From positions 36,456 to 100,455 of IMG/VR virus record IMGVR_UViG_3300034175_000062: a stretch of DNA of 64,000 nt. The stretch is one strand, 5' to 3'. This DNA comes from a virus. Below the pieces are notes generated by a model. That model ran no database searches and was not told the origin of the DNA. It saw nothing but the letters and a program-made list of their open reading frames with translations. How positions within the stretch are numbered: the first letter of the stretch is position 1; the number at the start of each line of letters is the position of its first letter. Of this stretch, positions 1 to 64,000 are shown one piece after another. The translations under genes and the position numbers were made by a program.

Positions 1-213
1 GACATTCTGCGCATCTTAGAAGAACAGGTTGCCGAACATAGTGCACGTAATGCTCGGATCATTGCAGCTATCGAAGAGCACAAACAACGCCTGATAGCTG
101 AAGGTCCAGAGGCATGTCTCGACTATCTGAACAAACTCGGCTTTACAAACATTCGGATCCAGCAGGAACAGGAGGAAGACTATGTCCCCACAGTTACAAC
201 GACTCAGCGGTGA
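1..213 (+). CDS. Partial hypothetical protein (3' end)
   Basis: Frame 1 open from window edge (DILRILEEQVAEH...TTTQR*), overlaps next ORF. Confidence 0.5.
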   Translation, partial: DILRILEEQVAEHSARNARIIAAIEEHKQRLIAEGPEACLDYLNKLGFTNIRIQQEQEEDYVPTVTTTQR

Positions 214-478
214 GATCCTCAATCTGATCTCGACGTTTCTCAAACATGGTCTGGTTACTCCTGAAGAGATCGGAACCGTACTGATCATCGACAAGAAGAC
301 CGAGAACGATCAGGCCAATTACACACGTATTCAGCGATTTTTGCTGGATAGCGATGTCTTCAGTGAGAAGTGCGGCTTCGAGATCACTGATCAAGACGCT
401 TACGAGACAATGTGCTCTGAACTGGCTACCGAGCTGCTCGAAAAATTTGTCATGGTGCCTATTGTTGAAAGCGGCTGA
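182..478 (+). CDS. Hypothetical protein
   Basis: 98 aa ORF with GGAGG RBS. Confidence 0.7.
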   Translation: MSPQLQRLSGEILNLISTFLKHGLVTPEEIGTVLIIDKKTENDQANYTRIQRFLLDSDVFSEKCGFEITDQDAYETMCSELATELLEKFVMVPIVESG

Positions 479-565
479 GTCGCGCTGAATACAAACTGTC
501 TTTATTCTGTGCGCCAGCTGAAAGCAACTGAACAATCAATCTGAACATTTCGGAAAATTCTGACT
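475..565. repeat. Helically phased CTG(A/T) repeats
   Basis: CTG at 475, 485, 496, 507, 518, 528, 541, 560 in a non-coding strand-convergence zone. Confidence 0.55.
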
Positions 566-712
566 AGCGCAAGGATTGAGGCTCCTTTTTGGATACCAAC
601 TCAATGGGAACCCATGGGGCCCCGCAGCGTTACACATTGCCACTTGCGACAAGGGTGCCACCCTTTCGGACGACACCCTTCAGTCATTGTCTGTGTGGGG
701 CGATGCCCTGGA

Positions 713-1048
713 TCAGACCAGGAGCATCATCCGGGCGTCGAACTCTTCCTCGGTCTCGGTGGGCTCGGGGAGGGCTGCGTCACCCAGGACGATGAAGCCC
801 TTGTCCGCGTCGTGGCGGATATCGTCCTGGCGGAGCCCGGCGTCGAAGGCGTCCTGGATGGTCTCGATGCCGGGGGCGAAGTAGCCCTGGAATCGCTCGT
901 AGCTCATCGTGCCCTTCTTCTTGGGGTTCTCGGCCACCACGACCTTCAGCGGGGTCAGGAGGTAGAGGTCCTTCTTCGTCATGGTCTCGCCTTCAGCAGC
1001 GGCCAGGGCGAGGATGGACTGGGCCCAGGTTGCGTTGGTGGTCGTCAT
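713..1048 (-). CDS. Hypothetical protein, NPK-motif family (paralog of 15291-15938)
   Basis: NPKKKGT..F..Y...TIQDAF..GLR.DD...D..KG.I.LGD; own promoter at ~1100-1130. Confidence 0.85.
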   Translation of the reverse strand: MTTTNATWAQSILALAAAEGETMTKKDLYLLTPLKVVVAENPKKKGTMSYERFQGYFAPGIETIQDAFDAGLRQDDIRHDADKGFIVLGDAALPEPTETEEEFDARMMLLV

Positions 1049-1280
1049 GGTGATTTCCCTTCCGTTTTGGAGAACCCCTTGTTCCCCTTTGATGTTACCA
1101 TTCTATACAATACGCAATGCGTTGTAAACGGTTATTTTGATCGAGGCGCAAGTCTTTCTGGCCATCTGAGAGCGATCAACCATGCATGGCACGCTCCTAC
1201 CATGGGACTCAGATCACCTCTGACGCCCTCAACTTTCTCCTTTACAAAGTGGATGTATCGACTTAGAATGGGCCATCATC

Positions 1281-1469
1281 CTAAGACAATTTCGGCCTGG
1301 TCTCCCAGTCGACCTTCTCCATCGCGTACCCCATGCGGTAGGCAGCGAGTCGATGATGGTCGAGATCGGGGTTACCGAGTGGCTTGCCGGCGAGGAAGTC
1401 CTCCTGTCCCTGCTTGTACGCGTCGTGTTCTGCTGGAGCGTCGTTCCGCGGCTTTACGCTGATATGCAT
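1281..1469 (-). CDS. Hypothetical protein
   Basis: MHISVKPR..., AGGAG RBS; start reassigned. Confidence 0.7.
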   Translation of the reverse strand: MHISVKPRNDAPAEHDAYKQGQEDFLAGKPLGNPDLDHHRLAAYRMGYAMEKVDWETRPKLS

Positions 1470-1699
1470 AGCGCTGTCTCCTGGTTGTGATAGACGGCGA
1501 TAGCGAGCGCCCAATACTGTAGCGACTCGTACGGCACGCCTTCGATCTCTTTCGGTACGCCCTGTGGACGCTGACCGTGGAAGATAATTGCCCACTGATC
1601 GTGGCCCATATATCGAGCCTGAGCGTAGAGGATCTTCTCGTCGTTGCTGACGAAGTGCAGCTGGTCTTCCTTGCGGATCCAGGTGATGCTAGTCGACAT
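1454..1699 (-). CDS. Hypothetical protein
   Basis: AGGAGG RBS after cassette promoter. Confidence 0.8.
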   Translation of the reverse strand: MSTSITWIRKEDQLHFVSNDEKILYAQARYMGHDQWAIIFHGQRPQGVPKEIEGVPYESLQYWALAIAVYHNQETALCISA

Positions 1700-1837
1700 C
1701 GTTATCCTCCTTGCCTTACCCTCTTATTCTATCATGAGATCAATGCCATGTAAAGGGCTATTTTAGCGCTCGCAATCAAGGCCACGCCATCAATGCCTAT
1801 CTAGACGCGCAATGCGCCCGCTGGTCGATCGATCGAT

Positions 1838-2029
1838 TCAGCTGTTATACTGCACAGACTCGATACAGTCGGCCGCGATAGTGAGAGTATCGAAGGGGCT
1901 GTTGCTCTTCGATGTGTCCATGACGACCTCGTTGTGCTCCTGGTGATAGGCGCTGATGTGTCCACGATACTCGGCACCGCTCTTGGTCCGGATGATGCAC
2001 TGTAGATCGAGAAGTGGGTTCAAACGCAT
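1838..2029 (-). CDS. Small hypothetical protein (possible Sm/SH3-like barrel)
   Basis: 63 aa, GGGAG RBS, IRTKSG.EYRG.I pattern. Confidence 0.7.
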   Translation of the reverse strand: MRLNPLLDLQCIIRTKSGAEYRGHISAYHQEHNEVVMDTSKSNSPFDTLTIAADCIESVQYNS

Positions 2030-2591
2030 TGCGCGCTCCCTAGCAGAAAAGTGGAGGGATTTTGCTCCCTTGATACACCCATTCTAATACGATTCGCAGT
2101 GAGTGTAAAGGACTATTTTTGATGCGCAATGCGCCGGCTGGCGTTTGTTCGATCCTGCAAGGGCGGATGTATAGGGTAGTCCTCATTGCGCCCTACGGAA
2201 CTACATTGCAGAACATTGCATCTGCATGGCGATTTCAATAGCGAAATATCCCGGGTCACTGAGTTCTTGCGAACAGCTGGTCGAACGCCGGGTTGAGTGA
2301 GGTGGGGTGTTTCGATAACAGGGATTAAATCCATGTCGTTCAGACACCATTGTTTTCTGATCATATACATCGCCTATTGACGTTTGTATGTACGTTGCAT
2401 TAGAGTAATGCATCAGCCCTACGTCGTCTATAGGAATATTGTACACGCGTCTACGCAGCGATGGATGTTTATTCTCCTATCGCTTATTAGCTATTAGATA
2501 TCGTGTATGATCGTCTGAGAAATAGACGCGTAAGTATCGTTTCTTGTTATAGAAAGATTGATGGTACGTCATGAAGACGAGATGGATGATG

Positions 2592-2819
2592 TTATCCCGG
2601 ATGACGACGGCTCCATTCGAGGAAGCTGATCGCTCGAGCATGCGGGTTCTGGATCAGGAAGGAGTCGCCACGATTACGGTCGCGGAAGAAGCCCCAGTAC
2701 CAGTACCAGTTGAAGCGATCGCCCTTTATCTCGAAGATGTCGCTGATCGTGAAGTCGCCGGTATTGAGGTCACCCTGGAATGCGACGACACGGATCGGCT
2801 TGTCGTGTTCTACGATCAT
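2592..2819 (-). CDS. Hypothetical protein
   Basis: ATGA-coupled to 2816-3019. Confidence 0.65.
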   Translation of the reverse strand: MIVEHDKPIRVVAFQGDLNTGDFTISDIFEIKGDRFNWYWYWGFFRDRNRGDSFLIQNPHARAISFLEWSRRHPG

Positions 2820-3019
2820 GCTACGTACTCCCCGGCTGCTTTTCTAGCTTCGACGCCACACTGATAGCAGCGAGTCTCGTCGCCTACCCGGTGTGCGTTA
2901 GGACGCGATTGGTTCATCTTCCCCACGTGGTCGCATTCTTCGAAGGAGACGAGGACGACACTAGGCGTCGCTTCGACTTTCTTCACGGTGCGAAAGATTC
3001 CACGAGGGTCGATTGACAT
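2816..3019 (-). CDS. Small putative Zn-binding protein
   Basis: ECDH...CYQC; promoter and RBS upstream. Confidence 0.75.
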   Translation of the reverse strand: MSIDPRGIFRTVKKVEATPSVVLVSFEECDHVGKMNQSRPNAHRVGDETRCYQCGVEARKAAGEYVA

Positions 3020-3040
3020 TTCCTGTCTCCTTATACGCTC

Positions 3041-3111
3041 ATTCTATACAGTCGGCGGAAAACGTCAACAAGAATGTTACCCTTGACGTTTGTTTTTCTG
3101 CGACTTAGTAT
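3041..3111. promoter_or_regulatory. Back-to-back promoter hairpin
   Basis: Leftward TTGACG-N16-TAGAAT; rightward TTGACG(3083)-N17-TAGTAT(3106). Confidence 0.75.
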
Positions 3112-3542
3112 GTGAGCTGATACCAGACGTCGACTTCTTCGATGAGCTGGGCTGGAGTCTTATCATCGATCGTCGTTTTGAAGATGGGAGCCGGTCCTAC
3201 ACCCGGAACGTGGATCGCGCTGTTCGCAGCGTAGTCCAGTTCGATGTTGTAGAAGAACTTGTGGTCGTACTGCCAGCTCTGGTCGTCGTAGAAGTCTGGG
3301 ATCGTGTGGCCATCCTCGATACCGACGACTCGATTGCGCTCCTCACCGTCCGCCTTGTGGTCGTGTTCGACGATGATCTGACGCTCGTTGCGTGGCGCAG
3401 GGAGGGCACCAGCACTGCCCATGATCGACGGGAAGATGATGCCCCGCACGGCAGCGTTAAAGTGGTCGCCGAAGACGCCATGATGCTCGGAACCCTCGTG
3501 GGCGCCGATAGCGCCGATGAGTGCTGGATGGTGTGCCGTCAT
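3105..3542 (-). CDS. Hypothetical protein
   Basis: 145 aa, AGGAG RBS, cassette promoter. Confidence 0.8.
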   Translation of the reverse strand: MTAHHPALIGAIGAHEGSEHHGVFGDHFNAAVRGIIFPSIMGSAGALPAPRNERQIIVEHDHKADGEERNRVVGIEDGHTIPDFYDDQSWQYDHKFFYNIELDYAANSAIHVPGVGPAPIFKTTIDDKTPAQLIEEVDVWYQLTY

Positions 3543-3596
3543 ACCTGTCTCCTTATACGCCTATTCTATCACGTGACGGGAAATCGTCAAGGACTA

Positions 3597-3842
3597 TTAT
3601 GACTCCTGCCTAATGACGAACTGTCGATCGAAGCCATTCGCTGCCAGATAGAGGAAGTCTGACGACATGCCGCCATGTTCACCCCACTCGATCGCTGGAT
3701 CGAAGTCGACATAGCCAGCCTCTTCGGCCTGCTTCTGACAGTACTCGATCGCTTCGCCGGGCGTGTCGAAGGTCTTCACCTCGTCGATACGTACGCCGAC
3801 CTTCGGGTCAAGATCGATGTTGACAAATGTGTAGCGGCGCAC
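3597..3842 (-). CDS. Hypothetical protein
   Basis: 81 aa, in operon. Confidence 0.75.
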   Translation of the reverse strand: MRRYTFVNIDLDPKVGVRIDEVKTFDTPGEAIEYCQKQAEEAGYVDFDPAIEWGEHGGMSSDFLYLAANGFDRQFVIRQES

Positions 3843-3844
3843 TA

Positions 3845-4072
3845 CTATTCATCCTTCTCGATCAGGGCGTAGATCGAGTTCCGGGTCTCGGCGTACTGAA
3901 CGCCGTCCTCTTCGAACATCGATACGACCGGCGACGTGATGATATAGTCGCCAGTCTCTGCGCCGGCTGCTTCCTGGTTGAGCATCGCCTTACCGCGGAT
4001 GCGATGATCGGCGTAGTGGCGATACTCCTTCCAGTTACGGAGGACGTTGACGATCTTCTTGCCGTTACGCAT
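3845..4072 (-). CDS. Hypothetical phage protein
   Basis: I.TSPV...AETRNSIY.L motif seen in myophage early proteins. Confidence 0.8.
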   Translation of the reverse strand: MRNGKKIVNVLRNWKEYRHYADHRIRGKAMLNQEAAGAETGDYIITSPVVSMFEEDGVQYAETRNSIYALIEKDE

Positions 4073-4253
4073 CGCGCTTTTCCCCGTTGCTGATGATGTG
4101 GACGACCTGCCACTTCTCGGTGTCGAAGATGACGAATTCCGAGGTGCCGAACTCTTTCGACGTTGCCATCGCGAAGCGGACTGCGTTGGCGTAGAGGCCG
4201 AAGCGGCCCCAGAGGACGAAGGGATTGTCCTTACGATATACGACTAGATGCAT
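4065..4253 (-). CDS. Hypothetical protein
   Basis: AGGAG RBS after promoter. Confidence 0.75.
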   Translation of the reverse strand: MHLVVYRKDNPFVLWGRFGLYANAVRFAMATSKEFGTSEFVIFDTEKWQVVHIISNGEKRDA

Positions 4254-4306
4254 AACCGCTCTCCTTATACACCCATTCTAATACGATACGCCATCCTTGT
4301 AAAGGA

Positions 4307-4567
4307 CTATCTTAGCGCCTCCGTGATCATATTGTACCGACCGCGACCGGCCGCCTTGACCGTCACCTTGTACTTCTTGCCCTCGATCTCGAACGCGAAG
4401 CCGAACGGACGCTTGTACGCCTTGATGCATGGGACGCCGGCGAACCTGGTCGCGGCAGCACGATACTCCTCGATGTCCTCGTACTGTTTCTCGTCCTGCC
4501 AGCGCTCGTACAGGTTGAGGACCCACGGCGCCTTCATGATCTCTTCGACCTTCGCAGGGAATGGCAT
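4307..4567 (-). CDS. Hypothetical phage protein
   Basis: LYERWQDEK.YED..EY...KRPFGF motif; GGAG RBS. Confidence 0.8.
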   Translation of the reverse strand: MPFPAKVEEIMKAPWVLNLYERWQDEKQYEDIEEYRAAATRFAGVPCIKAYKRPFGFAFEIEGKKYKVTVKAAGRGRYNMITEALR

Positions 4568-4569
4568 CG

Positions 4570-4689
4570 TTATTCTCCGATCTCGAACAGGGTGTTGATG
4601 AAGTTGGTGACGATGTTCGTCTTCGAGTCGATGATCAGGAGGGCGATAGCCGCCGAACCAATTGCCATGACTACTAGAAGCGTTCCCAT
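4570..4689 (-). CDS. 39-aa membrane peptide (not in ORF track)
   Basis: MGTLLVVMAIGSAAIALLIID..., GAGGG RBS directly after promoter. Confidence 0.65.
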   Translation of the reverse strand: MGTLLVVMAIGSAAIALLIIDSKTNIVTNFINTLFEIGE

Positions 4690-4714
4690 TGCCTATTCCC
4701 TCATTTGATAACCC

Positions 4715-4785
4715 ATTCTATCACGATACAGAAAAACGTCAAGGTATATTTCAACCTTGACGTTTGCTGTAGTTCGTGTTAGTCT
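4715..4785. promoter_or_regulatory. Back-to-back promoter hairpin
   Basis: AAACGTCAAGGT...ACCTTGACGTTT; leftward TAGAAT, rightward TTGACG(4757)-N17-TAGTCT. Confidence 0.8.
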
Positions 4786-5021
4786 TCGGTCTTAGTGATC
4801 AAAAATGGAGGCTCGAAGTCGGTATGTTCCGGAACGTGGTCGTTCAACCAGGCGATGATCTCGTCAGACTCACCTGAGACTGACTGAGTGTCCTCGTCGT
4901 AGTCTGGGTGGTGTACGAGGTAGCCATTGAACTCGTCGTTCAGATATTCGACGATCTCGGACTCGTTGCTGAAGTCCTCTTCGAAGTCCATCTCGTTGTC
5001 GTTGTGGACGATCTTGACCAT
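4779..5021 (-). CDS. Very acidic small protein (candidate DNA mimic)
   Basis: 80 aa, 24 D/E vs 2 K and 0 R; AAGGAG RBS. Confidence 0.8.
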   Translation of the reverse strand: MVKIVHNDNEMDFEEDFSNESEIVEYLNDEFNGYLVHHPDYDEDTQSVSGESDEIIAWLNDHVPEHTDFEPPFLITKTED

Positions 5022-5080
5022 GCTACTATTCTCCTTACAGGAATATACTAACACGATAGCCAGAAATGTCAATAACTAAG

Positions 5081-5320
5081 TTAGTCGACCTCCATGAAGA
5101 AGGAGATGATGACCTTCTCGTCTGCAGGCCCGCTGTCGATGACCTCTCTGTCCATGAGCAGATCGACCTCGTCCTCCTGGAGTCCGAGTTCCCGGCGACA
5201 GTACCGAAGCGCTTCAGCGAATCGTGTGAAGACCTTGATCTCGGCCTTGTTGTAGCCGCCGCCGATCAGCTCGGGCTGGTGGTTGACCGTCTCCTGCGAG
5301 ACTACAGTGTACCTCTTCAT
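5081..5320 (-). CDS. Hypothetical protein
   Basis: ATGA-coupled to 5317-5673. Confidence 0.75.
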   Translation of the reverse strand: MKRYTVVSQETVNHQPELIGGGYNKAEIKVFTRFAEALRYCRRELGLQEDEVDLLMDREVIDSGPADEKVIISFFMEVD

Positions 5321-5673
5321 TTCGTCACCTTCTTTCTGAGTGGTCGTGGGATCACATTGCGCGGATTGTCGACGCGACAGGCGGTGCCACGACCACGATC
5401 GCTATCACGATTATATCGCCAGCCGGTGGTGTGCTCTTCGCCATCGAGCATGACCGTTTCTCCATCGCTGAAGCGGACACATTCGTATTTGCCGATCTCG
5501 ATGCAGGTGACCTCAGTGCCATCGAGGCACTTGTACGTCTCACCGAGAACGAATGGCTCGGTCGGGTTATCGCGACGATGATCGTGGTATGCTTTCGACA
5601 ACGCCATGTATGCGATATACGCATCGCCGGTGAGGGCTTCATCCTCGATGTAGAGCGTAACCGTAACCGTCAT
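5317..5673 (-). CDS. Hypothetical protein
   Basis: AGGAG RBS after promoter. Confidence 0.8.
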   Translation of the reverse strand: MTVTVTLYIEDEALTGDAYIAYMALSKAYHDHRRDNPTEPFVLGETYKCLDGTEVTCIEIGKYECVRFSDGETVMLDGEEHTTGWRYNRDSDRGRGTACRVDNPRNVIPRPLRKKVTK

Positions 5674-5743
5674 ACCCTGTCTCCTTATACACCCATTCTA
5701 TAACGATTGGGCCACATTGTAAAGGCATTTGTTTGCCTTGACA

Positions 5744-6118
5744 TTACCGCCAGATCGGATAGAGTGTATCGGTGAGCATGTTGATGTCCTCGAGGATCGT
5801 GTCTCGCTGGTGATCGACTTCTTCCAGTGCGCCTCTCTCAGATTGATCCAGAGTGCCCTCTTCATGCTTCACCATGAGCTCCTCCCAATACGGAGTAATC
5901 TCACTCAGAAGGGCATTCAGCTTATCGATTTTACCCTTTGCTTCCTTCTTAGCAGCAGCCTTATCCGCCCTCTCCTGCCTCTCCCAGATCTTCTTCGTCC
6001 TGGCTCGCTCTTGCTCGGCCTCACGTTGACGCTTGATAGCGCCCGAACGGAGTGCGACGAGGTTTGCGTTGGCCTGGCGCCGAAGCTGCACGACGTCTGT
6101 TTGCTTCCAGTACATCAC
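5744..6118 (-). CDS. Coiled-coil hypothetical protein
   Basis: 124 aa, charged and helical. Confidence 0.75.
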   Translation of the reverse strand: MMYWKQTDVVQLRRQANANLVALRSGAIKRQREAEQERARTKKIWERQERADKAAAKKEAKGKIDKLNALLSEITPYWEELMVKHEEGTLDQSERGALEEVDHQRDTILEDINMLTDTLYPIWR

Positions 6119-6402
6119 AGGCTCGCATCGATACGGTGGATGGTGTACGAATGAGCCCGCTTATCGGCCCGGTCGGTACGCTCGTGGTCGTCGATCTTCT
6201 TCTCGATCTCATCGAACGAGTTGCCGATGAACATGATGCCGTAGACGTAGCACCAGAAGAACGTCGTGTTGTCCGTCCGGAAGAAGAAGCCGCCCATCGT
6301 GCAGTGGTAGACGTACTTAGCGTCCTTATCGCCGTAGACGTGCTCCGGGATCATCGGCCAGCCGATACGTTCCGCGTTCTCTGGGGTGTTAAGATAGAGC
6401 AT
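6115..6402 (-). CDS. Hypothetical protein
   Basis: AGGAG RBS after promoter. Confidence 0.8.
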   Translation of the reverse strand: MLYLNTPENAERIGWPMIPEHVYGDKDAKYVYHCTMGGFFFRTDNTTFFWCYVYGIMFIGNSFDEIEKKIDDHERTDRADKRAHSYTIHRIDASL

Positions 6403-6459
6403 CTCAATCTCCTTATAAAGAGATACTATAACGATTGGGCAGAAACGTCAAGGGCTATT

Positions 6460-6927
6460 TTACCCTTGACAAATGAAGTTAGGGACATACTCCTTCTGGT
6501 AGAGGATCTTCTCGATGACTGCACGATCACGATTGACCCATTGCTGATTGCTCAGGACGAGATAGTACTCCTTCGTCTCTGGCAGGAACTGGATGAAGTA
6601 GCGATCGACGTACTTGTAGCCGGACGATGTATCGCCTTCATCGATGCCGTAGCACTCAGCGAAGTCCTTGTCGCTCTGATCGACGAGCTTCTCCGTCATC
6701 CTGAACTCCTCGAAGGAGAGCGGCGTCAGGCCGAAGGTCATCTGCATGATGTCGTAGAGCCGCGCCAGCGATGCGTTCGAGAGGGCGTGGACCTTATTGC
6801 GTGCTTCCTTCGCCATCAGATAGGCGTCGGTCTTCGGCATGCTGTCGGTCTTGTAGTAGAGCTGCAAGTCGTCGAACATGTTCTGGACTTTGATCGCCTT
6901 CTGATAGGTATCGAGTTCCTTACGCAT
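6460..6927 (-). CDS. Hypothetical protein
   Basis: MRKELD..., AGGAG RBS; start reassigned. Confidence 0.8.
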   Translation of the reverse strand: MRKELDTYQKAIKVQNMFDDLQLYYKTDSMPKTDAYLMAKEARNKVHALSNASLARLYDIMQMTFGLTPLSFEEFRMTEKLVDQSDKDFAECYGIDEGDTSSGYKYVDRYFIQFLPETKEYYLVLSNQQWVNRDRAVIEKILYQKEYVPNFICQG

Positions 6928-6955
6928 GGTGTTCTCCTTGCCTCTTGATACACCC

Positions 6956-7026
6956 ATTCTAATACGATACACAGAAACGTCAAGGCATATTTTTACCTTG
7001 ACGTTTGTTGTGGACTGTATTAGACC
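6956..7026. promoter_or_regulatory. Back-to-back promoter hairpin
   Basis: AAACGTCAAGG...CCTTGACGTTT; rightward TTGACG(6998)-N17-TAGACC. Confidence 0.7.
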
Positions 7027-7319
7027 GATTCAGCTAACCAAGTCTCAACGCGATGCACTAGCTCGAGGCGAGGGATCTTCGACCCGCCCATGATCACCAG
7101 CGTATTTTCTGGTCCGACCGGAGAGACGAACTGAGCGACATCAGCCTCATCGTCTACGTCGATCACACAGAAGCCGTGAGTGACGCCGCTATCGCCGGTA
7201 TAAGCCGGGATGCCGTTGTTCTCGGCTTCGGAGTCGAATGGGACGTCCTCTACATGCTCATAGACGAGCTTGCCGAGTGTAGCGTTCCAGGTGTAGCTGA
7301 AGATGGCGTGTAATCGCAT
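7020..7319 (-). CDS. Hypothetical protein
   Basis: 99 aa in operon. Confidence 0.75.
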   Translation of the reverse strand: MRLHAIFSYTWNATLGKLVYEHVEDVPFDSEAENNGIPAYTGDSGVTHGFCVIDVDDEADVAQFVSPVGPENTLVIMGGSKIPRLELVHRVETWLAESV

Positions 7320-7323
7320 GTCG

Positions 7324-7620
7324 TTATCCTATGATCTGGCCGGTGTCGGCGTCGATTGCCCGGACAGTTCCCGGAATGTTCTGCGAGGCGAGGTGGTCAG
7401 TCCTCCAACCAGCGTCCTTGTAGGAGCAGCGAATGACGCCGACCCAACGACCATCTGAGCCCCGTCGCTGGATCTCGGCCTTACGACCGCCTACGACCTG
7501 TGGCGTGTAACTGCCACGACTGCTCTTACCGAACAGCTTCTGGAACAGCATGACGACCATGGCGAGGACGAAACAGACGAGGCTTAGAGCAAAGTATTCC
7601 ATTGGACTTCTCCTTGACAT
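7324..7620 (-). CDS. Membrane-anchored hypothetical protein
   Basis: N-terminal hydrophobic helix. Confidence 0.75.
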   Translation of the reverse strand: MSRRSPMEYFALSLVCFVLAMVVMLFQKLFGKSSRGSYTPQVVGGRKAEIQRRGSDGRWVGVIRCSYKDAGWRTDHLASQNIPGTVRAIDADTGQIIG

Positions 7621-7626
7621 TCGTTC

Positions 7627-7911
7627 TCAGGCAGGATAGCCTATATTCCCATCAACCAGCTTGCTCTCATCGATCCCGTACATCATTTCGACGGGAATTC
7701 CGGTGATCGTCAGCTGATAGTCAGGCGAAGGAAATGCGATACGGAGTTGCGCCATCAGGGCGATCAGGTGACCGTGGTCGCTATTGGGAGTCAGCACCCG
7801 GGTGTAGTGATAGTACTGGGGTGCTGTGTTGTTCCAATTGCGACCCTTCGCTTTGGCCACGTTGACCTCGAAGTTCTTGATGAGCGGCAGCTTCTCCATG
7901 ATCTTCTCCAT
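7627..7911 (-). CDS. Hypothetical protein
   Basis: AAGGA RBS after promoter. Confidence 0.75.
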   Translation of the reverse strand: MEKIMEKLPLIKNFEVNVAKAKGRNWNNTAPQYYHYTRVLTPNSDHGHLIALMAQLRIAFPSPDYQLTITGIPVEMMYGIDESKLVDGNIGYPA

Positions 7912-7996
7912 CCGTCCTTATAGAGAGATACTAACACACCCGAGGGAAAATGTCAAATGGCGTGCCTACCATACGATAAGCACGCCATTCAATGGA

Positions 7997-8656
7997 TTAT
8001 GCGGTCGCGTAGATGACGGACCGCTTTCTCAGTCCGTACGCCATCATGCCGAAGCCGATCAGCATCATCGCCCAGGTCGAGGGTTCCGGGACAGCTGATG
8101 CGGTGTCGTAGACATATGTCACGGTGGACGAGATGTAATATCCCGTGCCGTGCAGATATGTCGGCTGCAGCGCGGTGCCGTCGAGTGACCCGAAGTTCAG
8201 CGAAGGAGCGCTATAGATGCTGATGAAGTCATCGTCACCCTTGCTTATGAACTGATCGATGAAGTCGCCGGTGAAGATCGATTTCACGTTGCCGCCGAAG
8301 CTGACGACCGCAGTCTCGGGATTCGCGAAATAGCTGTCAGCGATCTTGTCGATCTTGACAGATCCATAGAGCGAGTCGCCCATGGTCCCGACGATATGAA
8401 CCGCCGGACCCATGATCGGTTCATAAGCGCTGATCGATGGCATATCGAATGGTTGATATGCCGCGAACGAGAAGCTCCCGTCATAGTAGTTGTCGAAGCT
8501 GACGCTCTTCAGTGTCCCCAGCCTGCTGTCGAACTTCGACAGATAGACGGACGACGGTCCGTATTGGTATTCGGACTTCTTCATCTCCTCAGCCACAGCT
8601 GGTGCTGCGACCATGGAAAGCGAAGCGCAAATAATCAGGATGCCATGTCGAAACAT
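7997..8656 (-). CDS. PEPxxWA-CTERM sorting-domain surface protein (choice-of-anchor-E-like N-domain)
   Basis: Signal peptide MFRHGILIICASLSMVAAPAVA; KFDSRLGTLKSVSF; C-term VPEPSTWAMMLIGFGMMAYGLRKR. Confidence 0.92.
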   Translation of the reverse strand: MFRHGILIICASLSMVAAPAVAEEMKKSEYQYGPSSVYLSKFDSRLGTLKSVSFDNYYDGSFSFAAYQPFDMPSISAYEPIMGPAVHIVGTMGDSLYGSVKIDKIADSYFANPETAVVSFGGNVKSIFTGDFIDQFISKGDDDFISIYSAPSLNFGSLDGTALQPTYLHGTGYYISSTVTYVYDTASAVPEPSTWAMMLIGFGMMAYGLRKRSVIYATA

Positions 8657-8721
8657 AATATATTCCTTTCTTATCACCAATCTAGTTGGTATAGTAATAC
8701 TATAACGATTGAAGGAAAATG

Positions 8722-9198
8722 TCAAACGGCATTAATCTTAGCGTCTGCCTCACGAAGGAGTCTGATCTCTGTGTCACGCCGCCACGATGCTTCGCTGCGC
8801 TGCATGCTGTCCCACTTAACACGACCGTCAACGCGGACTGCCCAGCAATAGCCGTCGTCACCGTTCTCCTGACGCATCGTTACACGTCGGGTGAACTTGT
8901 CGGAGGTCGGCTTGATCGACGAGCGAAGATACTCGATACACGCTTTGATGATGGATGGCTGGGTCTCGAAGACGATGCGCTTATACGATCGGTCATAACG
9001 AAATGCCTCTGCCACGAAGTACGACTCAGTACGACGCTTACCAGGTGCCGCCGGCTTCAGCTTACGCTCAGCTACGACTTGGAACTTGCGCGATCCATAC
9101 TTCACACCGATATAGGCGATGTGTGTGGTGTCGTCCTTCTTGCTGGCGCCGAGGTTGGTGACGCCTTTGAAGGTGTATTCTGGCGTAGGTTTCGTCAT
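8722..9198 (-). CDS. Hypothetical phage protein
   Basis: 158 aa, GDDGYCWAV..DG motif. Confidence 0.8.
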   Translation of the reverse strand: MTKPTPEYTFKGVTNLGASKKDDTTHIAYIGVKYGSRKFQVVAERKLKPAAPGKRRTESYFVAEAFRYDRSYKRIVFETQPSIIKACIEYLRSSIKPTSDKFTRRVTMRQENGDDGYCWAVRVDGRVKWDSMQRSEASWRRDTEIRLLREADAKINAV

Positions 9199-9210
9199 GG
9201 CGTTATCTCT

Positions 9211-9525
9211 CTACCAGCGCTTGATCGCGAGGATGGACAGAACGCGACCGAGCAGGGTCGGACACGAGTTGAACGAGGTGAGGACCAGCGATCCACGACC
9301 AAAGCTGCCGAGCGGCGGATGGACTACGCCGACATCGTAGCCATTGCCTGCCTCGTTCTCGAGCCGGATGCGACCGCCGAAATTCTGCTTGACCACCACG
9401 CCCTCGTGGTGGATCGATGCGGGATAGAGGACGAACTTCTCGCCCTTATCGTTGACACCGGCTTCAGCGATGGACTCTACGATGGAGTCCCATTCGACGT
9501 CCGATACAGTGAATTCCTTGCTCAT
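9211..9525 (-). CDS. Hypothetical protein
   Basis: GGAG RBS after promoter; start reassigned. Confidence 0.75.
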   Translation of the reverse strand: MSKEFTVSDVEWDSIVESIAEAGVNDKGEKFVLYPASIHHEGVVVKQNFGGRIRLENEAGNGYDVGVVHPPLGSFGRGSLVLTSFNSCPTLLGRVLSILAIKRW

Positions 9526-9600
9526 GATGATCTCCATCCGTTGATATAGAGATACTAATACGTTTTGGCCTAGTTGTAAAGGCGAATATTCAATTGACAA

Positions 9601-9900
9601 ACAAGAACAGCCAGAGTATAACCCTGGCTGTTCCCGTGGACCTTCATTTTGTAGGCGTTGAGATCGAGTGAGTCTGCAGTTTGTCGCAGTGAGTCAGAGA
9701 TCTATTCGCCTGGGGTTTTGGCCCTATGTGCGTTGGCGCTTGACTGTTACGGTGTTAACGTCCTGCGTCGTAACAGTCTATGTCAGGACAATCCGGAAAT
9801 CCACGTCATGCTTATCGTCTCCGATCGCGCCGTTGGTATTGGAACGCCAGGCCATACTGATACTCTGTGGCCGTTACTGATACTCTATAGCCTTCCAATA
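9601..9900 (-). ncRNA. Candidate ~300-nt multi-domain structured RNA
   Basis: Promoter TTTACA-N17-TAGTAT (9934-9906), terminator 9605-9632, no credible ORF, nested stems and repeated loops. Confidence 0.7.
9605..9632 (-). terminator. Intrinsic terminator
   Basis: GAACAGCCAG/CTGGCTGTTC stem followed by U-rich tract on minus strand. Confidence 0.75.
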
Positions 9901-10037
9901 ACAAGATACTATAACGATTGGTCCTAGTTGTAAAGGACTATATTATGGCCGTCGTGGCTCGACTGCATGCGTGAACAGGAACCACGACGGCCTTCCGACG
10001 TCGGTCGGGTCGCTCCGTAAAGCCCGACGCCGAAACT

Positions 10038-10274
10038 CTAAAGCAATTCAACCTCGTTGATACGAAAGGACATGCAACTGCCAACGTGCGACAGCTCCTT
10101 CCGTATCGTCTCTTCATCGATTGGCTCACCACAGAAGTCGCCAGCCTCGAGAGCGCTCTTTACCGCCTTGTTGAGCGTGCCGCAGACACTCCAGATCGTC
10201 GTCTTGTCGTCAACGAGGTTCTCGACCTCTACGAGGAAGACGGTGGGTGCTTCTCTGGGTACGCCGAAAACCAT
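10038..10274 (-). CDS. Hypothetical protein
   Basis: TGATG-coupled ORF. Confidence 0.7.
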   Translation of the reverse strand: MVFGVPREAPTVFLVEVENLVDDKTTIWSVCGTLNKAVKSALEAGDFCGEPIDEETIRKELSHVGSCMSFRINEVELL

Positions 10275-10459
10275 CAGTCGTCGATCTTCAGTAGAGTGAC
10301 CTCGTTTAGAACGATGGCCATCTCACCATGAACGAAGTGACTGAATACGAAGAAACGACCCCGCCAGTCGATCACGCCAGGTGTAGCGATAGTCGCGGCT
10401 GGGACGTCAGTCTCGTGTACAGTCTGACCGTCCATCGTATTGAGGATCAAATGATACAT
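10274..10459 (-). CDS. Hypothetical protein behind structured leader
   Basis: MYHLILNTMDG...; start reassigned. Confidence 0.65.
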   Translation of the reverse strand: MYHLILNTMDGQTVHETDVPAATIATPGVIDWRGRFFVFSHFVHGEMAIVLNEVTLLKIDD

Positions 10460-10624
10460 AGTGTCTTCCATGCAGCTTATGAGGACGGTGGCGGGTACGA
10501 AACCGCAGAACCCGACAGCAAGAGGGGAGCCAGAAGCCGGGTCACCGTCCACATAAACTGTATTATGTGGCCATTCTATCACGTGATAGGAAAATGTCAA
10601 TGGCTATTTTAGTGCGCCTTGACA

Positions 10625-10750
10625 TTACCCGGGCGCCGGGATATTCTGCCGGTTCGGCTGGGTTTGGGTCATGTAAAGTTTGAGCGTGCCCTGCAGACGC
10701 TTCCGGGGAGTGGGCTGAGAGGTGATCTTCTGCTTCTTGGAGGTATTCAT
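10625..10750 (-). CDS. 41-aa basic peptide (not in ORF track)
   Basis: MNTSKKQKITSQPTPRKRLQGTLKLY..., GGAAGGAAG RBS. Confidence 0.6.
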   Translation of the reverse strand: MNTSKKQKITSQPTPRKRLQGTLKLYMTQTQPNRQNIPAPG

Positions 10751-10786
10751 TGTCTTCTTCCTTCCTTGCTCTGAGAGGGCATCAGC

Positions 10787-10984
10787 TTAAGCTGATGGAA
10801 TGCCGTTGTTCATTCGATAGAGGCGAACTTGTTCTAGGACATCGTCCTCGCTCTGGAGTTCCAGCAGTGCATCGCACGTCATCATGTCGGTGACGATCTC
10901 TGCATCAGTCATTCCCTCGAACGTATAGCCATTTTCAGCTGCGTTCTCAAAGGCTTCCTTAACGAGTTCGGCGAGCGTTATCAT
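10787..10984 (-). CDS. Small acidic protein
   Basis: AGGAG RBS after promoter. Confidence 0.8.
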   Translation of the reverse strand: MITLAELVKEAFENAAENGYTFEGMTDAEIVTDMMTCDALLELQSEDDVLEQVRLYRMNNGIPSA

Positions 10985-11033
10985 GATGATCTCCTATCCA
11001 ATAAAGAGATACTACCACGATATGATCAAATTG

Positions 11034-11219
11034 TCAATGACGATGTTTGATCTCTCGAATGAGTACGCAGGCCGAGAGGATGACGGCCAGGGCGAAGAAC
11101 AGCATGCCAGCCGCTCCGAACCAGTTGGCCAGACTCTCGCTACCGTGTGCTAGGAACCCCGACGACATGCTGATGCAGACGAAGCTCACAACCACGGATA
11201 CGATCAGTATGAAGAGCAT
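11034..11219 (-). CDS. Two-TM membrane protein
   Basis: Two hydrophobic helices. Confidence 0.75.
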   Translation of the reverse strand: MLFILIVSVVVSFVCISMSSGFLAHGSESLANWFGAAGMLFFALAVILSACVLIREIKHRH

Positions 11220-11533
11220 CAGCTGGCCCTCTCCCTCATCTGCTCGATCTCTGCCAGGCCGATGACTCGTGCCGTTCCGTTCTCGATCTTGGTCTTCAAC
11301 TCGGCTAGCTCGTTCGTAACGCGCTTGTCGAGGATCTCCACGATCCGGTCGGAAGTCGCACCAGCCAGCATGCTCTTGATCTCGTCTTCCGACGTCTGCT
11401 TAGCCAGCTGGAGAGCGTGCATGCATGCAGTGACGGTCAGAAAGTTTACGGCGTTGGGCCGTTGGATGAACGATTCAGACGCCGTCCGCATCTCGTTGGT
11501 GCAGATCATGATGGCGTGCTTCTTCATTCCCAT
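11219..11533 (-). CDS. Hypothetical protein
   Basis: GGGAG RBS after promoter. Confidence 0.8.
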   Translation of the reverse strand: MGMKKHAIMICTNEMRTASESFIQRPNAVNFLTVTACMHALQLAKQTSEDEIKSMLAGATSDRIVEILDKRVTNELAELKTKIENGTARVIGLAEIEQMRERAS

Positions 11534-11583
11534 TCGTAGTCTCCCTTATTTGATGACCCATTCTATCACGTGATAGGAAATTG

Positions 11584-12084
11584 TCAATCACTTTGTTCTT
11601 CGTCTGTCTCCGGCTTATAGTTTTCCCAGTCGATCTTAGGGAGGACCATGACGTAGAATACGCCCTCGGCTTGATCGAGCCCCTTCGTGATCGTGATCAG
11701 GTTGACATCGATCCCAGCGACCTCACATTCTGCACGAATGCGTTTGTCGAGCTGATGGATGATGGTTCGTTCATCGTGCCAGTAGAAGACGCGGTTGTGC
11801 CACAACTGGATGATGGCTGGAGCGTTCTCCTTCGAGGTAAACGAGTCGCTCATCTCCCACGACTTGTAGATCTCGGCGTCCATGTGCTCCTGGATGAGCG
11901 TGGCGTCGCCGTTGTCGAACAGCTGCGCCTTATAAGGCTGGTCGTGCTCCGTCGTCCAGATCAGCCAATAGCCACCGTTCATCTCGAACTTGAAGAAGAT
12001 CGACTCGCGGATGTCCCAGCTGTTGATAAACTCATCGAGACCCGGCAGCGTTGTGGTCCGAAATGCACCGTTCATATCGAGCAT
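11584..12084 (-). CDS. Hypothetical protein
   Basis: GGGAG RBS; start reassigned. Confidence 0.8.
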   Translation of the reverse strand: MLDMNGAFRTTTLPGLDEFINSWDIRESIFFKFEMNGGYWLIWTTEHDQPYKAQLFDNGDATLIQEHMDAEIYKSWEMSDSFTSKENAPAIIQLWHNRVFYWHDERTIIHQLDKRIRAECEVAGIDVNLITITKGLDQAEGVFYVMVLPKIDWENYKPETDEEQSD

Positions 12085-12109
12085 GGTGATCTCCCTATCC
12101 AATAAGAAG

Positions 12110-12181
12110 ATACTAATACAAACAAGAAAAAACGTCAAGGCATATTTCAGCCTTGACGTTTGATGTAGTTCGGATTAGGCT
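12110..12181. promoter_or_regulatory. Back-to-back promoter hairpin
   Basis: AAACGTCAAGGC...GCCTTGACGTTT; rightward TTGACG(12153)-N17-TAGGCT. Confidence 0.8.
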
Positions 12182-12441
12182 AGCTGAAGTTGCTGGGTGC
12201 TATCCCAGAGCTTTCTCTCGAGTTCCTCGAGTCCCGAGCCGTCGTATGCAGCAATGGGGATCTTGTTGATCGTAACGATATAGAACTCTGGGCCGATCTC
12301 CTCGATCCAGCCCACGATACGATCTTGTGGGTCGCGATATATGAAGCCGATAGGTGTAACACCCGGGACATCTACATCGCGGCCTAGATTGGTTGTGTAT
12401 CGTCTAAGAGCGATAAACGCATCGAAGTCGAACATAGCCAT
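12175..12441 (-). CDS. Hypothetical protein
   Basis: GGAG RBS. Confidence 0.75.
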   Translation of the reverse strand: MAMFDFDAFIALRRYTTNLGRDVDVPGVTPIGFIYRDPQDRIVGWIEEIGPEFYIVTINKIPIAAYDGSGLEELERKLWDSTQQLQLA

Positions 12442-12474
12442 GACATTTCTCCGTCCCCCCGCATAGGTGGACGT

Positions 12475-12651
12475 TTAGAGGGACTTGTACTTCTCGCTGC
12501 CGTTCGAGCGAGCGAAGCGATCAAATACGCTCTTCGCATTGTCAGCCGAGGTAGCGCCGGACTTGAACTTGGACTTGCCGGTCGACATGGGAACCTTCAT
12601 AACACGAACAGGTTTACCGTCGCGACCGATGTTGGTAATAGGCATGCTCAT
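12475..12651 (-). CDS. 58-aa basic protein (not in ORF track)
   Basis: MSMPITNIGRDGKPVRVMKVPMSTGKSKFKSG..., GGAG RBS after promoter. Confidence 0.7.
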   Translation of the reverse strand: MSMPITNIGRDGKPVRVMKVPMSTGKSKFKSGATSADNAKSVFDRFARSNGSEKYKSL

Positions 12652-12715
12652 ATTTCTCTCTCCATGCTGAGGGTTTCATCTTAACACAGGATAAGGCAGA
12701 TGTAAACCCACTTTG

Positions 12716-12904
12716 TTAAACGACAGGAAAATAATTTACCTGCCAAGAACGGCCAGACCGTGATATAATGGCATACTCGGTCGGCTCGTTGTGAGCGTCT
12801 AGGAGGGCGCCTGGCTTTCTATATAGCAGCCCGCCGTCCTTGACGTCGTAATGGATCGTGTAACCAGACTCGATAACGAGCTTGATGGCGTTCTTCTTCG
12901 TCAT
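12716..12904 (-). CDS. Hypothetical protein
   Basis: TGATG-coupled. Confidence 0.7.
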   Translation of the reverse strand: MTKKNAIKLVIESGYTIHYDVKDGGLLYRKPGALLDAHNEPTEYAIISRSGRSWQVNYFPVV

Positions 12905-13155
12905 CAGCTGATTGGCTGTTTGTACGTGAAGATGCCCTGCTTGTTCTCGACCTCATAGATCACGTTGTCGATTGTGACAGACTGCGCAACGCGGTTCTCG
13001 TCTTCACTGATCGACTGTAGGTTACCGAGAAGCGAACCCTGGATGTACCCGTCTGGGTCTTCCTTGTTGAAGTCGAGGATTCGAATAAGGTCGTTGTGTA
13101 TCTCGTAAGTCATCGTCCAAACGTACGATGCGATGACCATTGCTGCTTTCTTCAA
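12904..13155 (-). CDS. Hypothetical protein
   Basis: In operon; start uncertain. Confidence 0.6.
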   Translation of the reverse strand: MKKAAMVIASYVWTMTYEIHNDLIRILDFNKEDPDGYIQGSLLGNLQSISEDENRVAQSVTIDNVIYEVENKQGIFTYKQPIS

Positions 13156-13415
13156 ACTATTGTTCCATTTGCTTTACACACGAACTCGAGCATGACGCGA
13201 TGTGCTACGTCACCAGGAAGATCGCTAAATCGATTATGATACTCCGCGCCATCGGCGTCGAAGAAGGTGAAGTGGAACTCGGTGGGATGACGATTCGATG
13301 GTATCACTTTACCAGTACGAAACGGACGCTTGAGATGATCCCATGGTCCTGTCTTCGATGGTATGAAACAGGCTCGACGATCTAGTAAGAAACGCGTCGG
13401 CACTTTAATCGTCAT
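13152..13415 (-). CDS. Hypothetical protein
   Basis: MTIKVPTRF..., overlaps stop of ArfA-like ORF. Confidence 0.7.
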   Translation of the reverse strand: MTIKVPTRFLLDRRACFIPSKTGPWDHLKRPFRTGKVIPSNRHPTEFHFTFFDADGAEYHNRFSDLPGDVAHRVMLEFVCKANGTIV

Positions 13416-13539
13416 AGTCGAGTTCTCTCTTGAACGCACGACGGTTATAGGAGGAACCCTTGCCTTTGAACAGGGGCTCGGAACGAGGTTGGAATTGACC
13501 CTGGGAGAGGCCGGCTGCGATGACGTTACGCTTCTTCAT
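13405..13539 (-). CDS. arfA: ArfA-like alternative ribosome-rescue factor (44 aa, not in ORF track)
   Basis: MKKRNVIAAGLSQGQFQPRSEPLFKGKGSSYNRRAFK matches ArfA core N.I.A.L....F..R.E...KGKGSY.R; AAAGGA RBS, own promoter. Confidence 0.7.
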   Translation of the reverse strand: MKKRNVIAAGLSQGQFQPRSEPLFKGKGSSYNRRAFKRELDYDD

Positions 13540-13609
13540 GGTGTGTTCCTTTCGAAGCTTAGTCTAACACAGCCTCCTCAAATTGTCAACCGTTGACATT
13601 CAGTTGTAT

Positions 13610-13885
13610 TTAGCTTATCTTCAACCCACGGTCAAGACGGGCTGCAATAGCCTTCGACCGTACGTAGACCTTAGATGCTGTAGTGAAGGCGTAGTTGCTT
13701 CGCTGGGCGACTAGGACACCATCTCGTGGGCCTCGTGGTCGGTACCACCAGTGGTCCTTATCGAGCGTCCATCGACCGTACTTTTCGCCGGGATTGAACA
13801 GAGAACCGTGACCATCACGCACGTTCTTCTCACGACCAAGGCGTAGTGCCCGTTGGTCCATCGTCTCGTTCTGTATGTCGGACAT
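13610..13885 (-). CDS. Basic hypothetical protein behind structured leader
   Basis: MSDIQNET..., GGAG RBS; start reassigned. Confidence 0.7.
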   Translation of the reverse strand: MSDIQNETMDQRALRLGREKNVRDGHGSLFNPGEKYGRWTLDKDHWWYRPRGPRDGVLVAQRSNYAFTTASKVYVRSKAIAARLDRGLKIS

Positions 13886-14017
13886 TCCATGCTCCGTAGG
13901 GTGTGGGCGCCGACGAGATTGGAAAGGGGTTCGTCGGCGCCCACTGCGGTATAGCATGGAAGGAGTTCAACCGCCCATGCATTATAACACGCAGATGGGA
14001 AAATGTCAAGGGCTATT

Positions 14018-14239
14018 TTAACCCTCGACTAGCTCTCTTGCTTCGATGTTTGTTTGTGCGAGCACCTTAACCTCGGCGAGGCGGAGCATGCTGGCAGCAC
14101 CACCCGGCCAGGACTTTACGACCGCTTCGAACCGCTTGATCGCGTTCTCAGGAGTGTCACGGAATCGGCTACCAGTCGACTCCCAGCCAATCGGGTGTAC
14201 GTACGTTTCGATGACATACGAGACACAGCCTTTCGCCAT
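14018..14239 (-). CDS. Hypothetical protein
   Basis: GGGAG RBS. Confidence 0.75.
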   Translation of the reverse strand: MAKGCVSYVIETYVHPIGWESTGSRFRDTPENAIKRFEAVVKSWPGGAASMLRLAEVKVLAQTNIEARELVEG

Positions 14240-14240
14240 G

Positions 14241-14519
14241 TTAGCGAGCTCCCTTATGTTCGAACCAAGCCTTAGCGATGAAGTTCTCTTCGAGGTAGGT
14301 CACGATCTTCTTCTCGGCTTCATCGTCCTCTGCGTTAGCATGAAGCTCCTCCCACGTCTTACCGCAGGCAAGCTGGAAGCCGATGATATCGTACCAGTAC
14401 TCGACCCACCGCTTTGGATGAACCTCGACACCGAGCATAGCACACAGCTCTTTGTCCACCTCTTCGAGGGGAACGACCTGTCCGGTACGCTTGGATGTTA
14501 GACTAAAGCAGTTCGGCAT
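14241..14519 (-). CDS. Hypothetical phage protein
   Basis: AGGAGG RBS after promoter. Confidence 0.85.
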   Translation of the reverse strand: MPNCFSLTSKRTGQVVPLEEVDKELCAMLGVEVHPKRWVEYWYDIIGFQLACGKTWEELHANAEDDEAEKKIVTYLEENFIAKAWFEHKGAR

Positions 14520-14578
14520 AGCCGTTTCCTCCTATCCGTTACTATGATACTAACACGATAGGAGGAAAACGTCAAGGG

Positions 14579-14959
14579 CTATTTCATACGCCAGACCATC
14601 AGGTACTTCTGCTCGAGATATCGAGTGTACCAGTGGTACTTGCCCTTCGCGTTGATCGCATAGAGCTGTTGGCGGAATCGTTGAGCCTCGTGGGGAGGCA
14701 TCTCGTAGATCGAATTGGCTGCGATCGGGAGCTCCATAGCATGAGCTATGATGTTCGCATATCCCTTAATCACGCTTGGCTGAGGTGAGCTGATGCCCTG
14801 CTCAGAGGGTGAAGCTGATTGGCTGGGAGATTCTACCATAGGAGAATACCACCTCTCGGACAAGGTCTTATCCTTGGTCCGAGCTAGTCGCTTGGCGAGG
14901 AGACGCTTGGGCTCCTTGATCCGCCGGTCAGCCACTCGATTCTGAAGTCTTAACGTCAT
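14579..14959 (-). CDS. Hypothetical protein
   Basis: GGAGG RBS after promoter. Confidence 0.75.
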   Translation of the reverse strand: MTLRLQNRVADRRIKEPKRLLAKRLARTKDKTLSERWYSPMVESPSQSASPSEQGISSPQPSVIKGYANIIAHAMELPIAANSIYEMPPHEAQRFRQQLYAINAKGKYHWYTRYLEQKYLMVWRMK

Positions 14960-15025
14960 ACATCCTCCATGCTACGTATAACCTATTTTATACACATGAC
15001 TGGATAAAGTAAAGGCCTTATTACC

Positions 15026-15054
15026 TTGACAATTTACTCGATGCTGTATATAAT
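15026..15054 (+). promoter_or_regulatory. Perfect sigma70 promoter facing a non-coding stretch
   Basis: TTGACA-N17-TATAAT. Confidence 0.85.
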
Positions 15055-15232
15055 GCCTATGGCCTTTCAAACACAGTAGTATGATCAGTTAGAAGGGATC
15101 TGAGAGGATCTAACTGATAGATTGTTAGTCCTACCATATCAGTGGTAAGTGACTCAGAGGGCACTCAGATTAACTACAGCATAGGGATATGAGATGTATG
15201 TACGTGTATGCTGTATCTGTCTTACGCACAAA

Positions 15233-15270
15233 CAAAAAGAGGGAACCCATTGCTGAGCTCCCTCTTTGTT
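15233..15270. terminator. Intrinsic terminator, likely bidirectional
   Basis: AAAAAGAGGG...CCCTCTTTGTT. Confidence 0.75.
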
Positions 15271-15290
15271 GGACCGAAGTGGTGTGGCTG

Positions 15291-15938
15291 TTAGGCCGTG
15301 ACCGGCTCCTTGCCGTCCACCGTCTGGCCGGGTGCGAGATCGGCCTGTTCGGCTTCCTTCTGCTCCTCGATCTTCTCGGCCACCGGCTCGGGGACCGCGA
15401 CCACGAACCCAGCGAGCTTCACCGCGTAGTCGCCGAAGTCCTTGAACTCGGCCTTGATCCAGGCGATCCGCTCTTCGTCGGTGGTGAGGGCCTGGTAAGC
15501 CGTGACCTGATCGCCGACGATCACATGGCCCCGAGCGCGATCCCAGCTGAGATCCTTACCGCGAACCCCGCGGCCGAAAGCGTCTTCGACGGTGGAGAGA
15601 TTGGGCGTTTCGCCCTGGCTGTAATAATGGGCGAAGAAGTTGGCCGCCTTCGAACCAGCCCGCTTGGGGTTCTTGGCGCAGAGCACCATCAGCGGGGTCG
15701 GCTCGTTGGAAACCTCGGTGATCGGCGCCGTCTCGGTGGTGTTTTCCGATTCGACCCGCGGCGGCGGCATCAGTTCGACCGAACCGGTCTCGGTGGAAGC
15801 ATCGGTCGAACCCGTGGTCTCGGTGTTCTCGGTGCCGGTGACGTTCGCCGTGGACTGGTTGAGGGCTGCCTTGCGGCTGCGCGATGCCTTGCGAGCCGAA
15901 TCGGGGGTCGCGGTGGGGAGCTGATCGAGGTTTGCCAT
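15291..15938 (-). CDS. NPK-motif protein with disordered N-terminus (paralog of 713-1048)
   Basis: NPKRAGS..F..YY...TVEDAF..GVR.KD...D..RG...VGD. Confidence 0.85.
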   Translation of the reverse strand: MANLDQLPTATPDSARKASRSRKAALNQSTANVTGTENTETTGSTDASTETGSVELMPPPRVESENTTETAPITEVSNEPTPLMVLCAKNPKRAGSKAANFFAHYYSQGETPNLSTVEDAFGRGVRGKDLSWDRARGHVIVGDQVTAYQALTTDEERIAWIKAEFKDFGDYAVKLAGFVVAVPEPVAEKIEEQKEAEQADLAPGQTVDGKEPVTA

Positions 15939-16213
15939 GGTATAATTCCTTTTCTTCTTGCCGTAGGGAGGGGTTATTCCCTTCCTATGCTCCCTTTATA
16001 ACTTGCATTCCACCCCTTGTATATAACTATTTTGAAGGTCCGTGCACTTTATTTCATGATAAGATGGTTAATAGGGATCACGCCTTATAGATCTGTGTAC
16101 AAGTATACGCGTATAGGGGAATATAGGATATGATGGGAAAAAGGCCTTTACAGCGAGGGGTTCTCGGATTATAAGGGCTCTAGTTAGTTGTTAGCATGGA
16201 AGGTTACAACAGC

Positions 16214-17113
16214 ATGACCACAAACATCGGCACCATCAATCGACAGTGGAAGTCGAACGCGCGAAAGCAGGGAGCCACGCAGGATACTGGCACTGCGGTC
16301 ATCCAGTTGCGTCCCAACGAGCTCCCGGACTACAATCCGAAGGAAACCGACGCCGACATCAAGAAGAAGTTGAAGGAGCGCTTCGAGATCCTCGAAGCGA
16401 TGACCGAAGACGCCATCTCCGGTGAGGTTCGCGGTTTGATCGTATCCGGTCCTCCGGGCGTCGGTAAGACGTACCAGATCGATAAGGCGCTGGAAGAATA
16501 CGACGAGACCGGCGAGCTCTACACGACCTCATCTGGTTACGTCAAGGCGACCGGGCTCTACAAGCTGCTTTATAAGCATCGCCACAAGAACCAGATCGTA
16601 AAATTCGATGACGCTGACTCTGTCTGGTTCGACGAGAATGCGCTGAACTTCATGAAGATCGCGACCGATTCGATCAACAAGCGCATCCTGACATATGGCG
16701 CTGAATATAACATGGTCGATGACGACGGCACCCCGATCCCACGCTCCTTCGAGTTCGAGGGTTCGGCCATCTTCGTGACCAACCTCGACTTTGATCGCCA
16801 GATCGATCGCGGTACCAAGCTCGCTCCTCATATGGAAGCGATGATCAGCCGGTCCCACTATATCGATCTCGGTATGAAGACTAAGCGCGATTATCTCGTC
16901 CGCATCTATATGGTCGCCGAGCAGGGGTTCCTCAAGAACATCGGCCTTGATGACGCGATGCAGTTGGAGGTGTTGAACTACATCGCCAATAACATGGGCC
17001 ATCTCCGTGAGCTGTCCCTCCGCATGGCGCTGAAGATCGGCACCCTGCGCAAGTCGAAGCCGGCGTCCTGGGAGCGTATCGCTAACCTGACCTGCTGCCG
17101 CGGTATCTCGTAA
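16214..17113 (+). CDS. Phage AAA+ ATPase
   Basis: Walker A GPPGVGKT, Walker B VKFDDAD, IFVTN, AMISR. Confidence 0.9.
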   Translation: MTTNIGTINRQWKSNARKQGATQDTGTAVIQLRPNELPDYNPKETDADIKKKLKERFEILEAMTEDAISGEVRGLIVSGPPGVGKTYQIDKALEEYDETGELYTTSSGYVKATGLYKLLYKHRHKNQIVKFDDADSVWFDENALNFMKIATDSINKRILTYGAEYNMVDDDGTPIPRSFEFEGSAIFVTNLDFDRQIDRGTKLAPHMEAMISRSHYIDLGMKTKRDYLVRIYMVAEQGFLKNIGLDDAMQLEVLNYIANNMGHLRELSLRMALKIGTLRKSKPASWERIANLTCCRGIS

Positions 17114-17115
17114 CG

Positions 17116-17301
17116 ATGCCAAGCTATACCGGCAAGACAAAGCCGATTAAGCGCCCTATAGTAGCGTGCTTGGGCCACCCGAACAGTCACAATCGGGTGG
17201 TCCTCGTACTGGAATGCGGTCATCGAGTGAGTCGCGATAAGCGTGGCGCACCATCGACCAACGTCGTATGTTCGGAGTGCAGCAATGGTAGAAATCGATA
17301 A
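17116..17301 (+). CDS. Small putative Zn-finger protein
   Basis: LECGH...CSEC. Confidence 0.6.
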   Translation: MPSYTGKTKPIKRPIVACLGHPNSHNRVVLVLECGHRVSRDKRGAPSTNVVCSECSNGRNR

Positions 17302-17776
17302 CACCGAAGTCAAAAAGCTGTGGAACCTCTACGGCGGGTCGCAGCATGGTCCCCATGTCGAGCAGTACTTCATCGAGGAGCAGAAGTTCTACATCTTCGC
17401 TCGTGAGCTGATCATCGCTGCTCAGAATAAGGCGATGGATGCGCTTGCTGAAGATCTGACCAGCCGCGATCTGCCTGGTCATATTGCTGATCAGATCCGC
17501 GACTCATGCCGTGAAGTGCTCGGCAAAGTGGTGATGATCGACGACAGCATTAAGATCGCGGATGCTGTCGTTGCTAAGATCACTTCCATGATCGTTGATC
17601 ATGCCGGTCCGCCGAAGAAGTTGTTTGAAGCTTATGCGTTGGTTGAGCGCATCGCGAAGATGGGCTGGGTCAATAGCAAGCCGAACGTCGACTTCGAAGA
17701 CTTCCAGGACGAGGCAATTGCCATCACCGGTCTGGCACCGGGCGACCAACGACACGGTAACGCAAGCGAGGTATAA
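17285..17776 (+). CDS. Hypothetical protein
   Basis: GGAG RBS; start reassigned. Confidence 0.7.
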   Translation: MVEIDNTEVKKLWNLYGGSQHGPHVEQYFIEEQKFYIFARELIIAAQNKAMDALAEDLTSRDLPGHIADQIRDSCREVLGKVVMIDDSIKIADAVVAKITSMIVDHAGPPKKLFEAYALVERIAKMGWVNSKPNVDFEDFQDEAIAITGLAPGDQRHGNASEV

Positions 17777-17777
17777 C

Positions 17778-18002
17778 ATGCACCCATACATCGGCACTAT
17801 TCTGCTGATCGTGACGTTGGCTATTCAGCTTAGCCTCCACGTTCTCTGTGCGTACCTGGTCGTCCTCGCCTGGGATACGTATCGTGGGCTGCCGAAAGGC
17901 TTCCCGATCTTCACCACTGGTATCGCACTGTTGTCGGTCATCGTCGTAAACGTGCTGTACATTCCGGTGTTCGCTAACATCATGCACATGATAAGGGGAT
18001 GA
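17778..18002 (+). CDS. Two-TM membrane protein
   Basis: GAGG RBS, hydrophobic. Confidence 0.7.
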   Translation: MHPYIGTILLIVTLAIQLSLHVLCAYLVVLAWDTYRGLPKGFPIFTTGIALLSVIVVNVLYIPVFANIMHMIRG

Positions 18003-18005
18003 TCA

Positions 18006-18317
18006 ATGGATAGGTTACACAGCATTCCGACGTATGAGGTGTCTGCCACGCCGATGACGTACGTGCTGCTCTTCATGATGCTGCTGTTCATGTTCGTCGT
18101 GGAACGATGGGTATTCAGAGCCCTTTTCAGCAATGCATTTCACAGCATGGTATTCTCCTACCTCTTGACGGGTTTTGCCTTTCTTGCACTCCCTATGTCA
18201 CTTCTTGTCCCTGCTACTAATGCACTGGGGGTGATCTGGTTGACTGTCACGTGGCCGGTATGGATGATCTTTACGTTTATGCCGAACTGGCTGATCCCGT
18301 ACATCTTCACAGTCTAG
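18006..18317 (+). CDS. Multi-TM membrane protein
   Basis: Three hydrophobic segments. Confidence 0.7.
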   Translation: MDRLHSIPTYEVSATPMTYVLLFMMLLFMFVVERWVFRALFSNAFHSMVFSYLLTGFAFLALPMSLLVPATNALGVIWLTVTWPVWMIFTFMPNWLIPYIFTV

Positions 18318-18365
18318 TTGACAATTTCTAGCGGCTGGTTTATCTAATAACCAGAAGGAGTGCTA

Positions 18366-18662
18366 ATGACAGAGCTGTATACGTTTGGCGACGGTAACGT
18401 TGTCGCCAAGGGCGGAATTTGGGATAAAGACGACCCCGATCTGCCAGGACTTTGCACCATCAGTTTCTTTGTGAGCGATACGCTTAATAAACTCGGTGAA
18501 GAGGTGCCGCAAGACGCATACGACGCTCTAGTCGCTGGTACGCCTGAGCTGATGCTCGGGTTCAAGAATCTCAAATCGATGGATATCTTTATCGATTGGA
18601 TGGCTATGGCTCGGACGCATTACGCTCACTGGTTAGAGCATGGAGTGGTCGATGAAACCTGA
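18366..18662 (+). CDS. Hypothetical protein
   Basis: AAGGAG RBS, promoter TTGACA at 18319. Confidence 0.75.
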   Translation: MTELYTFGDGNVVAKGGIWDKDDPDLPGLCTISFFVSDTLNKLGEEVPQDAYDALVAGTPELMLGFKNLKSMDIFIDWMAMARTHYAHWLEHGVVDET

Positions 18663-18930
18663 GTTTAACTTCGTCGGACCAGGAGTCCATGAGGTCGATA
18701 TCCTCCTCTTCATGGGTCCGATGTCCGATGACGATGGTCCGTTCCTACGGATGCCAGACAACTGGTCGTTAGCGCACGTGATGCACCACGCTGGTCTGTT
18801 TCCGAGCGTCGGCCAGGCGAAGAAGAATGGCTGGGACAAGCCGATCGAGCCGGGCTTCTCACATTTCGTCGTAACCAAGCGGAAGATCGCCGTCTGGATA
18901 CTGACTCGTTTCGAGGGTTGCTTTGAATGA
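18652..18930 (+). CDS. Small protein with S4-like RNA-binding motif
   Basis: LAHVMHHAGLFPSVGQAKKNG resembles TyrRS C-terminal S4 helix pair. Confidence 0.6.
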   Translation: MKPEFNFVGPGVHEVDILLFMGPMSDDDGPFLRMPDNWSLAHVMHHAGLFPSVGQAKKNGWDKPIEPGFSHFVVTKRKIAVWILTRFEGCFE

Positions 18931-19595
18931 TTATCGGTGTCTCGCTAGACTTCTGGGGTACGATCGCGAAGCCTAATCCGAAGTACTCTACCGCTCGAAC
19001 TGCGTACTTCGCTGAGCTATTCGGTGTCGAGCCGGAGGTCGCTCATGCCAAATACGTCCAGATCAAGCGTCACGCTGACTACGCTGCCGAACACTTCGGG
19101 ACTGCGTATCATCCGATGGCTCAGATACGATCACTGTTGAACTGCGAGAAACTGACGCGCAAGGTCGATGCATGTGACGTCTATTATGATCTGATGCATC
19201 GCGTTGCTCGCTACAAACCCGTCATCTCGCCATCAATGAAAGCGCTGCTCAAGCGAGCGTCGCCGCTGTTCGTGATGGGTATCACCTCGAATACCAATTT
19301 CATACCCGGTCATGTGCTCGCGTCATTGATACCATCCACGTTTGCTGAACCGACGTGGTCTGATGTCGTCGGCATCTGCAAGCCGTCACCGGAGATATTC
19401 AACCAGACGTACCGTTCCCTCGTCACGAAGAACGGCGCTGCGATCAAGCCGTGGGAGATACTGCATATCGGTGATAACTACAGGTGTGACTACGTTGGGG
19501 CTACGCGTTTCGGCTTTCAAGGCCGTCACGTCAAGAGCGTAGAAGAAACTGAGGCTGTGCTTCAGATGATTATCGACCAGGGAGAGCTTGAATGA
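18927..19595 (+). CDS. HAD-family hydrolase
   Basis: DFWGT, TSN, KPSPEIF, HIGDNYRCD. Confidence 0.9.
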   Translation: MIIGVSLDFWGTIAKPNPKYSTARTAYFAELFGVEPEVAHAKYVQIKRHADYAAEHFGTAYHPMAQIRSLLNCEKLTRKVDACDVYYDLMHRVARYKPVISPSMKALLKRASPLFVMGITSNTNFIPGHVLASLIPSTFAEPTWSDVVGICKPSPEIFNQTYRSLVTKNGAAIKPWEILHIGDNYRCDYVGATRFGFQGRHVKSVEETEAVLQMIIDQGELE

Positions 19596-20461
19596 CGACT
19601 CATATGGCTATTAAGCAGTTTGGCGATCTAACCGACCAGATGAAGCGCGAGTGGGGCAGGGCGTATTCGATGTTGAAATTCGGCGATGACACCGTTGCCA
19701 AGAACTTCGCGTACAAGATGGCTGATGCGTTCTTCGACAACTACACCGATCTGTTCACAGACGACCAGCCTCAGCCGGTGATCATCCCGGCTCCCTGCAG
19801 CTCGAACGTGCCGATCGCGTCTAAGATGCTGGCGGATCACTTCATGCATCGACTCAATGCGATCATGGCTGATCGCATGCTGCCGCCTGTCGAGATGACG
19901 CTGATGCAGCGGCTGAATACGTACTACAATAACTACTGCCATCTAGAAGAGAGCGAACGGGCTCGTCTGTTGGCGCAAGACACGCTCTACATCAATCGCG
20001 ATTTTATCGCCGGCAAGCGGCTGATCTTCGTCGATGACTGTACGATCACTGGCACGCACGAGAAGAACATTATCCGTTTCTTCGATGCTCACGATCTCAA
20101 CAACGAGCTGTACTTCGTCTGTTACGCCAACTATACTGGCGCGGATCCGACTATCGAGGGGCGACTCAATCACCTCTACATCAAGTCGGCGGATGACGTG
20201 CTCCGTCAGTACTGGCGGATGTCGCTGATCGGTGAGCGGTTTATCCTGACCACTCGCGCGGTGCGTCTAATCCTCGAGGCTAACGAGGATGCGTTCCGGA
20301 GGTTCATTCACGAGTTTCCGCAGACGTTCATTAACGAGCTGTTACATGCGGCGATATCGAAAGAGTATCACCTCTACGAAGATTACACTAACAACTTCCT
20401 TTATCTGAAGGCGTGCTGTGCAAAAGAGTTGACATTTCCAAAACAACATGTTATAGTATAG
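19592..20461 (+). CDS. ComF-like phosphoribosyltransferase (PRTase_3 / Ter-associated type)
   Basis: YSMLKFGD N-motif; PRPP loop LIFVDDCTITGTHE. Confidence 0.8.
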   Translation: MTTHMAIKQFGDLTDQMKREWGRAYSMLKFGDDTVAKNFAYKMADAFFDNYTDLFTDDQPQPVIIPAPCSSNVPIASKMLADHFMHRLNAIMADRMLPPVEMTLMQRLNTYYNNYCHLEESERARLLAQDTLYINRDFIAGKRLIFVDDCTITGTHEKNIIRFFDAHDLNNELYFVCYANYTGADPTIEGRLNHLYIKSADDVLRQYWRMSLIGERFILTTRAVRLILEANEDAFRRFIHEFPQTFINELLHAAISKEYHLYEDYTNNFLYLKACCAKELTFPKQHVIV

Positions 20462-20519
20462 TTATTGCCTGGGTTCGTCGGCTCGATGATACTCTGGCCG
20501 ACGAACCTATGGAGTTGCA

Positions 20520-21392
20520 ATGCGTCCTGATATGAAGAAGCTGCTCTGTGAGCGGCCTCGGTATGGCGGCGGTTACGATAAGCGTAATCGTGGTTACGCT
20601 AAGAACGCGTCCTTTGACGAAATGCCGACCAAACAGAGCATGTCTCGCGGTCGTCACGGCACTAAAGAGTTCGGTGAGTTCCTCGCCCCGCTGAAGCGCT
20701 TCATCAAGAAGCAGGTGGGCCGCAAGTGGAACGACGTCTTCTCCGAGATCTGTGAGCACATCAACGGTTACAATCCCGTTCAGACCCACATCCTCGAGCA
20801 CGTCGATGGCTATATCTCCATCAAGGTGCAACGTGTCAGCACCAACGAGTCGAAGACCGGCTTTGTTTCTCACGGTGGTATCCGTCCTGAGAGCAGCAGC
20901 TGGCGTCATCCTCTTCGTGCTGGTGAGTTGTACGTCGATCCGGATGATAACATCATCAAGGTGGCTAAGAACATCGTCAAGGACAAGCCGAAGCCGCCTC
21001 CTGAGAACAAGCTGAAGGTCTTCAATCGTAATCTGATCGGTGTCAAGGAAGAGGGAATCTGGTACACGATCGATCTGAAAGACTATAAGGACGGATCGAA
21101 GTGGGACTGGTGGTACGGCATCGATCCGCCGGATAAGAACCAGGATAACGTCGGCAATGCCAAGTACGGCCATTACACTCGGATCAAGCTGATCGACGGC
21201 AAGCAGTACAACGACTATTTGTACGGTTCCAACAAGAATCGCTGGGGCGACTACTTCGAGATCGGAGTCTATCTACCCTGGAATTGGCGTGGTCGTAAGG
21301 CGATCGGCCTTCGCGAGAATATCGTTGGACACCACAAGGTCCAGATGACATCCAAGCTGCTTCGGCAGCATAACCTGAAGAACGACCGATGA
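20520..21392 (+). CDS. Conserved basic hypothetical protein
   Basis: MR.DM.K...ERPR and L.PL.RF...QVGR.W..V.SEI motifs; own promoter (TTGACA 20429) and leader hairpin. Confidence 0.8.
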   Translation: MRPDMKKLLCERPRYGGGYDKRNRGYAKNASFDEMPTKQSMSRGRHGTKEFGEFLAPLKRFIKKQVGRKWNDVFSEICEHINGYNPVQTHILEHVDGYISIKVQRVSTNESKTGFVSHGGIRPESSSWRHPLRAGELYVDPDDNIIKVAKNIVKDKPKPPPENKLKVFNRNLIGVKEEGIWYTIDLKDYKDGSKWDWWYGIDPPDKNQDNVGNAKYGHYTRIKLIDGKQYNDYLYGSNKNRWGDYFEIGVYLPWNWRGRKAIGLRENIVGHHKVQMTSKLLRQHNLKNDR

Positions 21393-21751
21393 CTATTATT
21401 CTATTGCTAGCGCTTCTGTTTACGAAGCATCTTGTATTCGACTTTATCTATCAGCCACCGTATCAGTGGCAGAATAAAGGAACGTATGGACACCTTGGTG
21501 GAATTATCCACACTGGGCAACATGTAATTGCCTCATGGTGTATCCTATTGTTCTTTACCACTTTACCTCTCTGTGCCCTTCTCTGTGCCACAGAAGCATT
21601 GATCCATTACCATATGGATTGGTTTAAGATGTGGTATAACAAGAAGAAGGGTTGGGGAGCGACCACGCACAATGAGTTCTGGATACTGACCGGAATCGAT
21701 CAGTGGGTCCATGCGATGACTTACATCCTCATGGTCGCTCTACTTCTTTAA
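21389..21751 (+). CDS. DUF3307-like membrane protein
   Basis: KHLVFDF..Q, HYHMDW.K, GIDQWVH. Confidence 0.8.
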   Translation: MTIILLLALLFTKHLVFDFIYQPPYQWQNKGTYGHLGGIIHTGQHVIASWCILLFFTTLPLCALLCATEALIHYHMDWFKMWYNKKKGWGATTHNEFWILTGIDQWVHAMTYILMVALLL

Positions 21752-22744
21752 TTAGAAGTACGTAATAACGATAACTGCTCCAGGACCGCCGGCGCCACCA
21801 GCTCCGGCGGCACTTCCGTTTGTAGCAGAGCCACCTCCACCACCACCTGCTGCACGTCCACCAGAGCCGCCAGCATTAGCAGCAAAAGCAAGAGCGCCAC
21901 CGCCGCCGCCTCCGCCGCCACCTGGTCCCAGCGTACCAGTAGCAGAACGACCATTACCAGCACCACCGACTGCAGTTGCATCGTATCTAGCACTGCCGGC
22001 GTTACCGGTAGCAGCATATCCGAAACCTGGACCACCTGATCCACCGCTCCATGCTAGCTGAATATCACCCCAGTATCCACCACCTGCAGCGCCTCCTGGA
22101 CCACCGTAAAAGTTCCAAGCGCCACCGCTTGCCTGACCAGTAGAGTTAGATCCACCACCAGCTCCTGGGCCGAATCCGTTTACCGTGCTACTCAGGTCTG
22201 ACTGACTATAAAGTACTCCAGCGCCTCCGCCCATAGATCCGCCAGCTCCTACAGCGCCATTAGTGCCGTTACTGCCTCCTCCAAGAAGCCCAGCACCACC
22301 GCCACCACCAATTAGTGATGCACCGACGACTGCACCAGCTCCGCCGGCACCGCCATAAGCTATCAGAACGCTACTACCGCCGAAGTTTGATCCAGCTGCG
22401 TTACTGCCGTTAGATCCATTGCCGCCATCGACTGTTGCAGCAGCGCCGCCAGCGCCACCATTACCCGCCTGGACAGATACAGTAGCGCCAAGTTCTGCCG
22501 CGTCAAATAGACGACGAAGGAAGGCGCCGCCTCCACCGCCACCACCGCCAGGTTGACGAGTGGTACCGCTACCGCGTAGTCCGCCTCCACCGCCTCCACC
22601 ACCGCCGAAAACTAGAACCTCGACGAACTTAGCGCCCGTTGGCTTAGTCCACGTTCCAGTAAATGGTGACGTGCCAGCGCCCTGTGGGACGTATGTATCT
22701 ACCTTAACTGACGCTGGTAGCTGTGAAATATCGACTGTTCTCAT
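21752..22744 (-). CDS. Glycine-rich virion fibre protein
   Basis: TWTKP.GA..V.V...GGGGGG and G.GG.G.V.VITY termini. Confidence 0.85.
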   Translation of the reverse strand: MRTVDISQLPASVKVDTYVPQGAGTSPFTGTWTKPTGAKFVEVLVFGGGGGGGGGLRGSGTTRQPGGGGGGGGAFLRRLFDAAELGATVSVQAGNGGAGGAAATVDGGNGSNGSNAAGSNFGGSSVLIAYGGAGGAGAVVGASLIGGGGGAGLLGGGSNGTNGAVGAGGSMGGGAGVLYSQSDLSSTVNGFGPGAGGGSNSTGQASGGAWNFYGGPGGAAGGGYWGDIQLAWSGGSGGPGFGYAATGNAGSARYDATAVGGAGNGRSATGTLGPGGGGGGGGGALAFAANAGGSGGRAAGGGGGGSATNGSAAGAGGAGGPGAVIVITYF

Positions 22745-22756
22745 TGTTGTATCCGA

Positions 22757-24172
22757 TTAGAAGAAGTTGAGGATAGTAACACGGCCAACGGCACCATTAC
22801 CACCAGAGCCAGTAACAGCAGCGGTAGTGTTTAAGTGAGCGCCACCGCCTCCTCCGCCACCGCCTGGAGCAGCGCCATCTGCGCCGCTGCCAGATGCTAC
22901 ACCTGCTGTGTTTGCTGCGGGACCTCCGCCACCACCCCAGCCGGCGTCAAGCGATAGAGCTACACGGTTAGCTCCTGACGCAGGGAGACTCTGATCGTCA
23001 TATATCGCTCCGTAGCTGCCGCCCCATGACATGTAGTTCATGTAGTTGATACCATCTGATCCAAGCTTGCCGCCGTTACCAGCTACGACATCAGCTTTGC
23101 CATCAGCAGCAACGCCAGCGCCTGCACCACCACCCGTTGGTGATTGATCAGTATCTCCACCAGAAATCGCTTCAGTAGCTTCAAAGTCTAAGATAGTACC
23201 AACGCCAGAGCTTCCACCCTTACCGCCCGAGAACGTGCCGAACTTGTTGGTTGGCGTGTTGATATTGATCATACCACCTCGGCCGCCTCCAGCTGAAGCA
23301 AATGATCCAAACGAGCTATTACCGCCAGCCAGAGCAGATACCGCAACAGTACTATTTGCAGTAACACCGGACGATTTAGCTCCACCTGCGCCAACAGTGA
23401 CTGTTACAGTCGGCGTTAGAAGTGCTGCAGGGATCCATGCCACAGTCTTAGCGCCACCGGCGCCACCTGCTCCGCCTTTTGCTATCGTTCCAAGAGCCTG
23501 CTTCGAGCCGCCCTGACCACCTCCACCTGCTCCATAAACGTACACCTGAACTGCCTTTAGACCAGCACGAGCGGTCCATGTGAAAGTACCTGCTGTCGTA
23601 TACGAATCAATGATGAGCGTACCGCCAGTTCCGTTAGTACCTGCAGCGCCAGCCGATCCAGTATATCCCGTGTTGCCACTAAGTGGTCGAATGGTATATC
23701 CTAGACCAGCAGCAACAGTACCAACGATAGTCACCGTAGTATCGGTCAGTGTGTAGTCAGTGGTTGGTGTTTGAATGATACCATTGAGTGTAACAATGAT
23801 ATCGTTGACAGTAAGACCAGTGATTGGTAGCGTTATCGTCTGGTTAGCAGTCGCTGTTGTAGTACCGACAACTGGTGTAAACGCGCTAGAGCCAGCGCTC
23901 GGACCAATTGGACCAACTGGACCCGGTACTGTCGATGCTGAACCAGTATAGCCAGTAGGACCGACCGGACCGTTAGGACCAGTCAGACCAGTTGGTCCAG
24001 TTAGGCCTGTCGCGCCAGCTGAACCGTTATATCCAGTTGGACCGATTGGACCAGTTGGACCCGTAGGACCGATCGGTCCAGTGGCACCTTGCGATCCTGT
24101 ATAACCATTGCCGGCTGGGCCGGTTGGTCCGCCTACAGCGCCGGCGACTTGTGATGCACTAAGAATTCTCAT
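22757..24172 (-). CDS. Collagen plus glycine-rich fibre protein
   Basis: Gly-X-Y N-terminus, VTLNG..Q.P.TDY module, Gly-rich C-domain. Confidence 0.85.
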
Positions 24173-26956
24173 TTATCGTATCCTGATTGCGATTAGTTCT
24201 GCGGCGTTGATAGTCACACCAGTTTGCGTATCGATGTAGACGAATAGACGTAGTAGCTGTCCGGCAGTCAATGCCATAACTCGTCGGTTCATCTCTCCGT
24301 GTCTTACTTGAGTGCCGACTGTAAGAGCGCCTGGTGACGTCCTCCATAGGAATGCTGGACTATCTACGTTAGAAGTGTCGATACCAATACCCCAACTGAA
24401 CTTAGCGTTACTAGCTGTTCCATCGCTGAAACGTATCTTGCCCTGGATGTCGTAGATGCCAGTCTCTGGCACCGTCCACTGGCCATTGGTAGTATTGAAC
24501 GCTCCGCCACCTGTGTTCGTTGTAACAGTATTTAGAACTACCGTATTAAAGCTTCCTGCTCCGATCGCTCCAGTAGTTGTATTCGTCGACGCGATAAGAA
24601 CTGGGAAGTTCGATGATGCATCGACACCGGCTGAACCAGTATAACCAGTCGTTCCACTGAGTGGACGAACTGTGTATGTCATACCAGCTTCTGTTGGACC
24701 AACGAGCTGAAGCGTAGATGCAATGATGCTATAGTCGGTGATTGGATTCTGAACAACACCGTTTAGCGTTACGATAACATCGTTAGCACCAAGAGTAGCA
24801 GATGGTAGGGCGATGGTGTAGTTGTTAGTACCATTTACCGAACCAGTTACAGGAACAAACTGAAGCGAACCAGCGCCCGTTCCCTGTAGTCCAGTCGGAC
24901 CAGTTGGACCAGTTGGACCAGGAACAACTGAAGCCGAGCCAGTATATCCCATCGGACCAATCGGACCAGTTGGACCAGTCGGACCCAGTGGACCAGTCGG
25001 ACCTAGTGGACCTACAGAACCAATCGAACCGTTAAAGCCGGTTGCGCCAGTTGGACCAGTAGCACCCTGAGAACCAGCGTAGCCGATCGGACCCTGAATA
25101 CCCTGAGCACCGCTTGGGCCAGTTACACCTTGAATACCCTGTGAGCCATTCGGACCTACAGGTCCTGCTGGGCCAGTTGCACCGATAGAACCAGCGTAGC
25201 CGATCGGACCTTGTGGACCGACAGGACCAATCGGGCCTTGGATACCTTGTGGACCAGCTGGACCCGTGAGACCGAGTGGACCTGTTGCGCCAATAGAACC
25301 GTTATAACCAGTGACGCCCTGCGGACCAATCGGACCAGCAGCACCAGTAATACCAATCGAACCAGTGTATCCTACAACGCCCTGTGGACCTGACGGACCG
25401 GTAAGACCTGCCGGACCAGTGAAGCCCTGCGTTCCCTGTGGTCCTGTAGCACCAATCGATCCTGTAAAGCCTGCAGTTCCTTGTGGACCAGTCGGACCAG
25501 CCGCACCAGTCGGACCTGTTAGACCCGTCGCACCAGTGACACCGATTGGTCCAGTAAGACCAGTCGAACCAGTAAATCCGCTCGGTCCTTGTGGACCAGT
25601 CAGACCTGTGAAACCAGTCGGTCCCTGAGTACCAGCCGAACCAGTATAACCAGTTACGCCGATGACGCCCTGGATACCCTGTGGACCAGTCGGACCTGTT
25701 GGTCCAGTCGTTCCAGGAATACCCTGTGGTCCTGCTGGACCAGTTGCGCCCTGTGGACCAGTCGGACCTGAGATGCTGCCTACGTTAGTAAATACGTTAC
25801 CATCATAGACGTACAGATTACCACTGATCAGATATGCGTCGCCGGTAGCGTTACCAGTTGTTGGTAGCTGAGATGAGCTAGCGAGTGTTCCAAGAATACG
25901 AACACTAGCACCAATCGAACCAGTATAACCTAGCGATCCAGTATAACCAATCGTGCCCTGAATACCCTGCGGGCCGGTCGGACCTACAGGACCCGTTACA
26001 CCCAGCGAGCCGCTGTATCCGGTTAGTCCCATGACGCCTTGTACGCCCTGTGAACCAGTATAACCGATTACGCCCTGTGGACCTACTGCGCCGATAGAGC
26101 CGTTAAAGCCGGTTGCGCCCTGAACGCCCTGTGGACCTACTGGACCAGCAGAACCGACCGAACCGTTAAAGCCTGTTGGACCGATAGGACCAGCAACACC
26201 CTGGATACCTTGAATGCCCTGTGGACCGACACTGCCGATTGAACCGTTAAAGCCAGTCGGACCTACTGGGCCAGTCGTACCTTGTGGACCCGGACCACCG
26301 ATCGAACCATTAAAGCCTGTTACGCCTTGTGGACCGACAGGACCAGCTGGACCAAGCGAACCCTGCGAGCCAGTGAAGCCGATTAGACCCTGAGCACCAA
26401 CAGGACCCTGAGCTCCGATAGGACCAGCGACACCCTGTGGTCCTTGAGGACCAACTGAACCAGTCGGACCAGTCGGACCTACAGGACCTGCTACAAGAGA
26501 TGCCGAACCGGTATAACCGATGTCACCACGCGATCCGTTGTAACCTACGCCCTGGATACCTTGAATACCCTGCGGACCTTCTGGACCCGTAGGACCGACG
26601 ATGCCCTGAGCGCCAACTGCGCCTTGCGATCCAGTGTATCCCATCGGACCAGTTGGGCCAACGATAGTAGACGCTGAACCGACATAACCGGTGTCACCCT
26701 TTGAACCAGTGTATCCCTGCGATCCGGTATAGCCAAGTGAACCAGTATAGCCGATGGTCGTAGATGCTGAACCAGTATAACCGATCGATCCAGTATAACC
26801 GAATGAACCAGTAAATCCACGCGAGCCACCGTAACCCTTAAGTTCGGTACTTACGAGCATAGAGTACTGAGATGACGCATCAACGACTACTACACTGCCT
26901 TCGACAGTATAGTTAAGCATCGTGACTATTAGCGTGTAGTCATTAGAAGAGGTCAT
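24173..26956 (-). CDS. Long collagen-like fibre with C1q-like C-terminal domain
   Basis: About 600 aa of Gly-X-Y with GYTGS/GFNGS; [16 protein letters not shown]. Confidence 0.9.
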
Positions 26957-27269
26957 TGTACACCTGCAGAGCTACGACGTTGTTGATGGTTACAGTGTTA
27001 TCGATCTTAGAACACTGTACGGAGAGTACGTAACCAGCACCGTCTGACCTAAGAGTCGCTGTCTGTTCAGCAGTCATAGATACGATTAGACCAGATGCTT
27101 GTACTGTCCTTCCGAGCGAAAATGGAGCAGGAGTTCCCTTAGCAGTCTGATAGCTGAGCTTGAGCTGAACAACCCATGTTCCATCATTAAGATTGATGAG
27201 CGTATTGTTATGCTTGACTGCGAGAAGGAACGCTACAGGGTTACCTTTAACGACTTTTATGGCTGACAC
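26943..27269 (-). CDS. Small beta-sandwich fibre adaptor-like protein
   Basis: First gene after late promoter; BppU-N-like pattern. Confidence 0.65.
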
Positions 27270-27296
27270 ATGCGATTCCTCTAGATACGTTTTTCA

Positions 27297-27304
27297 TATT
27301 TATA
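27297..27304 (-). promoter_or_regulatory. T4 gp55-type late promoter
   Basis: TATAAATA; NATAAATA variants also at ~43317, 45071, 45963, 57140, 58621, 60161. Confidence 0.8.
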
Positions 27305-27365
27305 GTTGACATTTTTAACCACTTGATATAGAGTGGCCTTATCCCTAAAGTGAGTCACATTTATA

Positions 27366-28046
27366 ATGCATACTTTCGATAGTGCTTACCGGATTGGCAA
27401 GCGCTTCAGTGGTAATGACGAGTTTACACCGATCGACGTCAAGAACGAGCCGATGTTCTTTAACTCGAGCTTGGCATACGCCTACAACGAAGGCGGGTCG
27501 ATCACCAGAGAGTTCATCAACGCGTTCTCACACGATTTCGCTATCAAGTCTGGTATCGATCCAGCTGACTTCGTATTTGATAGTCGCGTTCATATGCTGA
27601 TGAAGGGCTGGTTCCCTTGCATCCCAGGCTTCCACCACGATGACGTCCCGCGTCATACTTCCAACGGTCAGCCGAACTACACTGATCCTGAATATCGCAG
27701 CCAGCACTGCATGGGACTCGTCAATGGCGAGATCTGTCCTACTGAGTTCGCGATCGGAACTGCTGAGTTCTCTGAGATCGGCGAAGATCAGGTCGCTTAT
27801 GAGGTCTGGCATAAGGAAGTTGAGCAGCGTCTGATGGAGGGTACATCGTTAGTCCTTCATGACGCTCCGAGTAACAAGCTCGTCTACTTCGACGACCGTA
27901 CGTGGCATCAAGGCACTCGCGCGATAGCTGGTGGATGGCGCTGGTTTGGTCGGATCTCATGGAATACGGCGAGGGTAAATAACATCACCAACGAAATACG
28001 CCGGCAAGTTCAAGTGTATCTTGAGAATCCGATGCAAGGTTGGTGA
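27366..28046 (+). CDS. 2OG-Fe(II) dioxygenase-like protein
   Basis: PGFHHD (HxD), distal WHQG, WRWFGR. Confidence 0.7.
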   Translation: MHTFDSAYRIGKRFSGNDEFTPIDVKNEPMFFNSSLAYAYNEGGSITREFINAFSHDFAIKSGIDPADFVFDSRVHMLMKGWFPCIPGFHHDDVPRHTSNGQPNYTDPEYRSQHCMGLVNGEICPTEFAIGTAEFSEIGEDQVAYEVWHKEVEQRLMEGTSLVLHDAPSNKLVYFDDRTWHQGTRAIAGGWRWFGRISWNTARVNNITNEIRRQVQVYLENPMQGW

Positions 28047-28082
28047 GTTGACATTTTCTATCAATGAGTATATAAAGAGACT

Positions 28083-29264
28083 ATGAAACAATTCGATATT
28101 ATCTACAAGCGCACCTCAACCGGAGCAGTTCAGACTTGGACGGCTGAAGTCGAGGGTGATCGCTATCGCACGATCTCCGGTCAGCAGAACGGTAAGAAGA
28201 CCATCTCTGAGTGGACGACTGCTGAAGCAAAGAACACTGGCAAGTCCAATGCGACGACTGCTGAAGAGCAGGCTGTTGTTAAGGTCGAGCAGATGTTCGC
28301 TAATAAGCTGGCTCGCGAATATCGTCGTGAACTCGCTGAGATCGACAACAAGCACTACACGAAGCCGATGAAGTCGGTCAAGTGGAAGGACCCTAAGGCT
28401 CGTCCTGCGCCTGGCACCGCAATCGGGGTTCAGCCTAAGCTGGACGGTATGCGAGCCCTGACGTCGCCACGTGGCGCTAAGTCGCAGGATGGTAAGATCA
28501 TCCCGGGCTTCCGTCATATCTGGGCTAATCTGCTTAAGTCGGGCGTGTTCGAAGATATGCCTGATCTCGAGCTCGATGGCGAGGGCTACAACCATACTCA
28601 TGCCGAGCAGTTCGAAGGACTGATGTCGGCTCTGAAGGACGCTAATCCGACACCTGAGGAAGACGCTGAGATCAAGAAGATCGTCCAGTATCACCTCTAT
28701 GATATCGCATCAAGCCCAAAGCCGTACGCTGTCTTCGAGGATGGTATCCTGGTCGATGGGCGTCTGCACGATCTGTGGAACATCTATAAGAAGTACCTCG
28801 CTCGCTTTGATCCGATGTTCCGTATGACGCATATGATCCCAGGCGTCATGGACACTGATGGCGCGTTCGTGGACAAGATCACGAATGGCTTCCTCGAGTC
28901 CAAGTACGAGGGTGCGATGGTTCGTATCATCGACTCGAAGTACGAGAATAAGACGTCGCGCGGACTGATCAAGGTCAAGCCGATGGAGGACAAGGAGTTC
29001 CTCATCCTTCGTATTGAAGAGGGAAGTGGTAACTGGGCTGGTGTCGCTAAGCGGATCATCGTCCAGCTTGAGGACGGCCGCGAGCAGAAGACTACGCCGA
29101 AGGGCGACAAGACCTATCTGAAGAAGATGCTCGAAGAGAAAGAGCTGTACGAGGGCAAGGCCTACGGTACGGTGACCTTCCTGCGTCGTACCGCAGATGG
29201 CTTCCTCTATCTGCCGATCTTCAAGGCAGTTCGTTGGGACTACGTACCTCCGGAGGCTGAATGA
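28083..29264 (+). CDS. lig: ATP-dependent DNA ligase
   Basis: QPKLDGMR, LDGE, YDI, YEGAMVR, LIKVK, OB domain. Confidence 0.93.
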   Translation: MKQFDIIYKRTSTGAVQTWTAEVEGDRYRTISGQQNGKKTISEWTTAEAKNTGKSNATTAEEQAVVKVEQMFANKLAREYRRELAEIDNKHYTKPMKSVKWKDPKARPAPGTAIGVQPKLDGMRALTSPRGAKSQDGKIIPGFRHIWANLLKSGVFEDMPDLELDGEGYNHTHAEQFEGLMSALKDANPTPEEDAEIKKIVQYHLYDIASSPKPYAVFEDGILVDGRLHDLWNIYKKYLARFDPMFRMTHMIPGVMDTDGAFVDKITNGFLESKYEGAMVRIIDSKYENKTSRGLIKVKPMEDKEFLILRIEEGSGNWAGVAKRIIVQLEDGREQKTTPKGDKTYLKKMLEEKELYEGKAYGTVTFLRRTADGFLYLPIFKAVRWDYVPPEAE

Positions 29265-29815
29265 CACAACGAGCAACGTGCGATAACTATTGTGGCTTTT
29301 CGTCTGATATAGCACGCCATGAGCATTCATCGGTGTGCGAGACGAAGTATGCTGCATCTCAGCCAATCGTAATCGATCTGTATAGGGTCATGTTCGATTC
29401 GCTGCTTGAGGCAGCACAAGAGTCGAAGTGGATGCCACCTGAATACATGGTGAACGACTGGGTAGCTGACTGTCGTCATTTACTGATCGATGGTCCATTC
29501 GACCCTGAGCCTCTTCGTAAAGAGCTTTCAGCAGCAGGTAGAAACAACTACCTGCTGCAAGAGTCGATGCAGCAGCTCGTAGACTATGCTGATCGACTCA
29601 ATAAGTACATCGACTATCTTGCCGCAGACTTCGAGATCGATCTGAATTCTGATGAGATGCGTAAGCGTCCAACAGCTCCTAAAGCTAATGCTGAGCTGAA
29701 GCTTCAGAAGCGTATCACCGAACTCGAAGACGAGGTTAAGACCCTTGAGCGAGAACTACGTGACGCTGAGATCGATAACACTCGTCTTGAGCAAAGCCTG
29801 CGCGGCGACTATTAA
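29261..29815 (+). CDS. Coiled-coil hypothetical protein
   Basis: ATGA-coupled, GGAGG RBS. Confidence 0.7.
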   Translation: MTQRATCDNYCGFSSDIARHEHSSVCETKYAASQPIVIDLYRVMFDSLLEAAQESKWMPPEYMVNDWVADCRHLLIDGPFDPEPLRKELSAAGRNNYLLQESMQQLVDYADRLNKYIDYLAADFEIDLNSDEMRKRPTAPKANAELKLQKRITELEDEVKTLERELRDAEIDNTRLEQSLRGDY

Positions 29816-30096
29816 CGCTTTAGTGCGATATTGACGGTTGCAGAACCACCAGATAGCGTATAGCTGATCGAGCCTGCTCCGACGACCCTATAGAGTCCTG
29901 GGATGCTGATCGCTGCGTTAGTCGTCATATCAGACATCTGAGTGACTAACAGTGGCCATGGGCCTGTACCGTCAATAGAGCCACGTACGCTGATAGTACC
30001 GCCAGTGATCGCTGGTACTGAGATGTAGACGAAGTCGCATCCAAGTGCTTGAATTGCGGTGTTTGGTGCTAGTGCGAGCCTAGTATTTGAAGCCAT
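29812..30096 (-). CDS. Small late beta-rich protein
   Basis: AAGGA RBS, follows gp25. Confidence 0.7.
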   Translation of the reverse strand: MASNTRLALAPNTAIQALGCDFVYISVPAITGGTISVRGSIDGTGPWPLLVTQMSDMTTNAAISIPGLYRVVGAGSISYTLSGGSATVNIALKR

Positions 30097-30119
30097 TTAT
30101 CCGTTCCTTTTAGTTTTAT

Positions 30120-30539
30120 TTAGCGTACACGCTTTAGTACTGTGCTAAAGCTGAACACGTCCGATGGTGTGTTAACCATCGAGAACGTGATACTAACATC
30201 ATACTGATTGTTGTCTTCATTAGCCTCGACTTCAACTAGCAATAGTTGGACTCGGGGCTCGTGTTGTGTCACGGTCGTGTTGATCGCATCCTTAAGAAGA
30301 CTCTCGGTTACTTCATCCATCGGCTCGAATAGAAGACTATGGATGTTAGATCCGATGTTACTGAATGGACGCTCACCGATATTAGTCAGGATCAGGTTCT
30401 TGACAGCGCGGATGATAGACCTCTCATTCTGCACACGAGCTAGCTCTCCACTGATCGGATTACGATCAAGGTTGATCAGAAAGTCCGAGTAGTACTCGAT
30501 CTGCTTGCTACGTGGTGTTAGTCTATCTGCGCGAGTCAT
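30120..30539 (-). CDS. gp25: Baseplate wedge protein gp25
   Basis: VKNLILTNIGERPF..IGS.I..LLFEP, EPRV. Confidence 0.95.
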   Translation of the reverse strand: MTRADRLTPRSKQIEYYSDFLINLDRNPISGELARVQNERSIIRAVKNLILTNIGERPFSNIGSNIHSLLFEPMDEVTESLLKDAINTTVTQHEPRVQLLLVEVEANEDNNQYDVSITFSMVNTPSDVFSFSTVLKRVR

Positions 30540-30549
30540 TCGTTATTCC

Positions 30550-31251
30550 TTACTGAGGTGGTCCAGATACAGCACCACCTGGCTGTACGCCAGTGTGAAT
30601 GTGAGTTGCTAGGCTCTTCGACATGCCAGTGATATCGCCTGAAGCATCGATCTTACCAGATACGGTCGTGTCACCGGAGACAGACATGTTGCCAGTGACT
30701 GCCACATCGGCTTTGATGTTTACCTTCGAGGCATCAAGGTTGATATCGCCACCAGCTACTACAGCAGCCGATCCACCGACTTGAATTTCAGCGTCCTCAC
30801 CAGTCGTTACATTGAGGTTACCATCGACCTTAGCCGACATAGTACCATCGACCTTGGTGTACGAGTCTCCACCGACCATTGAGACCATATTGCCGATAGT
30901 AGCGACTGTAGCATCGCCTGATACGACACTGTCCATATCGCCATGAACTTCAGCATGTAGATCGCCCTGGATGATAAGCTTCAGGTTGCCACTGAACAGG
31001 ATATCCGAGTTGTTATCTACGGTGAGCGTTAGTCCACCCTTGACGTACTTGTAGCCGTCACCGACGATAAGCTCGACCTTACGACCGTCAGCACTGACTT
31101 CCCAGAAGCTGCCTGACTTATGAGCCGTACGAAGTCGTTCAGCGCCTGGTGTATCGTCTACATGAAACTCATGACCAGAACGGCTGATAGTCGTCTGGTT
31201 GTAAGGATACTCAGCAGCGTATGATGTGTCTGGTAGTCTATTCTCAGCCAA
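30550..31251 (-). CDS. gp5: gp5 C-terminal needle (beta-helix and His-tipped spike)
   Basis: YPYN...SGH....DDTPG.ER...H.SG, VxG repeats, SL..H.H.GV..G tip; TTG start inferred. Confidence 0.88.
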   Translation of the reverse strand: MAENRLPDTSYAAEYPYNQTTISRSGHEFHVDDTPGAERLRTAHKSGSFWEVSADGRKVELIVGDGYKYVKGGLTLTVDNNSDILFSGNLKLIIQGDLHAEVHGDMDSVVSGDATVATIGNMVSMVGGDSYTKVDGTMSAKVDGNLNVTTGEDAEIQVGGSAAVVAGGDINLDASKVNIKADVAVTGNMSVSGDTTVSGKIDASGDITGMSKSLATHIHTGVQPGGAVSGPPQ

Positions 31252-32086
31252 GGATGCTCTTCTTCTTTTTTGCAAGAGACTTCAGCTTCGAGAAGCCGTT
31301 CTCTATATCGCCCATCGTGTTGTTCATTACGAACTTAGAGCCACCGATTCTATTTAGTGCAGTCTTGAGTGAGTTGATCGGAGATGCGAGTGACGAGTCA
31401 GTAATAAAGCCAGTGAGGTGATTGACACCACTAATGATCTCACCGCCAGTCTCAGGCAGATAAGCCGAGACCATATTGCCGACCTGTTGGATCTCACCGA
31501 TCAGTCCCTGCTGAGATAGATTGGTGATGTTATTGGCACGTCGCACGATATCTTCAACGCTGTTCTTAAGATCATTCAGCTTACGAGCTGTCGTCTTGAT
31601 ATCCCTCAGAGCACCTGAGACGTTACCCTTCTCGACGTTATCAATGAGGCTCGCGACAGTCTGACCAGTGTAGTTGATACTACCGATAGTCTGTAGCTTG
31701 ATCGACTTGAGCTTGTCGTTAACCTTCTTGGTAACGCTCTCCTTTAGTACGTCGTTAGTATCCTCACCGACATTAGTCAGCGGGAAGTCACCAGCGCTGC
31801 CGTCTGCTGCTATAGCACGACCCATCGTACCTTCTACGAGCGGAGTCTGCTTCTCCATATCGATAAACCTACCAGTGACAGTGGATCCGACAGTGAGTCC
31901 AGTGGTCGGCCCTGTGACGCCTCCATTCAGTGCGTGTGTCACTGGATAGACGCACCGTGCCCATGGGAGATCGACATCAGGAATGTTAGCCTGATCGTCG
32001 TGTAGACCGAATGCTCTGATCTTGACGCGCCCTGCCCTCTCTGGGTCGTTGACGTCTACCACTTTAGCGATGAATGAGTCGCGCAT
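31244..32086 (-). CDS. gp5: gp5 N-terminal OB-fold hub subunit
   Basis: VVDVNDP...GRVK.R.FG.H...DLPWA. Confidence 0.9.
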   Translation of the reverse strand: MRDSFIAKVVDVNDPERAGRVKIRAFGLHDDQANIPDVDLPWARCVYPVTHALNGGVTGPTTGLTVGSTVTGRFIDMEKQTPLVEGTMGRAIAADGSAGDFPLTNVGEDTNDVLKESVTKKVNDKLKSIKLQTIGSINYTGQTVASLIDNVEKGNVSGALRDIKTTARKLNDLKNSVEDIVRRANNITNLSQQGLIGEIQQVGNMVSAYLPETGGEIISGVNHLTGFITDSSLASPINSLKTALNRIGGSKFVMNNTMGDIENGFSKLKSLAKKKKSILG

Positions 32087-33318
32087 TATGCTGTTCCTTT
32101 ATACCCACCCTTGAGTGCTTCGATAGAACACGTGTAACGTGGCATGGTACCCTCAGCCGTGATGATATGACGAATGAAAGCGATGACGTACTTACCAGAG
32201 AGCTGAGGGTGTAGCTTTGGCTCAGTGGTTGACGCATTGTTATCGACTATATTGAGGTTAATTGTTTGCCCCGCAGTCAATTCAGAATCCCCAAATACAT
32301 GAAGATGGAGGAAACCCTGGCCCATTAGGGCAGCCATATTCTGACGGGCTCCTAGGCCATCAGAAATAAACGTATCTGGGTTGCCAGAGTCATTAATAAC
32401 CCAGCTATCACTACCGGCTCCATTACCGTACTTAGTTACCGTCTTGCTATCATCTGGTGACTTGAAAGTACCATCGGCTGACTTGTATTCGCCCGGATTG
32501 AACTTAACGGTCTTCGTCTTGTAGTCAAGAGTCTTGATATCGAATTTGTTAACCTGATGAGCCATACCACCAGTGCGTAGACGTGATGTTAGGTCGAACT
32601 GGTTAGGCTGTACGTAACTGATGATATTGCGGAAGTCAGACTTAGTGATATCGGTATGCAGGGTCGGATCATTATTGAATACCCTATCACCGACTTGACC
32701 ATCAGCAAATAGCTTTTCGATAGTCTTGTAGTGAAAGCCATCAGCGTTCTCAAAGAAGACATACATGGATGACTTATCATCAACTGACACAGACCTTCTA
32801 CGCAGCATCTTAACTGCATCGAAGGGACGCTCAGATGGAACCAAGAACTTCTGTACGCCACGAGTATTCTGGACGTCTATCTTCTTCTTTGTCTTCAGGA
32901 ACTGAGTGAGAATGTCTGTGACCATCGAAGAGATATTCGTGTTGTATGACTTGCATACCTGCACCGTCTTATCGATTATGATCTCTTCACTAACGGCTTC
33001 GATCTTGTACGACTTAACACGCTCGTTGATAGACGTGGTAGAGTCGGTAATACTCGCGATGACTAGCTCGAGTCTCCTGTCCTTACGTCCAGGCGCAGCG
33101 AGTTCGATGACTACCTTTTCACCACCGAGGATTGGTAGTTCGGTGATCATATTGCGCGCGTCTGTAATACCAAGTTCAACGATGATACCTGGCGTAAGAA
33201 TAGACTCGTAGATCGACATCATAACGACGATCTCAGTCGCGTTGACTACTCCCTTATCGGCATAGATGCTGACAGTCTTGATCTGTACATCGCCCGGGAT
33301 CTGTTGTGTGGCTGACAT
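32086..33318 (-). CDS. Baseplate hub protein (gp27-like)
   Basis: IYESI, D..N....LPI.GGE, FFEN.DG..., L..G..I.L, SG.Y.I..I.H. Confidence 0.8.
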   Translation of the reverse strand: MSATQQIPGDVQIKTVSIYADKGVVNATEIVVMMSIYESILTPGIIVELGITDARNMITELPILGGEKVVIELAAPGRKDRRLELVIASITDSTTSINERVKSYKIEAVSEEIIIDKTVQVCKSYNTNISSMVTDILTQFLKTKKKIDVQNTRGVQKFLVPSERPFDAVKMLRRRSVSVDDKSSMYVFFENADGFHYKTIEKLFADGQVGDRVFNNDPTLHTDITKSDFRNIISYVQPNQFDLTSRLRTGGMAHQVNKFDIKTLDYKTKTVKFNPGEYKSADGTFKSPDDSKTVTKYGNGAGSDSWVINDSGNPDTFISDGLGARQNMAALMGQGFLHLHVFGDSELTAGQTINLNIVDNNASTTEPKLHPQLSGKYVIAFIRHIITAEGTMPRYTCSIEALKGGYKGTA

Positions 33319-33974
33319 TATTGTGCTAACAGATCCTTGAGGTTACTTACTGCTATTGATGCATAACGCGCATCTAGTAGCTTGATCGATGCTTTATCAG
33401 CGTTCTTCTCAGCTTCCATATCATAATAAGATACCGCTTCCCAATACATCTTCTCAGCGTCTGGTACTGGCAGTCCGATCACGTTGCCGGCTCCATCCTT
33501 AGCAGCAACCGTATGGTCGATCTTCTTACGGACATATGACGTCGGCTGACTATACTGATCGATCTCTGGGACCCAATACTTCTTGCCGTGGGGATCAAGG
33601 TTGCTGTATTCTTGGATCGTCATGATGTATGGATCATTGTACCAATCGACGCGATAGAAAGCTATCTTAGCTTTAGCAGCATCGACAGATCCATAAGCAG
33701 ACCTGATGTGATCATTGAAGACGTCATCAGACATCGGCCACTGGTAATACGGATCGACGATGTTATTGCTGAGGTATACTAGCCACACCATGTCAGGATC
33801 ACCGTAGTACTTCTCGGCTACCTGCTCTGCACGCATGCCATTCTTTACCTGATAAGGATAGAACGCATACTGATCACCGAAGACCTGGTTAAGAATAGCC
33901 ACGCGGTTAGTGATATTGATGACTTGTGAGTTACCATATTGAATGACCGGAAACTGTGCGAAGTATTTGTTCAT
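33318..33974 (-). CDS. gp53: Baseplate wedge protein gp53
   Basis: YF..FP.I.Y, VA.KYYGD....WLV.L.NNI.DP..QWP. Confidence 0.93.
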   Translation of the reverse strand: MNKYFAQFPVIQYGNSQVINITNRVAILNQVFGDQYAFYPYQVKNGMRAEQVAEKYYGDPDMVWLVYLSNNIVDPYYQWPMSDDVFNDHIRSAYGSVDAAKAKIAFYRVDWYNDPYIMTIQEYSNLDPHGKKYWVPEIDQYSQPTSYVRKKIDHTVAAKDGAGNVIGLPVPDAEKMYWEAVSYYDMEAEKNADKASIKLLDARYASIAVSNLKDLLAQ

Positions 33975-35053
33975 TACACTGGTCCTAGATTACGAACAGG
34001 AGGCTTAGGAATGTTATTGAAGTCTCCGTTCTTGACCGTCGATAGCAGACCGTTATCATTACCGTCTCCACCACGCCATAGTTCGATCTCTTGTAGATCG
34101 AGTGATAGGACTACTTCGATAGGCTTACCGTCATAGAAGAAGCCTGGACGTCCTGCGTTAGGAGCCCAATCAAGATCGACACGAGTGATCACACATGGCT
34201 TAAAGCGATACATAGCGTCAGCCGTCTCAGTCGGATTGAACTTTGGATGTACGATATGTGGGTACTTATAGAAGCCACCAAACGATGCTGCGAGTAGTTC
34301 TGGGTGTGAGACACGCTTGAAGGTATTAACGATATTCTGGATAGCTTCAGCCTCGCCTGCATTACGTGGATAGAGTCTCCAACCGAAGTTGTGGGTCTTA
34401 AACTGAGCACCCTGGAAAGCGATGGTCATGAATGGATTGTCTGCAATACCAAGAGACTGCTGAATGCCACCCGTGATAGTACTTGAGTCGCCTATTATGC
34501 CTGTTAGTACTTTTCGCGCGCCACCACCAAGTAGAGCATCACCAGACTTAGTCAGAATCGATCCCAGATTATCCTTGAGGGAACCTACGCCACCAGTCTT
34601 ATAACCGTCGATCATACCATTAACTGTTGAAGCCATAGCATCGGTGATAAAGTTTCCGTCCTCCATCTTATAGACGAGCTGTGACGTATCCTTCAGGTTG
34701 CCCGGCATCGGTAGTGCGATGTAGTCGGTAATACCAGCTGATGTAGCACCCTCGAACATGCTAGGGCGACGATACTCTTCGAATCCAAATGACATGTAGT
34801 ACTTTGGACGATCCGTTGGAAAGCTAAGGATGCTGGTCTTCTTAACCGCGTCGATCTTCTTCGATGGATCTGTCGCTTCAACACGAGGTCGAGTTCTATT
34901 AGGATCACGGTTGTCTGTTACTGCGATCTTTGACGGGCTGCCGGTGAACGTTGTAAGATCACCATAGGCTTTCTTCAGGGTCGCGCCGGCGCTCGTGGCA
35001 AATGACTGTCCGCCACTGATGCCGTTCTTGATGCTATCTAAAATACCAGCCAT
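33974..35053 (-). CDS. gp48: Baseplate tail-tube cap gp48
   Basis: IAL.MP, NP....F.G...K.H.F.W.L.P.N..E, FKPCVI. Confidence 0.88.
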   Translation of the reverse strand: MAGILDSIKNGISGGQSFATSAGATLKKAYGDLTTFTGSPSKIAVTDNRDPNRTRPRVEATDPSKKIDAVKKTSILSFPTDRPKYYMSFGFEEYRRPSMFEGATSAGITDYIALPMPGNLKDTSQLVYKMEDGNFITDAMASTVNGMIDGYKTGGVGSLKDNLGSILTKSGDALLGGGARKVLTGIIGDSSTITGGIQQSLGIADNPFMTIAFQGAQFKTHNFGWRLYPRNAGEAEAIQNIVNTFKRVSHPELLAASFGGFYKYPHIVHPKFNPTETADAMYRFKPCVITRVDLDWAPNAGRPGFFYDGKPIEVVLSLDLQEIELWRGGDGNDNGLLSTVKNGDFNNIPKPPVRNLGPV

Positions 35054-35104
35054 CTTCTTCCCATAAGTATTTGTTACTTTGTTAGTATTTAGGTGAATTG
35101 TTAG

Positions 35105-35542
35105 ATGGCATACAAAGGCCAGTTTAAGTGTCTGAACCCACGCAAGTACAAGGGTGACCCTACAAATATCATATATCGATCAAGGTGGGAGAGTCGATTT
35201 ATGTCTTTTCTTGATAAGAACTCTGATGTCCTCGAATGGTCGAGTGAAGAGTTTTTCATCCCGTATCGATGCAGGACCGATGGACGTATTCATCGCTACT
35301 TCCCAGACTTCAAGGTTAAGATACAGACGTTGAAGGGTATCAAGACTCAGGTTATCGAGATCAAACCATACAAGGAAGTGTATCCTCCGAAGAAGCCACC
35401 ACGCATGACTAAGAGATATATGACCGAAGCTCTGACTTATGCTAAGAATAAGTCGAAGTGGGAGTACGCTGAAGAGTGGTGTAAGAATCGCGGCTACGAC
35501 TTCAAGATCATAACTGAGAAGGAACTTGGCCTTAAGTTCTGA
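35105..35542 (+). CDS. gp4: Head completion nuclease gp4
   Basis: NP.KY.GD..NI.YRS.WE, W.SEE, RYFPDF, IEIKP. Confidence 0.95.
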   Translation: MAYKGQFKCLNPRKYKGDPTNIIYRSRWESRFMSFLDKNSDVLEWSSEEFFIPYRCRTDGRIHRYFPDFKVKIQTLKGIKTQVIEIKPYKEVYPPKKPPRMTKRYMTEALTYAKNKSKWEYAEEWCKNRGYDFKIITEKELGLKF

Positions 35543-35557
35543 TAGCTAAATAGGCGT

Positions 35558-36193
35558 ATGGCTCAAAGAATTACAGCATCACTCGACTTCATCTTTCAGA
35601 AGATCGCTCAGGGTAAACCAGACAAGCTAGATGCTCCTGGTCAGCGTGTCGCTGCGCGAAACTGGTATCGAACTGCAGCTCAAGAAGTTAAGAACATAGA
35701 CGCAGTCCGCGCAATGAGCAGGGCTAGCAAAGAGCGTCGTGTGACTTCCATCACTCCGATGCGTATTGGTAAGATGTTCATGTTCTGGTACGACGCTAAG
35801 CTCAAGGATGAGCTTCCGTACTGGGATCGTCTACCACTCGTGTTTCCGATTGAGATCTATAAGGACGGATTCCTAGGGATCAACCTTCATTATCTATCGC
35901 CGATGCTCCGCGCTAAACTGATGGACGCTCTATACACAACAATCAACAATAGGCGATATGATGAAACTACCAAACTACGTATCAATTACGCTATTCTTAA
36001 ATCGGCTGCTAAGTTCCGTGGATTTAAGCCTTGCGTCAAGCGCTATCTCACTAGCCACGTACAGTCTCAATTTATAACGATAGAGCCGACTGAATGGGAC
36101 ATGGCACTTATGCTACCAACTGAGCGTTTTGTTAAGAAGCGTAAGCAGACCGTACAGGCTGAGTCAGCCGCATCTCTCAAGGGGAATGTCTAA
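35558..36193 (+). CDS. gp2: DNA end protector gp2
   Basis: YDAK.K..LPYWD..PL, GINLHYL, CVKRYL..HV. Confidence 0.95.
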   Translation: MAQRITASLDFIFQKIAQGKPDKLDAPGQRVAARNWYRTAAQEVKNIDAVRAMSRASKERRVTSITPMRIGKMFMFWYDAKLKDELPYWDRLPLVFPIEIYKDGFLGINLHYLSPMLRAKLMDALYTTINNRRYDETTKLRINYAILKSAAKFRGFKPCVKRYLTSHVQSQFITIEPTEWDMALMLPTERFVKKRKQTVQAESAASLKGNV

Positions 36194-36768
36194 TGCCGAG
36201 TTTCAACATCAATCAGTTCAGGAGCGTTATTCACGATAACAATGAACTCCTTGGCACGAATAAGTTCCTAGTGCAGTTCCCAGAACCAGCTGGAGCAGTC
36301 CTTCAGGATGCACGCACACTGAGCTTCTACTGTAAGACGGCTACTCTACCAGGTATCGGTCTTCTAACATCTGATACAGCTCAGTATGGTGTTGGACCTA
36401 TCGAGCGTAAGCCTTATGCTACAGCAGTCAACGACTGTCTATTCCAGTTCTATGTGGATGGTGACGGTAAGATTCGTAAGTGGCTGACTGGTTGGATGAA
36501 GCTGATCACTAATCCGTATACTAATCGTGGTATGAGCTCTAAGAGCGCACAGGGATTGGTTCCGTACGAGTTCCAATACAAGGATCAGTATGCAGTCGAT
36601 ATCACAGTCACTGTGTTCGATAGTGAAGGCAAGGAACAGATCAAGACTACGCTCATTGAGGCGTATCCAAACTACATCGGTGATACCTCACTCGATTGGC
36701 AAGAGAAGAACAATCTAATGACGGTACCGGTGGCATTCACCTACCGCGATTGGTATGAAAGTTTATAA
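36193..36768 (+). CDS. gp54: Tail tube initiator gp54 (gp19-like fold)
   Basis: C..A.LPG, AYP..IG...LDW, V.F.YR.W. Confidence 0.8.
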   Translation: MPSFNINQFRSVIHDNNELLGTNKFLVQFPEPAGAVLQDARTLSFYCKTATLPGIGLLTSDTAQYGVGPIERKPYATAVNDCLFQFYVDGDGKIRKWLTGWMKLITNPYTNRGMSSKSAQGLVPYEFQYKDQYAVDITVTVFDSEGKEQIKTTLIEAYPNYIGDTSLDWQEKNNLMTVPVAFTYRDWYESL

Positions 36769-36771
36769 GCG

Positions 36772-37479
36772 ATGGCACTACCCAAGATTAAGCATCCGAT
36801 CTTTGAGACTAAGATCCCATCGACCGGTGCTAAACTACTTTATCGTCAGATGTTAGTACAAGACGAAAAGATTCTACTCACTGCAAAGGCTTCGGAAGAA
36901 GCATCTGATATCTTCCGTGCGGTAAAGCAGGTGGTTAACAACTGCATTCTAGATGATCTAGATATCGACAGTCTTGCTACCTTTGATATCGAATACCTCT
37001 TCATCAAGTTCCGCGCTGTATCTATCGGTAACGTGATCGACGTTACTTACAAAGATAAGGGTGACGATGGAGAGTATAAGTTCCACATCGATCTAGATGA
37101 AGTCGAAGTCCAGTTCCCAGAGAACATCGACAAGCTGATCAAGATCAATGATGACGCTGGAGTGTTGATGAAGTACCCACCAGCATCTCTATTCGATAGT
37201 GAGAACTCTCTGATGACCGGCAAGGACGGTTACGAGTATCTGGCTGCATCATGTATCGACACTATCTTTGATGGTGATGATGTGTATCCAGCCGCTGAGA
37301 GTACTATCGAAGAACGTGTCGAGTACATCCAGTCACTCACTGCTAAGACCTACGCCGATGTCAAGAAGTTTCTCAATGAGATGCCTCGCCTACAGTATCA
37401 TATCGAATATGAGAACAGCCTGGGAGTCGCGCGCAAGCTAGAACTAAATACGTTAACAGATTTTTTTACGTTCTGGTAA
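36772..37479 (+). CDS. gp26: Baseplate hub assembly protein gp26
   Basis: MALPK, IPSTG, EKILL.A, FDIEYLF...RA.S.G, MKYP. Confidence 0.93.
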   Translation: MALPKIKHPIFETKIPSTGAKLLYRQMLVQDEKILLTAKASEEASDIFRAVKQVVNNCILDDLDIDSLATFDIEYLFIKFRAVSIGNVIDVTYKDKGDDGEYKFHIDLDEVEVQFPENIDKLIKINDDAGVLMKYPPASLFDSENSLMTGKDGYEYLAASCIDTIFDGDDVYPAAESTIEERVEYIQSLTAKTYADVKKFLNEMPRLQYHIEYENSLGVARKLELNTLTDFFTFW

Positions 37480-37646
37480 GTCACAATACGTTAGAAGATT
37501 ATCTATCACTCAATTTTGCCTTGAGGCAACATCACAAGTGGTCGATCAGTGAACTTGAGCAGATGATCGTGTACGAACGCGATATCGAAGTCGATATGCT
37601 TATACAATTCATGGAGTACAAGAAGCAACAAGAAAAACAGGAGTAA
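37461..37646 (+). CDS. gp51: gp51-like frame lacking a start codon; probably reached by -1 frameshift from gp26
   Basis: HNTLEDY..LNF.L.QHHKWSISELE.M..YERDI.V.ML; T_TTT_TTT at 37461-37467. Confidence 0.8.
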   Translation, partial: FFYVLVSHNTLEDYLSLNFALRQHHKWSISELEQMIVYERDIEVDMLIQFMEYKKQQEKQE

Positions 37647-37650
37647 GGTA

Positions 37651-37965
37651 ATGGATGACGACAGCAACGTGAGTACTACCTCAGTACAGATCTCTAAGAC
37701 GGTAGAAGCAACTATCGATTCACTCGATATGATGACCGGCCTCGACAAAGAGGATCATGAAGCGATCTGGAAGAGTCGCACTAAGATGGCTTGGGTTGCC
37801 CTCTGGGGAATCATTCTGCCGACGATCTTCATTATTCTTGCCGTACACAGCCCTGACATCATCGAGAAGCTCGGTGTACTGATGTCATGGTACTATCTCG
37901 CACTAGCATCAATCGTTGGTGCATACTTCGGCTTCAAGGCTTGGGCCGCAATCAAGGGTAAGTAA
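37651..37965 (+). CDS. Two-TM membrane protein (holin-like)
   Basis: R.KMAW.AL...; Y.ALASIVGAYFG. Confidence 0.7.
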   Translation: MDDDSNVSTTSVQISKTVEATIDSLDMMTGLDKEDHEAIWKSRTKMAWVALWGIILPTIFIILAVHSPDIIEKLGVLMSWYYLALASIVGAYFGFKAWAAIKGK

Positions 37966-37968
37966 ACA

Positions 37969-39606
37969 ATGCTACCATTCATTATAGAGGCACTGACAGG
38001 ACTGTTCGAAGGAGGCGCTGCCGTTGAAGGTATGGCTGCCGCTTCTACAGCTGTCAAAGGTGCTAATGCCATCGAGGGTGCCTCTGTATTGGGTGAGGCA
38101 AAGATGGCTGACAATGTACCCGGCGTTCTACGCTCGATGCAGCCTGCTAAGTTCGGCACTCCTCAGGTTAAGGGTCGTACGTCATCACGTGACACTATGG
38201 ATCGCATCATGGCGAACCACACTGGTGACAGCGACAAGCCTAAGGGTGCTGCTAACGACTCTGAGAACATGTTCGCTGGTGGCGCTCATCTAACTACAGA
38301 TGGACGCAATAACCACATCATGGATATGTTCAAGGGTGGTAAGGACAAGTTCTACGCAAATGATAACACTGCTGAAGTCGACAGCACTGCTCTAATAGTA
38401 GCTGAGATCGCCAAGCTAGAGCCTCTGGTAGATGCGATCAGTCGTAACACGTATCAGATCAATGCACAACTCGAAGAGCTTAATAATGCATTCGATCAAT
38501 GGTTTAACAACCAGGGCGAGTCTAAGTTTGAGGCACTCGAAGACAAAATCGAGACTGTGTCACAAGTTAGCACAGAACAGGCAGTGTCATCCACCACAGA
38601 CCAAAATAGAGAGACTTTTCTCAAAGAAGCCGCAGAATCGAAGAAAAAGAATACAATAGTTCAAGGGCTTATGACTGCCGCCGCGGGCGGTCTGCTCAAG
38701 GGAGCTGGCAGCTTAATTTCCGACCCTTCTAAGAATGCATTCGATGTAAGTCCAGGTGGTGGTCTAGGCGCTCCTGGCGATGGTCGTCCTCGTCGTAGGC
38801 CGGGTGGTGGACGTGTTAAGGTTGATGACTCACCTGTTACCGGCGACTTCACCGGTCGTCAGCGCGCTCTACTACATACGATCTCTTCGCATGAAGGTGC
38901 TAACTACGATACAGTATTCGGCAATGGTAAGTACGGTAGTCCTAACAAGAAGCTGACTGACATGACCATCGAAGAAGTCAATCAGTTCCAGAGCCAGCTA
39001 CAGGCTCGTACTAAGGCCGCTGGTATCGGTAAGATCAATGGTAGAGTTGTCGGCACGTCTGCTGTTGGTAAGGGTCAGTTCGTTCAAGGCACATTGAAGA
39101 ATACGCTTCAGACCATGGGATACGATAAGAGCGATTTCAAAACGCTTAAGTATACACCTGAGCTACAGAATCGTCTGATCCTTCAGCTTGCTAAGAACAA
39201 TGGTATGGATCCTAATCGCCCAGAAACTCTGCGTAACCAGCATAAGGTCGGTGGTCAGTGGGAGAGTCTAGCAGCGCATAAGATCTCTAACCGTGACTTC
39301 AATCGTGCTATCGATCAGATCGCTGCTGCTTCTACACAGATCCAACGTGTTGCCGAGAACACTAAGCCACAGCTAGCATCTAATATGCGTGGTGAGAGGG
39401 TCGGCCAGGGATCAAAGGTCAACGCTAATTCTGCTAAGATGGCCGCAAATATCACTCAGCAGTTTAACGTCTATCAGAATGCAGCTGGTCAGACGTCTAG
39501 GATACCGGTACGACCAACTCAGGTCGCCTCTACTAAGCCTACTCCACCGTCTGCAAGACAACAAGGACATGCAGACAGTTGGCTCAAGTACTTCGGTCTC
39601 GGATAA
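37969..39606 (+). CDS. Hub/tape-measure-like protein with lysozyme-fold domain
   Basis: Follows gp26/gp51; ALL.TI...EG..Y...FG, LT.MT..EV, SAVG..QF, Q.RL. Confidence 0.75.
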   Translation: MLPFIIEALTGLFEGGAAVEGMAAASTAVKGANAIEGASVLGEAKMADNVPGVLRSMQPAKFGTPQVKGRTSSRDTMDRIMANHTGDSDKPKGAANDSENMFAGGAHLTTDGRNNHIMDMFKGGKDKFYANDNTAEVDSTALIVAEIAKLEPLVDAISRNTYQINAQLEELNNAFDQWFNNQGESKFEALEDKIETVSQVSTEQAVSSTTDQNRETFLKEAAESKKKNTIVQGLMTAAAGGLLKGAGSLISDPSKNAFDVSPGGGLGAPGDGRPRRRPGGGRVKVDDSPVTGDFTGRQRALLHTISSHEGANYDTVFGNGKYGSPNKKLTDMTIEEVNQFQSQLQARTKAAGIGKINGRVVGTSAVGKGQFVQGTLKNTLQTMGYDKSDFKTLKYTPELQNRLILQLAKNNGMDPNRPETLRNQHKVGGQWESLAAHKISNRDFNRAIDQIAAASTQIQRVAENTKPQLASNMRGERVGQGSKVNANSAKMAANITQQFNVYQNAAGQTSRIPVRPTQVASTKPTPPSARQQGHADSWLKYFGLG

Positions 39607-39612
39607 CAAGCA

Positions 39613-39642
39613 CAAAAAAAGGGGAGCCGCGAAGCTCCCCTT
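39613..39642. terminator. Intrinsic terminator between convergent genes
   Basis: AAAAAAAGGGGAGC...GCTCCCCTT. Confidence 0.85.
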
Positions 39643-39665
39643 AGTTGTTTCAGTTGATGTGAAAC

Positions 39666-40619
39666 TTAGTCTTCAGCCAATTTCTGGAAGAAGCTCATGC
39701 TGTCATCCGCATCGTCATCGCCACCACCAAACGGAGTTGGTGCAGCCGACTTAAAGCTTGAAGACGGACCAGCCGCGAAAGGCAGATCATCATCGTCATC
39801 CATAGCAGTGCGGTTAGCCTGACGCTGAGCCTGTTCACCACGGCTATGTGCCGGAGTGCGCTCATCACCAAGACCAAGAACCTGATCGAGCTTCTTCTTC
39901 AGCTCATCGTAGCTCTTGTAGTTCTCAGGAGCGAGGATAGGAGCGAGTGGGTGACACTGCTTCCAGACTGCCTCGATCTGGTCATCGTCGTTATAGACGG
40001 CCGATGGGTTATCAAACTCAGACTTATCGTAGTTACGATAGCCTTCGACCTGACGGATCTTGAGCTTGAAGTTTGCACCATCCCAGAAGTCATAAGGGTT
40101 CATTGGCTCTTCGTCAGGGAACTCAGGGTTCATCTTTTCGTTGAGCTTGTTGAAGATCTTCTTGCCGAACTTGTACTTGAAGACCTTACCCTCGTTCTCA
40201 GGGTTGGCAGTGTCCTGGACGACCAGGATGTTAGACACGAAGTGAAGACGACGCTTCTGCTTACGGGCCTGCTTACGCTCAGGACTATTGTCATCCTGAG
40301 ATACGTTCCACAGCTTACCGTTGAACTGAGCGACAGGATCTTCCTGTCCGATTGAAGTTAGGGAGTTTTCGATGTACCACTTACCGCCAGGGCCTTGGAA
40401 GCCGTGATCCCAGTAGCGTACATAAGGAACTTCTTCACCCGCGACCTGGGGAAGGAAACGAATAATCGCAAAACCGTTGCCTGCTTTATCAACGGTGGGA
40501 GCCCAAAAGGTCTCATCCTTGGTACGCTCGTTGCCCTTAGTGAGCTTGTCGAGGTCCTGGGAAAGCTTATCAAAGCTTGACTTACGATTCTTCTTTAGAT
40601 CAGCAAAATTGTTTGCCAT
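39666..40619 (-). CDS. gp32: ssDNA-binding protein gp32
   Basis: DKAGNG.A.IRFLP, WYIEN, DFWDGANFKLKI..V.GY.NYD.S.F, acidic tail. Confidence 0.97.
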   Translation of the reverse strand: MANNFADLKKNRKSSFDKLSQDLDKLTKGNERTKDETFWAPTVDKAGNGFAIIRFLPQVAGEEVPYVRYWDHGFQGPGGKWYIENSLTSIGQEDPVAQFNGKLWNVSQDDNSPERKQARKQKRRLHFVSNILVVQDTANPENEGKVFKYKFGKKIFNKLNEKMNPEFPDEEPMNPYDFWDGANFKLKIRQVEGYRNYDKSEFDNPSAVYNDDDQIEAVWKQCHPLAPILAPENYKSYDELKKKLDQVLGLGDERTPAHSRGEQAQRQANRTAMDDDDDLPFAAGPSSSFKSAAPTPFGGGDDDADDSMSFFQKLAED

Positions 40620-40752
40620 AGTGTTCTGTTCTCGTATTTTTGTATGGTTTCATATGTTTTGTGTCCACTTTGTGCATAATATATGAAGGGTTAAGTGGGA
40701 GCCAATACTGTACCACTTAACCCCTTATTTATATCATAGTAATGTTGAAATG

Positions 40753-42162
40753 TCAACCAACTTTTACACGAGCTCGAATTTCTTCAAAGTTCGTGCGGTT
40801 GAACATCTCTCCATTACGATAACGAAGCTTAAGCTCAGAAGTCATGATGAACTCGCCAGTCTCATGAGCGATAGCCTGGTGTGCCTCAAGATCTTCGAGA
40901 CGCACAGTGTTATACTCGCCCTTATACTTGACTAGTTCGAGACGTCCGCGCTTAGACTTCTTTCCACTGTCGGTGATTGGGTCCTTGTAGACGTCGACCC
41001 ATTCACCATCGATATTAGCAGCTGAGCACTTCATAGCGAACTTCGAATCATCGCGATTGTTGATCTGAAGTAGTGCACCACCCTGACCGAAAGTGATATT
41101 GTCGGTCGAGAAGCCAGCCAGCTGCGCACTGAAGATAATAGAACGAATGCTCTGGTGATTGATACCATCACCCTGAAGCACTCGGCAGGTATTGAGGACC
41201 TTGTAACCCTTCTCGTTCATAGTAGAACCGAAGTACAGGTCTAGAAGCTGAAGCACCTTAACTACGATAACTGCGGGATCACCTGAGTCAGGACGTACCA
41301 CGAGGGTGCAGCCAGTGTCGAGAATATCCTGCTTCAGTTCAGTACCAAAGAGCTTGATGGCGTTAAAGATGTCGTAGCTATCAGAGACGATAGAAACGAT
41401 CTTGCCAGGAGCTCCATAGGTACGGATCATATTGCGATAAGAGTCCACCTCGCCATCACGAGTCCAACTCGTTACAGTTGAATGCTCCATAGCAGGTACG
41501 CTAAAGGCAGGGACATCGTCAGCATCATAGTACTCCATAGCGTATTCAATAGCCGTAAGAGTGTCGGTTCCCATGAAGACGGCGATGTGTGCCAGGCCAC
41601 CAATTCCAGCAGATTCGAAGCTACTAACACCACGAGCACCAAAGTCATGTAGCTTAAAATCGATAAGAGACTCATCGCCAGTGTCCTTCAGTCCCTTGAG
41701 GATGATCTGCTTACTGTAGTAGCTGTTCGAAGCAACAGTGGTAGGATACCAGATGCCGCGAAGGAGCAAAGTCTCGAGATACGACGGCAACCACCAGCAC
41801 TCTGGATCGGTATTCTTGATCCAGCAAAGGATCTGCTGAGTGCCGATAACAGTACCCTCGTCGAGCGCATGGATCTCAACAGGGAGAATACCGTCGTGCT
41901 TCTCGAGGATATACATCCAACCTTCACGGTTAAATGGTTCGCCATGAGCCAACGCGACCTTCTCAGCTCGGTTGATCATCTTCAGCGTAACACGCTTCAT
42001 GACGTATTCTTGGATCAGCATCTGAGTGCCGAGGAAGACCAGCTTATCATACATACCGCCACGACTCTCGATGTACGAGAATACGTACTCGGTCTTTGGC
42101 GGATACTGATTGTACTGCGAGAGCTTGTAGCTGTCGGTATTAAGGCAAATGTTGTATTCCAC
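40753..42162 (-). CDS. nadV: Nicotinamide phosphoribosyltransferase
   Basis: TDSYK, LHDFGARG, PAMEHS, SDSYD, VVRPDSGD, QGDG, KDPITD.GK.SK.G. Confidence 0.97.
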   Translation of the reverse strand: MEYNICLNTDSYKLSQYNQYPPKTEYVFSYIESRGGMYDKLVFLGTQMLIQEYVMKRVTLKMINRAEKVALAHGEPFNREGWMYILEKHDGILPVEIHALDEGTVIGTQQILCWIKNTDPECWWLPSYLETLLLRGIWYPTTVASNSYYSKQIILKGLKDTGDESLIDFKLHDFGARGVSSFESAGIGGLAHIAVFMGTDTLTAIEYAMEYYDADDVPAFSVPAMEHSTVTSWTRDGEVDSYRNMIRTYGAPGKIVSIVSDSYDIFNAIKLFGTELKQDILDTGCTLVVRPDSGDPAVIVVKVLQLLDLYFGSTMNEKGYKVLNTCRVLQGDGINHQSIRSIIFSAQLAGFSTDNITFGQGGALLQINNRDDSKFAMKCSAANIDGEWVDVYKDPITDSGKKSKRGRLELVKYKGEYNTVRLEDLEAHQAIAHETGEFIMTSELKLRYRNGEMFNRTNFEEIRARVKVG

Positions 42163-42210
42163 GATAAGTTCCTTATTCGTGATTAAAAGGTAGAGCGCCT
42201 ATCGCTTACC
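42160..42210 (-). promoter_or_regulatory. Two-hairpin RNA leader of nadV
   Basis: GGUA-AGCG[AUAGG]CGCU-C-UACC, UUUU, then CACGA-AUAAG[GAA]CUUAU-CGUG enclosing SD and GUG. Confidence 0.7.
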
Positions 42211-43258
42211 ATGCAGTTGGGAGAGGGATCCAGTGCGTGATGATGTCGTAGTGATCATCAAACAGAAGTTCTTTCTTGACTTCGTTGTATGGAACCCACT
42301 TGGCTCGCTTAGCATCATCAGCTCCCTTAACTTTGGGGAACTTGCCGTTGACTCGATGAAGGACGATACGTCCAGCATGAGTGATCGACCTGCCAAGCAG
42401 AGAACGATTCTTATGAGAGAAGGTCTTGATCTCTACGATACTACCACGGATGACCTTTGCAGGAACATCGATCATAGTCTCTTCATCGAGCTCTCGAACG
42501 ATACCATCAACTGGTTCATCGTCCTTTACAGTATCGAAGTATCCACCAGGTAGAGCCCAGAGGTCCTTACCAGGATGCGACTTACGCTGGATCAGTAAGA
42601 TATGACCATCACATGTGACGACCGCATCTACCGTGACTGCAAGCATCGGATATGGGAGGTTTGCATACTGCTTGCGACGGTTCTCTACAACCCGCTTGCC
42701 TTCCATGATGTATTCGAATGCTTCTGTCTTACGGAAGTCATCCATCCACTCAAGGACGGTGCCAGGTACACAACCAACAAGGAAGTTGCGGTTGTAGTTA
42801 CGCTGGAAGTAGAGCTCACGGATCATAGTCGCATCGAGCACTTGAGCCAGCGGAACATTCACGTCATCCCATTGAGGGAACATACGCAGATATTCTGCAG
42901 TCTCAGCGTCTTTGTGATGACCAATAAGCACGATAGCGTCGTTAGCATTAGCATGCTTAGCTACGTTCTGTTGGATACGAGTGATCCAACCATCATAGTC
43001 GTAGAGGGTGTCGATAACGTATTCGACTACGTACTCAGCCCCGGTTCGCTTAGCTAGATCAGCTAGGATAGGCTTGAGCATTAGGGCTCGTTCCGCGGCA
43101 GTCCATGGATTCTTATGGGTGCGAGGCTGGAAGGCGGAGCCGATGTTTACTACGACTGTATCAGCAATCATACCAGCTTCGAAGAGCAGTGCAGTATGAG
43201 CGTCGTGTAGACCTTGAAAACGTCCGATGACTACAGACGTGTCGTATTTCTTATGCAT
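42206..43258 (-). CDS. nadM: Bifunctional NMN adenylyltransferase / Nudix ADP-ribose pyrophosphatase (NadM-Nudix, NatV-like)
   Basis: GRFQGLHDAH, IGS, NPWT..ER, AT.IR; WALPGG..., RELDEET, GADDA. Confidence 0.95.
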   Translation of the reverse strand: MHKKYDTSVVIGRFQGLHDAHTALLFEAGMIADTVVVNIGSAFQPRTHKNPWTAAERALMLKPILADLAKRTGAEYVVEYVIDTLYDYDGWITRIQQNVAKHANANDAIVLIGHHKDAETAEYLRMFPQWDDVNVPLAQVLDATMIRELYFQRNYNRNFLVGCVPGTVLEWMDDFRKTEAFEYIMEGKRVVENRRKQYANLPYPMLAVTVDAVVTCDGHILLIQRKSHPGKDLWALPGGYFDTVKDDEPVDGIVRELDEETMIDVPAKVIRGSIVEIKTFSHKNRSLLGRSITHAGRIVLHRVNGKFPKVKGADDAKRAKWVPYNEVKKELLFDDHYDIITHWIPLPTAW

Positions 43259-43264
43259 TTGAAC

Positions 43265-43311
43265 CGCAAAACTCCTTTGCGTTATAAAAGAGGAACAGTC
43301 TATCTGTCCTC
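43265..43311 (-). promoter_or_regulatory. Two-hairpin RNA leader of nadM-Nudix
   Basis: GAGG-ACAG[AUAGA]CUGU-U-CCUC, UUUU, then CGCAAA[GGAG]UUUUGCG enclosing SD. Confidence 0.7.
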
Positions 43312-43322
43312 GGTAGTATTTA

Positions 43323-43535
43323 TCACCCGTAGTAGACTACGCCCTTATGAGTGATCTTCATCGGGCGGACGGTGGTTTCCTTCACGAGCTTTTCGTGACC
43401 GGACCGTTCGTCAACCTCGAAGGTCTGAAACTTGATGGGTTCAGGTGCAGAACGACCTGCTTCGATCTCATTGGCAGCGAACTTAGTGAACTGCCATTCA
43501 CGATCAAACTGATTGGTGCGAGTACGATTGCTCAC
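43323..43535 (-). CDS. Hypothetical protein
   Basis: GTGA-coupled. Confidence 0.65.
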   Translation of the reverse strand: MSNRTRTNQFDREWQFTKFAANEIEAGRSAPEPIKFQTFEVDERSGHEKLVKETTVRPMKITHKGVVYYG

Positions 43536-43747
43536 AGACCGAGCTCATTGAACTCATCTTGAGTGGTGCAATACCGAATGACACGCTTGATGCTCTTAGC
43601 CAGCTTCTTCTCATCGGGATATCCGAGGTGACCCATCTCCTTAAGACGGGCAGCTTCCACCTTAACATATTCGTAATGTCGGAGTAGGAAGTCGAGAATG
43701 ATCTTGTCCTCAATCTCGATGCTGATTGGTACTTCAACAGTATGCAT
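43532..43747 (-). CDS. Hypothetical protein
   Basis: AAGG RBS. Confidence 0.7.
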   Translation of the reverse strand: MHTVEVPISIEIEDKIILDFLLRHYEYVKVEAARLKEMGHLGYPDEKKLAKSIKRVIRYCTTQDEFNELGL

Positions 43748-43756
43748 TATAAACCT

Positions 43757-44335
43757 TTAACTAAATTTGTCAACTACAATTTTCTTAAACTTTGGAAGTT
43801 CGTAAGTCATGAAGGGCTGGTACTTGCGAACCTTCATAGCGACTTCCTGCCAGACTGGATCGTACTCCATGGCCTTCGACCATTTATTGTAACAACCAGT
43901 AAGATGGACTAAGATGACGAGTGTTTCGATCGAGACTACACCACGAAGGTACAGCTTCAGGAGCGGTGGATGACCACCATTCTCTAGTCTGAAGTTTGTG
44001 TCGAAATCATCGTCAAGTTGTCCCAATTCATTACTAAACGAATAGGTGAGGGACTGGTTTCGCTTGAGCCAGCTGTTGTACGCGACTTCAGCTGCGTCAG
44101 AATTAACGAGCTCTCCCACCCAGACTTGGGCACCGCGCTCAACGATATTGGCAAGTATGAAAGAGCGAGGGTCTTTAAGCTTTGCAAGCTTGTCAAAGTA
44201 GTATCTGTCGTTTCGGCCTTCGAAGGCGCGGGTAGAAGCAGATACTTTACCTCCGTATCGGAAGTAGTCATACGAGTCCTTGGTGAAGTGCTGTTTGAGA
44301 GCTAGATAATAGACGTATAGATCAAACGATTTCAT
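43757..44335 (-). CDS. gp59: Helicase loader gp59
   Basis: YLALK.HFT...YDYF.Y.GK, R.D.Y.F.KL, HP..LK.YL...IS.ET, KY.PF. Confidence 0.93.
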   Translation of the reverse strand: MKSFDLYVYYLALKQHFTKDSYDYFRYGGKVSASTRAFEGRNDRYYFDKLAKLKDPRSFILANIVERGAQVWVGELVNSDAAEVAYNSWLKRNQSLTYSFSNELGQLDDDFDTNFRLENGGHPPLLKLYLRGVVSIETLVILVHLTGCYNKWSKAMEYDPVWQEVAMKVRKYQPFMTYELPKFKKIVVDKFS

Positions 44336-44347
44336 GGACCAACTATC

Positions 44348-44569
44348 TTAGATGGGAAGCCTCGCTGAAGGCTTGAGGATGTTGAGGTTCTCAGCTTCGA
44401 TCTGAATCTTAGCTTTAAGGACCGCGTCTTTCTTGATGAGCGACGCGGCCGTTTCAACATCAATGTTATGATCTGCGCAGTAGTGGCAGATGGCGTCGAT
44501 AATATCTACCGTGCCGCCGTGCGTTAGCTTTTCGATTTCTTTAGCGAAATCAACATTGAACTTCGACAA
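44348..44569 (-). CDS. gp33: Late transcription coactivator gp33
   Basis: IDAI..YC....I..E..A.LI....LK.KI..EA..LN.LK...RLPI. Confidence 0.9.
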   Translation of the reverse strand: MSKFNVDFAKEIEKLTHGGTVDIIDAICHYCADHNIDVETAASLIKKDAVLKAKIQIEAENLNILKPSARLPI

Positions 44570-44571
44570 AA

Positions 44572-44835
44572 TTATATTCCAGGGATCTTTACGTTCAGGA
44601 TATTAGAGATATCAGATATACCATACATGCAAGATCTTGTAAAGGCAAAAGTAAAGAAATATGGAACTAATACCGGCATAAAAAAAGCCGCCATGACTAC
44701 AACAAGTAGATCAAGAGCGACATTGGACATCAGGCAGACAGCCCGATCTAGCGGATCATCATAACCAAATATGATAACGCCGATGCTATGAAATGTGATG
44801 AACACACCAGCGACAAGGGAAATAAGGATTAGCAT
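44572..44835 (-). CDS. AT-rich membrane protein
   Basis: Hydrophobic 87 aa, TAATG-coupled. Confidence 0.6.
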   Translation of the reverse strand: MLILISLVAGVFITFHSIGVIIFGYDDPLDRAVCLMSNVALDLLVVVMAAFFMPVLVPYFFTFAFTRSCMYGISDISNILNVKIPGI

Positions 44836-45044
44836 TAGTTGTACAGTTGCTGAGCCTTCTTTGGGTCTTCATCGATGCTTAGAATTACTGCTTCGAGCTG
44901 TCGAGCATATTCAACCAGGATGAGAAGATCTTCGCCGTTGACATTCGTCATGACAGCATTTACTGGCGACTTAAGTACTTTGAGCTCGAGATCATCGATG
45001 AGCTTGGTCATGATCGAGCGAAACTTAGCAGGCTTAGTTGACAT
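44835..45044 (-). CDS. Hypothetical protein
   Basis: GGAG RBS after late promoter; start reassigned. Confidence 0.7.
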   Translation of the reverse strand: MSTKPAKFRSIMTKLIDDLELKVLKSPVNAVMTNVNGEDLLILVEYARQLEAVILSIDEDPKKAQQLYN

Positions 45045-45083
45045 TAAGTGGTACTCCGTTTGAGACCTCTTATTTATGCTAGA

Positions 45084-45155
45084 TGGAGCGCCTGAAGGGA
45101 TTCGAACCCTTATCTCTATGCTTAGAAGGCAATGGCCCATTCCCTTGGCAGGCGC
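45084..45155 (-). tRNA. tRNA-Arg(UCU), degenerate D-arm
   Basis: Acceptor GCGCCTG/CAGGCGC-TCCA, T-arm AAGGG-TTCGAAT-CCCTT, anticodon loop CTTCTAA. Confidence 0.75.
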
Positions 45156-45169
45156 ACATCTTTATGTCA

Positions 45170-45364
45170 TTATTTATTACGCTTGTGACGCTTACTAGCA
45201 GCAAATTCTTGTACTGCGAAGATCAACATGATCGGACCAAGAATCGGCCATAGGATGCATGCCCAGATGACGTTGTCACCAGAAGGACCATCATAGTACT
45301 CGACCGCGAACACGATTGCCAACCCAATGACGAAGTAAGCTAGGATGCCGAGAACGATGAGCAT
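45170..45364 (-). CDS. Small membrane protein
   Basis: Two TM segments, LWP motif. Confidence 0.75.
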   Translation of the reverse strand: MLIVLGILAYFVIGLAIVFAVEYYDGPSGDNVIWACILWPILGPIMLIFAVQEFAASKRHKRNK

Positions 45365-45624
45365 TACGAAGCCGGAGTCTCAGCAGCCTGCGAACCAAGC
45401 TGGTAGCCGATCATGAAGCTCTTGCAGCTGACGACGAAGGTACGGAACTTAGCAGGAGTATCGAGCTGAAGATACTCAACGACCTGTCCAGCAGTGGCCT
45501 GATTAGCCATGACCGCGACACATGCGCGGACGTTCTTCTGGACTTCCTCGTCGGTGACCGGGAGGGGCGATTCTTGAACAACTGGAGTCGCGGCTGCGAG
45601 AGCTGCCGCCATAAGAAGCATCAT
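45364..45624 (-). CDS. Secreted small protein
   Basis: Ala-rich signal peptide, two Cys. Confidence 0.75.
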   Translation of the reverse strand: MMLLMAAALAAATPVVQESPLPVTDEEVQKNVRACVAVMANQATAGQVVEYLQLDTPAKFRTFVVSCKSFMIGYQLGSQAAETPAS

Positions 45625-45644
45625 AGTAAAATCCGAATGTAAGA

Positions 45645-45958
45645 GAAGTGGGCCCGTGCTGTTGCTAGGTGGAACCCGTACCCCAGAAACGATTACGCGG
45701 CTAGCGCATACTCGTTAGCAAGGACATCATTGTCGTTTGCATTTAGTTGTGTAGCCCGGTCGTGGGCCAAGCGATCATCTACGTATAGTCTTCAGAAGCA
45801 ATCGATGCTGCGTCGCCCCCATCAAAGCCCGCCTGCAAGTAATCCAACACGACATCACGTGTAAAACGAAATCTATCCGCATGTGGATCGGGCTATGGTG
45901 GAGGCGCCGGGTGCTGCCCCCGGGTCTTACCGCCTATCATTCTACATCAAGCAATGAT
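45645..45958 (-). ncRNA. ssrA: Permuted two-piece tmRNA (alphaproteobacterial type)
   Basis: Acceptor piece ...GACCCGGGGGCAGCACCCGGCGCCTCCACCA ends 45896; coding piece starts GGGGGCGA at 45820; tag frame 45740-45693 encodes ANDNDVLANEYALAA*. Confidence 0.95.
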
Positions 45959-45989
45959 AATGTATTTATACCCTAAGTTGGTACAAATG

Positions 45990-46298
45990 TCAAGGCTTTT
46001 TTTTATCGAGTAGAGACTTTTGCCTGCTCTCCCACTGCGACTTCTTATGATTGCAGTTACCGCAGAGCAGCTGGAAGTTCTCTTCAGTATCGGTACCACC
46101 CAGGCATCGGGCGACCGTATGATCGAGCGTTGCCTTATCTTTCCAGTTGTCGGTGAACTGAAGGTTGTGGGTGACCTTACCACAGAAGGGATTACGACAG
46201 CGTGGATCTTTGCGCCATTCGGCTAGCCTGAAGACTAGCCGATGGTAATTCTTCATTGAGGACCTACGATGGCCCTCGTTCTCATAGATTGTTGGCAT
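45990..46298 (-). CDS. HNH endonuclease
   Basis: C...CG, ATLDH......GG....N...LC..CN..K. Confidence 0.88.
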   Translation of the reverse strand: MPTIYENEGHRRSSMKNYHRLVFRLAEWRKDPRCRNPFCGKVTHNLQFTDNWKDKATLDHTVARCLGGTDTEENFQLLCGNCNHKKSQWESRQKSLLDKKKP

Positions 46299-46506
46299 CG
46301 AGCGGCCTGATAACTAGAAAGGATGTATCGATCGACATGAAGAATGTCTGATGGCAGATGCTATGGCATTCGTCTGAGAACTCGTCCCATTCGGTATAGT
46401 CCCATTCAGACGGATGCCAATCTGCAGCTCTTCGATCAAAGGCCATTTGAATAGCGATCTTCTGGCCGTCAGTCGGTGTATGTTGGGTTATGCGCCAGTC
46501 GCTCAC
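46282..46506 (-). CDS. Hypothetical protein
   Basis: GTGA-coupled. Confidence 0.6.
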   Translation of the reverse strand: MSDWRITQHTPTDGQKIAIQMAFDRRAADWHPSEWDYTEWDEFSDECHSICHQTFFMSIDTSFLVIRPLDANNL

Positions 46507-47705
46507 TTAGGCACTACCCTCAGCAAGATGGTGTTCTCATTCATCCGCTCTTGCAGCTTCTGTTCACTACCATTGATCTCACTCATGAGCTTTCGTAGGG
46601 AGATCTTGCCGCCCTTAAGCACTTGGTCGAGCACCGAGGCCACATCCTTCGCTTTCAGCTTCTTTGTAAAGCTAGTAGCTGGATCGTGGTTAGCGATAGC
46701 AGTACGGTTGATATCGAGTCCGGCTGGGCTGGCCATACGGAATACGCTGAGCTGGTTGTACTTAGTACTGAACGCCCATAGCTCACCAGCTCCGAGGATA
46801 GAATCTGGTCGAATAGACTGGAGCTTATTAGCTACGTCTGTTGGCTGGTACTTGAAGTGTTGCAGCTTCTTTTCGACAGATACTGGCTTAGGAGTACGTG
46901 GCTTACGAGCCTTCTTCTCGTTCTGGTTGTAACGCTCAGCATCCTCCACGATCATCACATAGAAGTCATAGAGCGATTCGAGTTGCTTGGCTGTGTAACC
47001 AGCATAACCCTCGACTACCTTTGAATCGGTCTTGAGGTAAGCCATTTCGATCTCAGTAAGCTGAGGATCGTAGAAGTCGAATATAGCTTTAGCCTGAAGC
47101 GGAGTCGCTTCGATCTTCTTCAGATGCTCATACAGCTCAAAGGACGATTGATATCCACCATTGTGGAAATTGTCGATGGTCTCTTCGATATCCGAGATGA
47201 GATGATCGGCCTTAGCCTTGATCCGATCTTGGACAGAGGGTTTCTGAGAGGGCTTAGGCTTATCCTGGTGGGTAATACCCTCTGGATTGGTTACCTCCAT
47301 TCTAGCCTTGCTATAATCCCTCTCTAGCATCAGCTTGAGCCGGGTCTCAAAGAAGGTTAGAGCATTAGCTGGAAGATTAGCACCGAGGCTTCGCATACGA
47401 GCGATCCAGCCAGACGTAGTGCAGATCCATTTGTCTGGAACGTCCTTGATACGCTTATGGTCAGCGTCACGGACAGAATTCTTGAGATAGGTGAGGAGGA
47501 AACTCTTCGCATCCGCCGTACCATACATCGAGTTGTACCAGCTAAGGTTCATCCCGTGTTCGAGGTTGGTGATGACGTCAGATGTAAAGGTGGGTTCGCC
47601 AGCATTCTTCTTAGCGATATAGTACTCGGACTTCGCTTTGCTGGTAACTCGGACGGTAGGCTTCTTCTTTTTAGTCAGGCTTGGTCGACGCGTAGGTGCT
47701 ACCAC
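46503..47705 (-). CDS. Conserved T4-like hypothetical protein
   Basis: 400 aa; L.WYN, IQDRI, EGY, SI.P..I.GA..LW.F.TK, R.NE.TILL. Confidence 0.85.
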   Translation of the reverse strand: MVAPTRRPSLTKKKKPTVRVTSKAKSEYYIAKKNAGEPTFTSDVITNLEHGMNLSWYNSMYGTADAKSFLLTYLKNSVRDADHKRIKDVPDKWICTTSGWIARMRSLGANLPANALTFFETRLKLMLERDYSKARMEVTNPEGITHQDKPKPSQKPSVQDRIKAKADHLISDIEETIDNFHNGGYQSSFELYEHLKKIEATPLQAKAIFDFYDPQLTEIEMAYLKTDSKVVEGYAGYTAKQLESLYDFYVMIVEDAERYNQNEKKARKPRTPKPVSVEKKLQHFKYQPTDVANKLQSIRPDSILGAGELWAFSTKYNQLSVFRMASPAGLDINRTAIANHDPATSFTKKLKAKDVASVLDQVLKGGKISLRKLMSEINGSEQKLQERMNENTILLRVVPK

Positions 47706-47770
47706 AAATGTGTCCTTGGTAACGATGTTTGGATGGGACCATTATATATCCAAACAGGCTACTTTGTAAA

Positions 47771-48001
47771 CTACTTTTTTCTAAACGGAATTAGCTCCCT
47801 CGGACGTACTACTTGCGCACCATATATAATTGCCGCATGGAACTGGTGTTCATTAACATCGTAGTGATCGCGATGAAAGAAGTGACGACCTATGCCAAGG
47901 GTTGCGGCAAATTCGTGCAACTCTTGCAAGTCATCAGCCATCATGTGGCTGTATCGTTTCATCTTACCAGCGTAGAAGCGTGGTGGATCGATGTATATCA
48001 T
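47771..48001 (-). CDS. DUF4031-like protein
   Basis: IYID, SHM.AD...ELH.FA..LG, HYD. Confidence 0.8.
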   Translation of the reverse strand: MIYIDPPRFYAGKMKRYSHMMADDLQELHEFAATLGIGRHFFHRDHYDVNEHQFHAAIIYGAQVVRPRELIPFRKK

Positions 48002-48192
48002 GTCGGTCTCATGTTTAGAGTTAAGGTGGCGTTGTCGTCAGTTTGAAGCACACAGCCTCTGATCTCCATGTATATATTCTTGCCGCATTCTGGGCAGAAC
48101 GTCGGATATCGTGGATTGACCCAGCACAGAAGCGTACCACAGCAGGGCATCTCTATAAGCCTGAAGTGAACGCGTTCTGTTGATCTTGCCAT
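47998..48192 (-). CDS. Zn-ribbon protein
   Basis: MPCCG..LCWVNPR.P.FCPECG. Confidence 0.8.
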   Translation of the reverse strand: MARSTERVHFRLIEMPCCGTLLCWVNPRYPTFCPECGKNIYMEIRGCVLQTDDNATLTLNMRPT

Positions 48193-48225
48193 GATACCCG
48201 ACCTTATTACACATTACAAGAAATG

Positions 48226-48696
48226 TCAAACAACTACAGGCCACGCCCACTGGAGCAGACCCTGATTGATGACTTTAGATTGTTTGCCCTCTGCCTTCAG
48301 CTTGACAGCACGAGAGTACCAACGAGCATACGCCGAATAGCGCTTGATCTGGTGCTCATCGTGCTCGCCAAGTCGACGACCCGAGATGAACCGCATGTAC
48401 CAGTGGAACCAGCCGATCGGATCGTGTTCGAAGATCCAGCCGTTCTCCATCCATGCCGCGTAGTCGAGGCCGGCCTTCACACCGAAACAGTTCTTCGACC
48501 AATCAGGCTCGCCGTTCTGCTCACGTAGACGCTCTACGATGCTCGGACGGATTCCCTCATAGTCTTCCTCGATCGCTAGCTCGAAGTAAGCGTGACCGAA
48601 GACGCCTAGATCAAGCATCTTCTCGGGCGTATAGAACGGCTTGAAAGCTAGTCCGCCCGAGTGGAAGGTCTGGTTCTGGTCGCTCGAAAAGTCCAT
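48226..48696 (-). CDS. Conserved hypothetical protein
   Basis: F.P..TP..ML.LGVFG, GWI...DP.GWF.WY.R...GRR, Q.LLQWA. Confidence 0.85.
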   Translation of the reverse strand: MDFSSDQNQTFHSGGLAFKPFYTPEKMLDLGVFGHAYFELAIEEDYEGIRPSIVERLREQNGEPDWSKNCFGVKAGLDYAAWMENGWIFEHDPIGWFHWYMRFISGRRLGEHDEHQIKRYSAYARWYSRAVKLKAEGKQSKVINQGLLQWAWPVVV

Positions 48697-48901
48697 CGAT
48701 CACCTTGATGTTATGCGGTTCAATGAAGTCGAGGATAGACTGGATGTTATTCTCGACGTGTGATTTGTACTGCTTCTCAGTCTGCTTGAACAGACCGGCG
48801 CCATACGGAAATGTCGCGATGAAGACCTCGATCAGCCGCTTCTTAGTCCAGAACGGCTGACGGCGGAGCTTCTGCAAGAATACTGCTTCATCGTAATGCA
48901 C
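48611..48901 (-). CDS. Hypothetical protein
   Basis: AAGGA RBS; overlaps next gene. Confidence 0.6.
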   Translation of the reverse strand: MHYDEAVFLQKLRRQPFWTKKRLIEVFIATFPYGAGLFKQTEKQYKSHVENNIQSILDFIEPHNIKVIDGLFERPEPDLPLGRTSFQAVLYAREDA

Positions 48902-48905
48902 CGTA

Positions 48906-49046
48906 CTATTCCTTCAGTTTGCGGAGATCTTCAATGACCCTTTTAAGAAGATCGATCTTGATCTGGTTGATCATGTTCGGTTCCTTCTTAAGTGCGTCAA
49001 CATCGTTTTGGTATTTGTATACGAGGTTGTTTAGCTTAGCTTTCAT
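48906..49046 (-). CDS. Small coiled-coil protein
   Basis: GAGG RBS; start reassigned. Confidence 0.55.
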   Translation of the reverse strand: MKAKLNNLVYKYQNDVDALKKEPNMINQIKIDLLKRVIEDLRKLKE

Positions 49047-49135
49047 CCGCCCTCTCAGAATGGCCAGAACTAGAATGGTATAGGACATGGAGGGACAGGA
49101 TGATCATGGATCTCTGGCCCTCTCTGTGCCTCAGA

Positions 49136-50062
49136 TTATTCGGTAACCTGATCCTCTGCCTCTACCGGCTTTGGAGACCCAAAGGTTGGCTCACTAACAG
49201 TTGGCAACTTGCCCATCATGGTGATCCGTTTGAACGGCTTGTCCTCGATCCACATGTTCCACGTCTTGAGGATGAGCTCCATCTTCATCTGCGGACTGAG
49301 CTTAACCTCGACGCTCAGACGATCACGCAGCTTATAGATCGGGCTGTCCTTCGACAGGAGGTCACCGTCCTTGAAGCGGTTCATGAAGGTAAGGGCGTGC
49401 TTCGGTGCCTTCTGCTGGATGACGTAGAACGCCGCACCAGCGATCGAGGCCGAGACCATCTTCGAGAACTGCTTCGGCAGGTTGATGGCCCACGTAGCGA
49501 TCAGCTGGAGCTGATGATCAGTTGAAGCGCGCTGGATGACCTCGCTAGAAGTGATCCGTGAGAGCTGGCCGAGGCTGCCATAGCTGTCGTAGCCGATGAC
49601 CATGCGGGTGATCGCCGCCAGGGTTGTGGCATTAACTAGTTCGCGCATACGAAGCGAGTCTGCAGGCTGACGAGCTGAACCAGTATCCACCGATTCACGT
49701 GACTCACGAGGGACACCCCAGACGAGCGAGGTCTCGATCGGTACACCAGCCCGAACGACAGAGTGCAGCCGATGCTGTCCATCATTCAGATCAGCCGAAC
49801 TGGAGATGATGATCGTCTCACCATTCCACTGCCACCGATTGTTCTTGATGTCGTTGGCAGTACGATCAATCAAGGTCTCGCGCAGCCGACGGTTGGAGCG
49901 GTTATTCTCGAGCAGCACCTCGGCCATCTCGGGAGTGATCGTGATGCGTGTCTCAGCACCAGTCTCGCCAGCTTCCATCCGTTCCATGAGGCCCAGGAAC
50001 CACTGTTCAGCCAGAACACGGCCCTCGGACTTCTCACGCTTCTTGTCGAGTATCTCGTTCAT
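49136..50062 (-). CDS. ParB/Srx-like (DGQHR) protein
   Basis: ITPEMA..LL..N..NR, W..NGE.I, LNDGQHRL, D.G..R. Confidence 0.85.
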   Translation of the reverse strand: MNEILDKKREKSEGRVLAEQWFLGLMERMEAGETGAETRITITPEMAEVLLENNRSNRRLRETLIDRTANDIKNNRWQWNGETIIISSSADLNDGQHRLHSVVRAGVPIETSLVWGVPRESRESVDTGSARQPADSLRMRELVNATTLAAITRMVIGYDSYGSLGQLSRITSSEVIQRASTDHQLQLIATWAINLPKQFSKMVSASIAGAAFYVIQQKAPKHALTFMNRFKDGDLLSKDSPIYKLRDRLSVEVKLSPQMKMELILKTWNMWIEDKPFKRITMMGKLPTVSEPTFGSPKPVEAEDQVTE

Positions 50063-50085
50063 TTCGTCTTCCTTCCATGGTGAAC

Positions 50086-50349
50086 TTAACGATGATTTAT
50101 GCCATGCGTCTCGTTGATGACCAGCATGATATCGAATAGCTTCTGGCCGATAGCAGCGACCTCCAGAAAGCTATTCGCTACCTTAGTGTGAGCCGAACAC
50201 TTGGTCGGGTGTTCAGCCATCTCCAACAAACCGAGCTCAAAGTTATTCAGCTCGTTCCGCATCTCGGATATTGCCCTTGCCGTGTGGGTGCACAGTTCGG
50301 AGTTCAGCTTGTTCAGCCGAATGATGTCTTCGTCACGCATTGCCTGCAA
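50086..50349 (-). CDS. Hypothetical protein
   Basis: In operon; start uncertain. Confidence 0.6.
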   Translation of the reverse strand: MQAMRDEDIIRLNKLNSELCTHTARAISEMRNELNNFELGLLEMAEHPTKCSAHTKVANSFLEVAAIGQKLFDIMLVINETHGINHR

Positions 50350-51283
50350 ACGCCGTAGCTAGAGTGAGTGCCTTGGTCTTCAGATCACGGTTGGAACCGA
50401 ACCATGCTGATTGAAGCCGCGAATCAACTGCCCGACCCATGAGATGATCGGTCATGTACGTGACAGCATTAAAGGCCTGCCACCACGTTCCTTCAGCCAT
50501 ATCGGCTCCAGGCTGCGACCGGATAACATCCAGGGCGATGGAATGATTCCGGCTGATGGATGCCTCTTCCTTCTTCGAAGTCTTCTTTGGGAAGATCTCT
50601 CGGAAGTAACGGTTGAGGGCATCATCATTGAACCGAACGCCAGCCATGAACTCTGCCGCCTCTTTGTAGGTGACGAGCTTACTGTGCGCGATACCAAGCA
50701 GTTCCTTAGCCTTCTCAGGCTCGAACGCTTTACGATGACTCAGCCGCACGACCTGCTGCTGATCGAAGGTAGAGCCAGTGCCCATCGCTAGACACAGGGT
50801 GTTCCAACAGACCACGCGAATCGGAGTGAACCGAATGTCGATGGCCTTGCCGAACTGATGAGGGTTGGTGAAGAGCAGATGGCTCTCGACGTGGTCCTTG
50901 CCAGCAACGATGAAGCCGTCTTTGATCTTGGCTAGACACCATACGATCTGCCCGCCCTTGAGCGAACCAGCCGTATGCATCTCCATGTCGCCAGCCATGA
51001 CGAAGTCGTGGAAGAACTGGAAGGCATCCTCGTTCTGAAGAGGACACCATTCGCGAGTGACCGTATCTAGGATCTTGTTATCGCTGGAACGTACCAAGGC
51101 TGCGCGGTTGATGTCCTTATCGATGCCACCGATCTTCACCGTAGCACCGATCTTTTCGACCATCCAGTCCGTGCCCGATTCGACCATGATCTGCCTGGGC
51201 GACAGATCATTCGAGACATTATTACCGAGACCGTGCCAAGGGACCTCCCCGGCGTAAGCCATTGTTTCTACTTCGCCCGACAT
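50333..51283 (-). CDS. DUF932 (DUF945) phage/plasmid protein
   Basis: PWHGLG, QN..AF.FF, TAGSL.GG, TP.RVVC.NTL, GT.W.A.NAVT...DH. Confidence 0.92.
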   Translation of the reverse strand: MSGEVETMAYAGEVPWHGLGNNVSNDLSPRQIMVESGTDWMVEKIGATVKIGGIDKDINRAALVRSSDNKILDTVTREWCPLQNEDAFQFFHDFVMAGDMEMHTAGSLKGGQIVWCLAKIKDGFIVAGKDHVESHLLFTNPHQFGKAIDIRFTPIRVVCWNTLCLAMGTGSTFDQQQVVRLSHRKAFEPEKAKELLGIAHSKLVTYKEAAEFMAGVRFNDDALNRYFREIFPKKTSKKEEASISRNHSIALDVIRSQPGADMAEGTWWQAFNAVTYMTDHLMGRAVDSRLQSAWFGSNRDLKTKALTLATAFAGNA

Positions 51284-51374
51284 GTGGGTCTCCTTATTAG
51301 AACCTTCCTTATTCTTATATCCTGTAACCAGACTCATGTAAAGGCTTTTAATTGGAACTCGAGTTCAACACACA

Positions 51375-51407
51375 AAAGAAAAGGGAGAGCCCGAAGACCC
51401 TCCCTTT
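51375..51407 (-). terminator. Intrinsic terminator
   Basis: AAAGGGAG...CTCCCTTT with U-tract. Confidence 0.75.
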
Positions 51408-51433
51408 GAATGCATCTAACTGATGAAGCAGTC

Positions 51434-52201
51434 TTAGATGAAGCCGAACTTCAGAGCGGCCTGCTCCACCTGGTAGCGAGTCATCGTCTGGCAGCCGACA
51501 TTGACCGTGCCACGATAGATGGTCGAGCTGCGGCTGTAGTCGCTATGGCGGATGCTAGGACCAGAGACGCTGGTACGAGTGTTCTCAGGGTCCGACCAGA
51601 AAGCGAAGCAAGCATCCCAGAGACGACGGGCCGAAGTCTCGCCGATCCAGTAACCACCTGGAGTCTGAACCTGACGACCACGGCTACCGTTGGTACGGAA
51701 GTTCAGCTTCTGCTCCTCAGAGCCTTCAGCGAACGCGTAGTCCGGCTTGCCTGCTTCACGAAGCGCAGTGAAGAAGTCGACCACCTGCTGCTTGATCTGG
51801 CCGTAAGCCTGGAGGATACCGATATCGACATAGTTAAGCGTCATGCCGATGTTCTTCGCGAACTGCAGGTTGTCCTCCTTACTGGTTGCAAGGATCTTCG
51901 CGAACTGAGCTTCACCATCGAAGAAAGCGTCAAAGCTCGGAACCCGGTTGATCGTACGATCCGACAGCATCAGCTCCATGAGCATATTGTCGAAGATCTC
52001 AGTCTGCTCGATAGTCAGACTAGCACGCACAGTGCTGTTAAGTAGGGTAACACCACCAATATGACGCAGCAGGGTCTTACGACCGACCTTGACATCATTA
52101 CCTTCAGCGGTAAAAGGAGCAGCAATAGTCTTAAACGTAAACAGCGGCTCAACAGCAACCGGAGCCTCAACAGTCACTTCTGCAGTCACAACATCAGTCA
52201 T
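51434..52201 (-). CDS. Hypothetical protein
   Basis: 255 aa, own promoter and terminator; C-term VGCQT..R..VE motif. Confidence 0.85.
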   Translation of the reverse strand: MTDVVTAEVTVEAPVAVEPLFTFKTIAAPFTAEGNDVKVGRKTLLRHIGGVTLLNSTVRASLTIEQTEIFDNMLMELMLSDRTINRVPSFDAFFDGEAQFAKILATSKEDNLQFAKNIGMTLNYVDIGILQAYGQIKQQVVDFFTALREAGKPDYAFAEGSEEQKLNFRTNGSRGRQVQTPGGYWIGETSARRLWDACFAFWSDPENTRTSVSGPSIRHSDYSRSSTIYRGTVNVGCQTMTRYQVEQAALKFGFI

Positions 52202-52329
52202 TATGTAAGTAAGTCCTAGCTATGTGGATATGAACCAGTAAACAGTTACTATACTGTGTTACTTTCCATATAGCACTTATATACTAATGTCCCAACATTG
52301 TAAAGGCAAAAGTTCAAGAAAATAAGCAC

Positions 52330-52360
52330 AAAAAAAGGGAGGACTTTAGTCCTCCCTTTA
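52330..52360 (-). terminator. Intrinsic terminator
   Basis: AAAGGGAGGAC-TTTA-GTCCTCCCTTT with U-tract. Confidence 0.85.
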
Positions 52361-52379
52361 AGCTTAGTTGTAGTGGATG

Positions 52380-53723
52380 TTATGCGCGACGCTTGGCATA
52401 AACGGTACCACGCTGCGGGCCCGGCTTGCGACGGGCAGTCCCGTCCAGCCGAGTCGGAGCGACAGTCCGCGGCGTGCCGTCATGCCAGGTGCCGTGGCTA
52501 CCGGCCTCGGCGCGGTTTCCACCGCCGCGCCGACCTGCACCGCCCGACCGAGCCTGGGGAGCGTTACCGCCACCCGACCGACCAGCCATCGCACCACCCG
52601 AAGCACCACCACCCGACGGGGGAGTGTCATCGGTCTGGGGACGACGGGCCATGCCGCGGTTACCCTTCAATCGACGGTCGAACGTGTTGGTCACTCGGCC
52701 CCGACGAGGAGCATCTTCCGAGTTGTCCTGACCCTGACGGGCCATCGCATTCGCCGGCTGCTGGTTGCCCTGCGGATTGTCCTTCGAGACGCCCTGCTCG
52801 ATATTCTCCTTCAGGCGCCCGTCAGTCGACGGATCCTTCACCTGGCCCTGCGCGCCCGGCTGACGATCACCGTCATTATTCGAGTTCGAGTTGTTACCCG
52901 AGCCCGTGTTCTGACCCATCGTCGAATTGCCGGTCGCCGGAGCAACCTGCTGGCCGCCCTGGCCATCACCGCCGTCGATGTGGACACCCGCATCGCGGTT
53001 TTCCTTCAGACGGCCGTCGTTCGGGTTCTTGACCTGACCCTGAGCGCCGGGAGTCCGCTCGTCATTGCCGAGGTTGCTGAGATCAGCGTTGCCCTCCTGC
53101 TGCTGGTTGTTGCCCGACGCCTGATTGTTACCCTGCGACTGGTTGTTATCCTGCTGCTGGTTGCCCTGCGACTGGCCGATGTTCTGACCGGTGTTGTCCG
53201 ACATCTGGCTGATGTTCGCCGAACCGTCCTGGCCAGACTGATCCGTCTCGTCGTAGTTGGGTGCCGCCATAAGGTCGCCGACATCCGCCGAAAGGATCAG
53301 CGGCGTCTCGCCGGGTAGACCGTTCTCGATCGAAACGGCTTCGATGATGGAGACCGGAGGAGTTCCGATTGCTTCCATCTCAGGATCGAGTGAGATGAAC
53401 AGATCGAACACGTTGCCGTCTTCATCCTTCAGCCAGCCGGCCGTTGTAACGAGATGGCAGGAACCCGATGCACCGATTCCAGTGCCGTAGACGGCCCGGA
53501 GATCACCGTATTCATCATCGAGGCCGGCCAGCTCGATCGCACGGTGTGCGACATCGGCATATTCTTCGACGGGACGCGAAGGCTGCTGGAGGATAGTGTC
53601 CATCAGCGATTCGCCTTCAACGCCGATGAAGATACGGCTCTTGTTGCGGCGGAAGAGTTCTGCTTGTTCCGGGCTAACTCGAAGCACCCGGGCGATTAGG
53701 CTGTCCTGCATTATAAGCTCCAT
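52380..53723 (-). CDS. Protein with long disordered tail, DGRLKEN repeats and RG-rich end
   Basis: GQVKNPNDGRLKEN, GQVKDPSTDGRLKEN, GRVTNTFDRRLKGN; AAGGA RBS, promoter ~53760-53786. Confidence 0.85.
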   Translation of the reverse strand: MELIMQDSLIARVLRVSPEQAELFRRNKSRIFIGVEGESLMDTILQQPSRPVEEYADVAHRAIELAGLDDEYGDLRAVYGTGIGASGSCHLVTTAGWLKDEDGNVFDLFISLDPEMEAIGTPPVSIIEAVSIENGLPGETPLILSADVGDLMAAPNYDETDQSGQDGSANISQMSDNTGQNIGQSQGNQQQDNNQSQGNNQASGNNQQQEGNADLSNLGNDERTPGAQGQVKNPNDGRLKENRDAGVHIDGGDGQGGQQVAPATGNSTMGQNTGSGNNSNSNNDGDRQPGAQGQVKDPSTDGRLKENIEQGVSKDNPQGNQQPANAMARQGQDNSEDAPRRGRVTNTFDRRLKGNRGMARRPQTDDTPPSGGGASGGAMAGRSGGGNAPQARSGGAGRRGGGNRAEAGSHGTWHDGTPRTVAPTRLDGTARRKPGPQRGTVYAKRRA

Positions 53724-53813
53724 TCCTTGTGCCAGGGTTTATCCCTTGACTAGAACAGTATATAATGCAGGACTAAAGTTGTAAAGGCATTTATTTCCAT
53801 TATTTGGAATTTA

Positions 53814-54365
53814 TTAGGCCTGACGCAAGGAACTATTTCCAAAAGAGGGTCCAAGCAACTGGCGGGCCTTAATAATAGACGCAGACACGTCGTTCTGGTC
53901 TTCGCCCTTCAGATGCTTATCAAACCGAGCATACAAACCGTACTCATGGCCATGTGCGTCGATTTCCCACGGATATTCATGGTAGTCCAACCTAGCGATA
54001 TCGATAAGCTGACCATTCCAACGATGTGACTTACCATCGAGCGACTGAGTCTTCTGACCAGAAGCCCATTGTTTGACGTGCGCTAGCTCGTGACCGAGTG
54101 TCTTGAGCATTGGCGCATAAGCCAATTCGCTACATACCGACACAGTGAAGTGCGTTGGCCGGTAATTGTCATCCTCCCATTCACATAGACCACACGTATT
54201 GTATAGCGTAGTCATATTAGCGATCACTACCACGTTCACTTGTAGGAACGAATAGAGATCATCGTATTCATGCATCAGAATCGCCATCATGAACTCTGTT
54301 GCATTCTTCAGCAAAGTGTTGTTGACATCTTTTGCTGAAGCGCGGCCCGATACTTTTACTTTCAC
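53814..54365 (-). CDS. Zn metallopeptidase-like protein
   Basis: TLGHELAHVKQ (HExxH), PWEIDA. Confidence 0.85.
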   Translation of the reverse strand: MKVKVSGRASAKDVNNTLLKNATEFMMAILMHEYDDLYSFLQVNVVVIANMTTLYNTCGLCEWEDDNYRPTHFTVSVCSELAYAPMLKTLGHELAHVKQWASGQKTQSLDGKSHRWNGQLIDIARLDYHEYPWEIDAHGHEYGLYARFDKHLKGEDQNDVSASIIKARQLLGPSFGNSSLRQA

Positions 54366-54565
54366 ACGCAGACTCCGGAAATGCTAACCTCCCAAGCGCG
54401 GCTGGTATCATTACGCCTAAACCCCTGTTGCCCTCCATTCCCAGCGAGACGAACTCCAGTCTGATAGTGGGTTTGGGACACCACCATCTACTTACCTTAT
54501 ATTAGGCATTCTGGGCAATGTAAATAATCAAGATTATATCGGCGGGAACTTTTAGGGAACATTGT

Positions 54566-55228
54566 TTAGCAGAGGGCAGCTAGACGAACAATTTCACCCC
54601 TGTGTTTGTGCGAGTCGGACAGAAACACCTGAGCTGGTTCGTCGTCTACGCCGATAAGAATAGCGAGTTGAGGCACCTCGATGCCGAGCAATTCCTCTAC
54701 CATCATAGCGTAGATCGTCGTCTGAAGGTAATAGCCTGCAACCTTCTCTTCGTCCTTAGGCCATTTCGACGTCTTAAAATCGACGATCGACATGACGCCA
54801 TCAAACTCAGCGAGCATATCAGTACGACCAGCGATGCGCAGCTGATCCGACCATAGACCGAGTTCAATGCCACGAATGACACCGACACGACTATCAAGGA
54901 CTTTACGCATCGCGCTGAACATAACCATGTTAGATGGCATATGTCCACGAGAGAACTGCTTGTTATTGAGGAGATATTGCTCTATGATGGCGTGAACCGC
55001 AGTTCCGCGTCTTTTTGCTTGGGTTGATCGTTTCTCAACCTCAGCTTCACCAACTCGAGCCTTCCATTCGTCTAGCCAGGAGTTATCCGTGTGCTTACCG
55101 AGGAAAGTGGTGACTGACTGATATCGATTACCAGCCGGAGTACAATAGAACCTACCGTTCGGTGTGTCTTCGTTTACGATAGTGGGTAGGTTAACAAAAT
55201 CGTGTTCGTACGTCTTAGTTAGAAACAT
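54566..55228 (-). CDS. PD-(D/E)XK exonuclease (Cas4/RecB-like)
   Basis: Y.SVTT.L, RGT..H...E.YL, AGR.D, IVDFKTS, Y.LQ...YA. Confidence 0.92.
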   Translation of the reverse strand: MFLTKTYEHDFVNLPTIVNEDTPNGRFYCTPAGNRYQSVTTFLGKHTDNSWLDEWKARVGEAEVEKRSTQAKRRGTAVHAIIEQYLLNNKQFSRGHMPSNMVMFSAMRKVLDSRVGVIRGIELGLWSDQLRIAGRTDMLAEFDGVMSIVDFKTSKWPKDEEKVAGYYLQTTIYAMMVEELLGIEVPQLAILIGVDDEPAQVFLSDSHKHRGEIVRLAALC

Positions 55229-55473
55229 TATCGTCCAATATATTCGACTTCAAGAAAGTTATGACCAGCTAGCGACCAAGTACATCCACCGCTCTGCCAT
55301 AAGAACAGAATCTCAGGACCCCAGTCGCTGTTCCACTTGACTTCTCCACCGAGTGGAGTAACAGAGCCGATTGGATATAGTCCAGCTATAACACCACGGT
55401 TGCCGATCAAACTAACGACCTTATCGCCAATGCGAAGGTCTTCAAACGGCACATCTTTAATCTTCACGTTCAA
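55228..55473 (-). CDS. Hypothetical protein
   Basis: TAATG-coupled. Confidence 0.6.
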   Translation of the reverse strand: MNVKIKDVPFEDLRIGDKVVSLIGNRGVIAGLYPIGSVTPLGGEVKWNSDWGPEILFLWQSGGCTWSLAGHNFLEVEYIGR

Positions 55474-55479
55474 TACTCA

Positions 55480-55516
55480 CAAAAAAGCCGGTACAGTAGT
55501 TATACCATACCGGCTC
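55480..55516 (-). terminator. Intrinsic terminator after phoH
   Basis: AGCCGGTA...TACCGGCT with U6. Confidence 0.7.
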
Positions 55517-55523
55517 AAAAATG

Positions 55524-56270
55524 TCAACAAGTGACTCTTAGTTCGTCCTTCTTGATGATGTACTCCTTAACAAGAGCAGAGCGGACGATGTCACCCTTTT
55601 CGAACTCGATGAATTCGAATGACTTCATTCCTGCGATGACTCGCATGAAGTCTCGGAGACCTGCCTTCTCTTGATCCTTCGTGAAGTCCGACTGACGGAA
55701 GTCTCCACAGAAGATGATCCTTGTGTTCTTACCGACTCGGGTCATAACTGAATCGAGTTCGTGCAGACTCATGTTCTGCATCTCATCGACGATTACGATC
55801 GAATCGTTAAGGGTTACACCGCGAATGAAGCTAGTTGAGATGAACTCTACTAGTCCCTTCTTAGTTAGTACGTCGTAAGCATCACCACGACCAAATAGCT
55901 CGGAACAGATCTGGCTATATGGTGCTTCATAGACCGCGGCTTTCTCTTTCGAGTTGCCTGGTAGGAATCCCATCTCACGAGTAGGAACGACCGACCTGAC
56001 TATGACGACTTTTCTTTGACTAGAGAGACCTGACAGAATGTCTCGAAGGGCAAGGTAGAGGGCGAGGAAGGATTTTCCTGTTCCGGCGATACCGTGTTCC
56101 ATGAGGTTCATACCACTCTCATATGCTTCAAACGTTAGACGTTGCTTCATAGTGAGTGGACTGATCTTAGCGAGGTTTAGTCCACAATTTGGTGTGTTCT
56201 GAACTTCTTCAGTCTGCTGTCGTAGTAGTCTCTTTTCACGCTTGGTCATGCGTGGGGTTACATTAGTCAT
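55524..56270 (-). CDS. phoH: PhoH-family ATPase
   Basis: G.AGTGKS, GFLPG, FIRG.T, VDEMQN, TRVG, GD..QSD, DIVRS.LV. Confidence 0.95.
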   Translation of the reverse strand: MTNVTPRMTKREKRLLRQQTEEVQNTPNCGLNLAKISPLTMKQRLTFEAYESGMNLMEHGIAGTGKSFLALYLALRDILSGLSSQRKVVIVRSVVPTREMGFLPGNSKEKAAVYEAPYSQICSELFGRGDAYDVLTKKGLVEFISTSFIRGVTLNDSIVIVDEMQNMSLHELDSVMTRVGKNTRIIFCGDFRQSDFTKDQEKAGLRDFMRVIAGMKSFEFIEFEKGDIVRSALVKEYIIKKDELRVTC

Positions 56271-56293
56271 TTACGTTCTCTTGGTTAAGAGAC

Positions 56294-56530
56294 TCAATAT
56301 GTATTGATATTCGACCGAGGGGCATCCTTCTTGACCTTACGAAGGATCTCTCTGAAACCTTCGTCTGGTTTACGAACGCCGAGCTTAACAGAGTCGCCAA
56401 GCGGGGGAGCGTGACGAATGATAGACTCAAGTTCAGGGTGATCGGCGAGATATTGTTCACGTTCGGAGATCTTTAGGAACTCCTCGTGTTCATCACCTGT
56501 CTCAATGTTGCGGAAAGTGTACGTAGGAAT
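56294..56530 (-). CDS. FmdB-like T4-type small protein, ATT start (not in ORF track)
   Basis: (M)PTYTFRNIETG.E.EEF..ISE..QYL...P....,KPD.GF.E.L.K.K. Confidence 0.75.
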   Translation of the reverse strand: MPTYTFRNIETGDEHEEFLKISEREQYLADHPELESIIRHAPPLGDSVKLGVRKPDEGFREILRKVKKDAPRSNINTY

Positions 56531-56679
56531 TAGTCGTAGTCCTCATCGGTGAAGTAGCTCGTGTCCCTAGTTCGCAATGCGTTATTGAACTTTGTTTTCT
56601 TGGGATCACGTCGTTCTATGAGCGCGTCTTTGTCGTCGTCCCAGTAATTGTTCTTACGGAACTTCTTGATCTTGCTCAT
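56530..56679 (-). CDS. 49-aa hypothetical protein (not in ORF track)
   Basis: MSKIKKFRKNNYWDDD..., TAA overlaps next start. Confidence 0.6.
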   Translation of the reverse strand: MSKIKKFRKNNYWDDDKDALIERRDPKKTKFNNALRTRDTSYFTDEDYD

Positions 56680-57088
56680 ACGGAATTAGTCCTGGGAACG
56701 CTTCTTCAATTACAGATGGTGTGAGACCCTTTGGCAGCTTGCGCTCCTTAACTAGAAGGAGTAGTTCTGCATCCGCGGGTGCGATAGACTCGAGTATCTC
56801 GATAAAGATGTTCTCGAGCTTAGTTGGCTTCAGACGAACACCATTGTCATTAACAAAGAGATAAAGACGACGCAGCTCCTTATAGAGCATACCCTGGCTG
56901 TCATGAAAAGCTGATGGCTTGTACGGTGGATTGCCGTCTGGAAGGTTCCAGGTGATCGCTGGATGGAGTGCGTATTGGATAAGATCTTGGAGGGCTTTTG
57001 AACTATGCTGTTGAAGCACAGCAGCTCGATCTTTCCTGGTCTTTTGCAGAGACGCTCGATCGAGAATCTCGCTTAGTCCCAATGTCAT
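56654..57088 (-). CDS. Conserved T4-like hypothetical protein
   Basis: SEIL, LP.G.PPY, L..E.R.LY.F, E..FI..LE.....AELL, EAFPGL. Confidence 0.85.
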   Translation of the reverse strand: MTLGLSEILDRASLQKTRKDRAAVLQQHSSKALQDLIQYALHPAITWNLPDGNPPYKPSAFHDSQGMLYKELRRLYLFVNDNGVRLKPTKLENIFIEILESIAPADAELLLLVKERKLPKGLTPSVIEEAFPGLIPYEQDQEVP

Positions 57089-57146
57089 GAAATAGGTCCT
57101 TGATGTCGAAATAAGTGGGTAGCCTTGATGTGCTACCACTTATTTA

Positions 57147-57359
57147 TCAAGCATTCAGCTTATTGAGAGCTTCAGTCAGGATTTCGATGGCCTTAGCACG
57201 AGTAAGGTCGATGTGAGTGGTTTCGCCACACCATGCCATACCGTCTTGGAGCTTAGAATCTGCACGAACAGTAACACGAACTGTCTCGCCATCTTCTGAG
57301 ATATTGATGTAGTCTGGGTAGATCGGCTTGATAGAAGTGTAAGCTACGATAGTCTTCAT
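57147..57359 (-). CDS. Hypothetical protein
   Basis: 70 aa in operon. Confidence 0.7.
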   Translation of the reverse strand: MKTIVAYTSIKPIYPDYINISEDGETVRVTVRADSKLQDGMAWCGETTHIDLTRAKAIEILTEALNKLNA

Positions 57360-57370
57360 TGTTTGCTTTC

Positions 57371-58231
57371 TTAGAAGTCCTGGACGTTTTCCATCAGGTG
57401 CTTCATACGGTTCTTGATGAGGTAGTTGAAGATCTTTGAACGATCTTTGCCACCCTGGTTGTTGTACTCTTCGAGTACTGCTGCCTGAAGATGCTCAGGC
57501 GTGAATGTGAGATCGATCATCTGCTGGTTACGCAGATAGTTGCGGTGGACCTCTGGGTTCTCCCAGACGCCGGTCTTGATGCTCTCTTTGAAAGCAGCAA
57601 CCCGCTTCTTGGTCATGGTGCCTTGGCGAATCTTTAGTACGAGACTATTGTCAGCCGACAGTACATTAGGGACGCCGTCACCAGAGTCACCACCGAGAAT
57701 TAGTTCGTTAAGATAGTTGGTCGGGTCATTCTCACGCATAGAACGATTACGGACCGGATCATATTGGTCCACGTTCATGTACGTCTGAAGCTGGCGGAAG
57801 TCCTTATCGCCCGACATGATAAGGATCGGATGACCACCAGGAATATCGCTACCGAAGTGATGGCATAGAGTGCCGATGACATCATCAGCCTCGCAACCAA
57901 GAACAGAGATACAACGATAAGGGAAGTACTCGAGGAGGTCTTGACGCATCTCGTGCAGACCCTCGAAGATGCTATCCCAGTCGAGGGTAGACTTCTCACG
58001 ATCGGTCTTGCGGTTGCCCTTGTAATAAGGGAAGTACTCGACACGCCAGTTCTTAGCCGATTCCATGGCCAGAACGAGTTCACCGTACTTAGCGAAGTAC
58101 TTAGTGCGATATCCCTTCAAGGACGTCAGCACCATATGCTTCAACATGGAAGTCTCGACTTTACCGCCAGACTTACCCATCTGGACCATGATGTTCGAAA
58201 CCATAACCTGCTGAAGGTCGACAATGATCAT
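57371..58231 (-). CDS. rnh: T4-type RNase H (5'-3' exonuclease)
   Basis: WR...FPYYK..R, EADDVIG, S.DKDF.QL, GD.GDG.PN.LS, RN...IDL. Confidence 0.95.
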   Translation of the reverse strand: MIIVDLQQVMVSNIMVQMGKSGGKVETSMLKHMVLTSLKGYRTKYFAKYGELVLAMESAKNWRVEYFPYYKGNRKTDREKSTLDWDSIFEGLHEMRQDLLEYFPYRCISVLGCEADDVIGTLCHHFGSDIPGGHPILIMSGDKDFRQLQTYMNVDQYDPVRNRSMRENDPTNYLNELILGGDSGDGVPNVLSADNSLVLKIRQGTMTKKRVAAFKESIKTGVWENPEVHRNYLRNQQMIDLTFTPEHLQAAVLEEYNNQGGKDRSKIFNYLIKNRMKHLMENVQDF

Positions 58232-58239
58232 TATGTATG

Positions 58240-58596
58240 TTACCTTGAGGGCGGCTCTACCGTAGCAGAGAAGCGAATTTGTAGCTCAGGAAGAGTACGG
58301 AGGAGACCGTCACCAGTCTCCTCGAATAGGTCTTCAGCGAGCTCTTGGACTGGATGGTAGTTGCCGTTGAGCTTCATGATGAACGACCTAATAGACTCTA
58401 CCACAATAGCTATATCCTTAGTATAATCCAATTCATCAGAATTGTCAATATCAAAGCCAAGATATGCGAGCTCATCAAACAGATCACCGGATATATCGGC
58501 AACTATCTGCTGGACGTGGAGTGTTCTAACTTGCTCGTCTTGAGCTACGTTAATCGATTTAGATGTGGCCCATGGGCCGAGGATCACATTGGACAT
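58240..58596 (-). CDS. Conserved hypothetical protein
   Basis: MSNVI..PW, KD....ES.RS......HP.Q. Confidence 0.75.
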   Translation of the reverse strand: MSNVILGPWATSKSINVAQDEQVRTLHVQQIVADISGDLFDELAYLGFDIDNSDELDYTKDIAIVVESIRSFIMKLNGNYHPVQELAEDLFEETGDGLLRTLPELQIRFSATVEPPSR

Positions 58597-58623
58597 AGAG
58601 AACTCTTTGTTGAGACTCTATAT

Positions 58624-59622
58624 TTATGATGCTGAATAGACGAAGGATGGCTTAGGCAAACCTACGTCCATATTGCTTGAGATCAGGTTCTGCAGAAGCG
58701 CAGTCCAATCATTCGCGCGACGCTCCCAGTTGTAGACGTCATTAGCGAGCATGCTCTGAGTTTGAAGAGCAAGCAGTTGATGATCTTGATGGAACTGCTC
58801 GATCGACATATCAAGGATGTGATAGAGTATAGTCGCATGGATGTGAGGAGTCTCGTTGTAACCATACATGCGAGTCATGCTCATCGAAGTCTCTGGCAGA
58901 GCAGCATAGTTCGGATGAACGCATAGAAGGCCAGCAGACATAGCCTCGATCAGACACAAGCAAGAGGTTTCCTGCCACGTGCTTGGATAAGCGAAGATCT
59001 GCGCTGAGCTTACTGCTTTACGTACTTCTTCATTAGAAGCGGTACCAAAGTAGTTGATCTTCGGATGAGCCCTCAGAGCATCAAACAGCTCTTTATGCTG
59101 CTCGTCCCTCTGTTCCCAACCATAGAGCTTGAATGACGAATAGACATCAAGTTCGATATTCTCATGCTTCTCAGCGAGAGCAGCAAATGTCGAATAGAGG
59201 ATGTTCAACCCACGATGTGGAGTCGAAGTATAGATCAGCTTGATCTTATTGTCTTCGCGTGGAGCTGAGAACTCTAGCGGCACGATCGAGTTAGGAATGA
59301 CAAAGCACTTCGACCACGGGATACCGTAGTAGTTGATATAAGCTTGCTGTTGCCAGTTGCTAACAAATACGAGCACATGGAACTTCTCCCATCCTCCGTT
59401 GCGAAGATGCTCGCTCTCAGGATCACCCGGAAGGTCGTGAAGATACAGGATACGATATTTTGTATCATCCAAGTCACGGACCCTAGAAAAGATTATTTGA
59501 CACTTTTCTAGTAACGCACGTGGCACGGAACCATCGTACAGCCTGTTCTGTAGAAGTTCCGTGCCACCCATTGACTTAGCATTTGTTTCGTTACGTACGA
59601 TTAGATCTTGGTTCATTTTCAT
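58624..59622 (-). CDS. GT-B (GT4-like) glycosyltransferase
   Basis: GGTE, FVS.WQ, IPN, YTS.P.RGL, YPS.W.ETSC...IEAM.AG, ALPET. Confidence 0.92.
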   Translation of the reverse strand: MKMNQDLIVRNETNAKSMGGTELLQNRLYDGSVPRALLEKCQIIFSRVRDLDDTKYRILYLHDLPGDPESEHLRNGGWEKFHVLVFVSNWQQQAYINYYGIPWSKCFVIPNSIVPLEFSAPREDNKIKLIYTSTPHRGLNILYSTFAALAEKHENIELDVYSSFKLYGWEQRDEQHKELFDALRAHPKINYFGTASNEEVRKAVSSAQIFAYPSTWQETSCLCLIEAMSAGLLCVHPNYAALPETSMSMTRMYGYNETPHIHATILYHILDMSIEQFHQDHQLLALQTQSMLANDVYNWERRANDWTALLQNLISSNMDVGLPKPSFVYSAS

Positions 59623-59736
59623 TCTTTAGTTTGCGAAGGGCACCACCAACAAATTCCCAACCTTCATCAAATAGCGCCTCGATGTCAAGGTTGAGATATA
59701 AAGCCTCGGATACGGCCAGCCATTCATATTCGTCAG

Positions 59737-60129
59737 TCATGTTAACTCGATCAGATCGGTTGAGCGATCAATGAATTTGTATACGATATGCTTAACGTCG
59801 AAGTAGGACTTGATGAAGTCGACTACCTCTTCTGGCGTATAAGGAGCACAACTGTAAAGGTCGAACTCAAAGAGTCCGGTGTCATTCCAGATATGAACGA
59901 CTGAATTACTGGTTGTGAGTAGGATGTCGCCAGTGACACCCTCATTGCCTGGTTCGTCGCAGTATAGCGCCCTGGCAGGCATTAGCACCTTCATACGAAC
60001 ATGGTCGACTAGGGCAGTTAGGAAAGTAGTTACGTGGTCGACCTGATCGCGAGTAGGTGGATTCGCTATCTCAGCTCGTACCATGAGGTGAAGATGTGCT
60101 GAAGGCATCTCATGGGAACTCCGGGGCAT
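59737..60129 (-). CDS. speD: S-adenosylmethionine decarboxylase-like proenzyme, atypical active site
   Basis: H.HL, G..G.TG...L.TS....H.W, FDLYSC. Confidence 0.8.
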   Translation of the reverse strand: MPRSSHEMPSAHLHLMVRAEIANPPTRDQVDHVTTFLTALVDHVRMKVLMPARALYCDEPGNEGVTGDILLTTSNSVVHIWNDTGLFEFDLYSCAPYTPEEVVDFIKSYFDVKHIVYKFIDRSTDLIELT

Positions 60130-60178
60130 GTTGGAAGAATGTAACGAGTGCTACAAACTTTATTTATGCCCCGCAGAA

Positions 60179-60400
60179 TCAATCCTCGTTCATCACCATG
60201 CTGAGGATCTCGAGGGTAAAGTCGATGATCTCTGACGTTTCGCGAGTATTGAGCTCTTCGATCAGCTTGGTACGACCATCTTGGTAAGCTTGTTCTTTGC
60301 CGACTGTAGATTCATCGATCATGCAGATAGCAGCAAAGATGCCGCTTACAGGAAACTTCTTCAGTTCTTCAGGATTAAAAGCGTGTTCTTCAGTTGTCAT
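60179..60400 (-). CDS. Hypothetical protein
   Basis: MTTEEH...; start reassigned. Confidence 0.6.
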   Translation of the reverse strand: MTTEEHAFNPEELKKFPVSGIFAAICMIDESTVGKEQAYQDGRTKLIEELNTRETSEIIDFTLEILSMVMNED

Positions 60401-60632
60401 TAGCAGCTTTCTCAGCTTGTGCATCTTCCCAGAGCTGTTCGCCTGATGGGAGCTCTCGGATGATGATAGGATCGTTAGCCTGCATATACCAGTCAGGCGC
60501 AGACGCCGCCGTGTTACGGCTATTGAACTTAGCCACGTACTTATCAGCGTTAACCAGTTCACGGAAGTACATAGAGAAGTCGCGCCTGGAACCCCAACCA
60601 CGCTCATATTCATAGACGTCTACACGAAACAT
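60390..60632 (-). CDS. Conserved phage hypothetical protein
   Basis: E.ERGWG......F.....A......FN..N....APDWY..A. Confidence 0.8.
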   Translation of the reverse strand: MFRVDVYEYERGWGSRRDFSMYFRELVNADKYVAKFNSRNTAASAPDWYMQANDPIIIRELPSGEQLWEDAQAEKAANDN

Positions 60633-60635
60633 AAT

Positions 60636-60824
60636 TTATACCGATATGATTGAGACGCAGATGTCTTGTTCTACGTCATACAGTGGGGATAATGGGCCTT
60701 TGCCACCACGTGTTAATTTAGTGACATCATAGCCCATAGCCAATAGTTCATCGATAGCCTCAGCTTCAGTTTGATGAAGCTCGCCTGACTCACTATCTTT
60801 GATAAGCGGGCAGTAGAAGATCAT
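60636..60824 (-). CDS. Small acidic protein (paralog of next)
   Basis: H.T......L...GY......L.D.EQ.I. Confidence 0.65.
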   Translation of the reverse strand: MIFYCPLIKDSESGELHQTEAEAIDELLAMGYDVTKLTRGGKGPLSPLYDVEQDICVSIISV

Positions 60825-61171
60825 CCAACTTCTGGTTCAGTTGGAGTCTCAGGATCGACTGGCGGCTCTTCAGGGAGAACCGGATCTGTCACGATTGGGT
60901 CGATGAAAGGACCTTCTGGCGCGATCGGCCTGCTCTCATTGAGGAAGATCGGCTCAGGAATAGCATCGTTCTCTTCAACGTAGATGGCTTCATCTACCGG
61001 GATGAAGTGAGCGATGGTGATGTTCTGCTCTAGATCCTCGAGGTAGCCGAAGATGCTAGTAGTGAAATTGTCGATATTGTAGCCGCTGTTCTTCAGATCT
61101 TCGTAAACTGCATCGAGCGTGTCATGAACATCTAGTAGATCGCTGCCGTTAATAATTGCTTGGTACTTCAT
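60821..61171 (-). CDS. Acidic protein with Pro/Glu-rich tail
   Basis: GGAG RBS. Confidence 0.7.
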   Translation of the reverse strand: MKYQAIINGSDLLDVHDTLDAVYEDLKNSGYNIDNFTTSIFGYLEDLEQNITIAHFIPVDEAIYVEENDAIPEPIFLNESRPIAPEGPFIDPIVTDPVLPEEPPVDPETPTEPEVG

Positions 61172-61324
61172 TCAAACTCCGTTATCTCATCGAATTCGTC
61201 ATTCCAGGGCATACCACGATTCACGTAGTCGTCTATAGCCTCTTGCGGAATTACAGGAACTTCATCATTCATATTCGTGTCCTTCAAGATCTTTATAACA
61301 CAAATACTTAGGAAAGTAAAGGGC

Positions 61325-61801
61325 TTAAATTACGTTCAACTTCCTAAGCTGATCAATAGAATCATCAACAGAAGTATGTAGAATAAAAATGCCATCGTTG
61401 TTCTCCCAAACGTGCTTGTGCTTGTTCCAGTCATCAACGATGATATTGAGGGCGCCTGGTTCCATATGCTTGAACTTGTCGCGCGACGGACAAGTGATCA
61501 TTGGTACACCTGGGAAGTATTTATCACGCCAGCCGAGCTTCTGAGCCTGCGACCAATCCCCTACTGGAACTCCGGTAAGAATCGTTGGATCGAGGTGCTT
61601 GACTGCTTCATACAGACGGTGCGCATCGTTCATGACGGGCAGGTTGCCGAAGAAGTTATCAGCCGAACTGATCACCTTCCAGAAGGCTTTCGTGCCATTA
61701 GCATCTTCGAATGAGCGTGGGTGCAAGCCAGTGGCCGCGATAAAAGCTGCGTCGAAGTCCGCAAGGACACCATCGCAGTCGAGAAACATCTTGATCTTCA
61801 T
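61325..61801 (-). CDS. HAD 5'(3')-deoxyribonucleotidase-like protein
   Basis: DCDGVLADF, ILTG, K..W, IVDD. Confidence 0.88.
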   Translation of the reverse strand: MKIKMFLDCDGVLADFDAAFIAATGLHPRSFEDANGTKAFWKVISSADNFFGNLPVMNDAHRLYEAVKHLDPTILTGVPVGDWSQAQKLGWRDKYFPGVPMITCPSRDKFKHMEPGALNIIVDDWNKHKHVWENNDGIFILHTSVDDSIDQLRKLNVI

Positions 61802-62082
61802 TAGATTTCCACTGGAACTGGGAGACGAACATTATTAAAGGAGATAACCTTAGCGACGCCATCGTAATCAACCACTAGCTCTAGCTCAATCTCAGCACCA
61901 GCATATTGAAAGTTTGCAAGTGCAGCATCAGACAGCTTTAGAGCTTTAGCAGCATCGCGCATCTCATCTTTTGTTGTATGGACATACAACCTAGTGTACT
62001 TAGGGTTACGCACTTGAATCTCTTCAGCAACTTCTTCAAGAAGTGCGACTAGTTCTTCGCGCGATAGTTCTGAAAGGTTCAT
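61801..62082 (-). CDS. Hypothetical protein
   Basis: AAGGA RBS; start reassigned. Confidence 0.7.
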   Translation of the reverse strand: MNLSELSREELVALLEEVAEEIQVRNPKYTRLYVHTTKDEMRDAAKALKLSDAALANFQYAGAEIELELVVDYDGVAKVISFNNVRLPVPVEI

Positions 62083-62125
62083 TACAATCCTTGTTGGGAG
62101 AGGAGCGATAACTCCCCTCTCCCGT

Positions 62126-62479
62126 TTACACAAGTTCCAACGTCACTCTAGCGACGCCAGCTTGGAGCATACCAATTGACCGTGCGGCTCCCCGCGACAG
62201 ATCTATGGCGTGCGATTTCACGAATGGTCCCCGATCATTGATCCTCACGACCACTGATCTGCCATTTGTTTGGTTTGTGACTTTAAGCATAGTACCGAAC
62301 TTCATGGTCCGGTGTGCAGCGGTTAGACCATCAGGGCGGAAACGCTCACCTGATGCAGTTCTAGAACCGTAGTCGTAATACGAAGCAATAACCGTACTAG
62401 GTTGATTACTTTGAATCGCTAGACTCGGCGTAGACCATAAGGCCATACCGAGTAGAGCTGTGACACACATTTTGCGCAT
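62126..62479 (-). CDS. rlpA: RlpA-like (DPBB) lytic transglycosylase, secreted
   Basis: ASYY, TASGE.F....LTAAHRT..FGT, V.V.INDRGPF, IDLS..AA..IG. Confidence 0.93.
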   Translation of the reverse strand: MRKMCVTALLGMALWSTPSLAIQSNQPSTVIASYYDYGSRTASGERFRPDGLTAAHRTMKFGTMLKVTNQTNGRSVVVRINDRGPFVKSHAIDLSRGAARSIGMLQAGVARVTLELV

Positions 62480-62577
62480 CGTTGTTGCCTTTCCTTGTTA
62501 AGGGGATTGGTACAACGGTCAGCATCTTGTTTGTACTCAGCTAGCTATCTTAGCTACCTATCCGATTGTCCCTATAG

Positions 62578-62838
62578 TCAGGGAGCAGGAGTGAGAACAG
62601 ACGTGATAGAGTCTAGACGGAATGAGCGCCATGCACTCTTATCAACGTCCCATACGATCATACGCTCTTCGGCAGATACGTTGGTAGTCGACTCTTCGAT
62701 GTCTTGTTGTGGCGGCAAGAGGTCTGCACGAAGGGTGCAACGCATCTTACGAGTCTCGCCACTGACCTTTGTAAAGTTTACTTCAACGACATTATCAACC
62801 AGTCGTTCAAGCATCTCAGTTTTGTTAAGCAAATTCAT
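62578..62838 (-). CDS. WYL_2/SH3-barrel protein
   Basis: V.FTK..GE.R.M.CTL, VWD.....WRSFR.D. Confidence 0.85.
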   Translation of the reverse strand: MNLLNKTEMLERLVDNVVEVNFTKVSGETRKMRCTLRADLLPPQQDIEESTTNVSAEERMIVWDVDKSAWRSFRLDSITSVLTPAP

Positions 62839-62856
62839 AACATAATCCCCGCTCGT

Positions 62857-63096
62857 TTAGCCGAGCTGTTTTACTAGATCTTCGTACCCACCGATCTTAA
62901 GCTCATTGCCTCCTTCGGAGATCAGCTTGATTTGTGGGAACGTCTTGGCACTAGGGAACTGTTCTAGTAGTTCCTCCCTAGTGAACTCCCGTCCGAGTTT
63001 GAATTCTTTGAACGGAAGATCTCGTTGGGTAAGGAGTGCGACTGCCATGAAGCAATACTTGCACGCGTCCTTACCATAAATGTGGTATTCGAACAT
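62857..63096 (-). CDS. nrdC: Glutaredoxin
   Basis: CKYC, TFPQI, IGGY.DL. Confidence 0.93.
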   Translation of the reverse strand: MFEYHIYGKDACKYCFMAVALLTQRDLPFKEFKLGREFTREELLEQFPSAKTFPQIKLISEGGNELKIGGYEDLVKQLG

Positions 63097-63165
63097 GTGG
63101 TGAGGGTAACCTTTACTATAGCAATAGTATATACTAATGTGCCGGAAATGTCAAATCGAAATTAT

Positions 63166-63402
63166 TTAGTAGCCTCGACGATCAATGACTTTCAGTGCAG
63201 AGCCTGGTGGAAGTATAGCTACGATATGACGTTGATCGATCATACACCCACCCTTCAGGTAGACATGGCGAAGATAGCTACCGCGATATCGATATTCAAA
63301 CTTACGAACATTGATAACTTCATCTGACCAATGGCGATTTGAACCATCGACTCTCCAGATAACGATATCGCTGACCTTAGGCTTCAACCATATCTTAGAC
63401 AT
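63166..63402 (-). CDS. Hypothetical protein
   Basis: AGGTG RBS. Confidence 0.65.
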   Translation of the reverse strand: MSKIWLKPKVSDIVIWRVDGSNRHWSDEVINVRKFEYRYRGSYLRHVYLKGGCMIDQRHIVAILPPGSALKVIDRRGY

Positions 63403-63443
63403 AAGCGTTCACCTTTTGTTCTTTTTGTTTTTCCCTCATCATT

Positions 63444-63683
63444 TCAGGCGGGAGCAACATTGAGTAGCGCAATGCCCTTGTCCGACAGAAACCAGAGCGT
63501 AAGGTTACTGTTCCAGTGTCCCATGCGCATCATAACGACTAGACCCTTCTTCTTCAGACCGTTCATCGCCTTAGCTGGTGGATGACCCTCAAAGTCGGTA
63601 AGAAAGCCATAGGGATGACGAGCTGCGACCTGTAGTAGCAACGTCATCTTCTTGCCGTTCTTCTTGAGCTTACCTTTTGCCAT
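63444..63683 (-). CDS. Possible winged-helix protein
   Basis: L.KKGLV...LSDKG pattern; start reassigned. Confidence 0.6.
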   Translation of the reverse strand: MAKGKLKKNGKKMTLLLQVAARHPYGFLTDFEGHPPAKAMNGLKKKGLVVMMRMGHWNSNLTLWFLSDKGIALLNVAPA

Positions 63684-64000
63684 TCGCCATCTTCCATGCT
63701 GGGAGCGTCTGAGACATAAAGTCATCGATCTGCTGGATCAACGAGGCGACCTGCAGCTTGATGTTCTCGATAGTTTCAAGGAGCATCGTGCCGATCTGAT
63801 GTGACCCTTGCATACTCTGCGCTCGCTTTAAAGCTATCGAAGAATTCGTCTGGTCTGGCATATGTTGAGCGACGACTAGCAGCGATGCGTAGTCGAGTTG
63901 GAGATCACGGACCTCTGGCTTATAGTTCGTCGCGATAGTAACGGTCTCATCGACTAACGCCATCAGCTCAGACCTACACTTAGTAAGCATCGCTTCGTAG
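63670..64000 (-). CDS. Hypothetical protein (5' end may lie outside window)
   Basis: Helical ORF open to window edge. Confidence 0.6.
   Translation of the reverse strand, partial: YEAMLTKCRSELMALVDETVTIATNYKPEVRDLQLDYASLLVVAQHMPDQTNSSIALKRAQSMQGSHQIGTMLLETIENIKLQVASLIQQIDDFMSQTLPAWKMANGKR

Follow-up and report, generated by a model that had tools for sequence, protein, structure and literature searches.

The early region and its leftward cassettes

What are promoter-like sequences doing at the 3' ends of phage early genes when they face backwards into those genes? The DNA analysed here, a stretch of 64,000 nucleotides referred to as the window, belongs to an uncultured T4-like myovirus from a biocrust metagenome whose record is about 58% complete; proteins resembling gp32, gp5 and gp48, encoded elsewhere in the window, support a T4-type phage. 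Its hyperplastic early region spans positions 1100-15054 and holds about 40 small orphan genes behind leftward promoters. How isolated are these genes? A Pfam scan of the early proteins returned no family except PEP-CTERM, one early protein searched among 5.8 billion proteins had zero homologues, no DNA-binding domain was found among 30 early proteins scanned, and searches for a related genome of this phage found none.

A scan for promoters and ribosome sites placed 24 leftward sigma-70-type early promoters on the minus strand of 1100-15054. Their layout is an A-rich tract, a -35 box of TTGAC[AG] or TTTACA, a spacer of 16-17 bp and a -10 box that reads TAG[A/T]AT in 21 of 24, and an AAGGAG ribosome site and an ATG then precede the small genes. 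[quoted passage not shown] Hairpins are predicted at 13 of the 24 promoters (10 over the -35, 3 separate and strong), two hairpins being called terminator-like by an independent scan, and hairpin plus T-tract are predicted to terminate the upstream unit. Judged by this layout, the leftward array is of the PeSL (promoter-early stem-loop) type, cassettes believed to allow T4-like phages to reshuffle accessory genes, promoter and terminator included.

The rightward pattern

The original prediction saw ten rightward -35/-10 pairs here and took them for systematic antisense promoters. Are they real? All ten are present with the positions, hexamers and spacers it gave, and nine stand back-to-back with a leftward promoter, 7614 being the exception. 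Between 1100 and 15100, TA lies at spacer 17 after 10 of the 20 plus-strand TTGAC[AG] sites (TAnnnT in 8 of those), against 0-3 sites at any other spacer and a mean of 0.45 (maximum 3) in dinucleotide shuffles; the spacing enrichment proposed for such a comparison is there. TAnnnT at spacers 16-18 occurs at 7 of 10 back-to-back sites, against a background of 3.5%, and the combination of a -35, a 17 ± 1 bp spacer, A-11 and T-7 at 7 of 10 back-to-back sites and 8 of the 10 listed ones (7614 included). The sites are not independent, forming two families with shared elements; the spacing-specific enrichment stays significant once families are collapsed. The rightward pattern exceeds chance. Is it shared by other phages? 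It was sought in RB49 and five other T4-like phages and was absent (the first 50 kb of RB49 give no TTGAC-17-TA signal, with 2 of 17 plus-strand sites), and early arrays therefore do not generate it as a matter of course. "Systematic" was too strong a word, as 14 of 24 leftward promoters stand without a rightward one; sites at 6466, 14009, 1241, 2377 and 3820 had not been listed. Six back-to-back pairs have a distance of 14 bp between their -35 boxes, which leaves room for only one bound RNA polymerase at a time, and at back-to-back pairs the A-rich upstream tract is oriented to the leftward promoter.

Family A comprises 3083, 4757, 6998 and 12153 with the half-element at 2377, family B comprises 5738 and 10619, and family members have common flanks in which CTAA recurs at a constant distance. 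The four complete family A copies all contain the predicted stem AAACGTCAA/TTGACGTTT, and in each the rightward hexamer begins one base inside the TTA (= TAA) of the upstream gene; this geometry is identical because the upstream TAA stop is supplied by the TTAG mirrored from the -10 region. The cassette at 3041-3111 (leftward -10 3041-3046, leftward -35 3063-3068) carries a rightward -35 at 3083-3088 and a -10, TAGTAT, at 3106-3111 over the stop at 3105-3107, and this rightward half scores 20.3, against 19.7-21.5 for the leftward promoters. In 4715-4785 (-35 boxes 4737-4742 leftward, 4757-4762 rightward), the rightward -10 TAGTCT at 4780-4785 has a TGn ahead and overlaps the stop codon at 4779-4781; the whole is a 25-pair quasi-palindrome of -30 kcal/mol on either strand. 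At 6956-7026 (-35 boxes 6978-6983 and 6998-7003) the quasi-palindrome reaches 27 pairs and -31 kcal/mol, with GTATTAGA on each side, and the rightward hexamer TAGACC (7021-7026; stop codon 7020-7022) lacks T-7. The element at 12110-12181 (-35 boxes 12133-12138 and 12153-12158; rightward -10 TAGGCT 12176-12181; stop codon 12175-12177) has 22 pairs and is terminator-like on the minus strand. The plus-strand half-element TTGACG-18-TAGAGT (2377-2406) retains the outer arm and TTAG, with neither inner arm nor leftward promoter. In family B, 5695-5765 pairs a leftward TTTACA (5718-5723) with a rightward TTGACA (5738-5743) and TAGAGT (5760-5765), has its stop codon at 5744-5746 and forms 24 pairs, its core interrupted by a single C.U mismatch, and 10573-10647 has -35 boxes at 10595-10600 and 10619-10624, the rightward -10 TATTCT at 10642-10647 and a stop codon at 10625-10627.

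Other sites preserve parts of this design. Only the -35 is mirrored at 6423-6471 (TTGACA 6466-6471, followed by TACTCC, unusable as a -10), where the upstream gene's stop, 6460-6462, lies inside the loop. The minus-strand cassette at 13981-14032 has a hairpin over its -35 that is kept through four G.U pairs, with -20.8 kcal/mol for the minus strand and -14.8 for the plus strand; the plus strand there reads CTCGAC, and this site (14009) has no rightward -35. At 9552-9622 a leftward TTTACA promoter (9575-9580) faces away from TTGACA (9594-9599), whose hexamer TATAAC (9617-9622) lies in the loop of a separate strong predicted terminator, and the flank complementarity test finds no extended palindrome (p=0.9); the same test finds none at 13561-13621, an overlapping -35 palindrome TGTCAAC.GTTGACA with a leftward TAGACT and a weak rightward TATCTT. 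The lone plus-strand TTGACA-17-TAGCCT at 7614-7642 has no partner promoter and a weak -10, and its TTGACA shares bases with the ribosome site of gene 7324-7602. An inverted copy of a leftward-family promoter, TTTACA-17-TAGAAT-GGG, occupies 1241-1269 on the plus strand (alignment score 15, null p<0.01); this intact backward promoter has a total score of 21.7, points at the 3' end of gene 1281-1469 and has no gene to drive. Inside a coding region, plus-strand 3807-3848 holds a GTCAA-N9-TTGACA palindrome with TACTAT 17 bp on, spanning a stop/start junction, and is possibly a fossil cassette.

What, then, of the perfect rightward TTGACA-17-TATAAT at 15026-15054, which shares the divergent region 14985-15054 with a weak leftward TTTACT-17-TAAAAT? 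Its listing as an antisense promoter fails, since no gene lies opposite its predicted transcript. Between this promoter and a two-way terminator hairpin (15236-15267) lies a candidate small RNA of about 200 nt, non-coding, at 15061-15270 on the plus strand, for which an Rfam search gave zero matches. From its sequence, 15026 stands apart as a genuine rightward promoter, serving this candidate small non-coding RNA.

How good are the remaining -10 boxes? E. coli promoters with a consensus -35, a 17-bp spacer and TAnnnT are usually active to some degree. Among the rightward sites only 3083, 1241 and 15026 have a -10 of leftward quality; five of the ten listed boxes match at 3 of 6 positions, T-7 is absent at 6998 and 9594, and 6466 has no -10. 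The A at position 5 of the -10 is found in 23 of 24 leftward boxes versus 3 of 10 rightward ones, and at four sites the rightward TA is part of a stop codon. As sequence elements, the backward-facing promoter halves are real and mostly weak. The box quality, the stop codons, the exclusive binding of polymerase and the case of 15026 all weaken the proposal that transcription enters the cassettes from both ends as a system.

Proposed origin of the mirrored halves

How could backward promoters arise in a terminator? Ten of the 24 cassettes have their terminator stem lying over the -35, and the opposite strand reads TTGAC because the other arm of that stem spells it. In at least five cassettes the palindrome extends to the -10 (22-27 pairs, about 70 nt), and because it runs through the spacer the plus strand carries a mirror copy of the complete leftward promoter. 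Outside the core, complementarity between the rightward flank and the leftward spacer of the same cassette has p=0.0025 at 4742 (site 4757) and p<=0.0025 at 6983 (site 6998), and p about 0.05 at 5723, 10600 and 12138 (about 0.065 for the last); five of the ten hairpin cassettes have no extension past the core. The 8 nt ahead of the rightward hexamer also resemble the leftward motif ATCGTGT (p=0.0017 at 4757, 0.02 at 6998, 0.026 at 12153). Could the second TTGAC be wholly a stem arm, the outcome that was to refute promoter function? For the -35 it can; the -10 spacing peak needs the longer palindrome. The proposed composite element of about 70 bp is borne out in structure, with hairpin and T-tract, sense promoter and mirrored promoter half in one.

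On balance we favour reading the rightward "promoters" as mirror halves of PeSL-type cassettes, with rightward initiation incidental and weak. Each cassette would close the upstream unit with a hairpin and T-tract and then supply an A-rich tract, a promoter of the host sigma-70 type and a ribosome site. In this phage's variant the terminator stem would have been laid over the -35, its other arm giving the opposite strand a TTGAC; several copies would prolong the inverted repeat through the spacer to the -10, yielding the quasi-palindrome of about 70 bp, and in family A the mirrored TTAG would serve as the upstream TAA stop. We infer that hairpin-templated copying and PeSL-type recombination created and spread the palindrome. 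Selection would act on termination, leftward initiation and possibly recombination, and only the best copies (3083, 1241, perhaps 4757, 5738 and 10619) are plausible sites of rightward initiation. The uniformity of the 24 leftward promoters, ten with a hairpin over the -35, speaks for mirror halves, as do the hairpin kept without a rightward -35 (14009), the -35 without a -10 (6466), the degraded rightward -10 boxes and the 14 of 24 cassettes without a mirror half. Several observations count against: the sharp peak at exactly 17 bp, a rightward spacer that is 17 even beside a leftward 16 (three family A cassettes), and an outer arm that is the better TTGACA where the leftward -35 is TTTAC[A/T], despite the stem mismatch (5723, 9580, 15013). 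Likewise 1241 is intact without a gene, and T-12, A-11 and T-7 persist beside variable -9 and -8 positions; keeping the positions most needed by sigma-70 would be the look of weak but selected promoters.

Are the halves, then, selected antisense promoters, one rightward sigma-70 promoter capping the 3' end of each early unit? Bound or firing polymerase would stop read-through by head-on collision, or antisense RNA would pair with the 3' ends of early mRNAs and hasten their decay. The spacing enrichment that survives collapsing of families, T-12, A-11 and T-7 retained in 7 of 10, the TGn ahead of the 4757 hexamer, the full quality of 3083 and 1241, the lack of the pattern in RB49 and the five other T4-like phages and the antisense RNAs with defined starts in other phages (PMC10914365) make this a serious possibility, if a rather unlikely one: half of the ten hexamers match at 3 of 6, two lack T-7 and 6466 lacks any, 14 of 24 cassettes manage without a rightward half, and palindrome plus stop codon account for the geometry without function. 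With -35 boxes 14 bp apart, binding would also be exclusive and in competition with a far stronger leftward promoter, and the sigma factor is the same as for the early promoters, so that no timing switch is evident. Doubtful, too, is the two-faced cassette in its full form, in which each hairpin-type terminator would have a working backward sigma-70 promoter and early units would lie between convergent promoters; if true, backward polymerase or antisense RNA would insulate cassettes or hasten decay of early messages, a regulatory layer undescribed for PeSL arrays.

Might the symmetry itself be what matters, with the mirrored promoter passive? The long stem could have its own function, as a 22-27 bp duplex in read-through RNA that RNase III would cut or as a cruciform-prone stretch of DNA at which cassettes would preferentially be exchanged or inverted. 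In 2-5 cassettes the extended pairing reaches significance, its outer pairs are possible only in read-through RNA or DNA, PeSL crossovers are located at the stem-loop, and the half-element 2377, the inverted promoter copy 1241 and the fossil palindrome 3807 fit as well; with no extension past the core in 5 of 10 cassettes, we consider this improbable. Very improbable is that TGTCAAGG-N8-CCTTGACA is an operator at which a dimeric phage or host regulator on the -35 shuts early promoters, the -10-like hexamers being irrelevant. The inverted repeat does keep a constant 14-bp gap in six cassettes, its equal stability on both strands suggests a DNA-level palindrome, and unrelated metagenome contigs also carry this palindrome, at single sites and in several cases with a well-spaced -10. 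Against this, the 30 early proteins scanned yielded no DNA-binding domain, the repeat is on only 10 of 24 promoters, G.U pairs (14009, 6451) and the T-tract after the stem indicate an RNA hairpin, and neither the palindrome's reach to the -10 nor the 17-bp peak is explained.

Why would mirror halves matter? A hairpin grown into a promoter's mirror image illustrates how compact repeats can create backward promoters at many gene 3' ends, which may provide the material for antisense control or amount to tolerated noise. If active, they would give a simple model of how crowded phage transcription units are insulated from each other, and synthetic biology would gain a compact part that works both ways; if silent, they caution that perfectly spaced, consensus-like -35/-10 pairs can come from hairpin symmetry and stop codons alone.

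Comparison with known systems

PeSL cassettes are described from the T4-type phages RB49/phi1, T4/PST and KVP40/nt-1 (Arbiol et al. 2010, PMC2839356; Comeau et al. 2014, PMC4122927), and these papers report stems over the -35 (one of five subclasses), half-PeSLs and crossovers in the loop. The likeness is close: in a T4-like phage, units of about 70-100 bp recur between small orphan genes of the early region, built of an upstream stop, an A/T-rich tract, sigma-70-type -35 and -10, a terminator stem-loop, and a Shine-Dalgarno sequence with ATG, and degraded half elements occur in both. The half-element 2377 and chimeric arms are consistent with PeSL-style recombination between copies. What differs here is that ten stems lie over the -35, some extended outward to mirror the whole promoter, with a plus-strand TTGAC-17-TA signal. 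That the arrangement had not been described as a system is therefore half right: the cassette type was known, the mirrored half is absent from the PeSL papers, and the words antisense, bidirectional and palindrome do not occur in the text of PMC2839356.

Bidirectional bacterial promoters also arise from sequence symmetry, with polymerase engaging in either orientation in a mutually exclusive manner (Warman et al., 10.1101/2020.01.31.928960; PMC12825309). Both have a pseudo-symmetrical promoter region in which one binding event excludes the other. The bacterial promoters share a symmetric -10 and start about 18-23 bp apart, whereas the phage cassettes have back-to-back -35 boxes, -10 boxes about 60 bp apart and a symmetry that comes from a terminator hairpin; lacking overlapping -10 boxes, they were rejected as members of this class. 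Two-way intrinsic terminators (A-tract/hairpin/T-tract) resemble the family A stems AAACG...CGTTT with T-rich tails on both strands, such as TTTGTTTTTCTG after 3083; in the cassettes, where two-way termination is predicted, the 3' arm and T-tract also serve the following promoter as -35 and spacer. Pseudomonas phages PAK_P3, LUZ19 and others are reported to make antisense RNAs whose starts have been mapped (PMC10914365). Those are individual mapped transcripts, whereas here we deal with mirror halves of a repeated cassette known from sequence alone; common to both are promoters opposing the coding strand in lytic phages, proposed to limit read-through or tune timing.

Early region and leftward promoters

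The source record is a linear biocrust metagenome assembly of 100,455 bp, estimated to be ~58% complete. Outside the early array it encodes a gp32-like single-strand-binding protein, a gp5-like baseplate hub, a gp48-like tube cap, tail fibres, a ligase and NAD-salvage enzymes, a predicted protein content that fits a T4-like myovirus. Neither Gp23 nor AsiA was matched in the record, which says little: the record is incomplete, and control genomes were likewise without a match. In the early array (window 1100-15054) there are ~40 small genes, leftward in orientation, of which only one can be assigned to a protein family: a 219-aa PEP-CTERM protein (7997-8656, minus strand; Pfam E=7e-9), whose sorting motif hints at an exosortase-bearing host. 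Interspersed among these genes are 24 very uniform leftward promoters, arranged as A-rich tract (AAAATAG), -35 (TTGAC[A/G] or TTTACA), 16-17 bp spacer, -10, AAGGAG and ATG. The -10 is TAG[A/T]AT in 21/24; position 5 is A in 23 boxes, position 6 is T in all 24, and the third base is G in 21 (TAGAAT or TAGTAT, not TATAAT). By downstream context the -10 boxes form two sub-families, TAGAATGGGTGTAT and TAGTATCTCTTTAT; their sequences are consistent with a spread of the promoters by copying.

Rightward pairs

What lies on the strand facing these promoters? The original prediction read ten rightward -35/-10 pairs, named by the start of the plus-strand -35 (3083, 4757, 5738, 6998, 7614, 9594, 10619, 12153, 13593 and 15026), as systematic antisense promoters. 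All ten are found as described, and the nine other than 7614 do adjoin a leftward -35, with a gap of 14 bp between the opposed hexamers in six. Half of the 20 plus-strand TTGAC[AG] sites in the early array have TA at spacer 17, and every other spacer from 8 to 28 has 0-3 sites. In the shuffled control that the prediction had proposed, 300 dinucleotide shuffles average 0.45 such sites and never exceed 3. TAnnnT is present in 8 of the 10 array sites with TA at spacer 17, and in 7/10 back-to-back sites, far above the regional background. Shuffles and background together rule out pure chance; the pattern does exist and is not random. To call it systematic is an overstatement, since 14 of the 24 leftward promoters lack a rightward partner. 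Additional plus-strand sites, not among the predicted ten, lie at 1241, 2377 and 3820, and at 14009, also not among them, the hairpin pairs via G.U and the plus strand reads CTCGAC.

Origin of the mirror halves

How could a rightward promoter-like half arise? Ten cassettes contain a hairpin that overlaps the leftward -35 and runs into a T-rich spacer start, the layout of a predicted intrinsic terminator that would end the unit upstream; an independent scan made a terminator-like call at two cassettes. Because the hairpin overlaps the leftward -35, its 5' arm carries the complement of TTGAC. The original prediction had set against itself the view that the second TTGAC is wholly a stem arm. This accounts for the -35 but leaves the 17-bp peak unexplained, and the stem arm alone is rejected as the full explanation. 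Folding from leftward -10 to rightward -10 gives ~70-nt quasi-palindromes of 22-27 pairs at 4742/4757, 6983/6998, 12138/12153, 5723/5738 and 15013/15026 (leftward/rightward -35). With the rightward flank swapped for random segments of the same region, the palindrome extension is significant at 4742 and 6983 (p<=0.0025), marginal at 5723, 10600 and 12138 (p about 0.05-0.065) and not beyond chance at 3068, 6451, 9580, 13589 and 15013. In an independent test, the 8 nt preceding the rightward hexamer match the leftward motif ATCGTGT at 4757, 6998 and 12153. Extended palindrome and motif match thus point to the rightward half as a mirror copy of the promoter. The best explanation, which we hold with somewhat better than even confidence, is a quasi-palindromic variant of the promoter-early stem-loop (PeSL), in which the terminator hairpin would mirror the promoter and so give the cassette its rightward half.

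The stop codons can be read in the same way. TTAG[A/T]AT is common among the leftward promoters, and the mirror image of TTAG reads CTAA on the coding strand. For the members of family A (cassettes 3083, 4757, 6998 and 12153 and half-element 2377) this TAA, at 16 nt from the arm, is the stop of the upstream gene. The mirrored TTAG explains the identical geometry noted for the rightward -10 over TAA at the four cassettes; having this element in common, the four are one lineage and not four observations. A second lineage comprises 5738 and 10619. Stop-codon coincidence as a full explanation is rejected, as it applies to family A alone.

Are the mirror halves instead selected antisense promoters? 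This is possible but doubtful. Rightward hexamers of leftward quality occur at 1241 (TAGAAT), 3083 (TAGTAT) and 15026 (TATAAT). At 4757 (which also has TGn), 5738, 10619, 12153, 13593 and 7614, T-12, A-11 and T-7 are kept in an otherwise poor hexamer; T-7 is missing from 6998 and 9594, and 6466, a mirrored -35 absent from the predicted ten, has no -10. For sigma-70, A-11 and T-7 are the critical -10 bases, and since they are kept, several sites may have weak rightward activity. The A-rich upstream tract faces the leftward promoter, and the opposed promoters, their -35 boxes just 14 bp apart, would have to compete for one polymerase. Rare-codon evidence for T-7 is not significant (third-position A 25-30% at gene ends vs 12% overall). 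Most cassettes have hairpins of equal stability on the two strands, on which ground RNA-only selection of the hairpin is rejected. An RNA or DNA function of the long stem appears improbable. The palindrome recurs in 57 unrelated metagenome contigs, always as a single copy and never as an array. Of the readings considered, an operator is the least likely.

The perfect-consensus promoter at 15026-15054 (plus strand, TATAAT) does not qualify as antisense, its predicted ~200-nt RNA overlapping no gene. Gene 15291-15938, to its right, runs leftward as far as a two-way terminator (15236-15267); 15026 is therefore predicted to drive a non-coding plus-strand RNA of ~200 nt. This candidate phage small RNA (15061-15270), between promoter and terminator, has no ORF and no opposite-strand gene. 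It includes a strong GATCAGTTAGA/TCTAACTGATA hairpin, has an unexceptional fold (z = -0.7) and matches no Rfam family. The cleanest backward promoter in the array is at 1241-1269 (plus strand), an inverted full copy of the leftward family (TTTACA-17-TAGAAT-GGG) aimed at the 3' end of gene 1281-1469, with no gene downstream.

Genes 6460-6927 and 14018-14239 run through the outer hairpin arm and stop in the loop (6460-6471, GGG TAA; 14018-14029, GGT TAA), so their last codons come from the cassette. The coding region of gene 3597-3842 includes a GTCAA-N9-TTGACA palindrome (3807-3848), after which TACTAT spans the stop/start junction between this gene and gene 3845-4072; the arrangement resembles a fossil cassette that an ORF has taken up. 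A stretch of ~450 bp at 2130-2590 has no convincing gene. Several AT-rich repeats occur in it, together with the family A half-element (2377-2406), and it may be what is left of a cassette or a non-coding unit of some other kind.

Relatives and known systems

The phage collection has no near or distant DNA match, and the hairpin pattern is absent from the viral contigs searched. A tail protein as query found one 6-kb contig, with the early region outside it; a promoter 14-mer gave chance matches only, a 145-aa early protein matched only itself, and two further early proteins found no relatives. A look-up of RNA data sets listed none for this DNA. Contigs from three biocrust DNA runs yielded only the source assembly and short fragments, uninformative at the cassettes, with hints of variants at roughly 90% identity. 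The same AACGTCAAGG...CCTTGACGTT hairpin is present in six unrelated metagenome contigs, where a T-tract comes next and a -10 (CATAAT or TATAAT) lies at 16 bp; terminator stems over a -35 are therefore not confined to this phage.

Some phages are known to make antisense RNAs, with their starts mapped (PMC10914365). The bidirectional promoters that Warman et al. (bioRxiv 10.1101/2020.01.31.928960) trace to sequence symmetry share the -10, not the -35, and the cassettes thus fall outside that class. The first 50 kb of RB49, where all genes are leftward, has no plus-strand peak (2/17 sites), and five cultured T4-like phages (of Sinorhizobium, Rhizobium, Ochrobactrum, Stenotrophomonas and Caulobacter) show 0-4 back-to-back matches per 156-228 kb, the control level; the 100-kb record has 9, all within the array. 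Mirrored or antisense promoters are not mentioned in the PeSL papers (Arbiol et al. 2010, PMC2839356; Comeau et al. 2014, PMC4122927), which do describe a subclass with the stem over the -35, half-elements and loop crossovers; the first two are matched here, and the third may be. The cassette is otherwise a PeSL: stop codon, A/T tract, sigma-70 promoter, predicted terminator stem-loop and ribosome site all correspond, and the location, in hyperplastic regions of T4-type phages, is common to both.

What the first reader, a model, noticed from the sequence alone, without database searches (positions are those of the whole stretch)
9601..9900. A cassette whose cargo is RNA: ~300-nt multi-domain ncRNA with repeated loops and a pseudoknot
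Seen (minus-strand transcript): full promoter and terminator but only a 25-codon RBS-less ORF. Domain 1 is closed by UAUUGGAA/UUCCAAUA and displays AGAGUAUCAGUA twice (9886-9875, 9866-9855) between GGCY stems. Domain 2 is closed by GGCGC/GCGCC and holds a 10-bp GACUGUUACG/CGUAACAGUC hairpin whose loop CAGGAC can pair with upstream GUCCUG (9789-9784), an H-type pseudoknot. Domain 3 is closed by AGGCG/CGCCU and repeats GACUCACU twice (9695-9688, 9674-9667). An antisense promoter (9594) lies at its terminator. Inference: a multivalent decoy RNA, such as an antitoxin mimic, RNA anti-CRISPR or protein/sRNA sponge.
Basis: partly seen in the sequence, partly recalled or inferred. Interest (0 to 1): 0.85.

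Follow-up and report, generated by a model that had tools for sequence, protein, structure and literature searches.

The report
ORF-less early phage cassette, candidate ncRNA
One unit in this uncultured soil-crust phage's row of early-gene cassettes has a normal promoter and a strong terminator but no gene inside, so it probably makes a folded RNA of about 300 bases; no relative or expression data could be obtained, so whether that RNA does anything, let alone acts as a decoy, remains open.

Summary
The described sequence features are real. On the minus strand an early-type promoter (9934-9906) and a 17-bp terminator hairpin (9638-9602) bound about 300 nt with no credible ORF. Of 27 promoters of this type, this is the only one with no ORF of 30 aa or more starting within 120 nt. 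Codon usage is non-coding in all candidate frames.

The two pairs of close direct repeats (12 nt at 20-nt spacing, 8 nt at 21-nt spacing) exceed chance (p about 0.001-0.002). The evidence for a multi-domain structured RNA is weaker:
- Without the terminator the body folds at z = -1.96, which 22% of neighbouring windows match.
- The Domain 2 closing helix has probability 0.36.
- The 6-bp pseudoknot is at chance level.
- The antisense promoter lacks the key -10 T.

No Rfam family matched, and I found no homologue in phage, viral, metagenome or genome collections. No covariation or RNA data could be obtained; the one known relative's contig could not be fetched. Tests for an antitoxin mimic, CRISPR-repeat mimic or CsrA-type sponge were negative or impossible.

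Best reading: an orphan early phage ncRNA gene (about 0.4). The main rival is a leftover of PeSL-type cassette shuffling (about 0.3). The scan has noted similar ORF-less cassettes in other phages. Interest is modest.

The parts
9945..10035 (-). Two very stable hairpins after the stop of the upstream gene (10038-10274). They are the likely 3' end or attenuator of the upstream operon and the stem-loop part of a PeSL-like cassette junction.
   Evidence: Fold of 9940-10045(-): -53.2 kcal/mol, z = -5.55, no U-tract. Inverted repeat I4.
9906..9945 (-). Early sigma-70-type promoter: AT-rich/TAGTCC upstream module, -35 TTTACA (9934-9929), 17-nt spacer, -10 TAGTAT (9911-9906).
   Evidence: Listed. 80% identical over 41 nt to the promoter of the next gene (D1). 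Aligned with 22 other early promoters.
9837..9900 (-). Domain 1. It starts at the predicted transcription start (about A9899). The closing helix AUUGGAA/UUCCAAU and nested GCUA/UGGC and GGCCA/UGGCC stems hold the two 12-mers.
   Evidence: Pair probabilities 0.78-1.0. Domain z = -2.3. The first 12 transcribed bases are shared with the coding cassettes at 12138 and 11037.
9855..9886 (-). Tandem 20-nt units carrying AGAGUAUCAGUA twice (9886-9875 and 9866-9855). Both copies are predicted single-stranded.
   Evidence: Exact copies, unique in the 100-kb record. Unpaired probability 0.90 and 0.81. A repeat this long and close has p about 0.001.
9735..9831 (-). Domain 2: a weakly supported closing helix GGCGC/GCGCC around a perfect 10-bp hairpin (9778-9742) with a 17-nt loop.
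   Evidence: Hairpin probability 1.0, closing helix 0.36. Domain z = -2.0. A perfect 10-bp hairpin is found in 13% of local windows.
9653..9711 (-). Domain 3: a 59-nt imperfect hairpin (5+5+3+5 bp) with GACUCACU on each arm (9695-9688 and 9674-9667).
   Evidence: Pair probabilities 0.92-1.0. z = -3.2. The 8-mers are about half paired.
9596..9638 (-). Intrinsic terminator: 17-bp stem with 3 G-U pairs, 3-nt loop, then UUGUUUGU. Predicted 3' end near 9597.
   Evidence: -26.8 kcal/mol, z = -7.4 on this strand against -5.0 on the other. No T-run on the + strand.
9552..9580 (-). Promoter of the next cassette, which drives the conserved 104-aa gene at 9525-9211. It lies about 20 nt after the terminator, so the downstream gene does not depend on read-through.
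   Evidence: The gene has a 64%-identical homologue, P0002.

Best explanation
This is an independent, ORF-less early transcription unit of a T4-like uncultured phage. Host sigma-70 RNA polymerase would start at about A9899 from a promoter of the phage's early family and stop at the strong terminator near 9597. The product would be a non-coding RNA of about 300 nt, base-paired from its first nucleotide and ending in a terminator hairpin, both features that favour stability.

The RNA most likely acts in trans through its duplicated, predicted single-stranded motifs: 2 x AGAGUAUCAGUA in the 5' domain and 2 x GACUCACU in the 3' domain. These could bind two copies or a dimer of a partner, either protein or RNA.

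Shown from sequence: the promoter, the terminator, the absence of coding capacity, the uniqueness among the cassettes, and repeats beyond chance. Inferred: that a discrete stable RNA accumulates, that the predicted domains form, and that the repeats are the functional surface. The partner is unknown.
For: - The promoter belongs to the early family and is listed by the scan.
- The terminator is a 17-bp stem, z = -7.4, and strand-specific through G-U pairs.
- No ORF of 30 aa or more follows this promoter, whereas 26 of 26 other promoters of the type have one.
- No minus-strand small ORF has a GGAG/AGGA/GAGG/AAGG motif upstream.
- Codon-usage scores are negative for every candidate ORF.
- Every frame carries stops: 4 in the best frame against 2.2 in shuffles.
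- Neither the + strand ORF nor a read-through of minus frame 0 has a genuine protein relative, in 5.8 and 1.84 billion sequences.
- The direct repeats are non-random and predicted unpaired at 0.8-0.9.
- The D1, D3 and 10-bp helices have pair probabilities of 0.8-1.0, and each domain has z of -2.0 to -3.2.
- The 5' helix starts at the predicted +1.
- The same sequence recurs without substitution in contigs of two other biocrust runs.
Against: - No relative with DNA could be obtained, so there is no covariation and no evidence of conservation.
- There are no RNA data.
- Body folding energy is unexceptional for this region: z = -1.96, matched by 22% of local windows.
- The reverse strand folds equally well.
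- No target or mimic of the repeat motifs was found in the phage record or in 185,579 genomes.
- No Rfam family matched.
- The first 12 transcribed bases equal the 5' UTR of coding cassettes and diverge exactly where their Shine-Dalgarno begins. This fits a recombination scar as well as a designed RNA.
Confidence: 0.4

Rival explanations
1. It is a non-functional leftover of cassette shuffling. The early region is an array of PeSL-like promoter/stem-loop cassettes that recombine with each other. A crossover between the -10 and the Shine-Dalgarno, or decay of a small ORFan, left a promoter and terminator around sequence that is transcribed but has no role.
For: - The region is a dense array of about 23 near-identical early promoters with hairpins. 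This is the architecture described for T4-type phages, where crossovers between the -10 and the SD were observed (PMC2839356; PMC4122927).
- The unit shares 'cttgttattgga' after the -10 with the cassettes at 12138 and 11037, and diverges where their SD starts.
- There is a weak residual coding-like signal in minus frame 0 over 9870-9720, borderline against shuffles (p = 0.05-0.19).
- Body folding is not exceptional.
- The unit has no homologue anywhere.
Against: - A read-through of frame 0 finds no genuine protein relative among 1.84 billion representatives.
- Stops are more frequent than in shuffles in every frame.
- The two pairs of close direct repeats and the nested helices around them are not expected of a decayed ORF.
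- A strong dedicated terminator and an intact promoter are retained.
- It is the only such unit among 27.
Confidence: 0.3
2. It is a DNA-level element rather than an RNA gene. The direct repeats at 20- and 21-bp spacing (two helical turns) and the 10-bp palindrome are binding sites for a phage or host DNA-binding protein. [quoted passage not shown]
For: - The 12-nt repeats lie exactly 20 bp apart and the 8-nt repeats 21 bp apart.
- The repeats are non-random.
- The phage is T4-like.
- T4 oriE has evenly spaced 12-nt iterons and depends on an early promoter (PMC3016281).
- Both strands fold equally, so the symmetry is not strand-specific.
Against: - Each repeat has only two copies, and no degenerate extra copies were found.
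- No AT-rich unwinding stretch exists apart from the promoters.
- There is no GC-skew change or switch of transcription direction nearby.
- The neighbours match no replication-protein family.
- Nested inverted repeats bracketing each repeat pair, and a terminator, are unexplained by this reading.
Confidence: 0.1
3. It is a cis-acting control region: a long leader whose terminator is conditional (attenuator, or processive antitermination or sigma-dependent pausing at the -10-like TATCAGTAT elements), tuning read-through into the downstream genes.
For: - Promoter, about 240-nt leader, terminator, then genes is the layout of attenuators and of the lambdoid PR'-tR' unit (my own knowledge).
- The second 12-mer unit resembles the spacer and -10 of the next promoter, 15 of 19 (p about 0.01-0.025).
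- CAGAGUAU in that repeat is complementary to 8 nt of the terminator top (I1).
Against: - The downstream gene has its own full promoter 20 nt after the terminator.
- No adjacent antiterminator alternative exists; the 8-nt complement is 220 nt away and at chance level.
- No riboswitch or leader family matches.
- No Q- or N-like gene was identified nearby.
Confidence: 0.07
4. It encodes a micro-protein: the 25-codon ORF at 9855-9778 (MAWRS...), whose AUG ends the second 12-mer.
For: - Its codon score without start and stop codons is +0.12 per codon. That lies within the range of real genes and is rare for off-frames of genes.
- AGAG lies 7 nt upstream of the AUG.
Against: - There is no GGAG, AGGA or GAGG, unlike most cassettes.
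- The AUG is partly inside a stem with probability 0.99.
- For 25-codon windows the score is not significant against shuffles (p = 0.14-0.19).
- About 180 nt of untranslated structured RNA would follow it.
- At 25 aa the ORF is below the protein search tools' length limits, so it was not searched on its own. The 72-aa read-through that begins with it found no genuine relative.
Confidence: 0.05

Closest known systems
PeSL (promoter-early stem-loop) cassettes of T4-type phages (Arbiol et al. 2010, PMC2839356; Comeau et al. 2014, PMC4122927)
   Same: A hyperplastic early region built from repeated strong sigma-70-like promoters with an AT-rich upstream part and adjacent stable stem-loops. Each drives one to a few small orphan genes. 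The unit studied here has such a promoter and an upstream double hairpin.
   Different: PeSLs end in a Shine-Dalgarno and the start codon of an ORFan. This unit has neither, and instead carries about 240 nt of non-coding, repeat-bearing sequence and its own strong terminator. The host is probably alphaproteobacterial, judging from the alpha-type tmRNA, not enterobacterial. Recombination between these cassettes was not tested here.
Stand-alone phage non-coding RNAs with their own promoter and terminator, such as T4 RNAs C and D or early sRNAs mapped in Pseudomonas phages (PMC9163698 and PMC8244752, listed but not read in full)
   Same: A short independent transcription unit in a virulent phage that yields a structured RNA of a few hundred nt with no ORF.
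   Different: There is no sequence or Rfam relationship to any of them. Here the RNA is only predicted, with no transcript mapping and no relatives.
Type III antitoxin RNAs and the phage pseudo-ToxI mimic (ToxI/ToxN; my own knowledge)
   Same: Promoter, tandem direct repeats, terminator; a phage could carry a mimic.
   Different: The repeats here are 20-nt units in about two copies rather than 34-45-nt units. No ToxN/AbiQ-like gene is adjacent. No array with the same core was found in genomes.
T4 oriE (early promoter plus evenly spaced 12-nt iterons; PMC3016281)
   Same: A T4-like phage, an early-type promoter, and 12-nt direct repeats at regular spacing.
   Different: There are two copies, not a cluster. 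A terminator and nested helices are present. There is no repE-like neighbour and no AT-rich unwinding element.

Membership tests
PeSL-type early cassette (T4-type phages) | Strong sigma-70-like promoter with an AT-rich upstream region, repeated many times in a hyperplastic early region | tested here: met
   27 minus-strand promoters match TT[GT]AC[AG]-16/17-TAnnAT, 23 of them within 1100-15000 and aligned. They share an upstream AAAATAG(C/T)CC-like module.
PeSL-type early cassette (T4-type phages) | Stable stem-loop next to the promoter that acts as terminator or attenuator of upstream transcription | tested here: met
   Double hairpin at 10035-9945 directly upstream of the promoter, z = -5.55. 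Function was not assayed.
PeSL-type early cassette (T4-type phages) | Shine-Dalgarno and start codon of an ORFan at the 3' end of the element | tested here: not met
   No ORF of 30 aa or more within 120 nt and no SD-preceded start. The UTR diverges from the coding cassettes at the SD position.
Type III toxin-antitoxin antitoxin RNA or phage pseudo-antitoxin | Tandem direct repeats of about 34-45 nt, two or more copies, before a terminator | tested here: not met
   The repeat units are 20 nt (2.2 copies) and 21 nt (2 copies).
Type III toxin-antitoxin antitoxin RNA or phage pseudo-antitoxin | Adjacent ToxN/AbiQ/CptN-type endoribonuclease, or sequence likeness to a host antitoxin array | tested here: not met
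   There are no PADLOC, Pfam or PHROG hits for the neighbours. The loop-pair pattern in 185,579 genomes gives only microsatellites. The true host genome is unknown, so likeness to its arrays remains untested.
RNA anti-CRISPR (solitary CRISPR-repeat mimic) | Sequence and structure likeness to a CRISPR repeat | tested here: inconclusive
   No Rfam CRISPR-DR family matches at E up to 10. The host's own repeats are unknown and could not be compared.
CsrB/RsmZ-type protein sponge | Many GGA motifs displayed in hairpin loops | tested here: not met
   6 GGA against 5.2 expected. Only one lies in a hairpin loop.
6S RNA or other catalogued RNA families | Match to the family covariance model | tested here: not met
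   Rfam 15 finds nothing here at gathering thresholds on the whole window. At E up to 10 on 9400-10100 there are only sub-threshold miRNA/snoRNA noise hits on the hairpins. No tRNA or tmRNA was found by ARAGORN.
Iteron-type origin (T4 oriE-like) | Cluster of evenly spaced direct repeats plus an early promoter, with origin activity | tested here: inconclusive
   An early promoter is present. There are only two copies of each repeat and no degenerate extras. There is no AT-rich DUE. Origin activity cannot be tested with these tools.

The most novel reading that the evidence does not exclude
The unit makes an abundant early decoy RNA of a new family. Its paired displays of identical single-stranded motifs (two AGAGUAUCAGUA loops, two GACUCACU bulges) would capture a dimeric host RNA-binding protein, a defence sensor or a host sRNA in the first minutes of infection. 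That would make it an RNA-only host-takeover factor sitting among protein ORFans in a shuffling cassette array.
Probability: 0.12. Interest if true: 0.7.

Novelty: new member of a known kind. Interest (0 to 1): 0.3.

Why it matters
If the RNA is real and functional, cassette arrays in T4-like phages of soil alphaproteobacteria would be shown to shuffle RNA genes as well as protein ORFans. It would also add an orphan RNA to the short list of early phage ncRNAs with a possible host-takeover or anti-defence role. If it is a shuffling scar, it is a clean example of how promoter/terminator cassettes can create transcribed non-coding DNA, which is raw material for new RNAs or genes. At present it is a reasonable candidate in an uncultured phage, with no conservation or expression evidence.

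Tried and rejected
Searches for relatives (all negative):
- blastn of 9300-10300 against 50,697 phage records found nothing.
- The flanking proteins found nothing in IMG/VR.
P0002 and the two-sequence alignment found nothing in metagenome contigs or viral contigs.
- A baseplate protein found only a 6.3-kb relative fragment. Among named phages the best match is 28% identity to Caulobacter phage Cr30.

Pattern and mimic searches:
- The loop-pair pattern in IMG/VR gave one chance hit in a giant-virus coding repeat.
- The hairpin pattern gave none.
- The loop-pair pattern in 185,579 genomes gave five unrelated 12-nt microsatellites.

Sequencing runs:
- Six DNA holders were found, from biocrust and soil, and no RNA holder is listed.
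- Laying four runs gave low-depth contigs of the same phage with no informative variation. One 1-nt deletion at 9712 appears in one depth-2 contig.

Coding tests:
- Pfam found nothing on the + strand ORFs.
- The word-index search of the 89-aa + ORF found no candidate.
- A read-through of minus frame 0 gave only a spurious hit to an 88-aa-repeat protein.
- Recoding was considered and rejected, because the stops are a mix of TAA, TAG and TGA.

Ideas dropped:
- That the 12-mer units derive from the UTR/SD/start module: alignment is not significant (p = 0.12-0.5).
- That GAUCUC in Domain 3 acts as an anti-SD for GGAGAUCA: this was post hoc, the motif is predicted paired, and it is at chance level.
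- That other ORF-less cassettes exist at 14009 and 5072: both hold ORFs that my crude gene caller missed.

Not attempted: a single-sequence covariance model searched against distant T4-like phages, which I judged too weak to be informative.

Full report
**Context.** The window is bases 36456-100455 of a 100,455-bp IMG/VR virus record that CheckV rates 58% complete.
- The phage has T4-type tail and baseplate genes, a DNA ligase and NAMPT.
- Its baseplate protein is only 28% identical to the best named phage, Caulobacter phage Cr30.
- It carries an alphaproteobacterial two-piece tmRNA.
- The same DNA occurs in biocrust and soil metagenomes.
- Window 1100-15000 is an early region. About 23 near-identical sigma-70-type promoters on the minus strand each drive one to a few small orphan genes. 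This matches the PeSL cassette architecture described for T4-type phages (PMC2839356; PMC4122927).

**The observation.**
- The unit starts with a promoter, TTTACA-17-TAGTAT at 9934-9906. The promoter carries the family's upstream module and is 80% identical over 41 nt to the promoter of the next gene.
- The most likely start is A9899, seven bases after the -10.
- The unit ends in a 17-bp hairpin at 9638-9602 followed by UUGUUUGU. The hairpin has -26.8 kcal/mol, z = -7.4, and three G-U pairs that make it weaker on the other strand.
- About 100 nt upstream of the promoter, after the stop of gene 10038-10274, lie two very stable hairpins (z = -5.55). The unit is therefore insulated on both sides.

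**No coding capacity.**
- The minus strand has no ORF over 30 aa here.
- No minus-strand small ORF has a GGAG/AGGA/GAGG/AAGG motif upstream.
- A codon-usage log-odds model trained on 37 long ORFs of this phage gives +0.09 to +0.30 per codon for the called early genes.
- The same model gives negative values for every candidate ORF here, including the + strand 89-aa ORF at -0.21.
- For each of the 27 promoters of the family, I asked for an ORF of at least 30 aa starting 5-120 nt after the -10. Twenty-six have one, usually 20-28 nt downstream with GGAG. The 9934 promoter is the only one with none.
- Two other apparent gaps, at 14009 and 5072, hold real ORFs that my crude caller had missed.
- The + ORF has no relative in the 5.8-billion-protein collection, where no protein was called even on the phage's own contig.
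- Minus frame 0 shows a faint coding-like signal that is not significant against shuffles (p = 0.05-0.19). Reading it through its three stops and searching 1.84 billion representatives gave only a spurious cumulative hit to a repeat protein.
- Every frame carries more stops than shuffled sequence, 4 against 2.2 in the best frame.

**Structure.** The full unit folds at -107.6 kcal/mol with z = -4.8, but the terminator supplies most of that.
- The 261-nt body has z = -1.96. In a control tiling of 40 windows across the same early region, 22% reach that value.
- The single domains have z of -2.3, -2.0 and -3.2, and their reverse complements fold as well. Thermodynamics alone therefore does not single out this RNA or its strand.
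- In the partition function, the Domain 1 closing helix, its inner stems, the 10-bp hairpin and the two outer helices of Domain 3 have probabilities of 0.8-1.0.
- The Domain 2 closing helix has only 0.36.
- The two 12-mers are unpaired at 0.90 and 0.81, and the 8-mers are about half paired.
- The proposed pseudoknot is a single 6-bp complement next to a 17-nt loop. I estimate about 0.15 by chance, and its 5' arm is mostly paired otherwise.
- The proposed antisense promoter has TATAAC, without the critical last T, and is not listed by the scan.

**What stands out is the pair of close direct repeats.**
- A 12-nt exact repeat within 40 nt occurs in 0.1% of dinucleotide shuffles and in none of 112 real local windows.
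- Two separate close repeats of 8 nt or more occur in 0.2% of shuffles and 0.9% of local windows.
- The spacings are 20 and 21 nt.
- The 12-mer occurs nowhere else in the record, and near-matches are at chance frequency. The same holds for the 8-mer context.

**Origin of the unit.** The first 12 transcribed bases are those of the coding cassettes at 12138 and 11037, and the similarity ends exactly where their Shine-Dalgarno begins. This is what a crossover between cassettes, as documented for PeSLs between the -10 and the SD, would leave.
- The second 12-mer unit resembles the spacer and -10 of the neighbouring promoter at 15 of 19 positions, a marginal result (p about 0.01-0.025).
- A resemblance to the UTR/SD/start module is not significant.

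**Comparative and expression evidence could not be obtained.**
- No similar DNA was found in 50,697 phage records.
- The flanking proteins, and the single 64% homologue P0002, found nothing in IMG/VR or the JGI metagenome contigs.
- Reads or contigs from four further runs are the same phage at low depth, with no substitutions in the body.
- No RNA run is listed.

**Tests of the decoy ideas.**
- Rfam gives nothing here at gathering thresholds. At E up to 10 it gives only sub-threshold miRNA/snoRNA noise hits on the hairpins. No 6S, CRISPR-DR, Y-RNA-like or riboswitch family is among them.
- ARAGORN finds nothing.
- The neighbours match no Pfam, PHROG or PADLOC family relevant to toxins or defence.
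- The tandem-loop pattern finds only microsatellites in 185,579 genomes and one coding repeat in IMG/VR.
- GGA is not enriched.
- The repeats are too short and too few for a type III antitoxin.

**Verdict.** The unit is a genuine ORF-less promoter-to-terminator cassette, unique in its array, with non-random internal repeats.
- The most likely reading is an orphan early non-coding RNA of about 300 nt that acts through its duplicated exposed motifs (0.4).
- The main rival is a transcribed scar of cassette shuffling (0.3).
- The other rivals are a DNA-level repeat element such as an oriE-like origin (0.1; PMC3016281), a cis-acting leader (0.07) and a 25-aa micro-protein (0.05).

The scan has logged similar ORF-less cassettes in other phages, so the kind is known. 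This would be a new, so far relative-less member.

Noticed in passing
window 45647-45997 (-): The phage record carries a full-length alphaproteobacterial two-piece (permuted) tmRNA gene: Rfam RF01849, 101 bits, E = 2e-26. ARAGORN does not call it. It points to an alphaproteobacterial host and to phage interference with ribosome rescue.
   Followed up: partly
window 45087-45155 (-): A weak tRNA match in Rfam (32.2 bits against a gathering score of 29) about 500 nt from the tmRNA. ARAGORN does not find it.
   Followed up: no
window 1100-15000 (-): About 23 early promoters share an upstream AAAATAG(C/T)CC module, -35 TT(G/T)AC(A/G), -10 TAG(A/T)AT and two classes of 5' UTR (gggtgtataaggag... and ctctttattggatagg...). 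This is a PeSL-like shuffling array in a phage far from the enterobacterial T4 relatives where PeSLs were described.
   Followed up: partly
window 7997-8725 (-): An early cassette gene encodes a protein with a C-terminal PEP-CTERM sorting motif (Pfam PF07589, E = 9e-9). This is a host-type exosortase substrate expressed from a phage early promoter.
   Followed up: no
window 9945-10035 (-): Two adjacent, very stable hairpins (-53 kcal/mol, z = -5.55) without a U-tract lie between the upstream gene's stop and the promoter of the studied unit. They could be an attenuator, an RNase III site or a recombination stem-loop.
   Followed up: partly
window 40753-42162 (-) and 28083-29264 (+): The phage encodes a nicotinamide phosphoribosyltransferase (phrog_448, E = 9e-151) and an ATP-dependent DNA ligase (phrog_114).
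   Followed up: no
window 9211-9525 (-): The 104-aa product of the downstream gene is found letter for letter on a 135,750-bp contig in the protein collection (P0001), so a longer assembly of this phage exists than the 100-kb record. Its only homologue (P0002, 64% identity) keeps an invariant C-terminal LVLTSFNSC...IKRW stretch.
   Followed up: partly
window 9851-9867 and 9612-9628: The second 12-mer unit (CAGAGUAU...) is complementary over 8 nt to the loop and 3' arm of the unit's own terminator. This is at chance level for a 300-nt RNA, but it is the only long-range pairing that involves the repeats.
   Followed up: partly

What the first reader, a model, noticed from the sequence alone, without database searches (positions are those of the whole stretch)
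42160..43311. Same covarying two-hairpin RNA element in front of both NAD-salvage genes
Seen: nadM leader GAGG-ACAG[AUAGA]CUGU-U-CCUC-UUUU and nadV leader GGUA-AGCG[AUAGG]CGCU-C-UACC-UUUU. Both have 4 bp, a 3' bulged pyrimidine, 4 bp, a G-C-closed AUAGR pentaloop and a U4 linker, with most pairs changed compensatorily. Each is followed by a second hairpin enclosing the SD (and the GUG for nadV). It does not resemble NAD-I or NAD-II riboswitches as I recall them. Inference: an undescribed translational operator, probably bound by one of the enzymes in an NAD/NMN/ADP-ribose-dependent way, that would switch salvage on when host defence drains NAD+.
Basis: partly seen in the sequence, partly recalled or inferred. 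Interest (0 to 1): 0.85.

Follow-up and report, generated by a model that had tools for sequence, protein, structure and literature searches.

The report
Two-hairpin leader RNA of NAD-salvage genes
Both NAD-rebuilding genes of this T4-type phage begin with the same small two-hairpin RNA, an element absent from RNA catalogues that stands almost only before these two genes in many phages and some bacteria and most likely sets how much of these costly counter-defence enzymes is made.

Summary
On the minus strand, nadM (43258..42206) and nadV (42162..40753) are each preceded by hairpin 1 (8 bp, one 3' bulged pyrimidine, G-C-closed AUAGA or AUAGG pentaloop) and hairpin 2, which holds the Shine-Dalgarno sequence in its loop.

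It is not chance. The same architecture precedes nadM and nadV in dozens of diverged phage contigs, in named phages (Synechococcus B23, Roseobacter DSS3P8, Xanthomonas LucasX, Ralstonia RSP15) and in Burkholderiales nadM-nadV operons. Both stems covary strongly (94% paired against 51% shuffled).

A covariance model hit only the nad leaders in six phage records totalling 1.4 Mb, apart from one unknown gene and one weak match. In 63 loci all 97 hits were sense-strand: 50 before nadM, 39 before nadV, 8 before small neighbours.

The conserved core is a pentaloop, A-N-R-G-A in phages and NNNGA overall, plus the SD hairpin. The bulge and U4 run are not conserved, so these are not terminators. Neither Rfam 15 nor the paper searches describe it. 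This scan noted the same leader before in at least 34 other genomes.

Most likely it is a translational operator read by a pathway protein (NadM-Nudix or NadV). A riboswitch or a reader-less structural leader remains possible.

The parts
43317..43324 (-). GATAAATA, a 7-of-8 match to the T4-type late promoter box TATAAATA, ending 5 nt before hairpin 1
   Evidence: Sequence. TAAATA ends 2-8 nt before hairpin 1 in 17 of 31 nadM leaders and 0 of 27 nadV leaders. Promoter function is inferred, not shown.
43290..43311 (-). nadM leader hairpin 1: 8 bp with a bulged U and a G-C-closed AUAGA pentaloop (43303..43299)
   Evidence: Fold. R3 41.5 bits and R2 47.6 bits for the whole leader. Homologous hairpins covary.
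43282..43289 (-). Linker UUUUAUAA, G-free
   Evidence: Linkers in the family are G-poor and mostly 5-14 nt, and the U run is not conserved.
43265..43281 (-). nadM leader hairpin 2: CGCAAA[GGAGU]UUUGCG, with SD GGAG (43275..43272) in the loop and the AUG 6 nt downstream (43258)
   Evidence: Fold. It is the best SD-enclosing hairpin among 182 ORF starts of the contig. Six pairs covary.
42206..43258 (-). nadM: bifunctional NMN adenylyltransferase / Nudix ADP-ribose pyrophosphatase, 350 aa
   Evidence: Pfam PF01467 + PF00293. 473 phage records hold a homologue.
42189..42210 (-). nadV leader hairpin 1: 8 bp with a bulged C and an AUAGG pentaloop (42202..42198). The nadM stop UAA (42208..42206) lies in its 5' arm.
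   Evidence: Fold. R2 29.7 bits for the whole leader and R3 12 bits. The nadM stop lies at or within hairpin 1 in 6 of 30 nadV leaders.
42182..42188 (-). Linker UUUUAAU
42160..42181 (-). nadV leader hairpin 2: CACGA-A-UAAGGAACUUA-UCGUG, enclosing SD AAGGA (42174..42170) and pairing the GUG start (42162..42160)
   Evidence: Fold.
40753..42162 (-). nadV: nicotinamide phosphoribosyltransferase, 469 aa, GTG start
   Evidence: Pfam PF18127 + PF04095. 2018 phage records hold a homologue.

Best explanation
The two leaders are members of a widespread, uncatalogued cis-regulatory RNA that is tied to the nadM-nadV NAD-salvage pair (NARP2 in phages). It acts on translation initiation.

Hairpin 2 holds the Shine-Dalgarno sequence in its loop and the start codon at or in its 3' base. 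A 30S subunit must therefore melt hairpin 2 to initiate. The G-poor linker can serve as a landing strip for the ribosome.

Hairpin 1 has variable stems and a conserved pentaloop (A-N-R-G-A, NNNGA overall). It is the specific recognition module.

It would hold hairpin 1 and the SD hairpin together and turn down translation of both genes. That would be an autogenous operator, possibly relieved by substrates.

Shown: the element, its covariation and its specificity for these genes.
For: Recurrence:
- The same architecture precedes nadM in nearly all of 53 diverged viral loci (34-78% NadM identity).
- It also precedes nadV.
- It occurs in the named phages B23, DSS3P8, LucasX and RSP15.
- It occurs in bacterial nadM-nadV operons.

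Covariation:
- On alignment A3, 80.5% of cells pair against 48.6% shuffled. The covariation score is 0.817 against 0.206 (0 of 500 shuffles reach it). Slid controls give 0.12-0.19.
- On the model-built alignment A5, 94.1% pair against 51.5% shuffled, and the score is 0.994.

Specificity:
- R2 finds only the nadM and nadV leaders in the window's contig and in four of five further phage genomes (146-364 kb). The fifth adds a third hit before an unknown 114-aa gene and one weak match.
- All 97 hits in 351 kb of viral loci are sense-strand: 50 before NadM, 39 before NadV, 8 before small neighbouring ORFs.
- SD-enclosing hairpins are not a habit of this phage. nadM's is the best of 182 ORF starts.

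Reader:
- Hosts range from cyanobacteria to alpha-, beta- and gammaproteobacteria. A common reader must therefore be a metabolite, the ribosome, or a protein that travels with the genes.
- In 201 Burkholiales-order (Burkholderiales) genomes the motif sits on nadV leaders in 8 of 9 genomes with both genes, and on nadM leaders in 6 of those 9. It is in 0 of 4 NadV-only and 0 of 14 NadM-only genomes.
- Five NadM-less phages lack it.
- Loop identity changes in concert in both leaders of a genome while the stems differ. Examples are GYUGA in Variovorax, Casimicrobium and Gemmatales, AGGGA/ACGGA in RSP15, and GUAG-type loops in K64-1. This is expected of a co-evolving protein, not of a fixed ligand pocket.
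- Only about 4-6 nucleotides outside the SD are conserved, which is little for an aptamer.

Rationale: NARP2 overproduces NAD+, consumes PRPP, and the KVP40 operon was toxic in E. coli (10.1101/2024.02.11.579819).
Against: - No binding or expression data exist.
- NadM and NadV have no known RNA-binding activity (my own knowledge).
- Their pI is about 6 and does not differ between motif-bearing and motif-less genes.
- Co-occurrence with the gene pair is confounded by shared descent of a mobile operon together with its leader.
- Some NadM+NadV phages (Margaery, PG216, Astolliot, phiN3, Aes012) keep at most the SD hairpin or nothing. A reader, if any, is therefore dispensable.
- The first instance set was picked by a script that required at least 4 pairs in each stem. 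This inflates the inner-pair counts.
- The window's nadV copy is degenerate (AUAGG loop, GGAA instead of GGAG, 12 bits with the independent model).
Confidence: 0.42

Rival explanations
1. It is a new small riboswitch. A metabolite of the pathway (NAD+, NMN, ADP-ribose, nicotinamide or PRPP) binds the hairpin-1 loop, perhaps together with the linker or the SD loop, and changes how easily hairpin 2 opens.
For: - A metabolite is the simplest reader common to phages of unrelated hosts and to bacteria.
- The element is restricted to one pathway.
- The guanidine-II riboswitch shows that two small hairpins with conserved loops can form an aptamer (my own knowledge).
- Some bacterial leaders carry an extra hairpin in the linker. 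This suggests that the spatial relation of the two hairpins matters.
Against: - Very few nucleotides outside the SD are conserved.
- Mutual information gave no covariation between loop 1 and any other column that would indicate a pseudoknot or kissing contact.
- Loop identity differs between lineages and shifts in concert in both leaders of a genome. That is unusual for a ligand pocket.
- Hairpin 1 is missing in several phages that keep the SD hairpin.
- The element is absent from the nadA-nadM operons of the same bacterial order.
Confidence: 0.2
2. It is a reader-less structural leader: a portable translation-initiation cassette that moved with the nadM-nadV module. Hairpin 1 insulates or stabilises the mRNA, and in T4-type phages may sit at the 5' end of a late transcript. 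The G-poor linker is a ribosome standby site. Hairpin 2 presents the SD and sets a fixed, moderate translation rate.
For: - TAAATA (late-promoter-like) ends 2-8 nt before hairpin 1 in 17 of 31 nadM leaders.
- Sigma-70-like promoters lie just upstream in many contigs.
- In L040 the leader is triplicated almost identically in front of unrelated genes, as a mobile cassette would be.
- SD hairpins persist where hairpin 1 is lost.
Against: - The stems have turned over completely while the pentaloop stays A-N-R-G-A. A is 100%, G 98% and A 97% at loop positions 1, 4 and 5. This implies selection on loop identity, which insulation or stability does not require.
- nadV leaders are internal to the operon, so they are not 5'-end protectors.
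- A general cassette should appear before other genes, yet whole-genome scans find it essentially only at nad genes.
Confidence: 0.2
3. It is a host global regulator site of the CsrA/RsmA type. A dimer would bind an A(N)GGA hairpin loop and the GGA of the SD hairpin and so block the ribosome.
For: - The architecture matches CsrA dual sites (my own knowledge): a pentaloop A-N-G-G-A in some leaders, plus an SD in a second hairpin about 25 nt away.
- AUGGA, AGGGA, ACGGA and AAGGA loops occur.
Against: - Only 6 of 84 distinct leaders have GGA in loop 1. 67 have AGA (AUAGA, ACAGA, AAAGA, AGAGA), which lacks the first G that CsrA needs (my own knowledge).
- Carriers include phages of Synechococcus and Ruegeria, hosts that lack CsrA as far as I know.
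- A global regulator would not be confined to two genes.
Confidence: 0.06
4. They are ordinary intrinsic terminators or 3' stabiliser hairpins of the preceding genes that resemble each other by chance.
For: - In the window both hairpins are followed by UUUU.
- The consensus scan lists the nadM one as terminator-like.
- The nadV one sits at the nadM stop codon.
Against: - The U run is lost even in the closest relative (UUCUAAUC in L001) and is absent in most homologues.
- Many nadM leaders lie directly after a promoter, not after a gene.
- The loop is conserved and hairpin 2 is coupled to it.
- The phage's clear terminator looks different: 10 bp and a T7 run after gp32.
Confidence: 0.03

Closest known systems
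Autogenous translational operators read by enzymes (E. coli thrS operator and ThrRS; phage T4 gene 43 and gene 32 operators)
   Same: Small hairpins just 5' of, or overlapping, the SD. The loop is conserved and the stems vary. The gene's own product is proposed to compete with the 30S subunit. In thrS a dimer reads two stem-loops.
   Different: Binding is not shown here. NadM and NadV have no known RNA substrate to mimic. One element serves two or three different genes. The comparison rests on my own knowledge.
PyrR binding loop of pyr operon leaders (Rfam RF00515)
   Same: As I recall it, a hairpin with a purine-rich AGAGA-like terminal loop, read by a protein of phosphoribosyltransferase descent in a nucleotide-dependent way. 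Earlier notes of this scan supplied this lead.
   Different: No cmscan match to RF00515 at E up to 10 on four leaders scanned in short stretches. PyrR acts mainly by transcription attenuation. NadV is a type II, not a type I, phosphoribosyltransferase.
Guanidine-II riboswitch (mini-ykkC)
   Same: Two short hairpins with conserved loops and freely covarying stems, a variable linker, the second hairpin at the ribosome-binding site, and translational control.
   Different: There both loops are ACGR and kiss. Here the loops differ (ANRGA and GGAGU), no loop-loop complementarity was found, and loop 1 varies between lineages.
NAD+-I (nadA motif) and NAD+-II (pnuC motif) riboswitches
   Same: cis-regulatory leaders of NAD metabolism genes.
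   Different: Different architecture, and no Rfam match. As I recall, those families are known upstream of bacterial nadA or pnuC, not of nadV or nadM.
CsrA/RsmA dual binding sites
   Same: An A-N-R-G-A-like pentaloop, plus an SD presented in a second hairpin at a suitable spacing.
   Different: GGA is replaced by AGA in about 80% of loops. The element is confined to one pathway and occurs in phages of hosts that, as far as I know, lack CsrA.

Membership tests
Two-hairpin nadM/nadV leader (uncatalogued; defined here by models R2 and R3) | Hairpin 1 of 5-9 bp with a pentaloop A-N-R-G-A, usually closed by G-C | tested here: met
   The nadM leader has AUAGA closed by G-C. The nadV leader has AUAGG (position 5 is G, seen in 2 of 84 distinct leaders).
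Two-hairpin nadM/nadV leader (uncatalogued; defined here by models R2 and R3) | Hairpin 2 with the SD in its loop, 5-14 nt after hairpin 1, and the start codon at or just after its 3' arm | tested here: met
   For nadM the loop is GGAGU and the AUG is 6 nt after the stem. For nadV the GUG is paired in the stem.
Two-hairpin nadM/nadV leader (uncatalogued; defined here by models R2 and R3) | Significant score with a model built without the window's own sequences | tested here: inconclusive
   R3 gives the nadM leader 41.5 bits, E 2.5e-6 (met). It gives the nadV leader 12 bits, E 4: rank 2 in the window but not significant alone.
Two-hairpin nadM/nadV leader (uncatalogued; defined here by models R2 and R3) | Position directly 5' of nadM or nadV on the sense strand | tested here: met
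NAD+-I riboswitch (nadA motif) and NAD+-II riboswitch (pnuC motif), Rfam | Match to the family covariance model | tested here: not met
   cmscan of Rfam 15 at E up to 10, on a 7-kb stretch and on 91-nt stretches of both leaders, gave no NAD riboswitch family. Two other leaders scanned in short stretches and a 1.5-kb bacterial nadM stretch gave none either.
Intrinsic (Rho-independent) terminator | GC-rich hairpin followed directly by a U tract, conserved at the 3' end of the upstream gene | tested here: not met
   The window has only U4. The tract is absent in most homologues, and many leaders follow a promoter rather than a gene.
CsrA/RsmA binding site pair | GGA in the loop of both hairpins | tested here: not met
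   Hairpin 2 has it. Hairpin 1 has GGA in 6 of 84 distinct leaders and AGA in 67. In the window the two loops are AUAGA and AUAGG.
PyrR binding site (RF00515) | Match to the family covariance model | tested here: not met
   No match at E up to 10, including on an AGAGA-loop leader.
Guanidine-II riboswitch (mini-ykkC) | ACGR tetraloops on both hairpins | tested here: not met
   The loops are ANRGA and GGAGU, and there is no Rfam match.
NARP2 / NadV + NadM-Nudix salvage pair (the genes served) | Nampt-type phosphoribosyltransferase plus NMN adenylyltransferase encoded together in a phage | tested here: met
   Pfam domains. The pathway is as defined in 10.1101/2024.02.11.579819. Enzyme activity was not tested.

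The most novel reading that the evidence does not exclude
The leader is the RNA half of a switch that senses the state of the NAD pool. It would do so either directly, as a third and very small class of NAD-pathway riboswitch, or through an enzyme whose RNA binding is displaced by its substrates (ADP-ribose, nicotinamide, NMN). The phage, and the bacteria that carry the operon, would then translate the costly, PRPP-consuming salvage enzymes only when NAD+ has been cleaved, for instance by Thoeris, DSR or SIR2-type defence.
Probability: 0.25. Interest if true: 0.9.

Novelty: new member of a known kind. Interest (0 to 1): 0.72.

Why it matters
NadV plus NadM-Nudix is NARP2, one of the phage pathways that rebuild NAD+ after NAD-depleting bacterial immunity (10.1101/2024.02.11.579819). 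That work reports that NARP2 overproduces NAD+, drains PRPP, and was toxic when cloned. It says nothing about how expression is controlled.

A dedicated, strongly conserved leader RNA on both genes, shared by cyanophages, roseophages, jumbo phages, T4-type phages and some bacteria, would be the first known regulatory layer of this counter-defence. It is small (about 60 nt) and easy to test. Whether it proves to be a riboswitch or an enzyme-read operator, it would add a new family to RNA catalogues and give a handle on when phages turn NAD rebuilding on.

Tried and rejected
- **Model R1.** I gave it a mistyped structure, with hairpin 2 shifted by 3 columns. It was not used.
- **Rfam.** No family matched any leader.
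- **Paper searches.** Searches for a described nadV/nadM motif, a third NAD riboswitch class or a phage NAD riboswitch found nothing. A search for the PyrR loop consensus found no usable paper.
- **Near or distant DNA relatives among deposited phages.** None covers the leaders.
- **Pseudoknot or kissing contact.** Mutual information between loop-1 positions and all other columns showed nothing beyond the closing pair. I also found no consistent complementarity of the loop to the linker, the SD loop or the first codons on reading the sequences.
The small ORFs that carry the leader (73-238 aa) are mostly unrelated to each other and have no known function. The window's PRTase_3 gene (19592..20461) was not found in five other motif-bearing phage genomes with this query.
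- **Bulk charge of NadM and NadV.** It is the same with and without the motif, which gives no hint of an RNA-binding surface.
- **Sequencing runs.** No RNA holder is listed, so 5' ends and expression could not be examined, and read laying was not used.
- **Earlier notes of this scan, searched by sequence.** Nothing came up. One look-up failed on its word limit.
- **Complex or structure prediction.** None was run, because the tools fold proteins only and could not test RNA binding.
Full report
**What is in the window**

All genes of this stretch lie on the minus strand.
- A 70-aa ORF lies at 43535..43323.
- nadM lies at 43258..42206. It carries CTP_transf_like and NUDIX domains, so it is the bifunctional NMN adenylyltransferase / ADP-ribose pyrophosphatase.
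- nadV lies at 42162..40753, with a GTG start and NAMPT_N plus NAPRTase domains.
- A gp32-like gene follows.

The contig is a 100,455-nt virus record, estimated 58% complete, of a T4-type phage. A biocrust metagenome run holds the stretch in full and may be its source.

- The nadM leader has hairpin 1 at 43311..43290, GAGGACAG[AUAGA]CUGUUCCUC. UUUUAUAA follows. Hairpin 2 is at 43281..43265, CGCAAA[GGAGU]UUUGCG, and the AUG is at 43258.
- The nadV leader has hairpin 1 at 42210..42189, GGUAAGCG[AUAGG]CGCUCUACC, with the nadM stop UAA in its 5' arm. UUUUAAU follows. Hairpin 2 is at 42181..42160 and encloses AAGGA and pairs the GUG.

RNAfold gives these hairpins as both the minimum-energy and the centroid structures.

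**Is it more than chance?**

Within the contig these are the only two ATAGR-loop hairpins with 8 pairs. The decisive evidence is comparative.

NadM homologues fetched from viral contigs (34-78% identity) almost all carry the same leader:
- a hairpin whose stem sequence differs from contig to contig;
- a loop that reads AUAGA, ACAGA, AGAGA or AAAGA, closed by G-C;
- a G-poor linker, mostly 5-14 nt;
- a second hairpin with GGAG in its loop;
- the AUG, 0-6 nt downstream or paired in the stem.

The same is true upstream of nadV in the same contigs. It is also true in named phages: Synechococcus phage B23, Roseobacter phage DSS3P8 and Xanthomonas phage LucasX carry it. Ralstonia phage RSP15 has AGGGA and ACGGA loops.

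On an anchored alignment of 65 leaders, every one of the 17 tested pairs shows changes on both sides. Of all cells, 80.5% pair against 48.6% after shuffling. The covariation score is 0.817 against 0.206, reached by 0 of 500 shuffles, and 0.12-0.19 when partners are slid. RNAalifold finds both helices on its own.

There is a caveat. My script picked these instances by requiring at least 4 pairs in each stem. The fifth and sixth pairs, which it did not require, are still about 90% paired.

**Specificity**

Covariance model R2 was built from that alignment. In the window's contig and in four of five further phage records it hit exactly two places each, the nadM and nadV leaders: B23 (243 kb), DSS3P8 (146 kb) and contigs of 174 and 365 kb. 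In the fifth, a 364-kb contig, it also hit the leader of an unknown 114-aa gene and gave one weak match.

Over 63 viral loci (351 kb, both strands) all 97 hits at E up to 0.05 were on the sense strand and directly before a start codon. Fifty preceded NadM, 39 preceded NadV and 8 preceded small neighbouring ORFs of unknown function. The alignment made from these hits pairs in 94.1% of cells against 51.5% shuffled.

Model R3 was built without the window's rows or its close relative's nadV-leader row. With filters off it ranks the nadM leader first in the window (41.5 bits, E 2.5e-6). It ranks the nadV leader second, but only at 12 bits. The window's nadV copy is thus a degenerate member, with an AUAGG loop, GGAA in place of GGAG and an interrupted hairpin 2.

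SD-enclosing hairpins are not a general habit of this phage. nadM has the best one among 182 candidate ORF starts.

**What is conserved and what is not**

In loop 1, position 1 is A in 100% of sequences. Position 2 is any base. Position 3 is a purine (A in 88%). Position 4 is G in 98% and position 5 is A in 97%. The closing pair is G-C in 77% and C-G in 15%.

Among 84 distinct model hits the loops are AUAGA 47, ACAGA 10, AAAGA 6, AGAGA 4, AUGGA 3, AGUGA 3, AAUAGA 3 and AUAGG 2. The linker has almost no G and no strongly conserved base.

Even the closest relative has UUCUAAUC after the nadV hairpin, and most leaders have no U run. That excludes the terminator reading as a general one.

In 17 of 31 nadM leaders, and in 0 of 27 nadV leaders, TAAATA ends 2-8 nt before hairpin 1. 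The window has GATAAATA at 43324..43317. In T4-type phages this looks like the late promoter box, so late transcripts may begin at the foot of hairpin 1. This is inference. In 6 of 30 nadV leaders, as in the window, the nadM stop codon lies at or within hairpin 1. Terminating ribosomes would then open it.

**Beyond phages**

True bacterial genomes carry the element too. I sampled 201 genomes of the order of Variovorax. Of these, 23 encode NadM and 13 encode NadV.
- Where both are present, as a nadM-nadV operon, 6 of 9 nadM leaders and 8 of 9 nadV leaders have the two hairpins. Their loops are ACAGA, AUAGA, AGAGA, AAAGA, GGGGA, GUUGA or GCUGA.
- None of the 4 NadV-only genomes has it.
- None of the 14 NadM-only genomes has it. 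Several of those leaders end with the same upstream-gene tail, and in the one checked nadM follows nadA, the de novo pathway gene.
- Five phages that have NadV with Prs but no NadM lack it as well: a Felixounavirus, a Kayvirus, Mycobacterium phage Whirlwind, Pseudomonas phage phiMK and Vibrio phage ICP1.

So in my samples the element tracks the nadM-nadV pair, not either gene alone.

Some phages with both genes (Margaery, PG216, Astolliot) keep only the SD hairpin. K64-1 and DLP_6 have other loops on hairpin 1.

**How it most likely works**

The SD sits in the loop of hairpin 2 and the start codon at or in its base. This says that the element acts on translation initiation, because the 30S subunit must open hairpin 2. 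The G-poor linker could be a standby site.

The open question is who reads hairpin 1. The carriers infect cyanobacteria, alpha-, beta- and gammaproteobacteria, and the element is also chromosomal. Only NadM-Nudix and NadV were seen in every carrier I examined. A PRTase_3 gene of this phage was not found in five other carriers. The extra leader-bearing ORFs are mostly unrelated to each other.

Three observations favour a protein over a ligand pocket.
- Only four to six bases outside the SD are conserved.
- No covariation links the loop to another region.
- Loop identity shifts in concert in both leaders of a genome while their stems differ. GYUGA occurs in the Variovorax, Casimicrobium and Gemmatales operons, AGGGA/ACGGA in RSP15, and GUAG-type loops in K64-1.

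I therefore rank the readings as follows:
- autogenous operator read by NadM-Nudix or NadV: about 0.4;
- small riboswitch: about 0.2;
- reader-less structural leader: about 0.2;
- host CsrA-type site: about 0.06, because loop 1 has AGA, not GGA, in about 80% of cases;
- plain terminators: about 0.03.

That the element is a real, selected cis-acting RNA I hold at about 0.9. Evidence against the favoured reading: neither enzyme is known to bind RNA, and their pI (about 6) is the same with and without the motif.

**Known relatives and novelty**

No Rfam 15 family matches any leader tested. That includes the NAD+-I and NAD+-II riboswitches, the PyrR site and mini-ykkC. Full-text searches found no description of the element. 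The NARP2 paper mentions neither a UTR nor a riboswitch. It does report that NARP2 overproduces NAD+, consumes PRPP and was toxic in E. coli, which gives a reason for tight control.

In function the element is closest to enzyme-read translational operators (thrS; T4 genes 43 and 32). In shape it is closest to guanidine-II and to CsrA dual sites.

Earlier notes of this scan describe the same leader in at least 34 other genomes and reach similar readings. I repeated their main claims independently. I differ on one point: my bacterial sample ties the element to the gene pair rather than to NadM-Nudix alone.

No RNA-seq data were available for this phage.

Noticed in passing
window 45647..45997 (-), and tRNA at 45087..45155 (-): A phage-encoded permuted (two-piece, alphaproteobacterial-type) tmRNA: RF01849 at 101 bits and RF04321 at 81 bits. 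A tRNA lies close by (RF00005, 32 bits). This hints at an alphaproteobacterial host.
   Followed up: partly
window 40620..40752 (-): The gp32 leader carries TTGACA-17-TATGAT overlapping TATAAATA (an early plus a late promoter box). A long hairpin follows (GGGGUUAAGUGG...CCCACUUAACCC), then an A-rich unstructured stretch before the AUG. It may be a gp32-type autoregulatory operator.
   Followed up: no
window 43773..43746 (-): A perfect 12-of-12 sigma-70 consensus promoter (TTGACA-16-TATAAT) lies upstream of the small ORFs that precede nadM. It probably drives early transcription of the nad cluster.
   Followed up: no
window 18927..20461 (+): A HAD hydrolase (PF00702) is translationally coupled to a ComF-like PRTase_3 (PF15610). 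I tested the PRTase as a possible reader of the leader and did not find it in five other motif-bearing phage genomes.
   Followed up: partly
L012:4036-4566 (Synechococcus phage B23 gp47): The gene between nadM and nadV in B23 looks, on reading its sequence, like a NADAR/YbiA (DUF1768) protein of ADP-ribose metabolism. It has no leader of its own.
   Followed up: no
L040:1309-2505: Three near-identical copies of the leader stand in tandem before a 99-aa ORF, a 238-aa protein made of YYVNG..HR.DGPA repeats, and nadM. The leader was evidently duplicated as a cassette.
   Followed up: partly
L099 and L100 (genome contigs): Contigs of 201 kb and 104 kb, filed in a Cellvibrionaceae MAG and a Nitrosarchaeum MAG, carry high-scoring phage-type leaders (47-56 bits) before nad genes. 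They may be phage contigs binned with cellular genomes.
   Followed up: no
L127, L130, L156, L157 (Burkholderiales): Some bacterial leaders carry an extra small hairpin inserted in the linker between hairpin 1 and the SD hairpin, giving a three-hairpin variant.
   Followed up: no
L133:423-1487: In one Burkholderiales genome without nadV, nadM lies directly after nadA (quinolinate synthase, PF02445) and has no leader. Several other NadV-less genomes show the same upstream-gene tail. NadM thus has a de novo-pathway context distinct from the salvage operon.
   Followed up: partly
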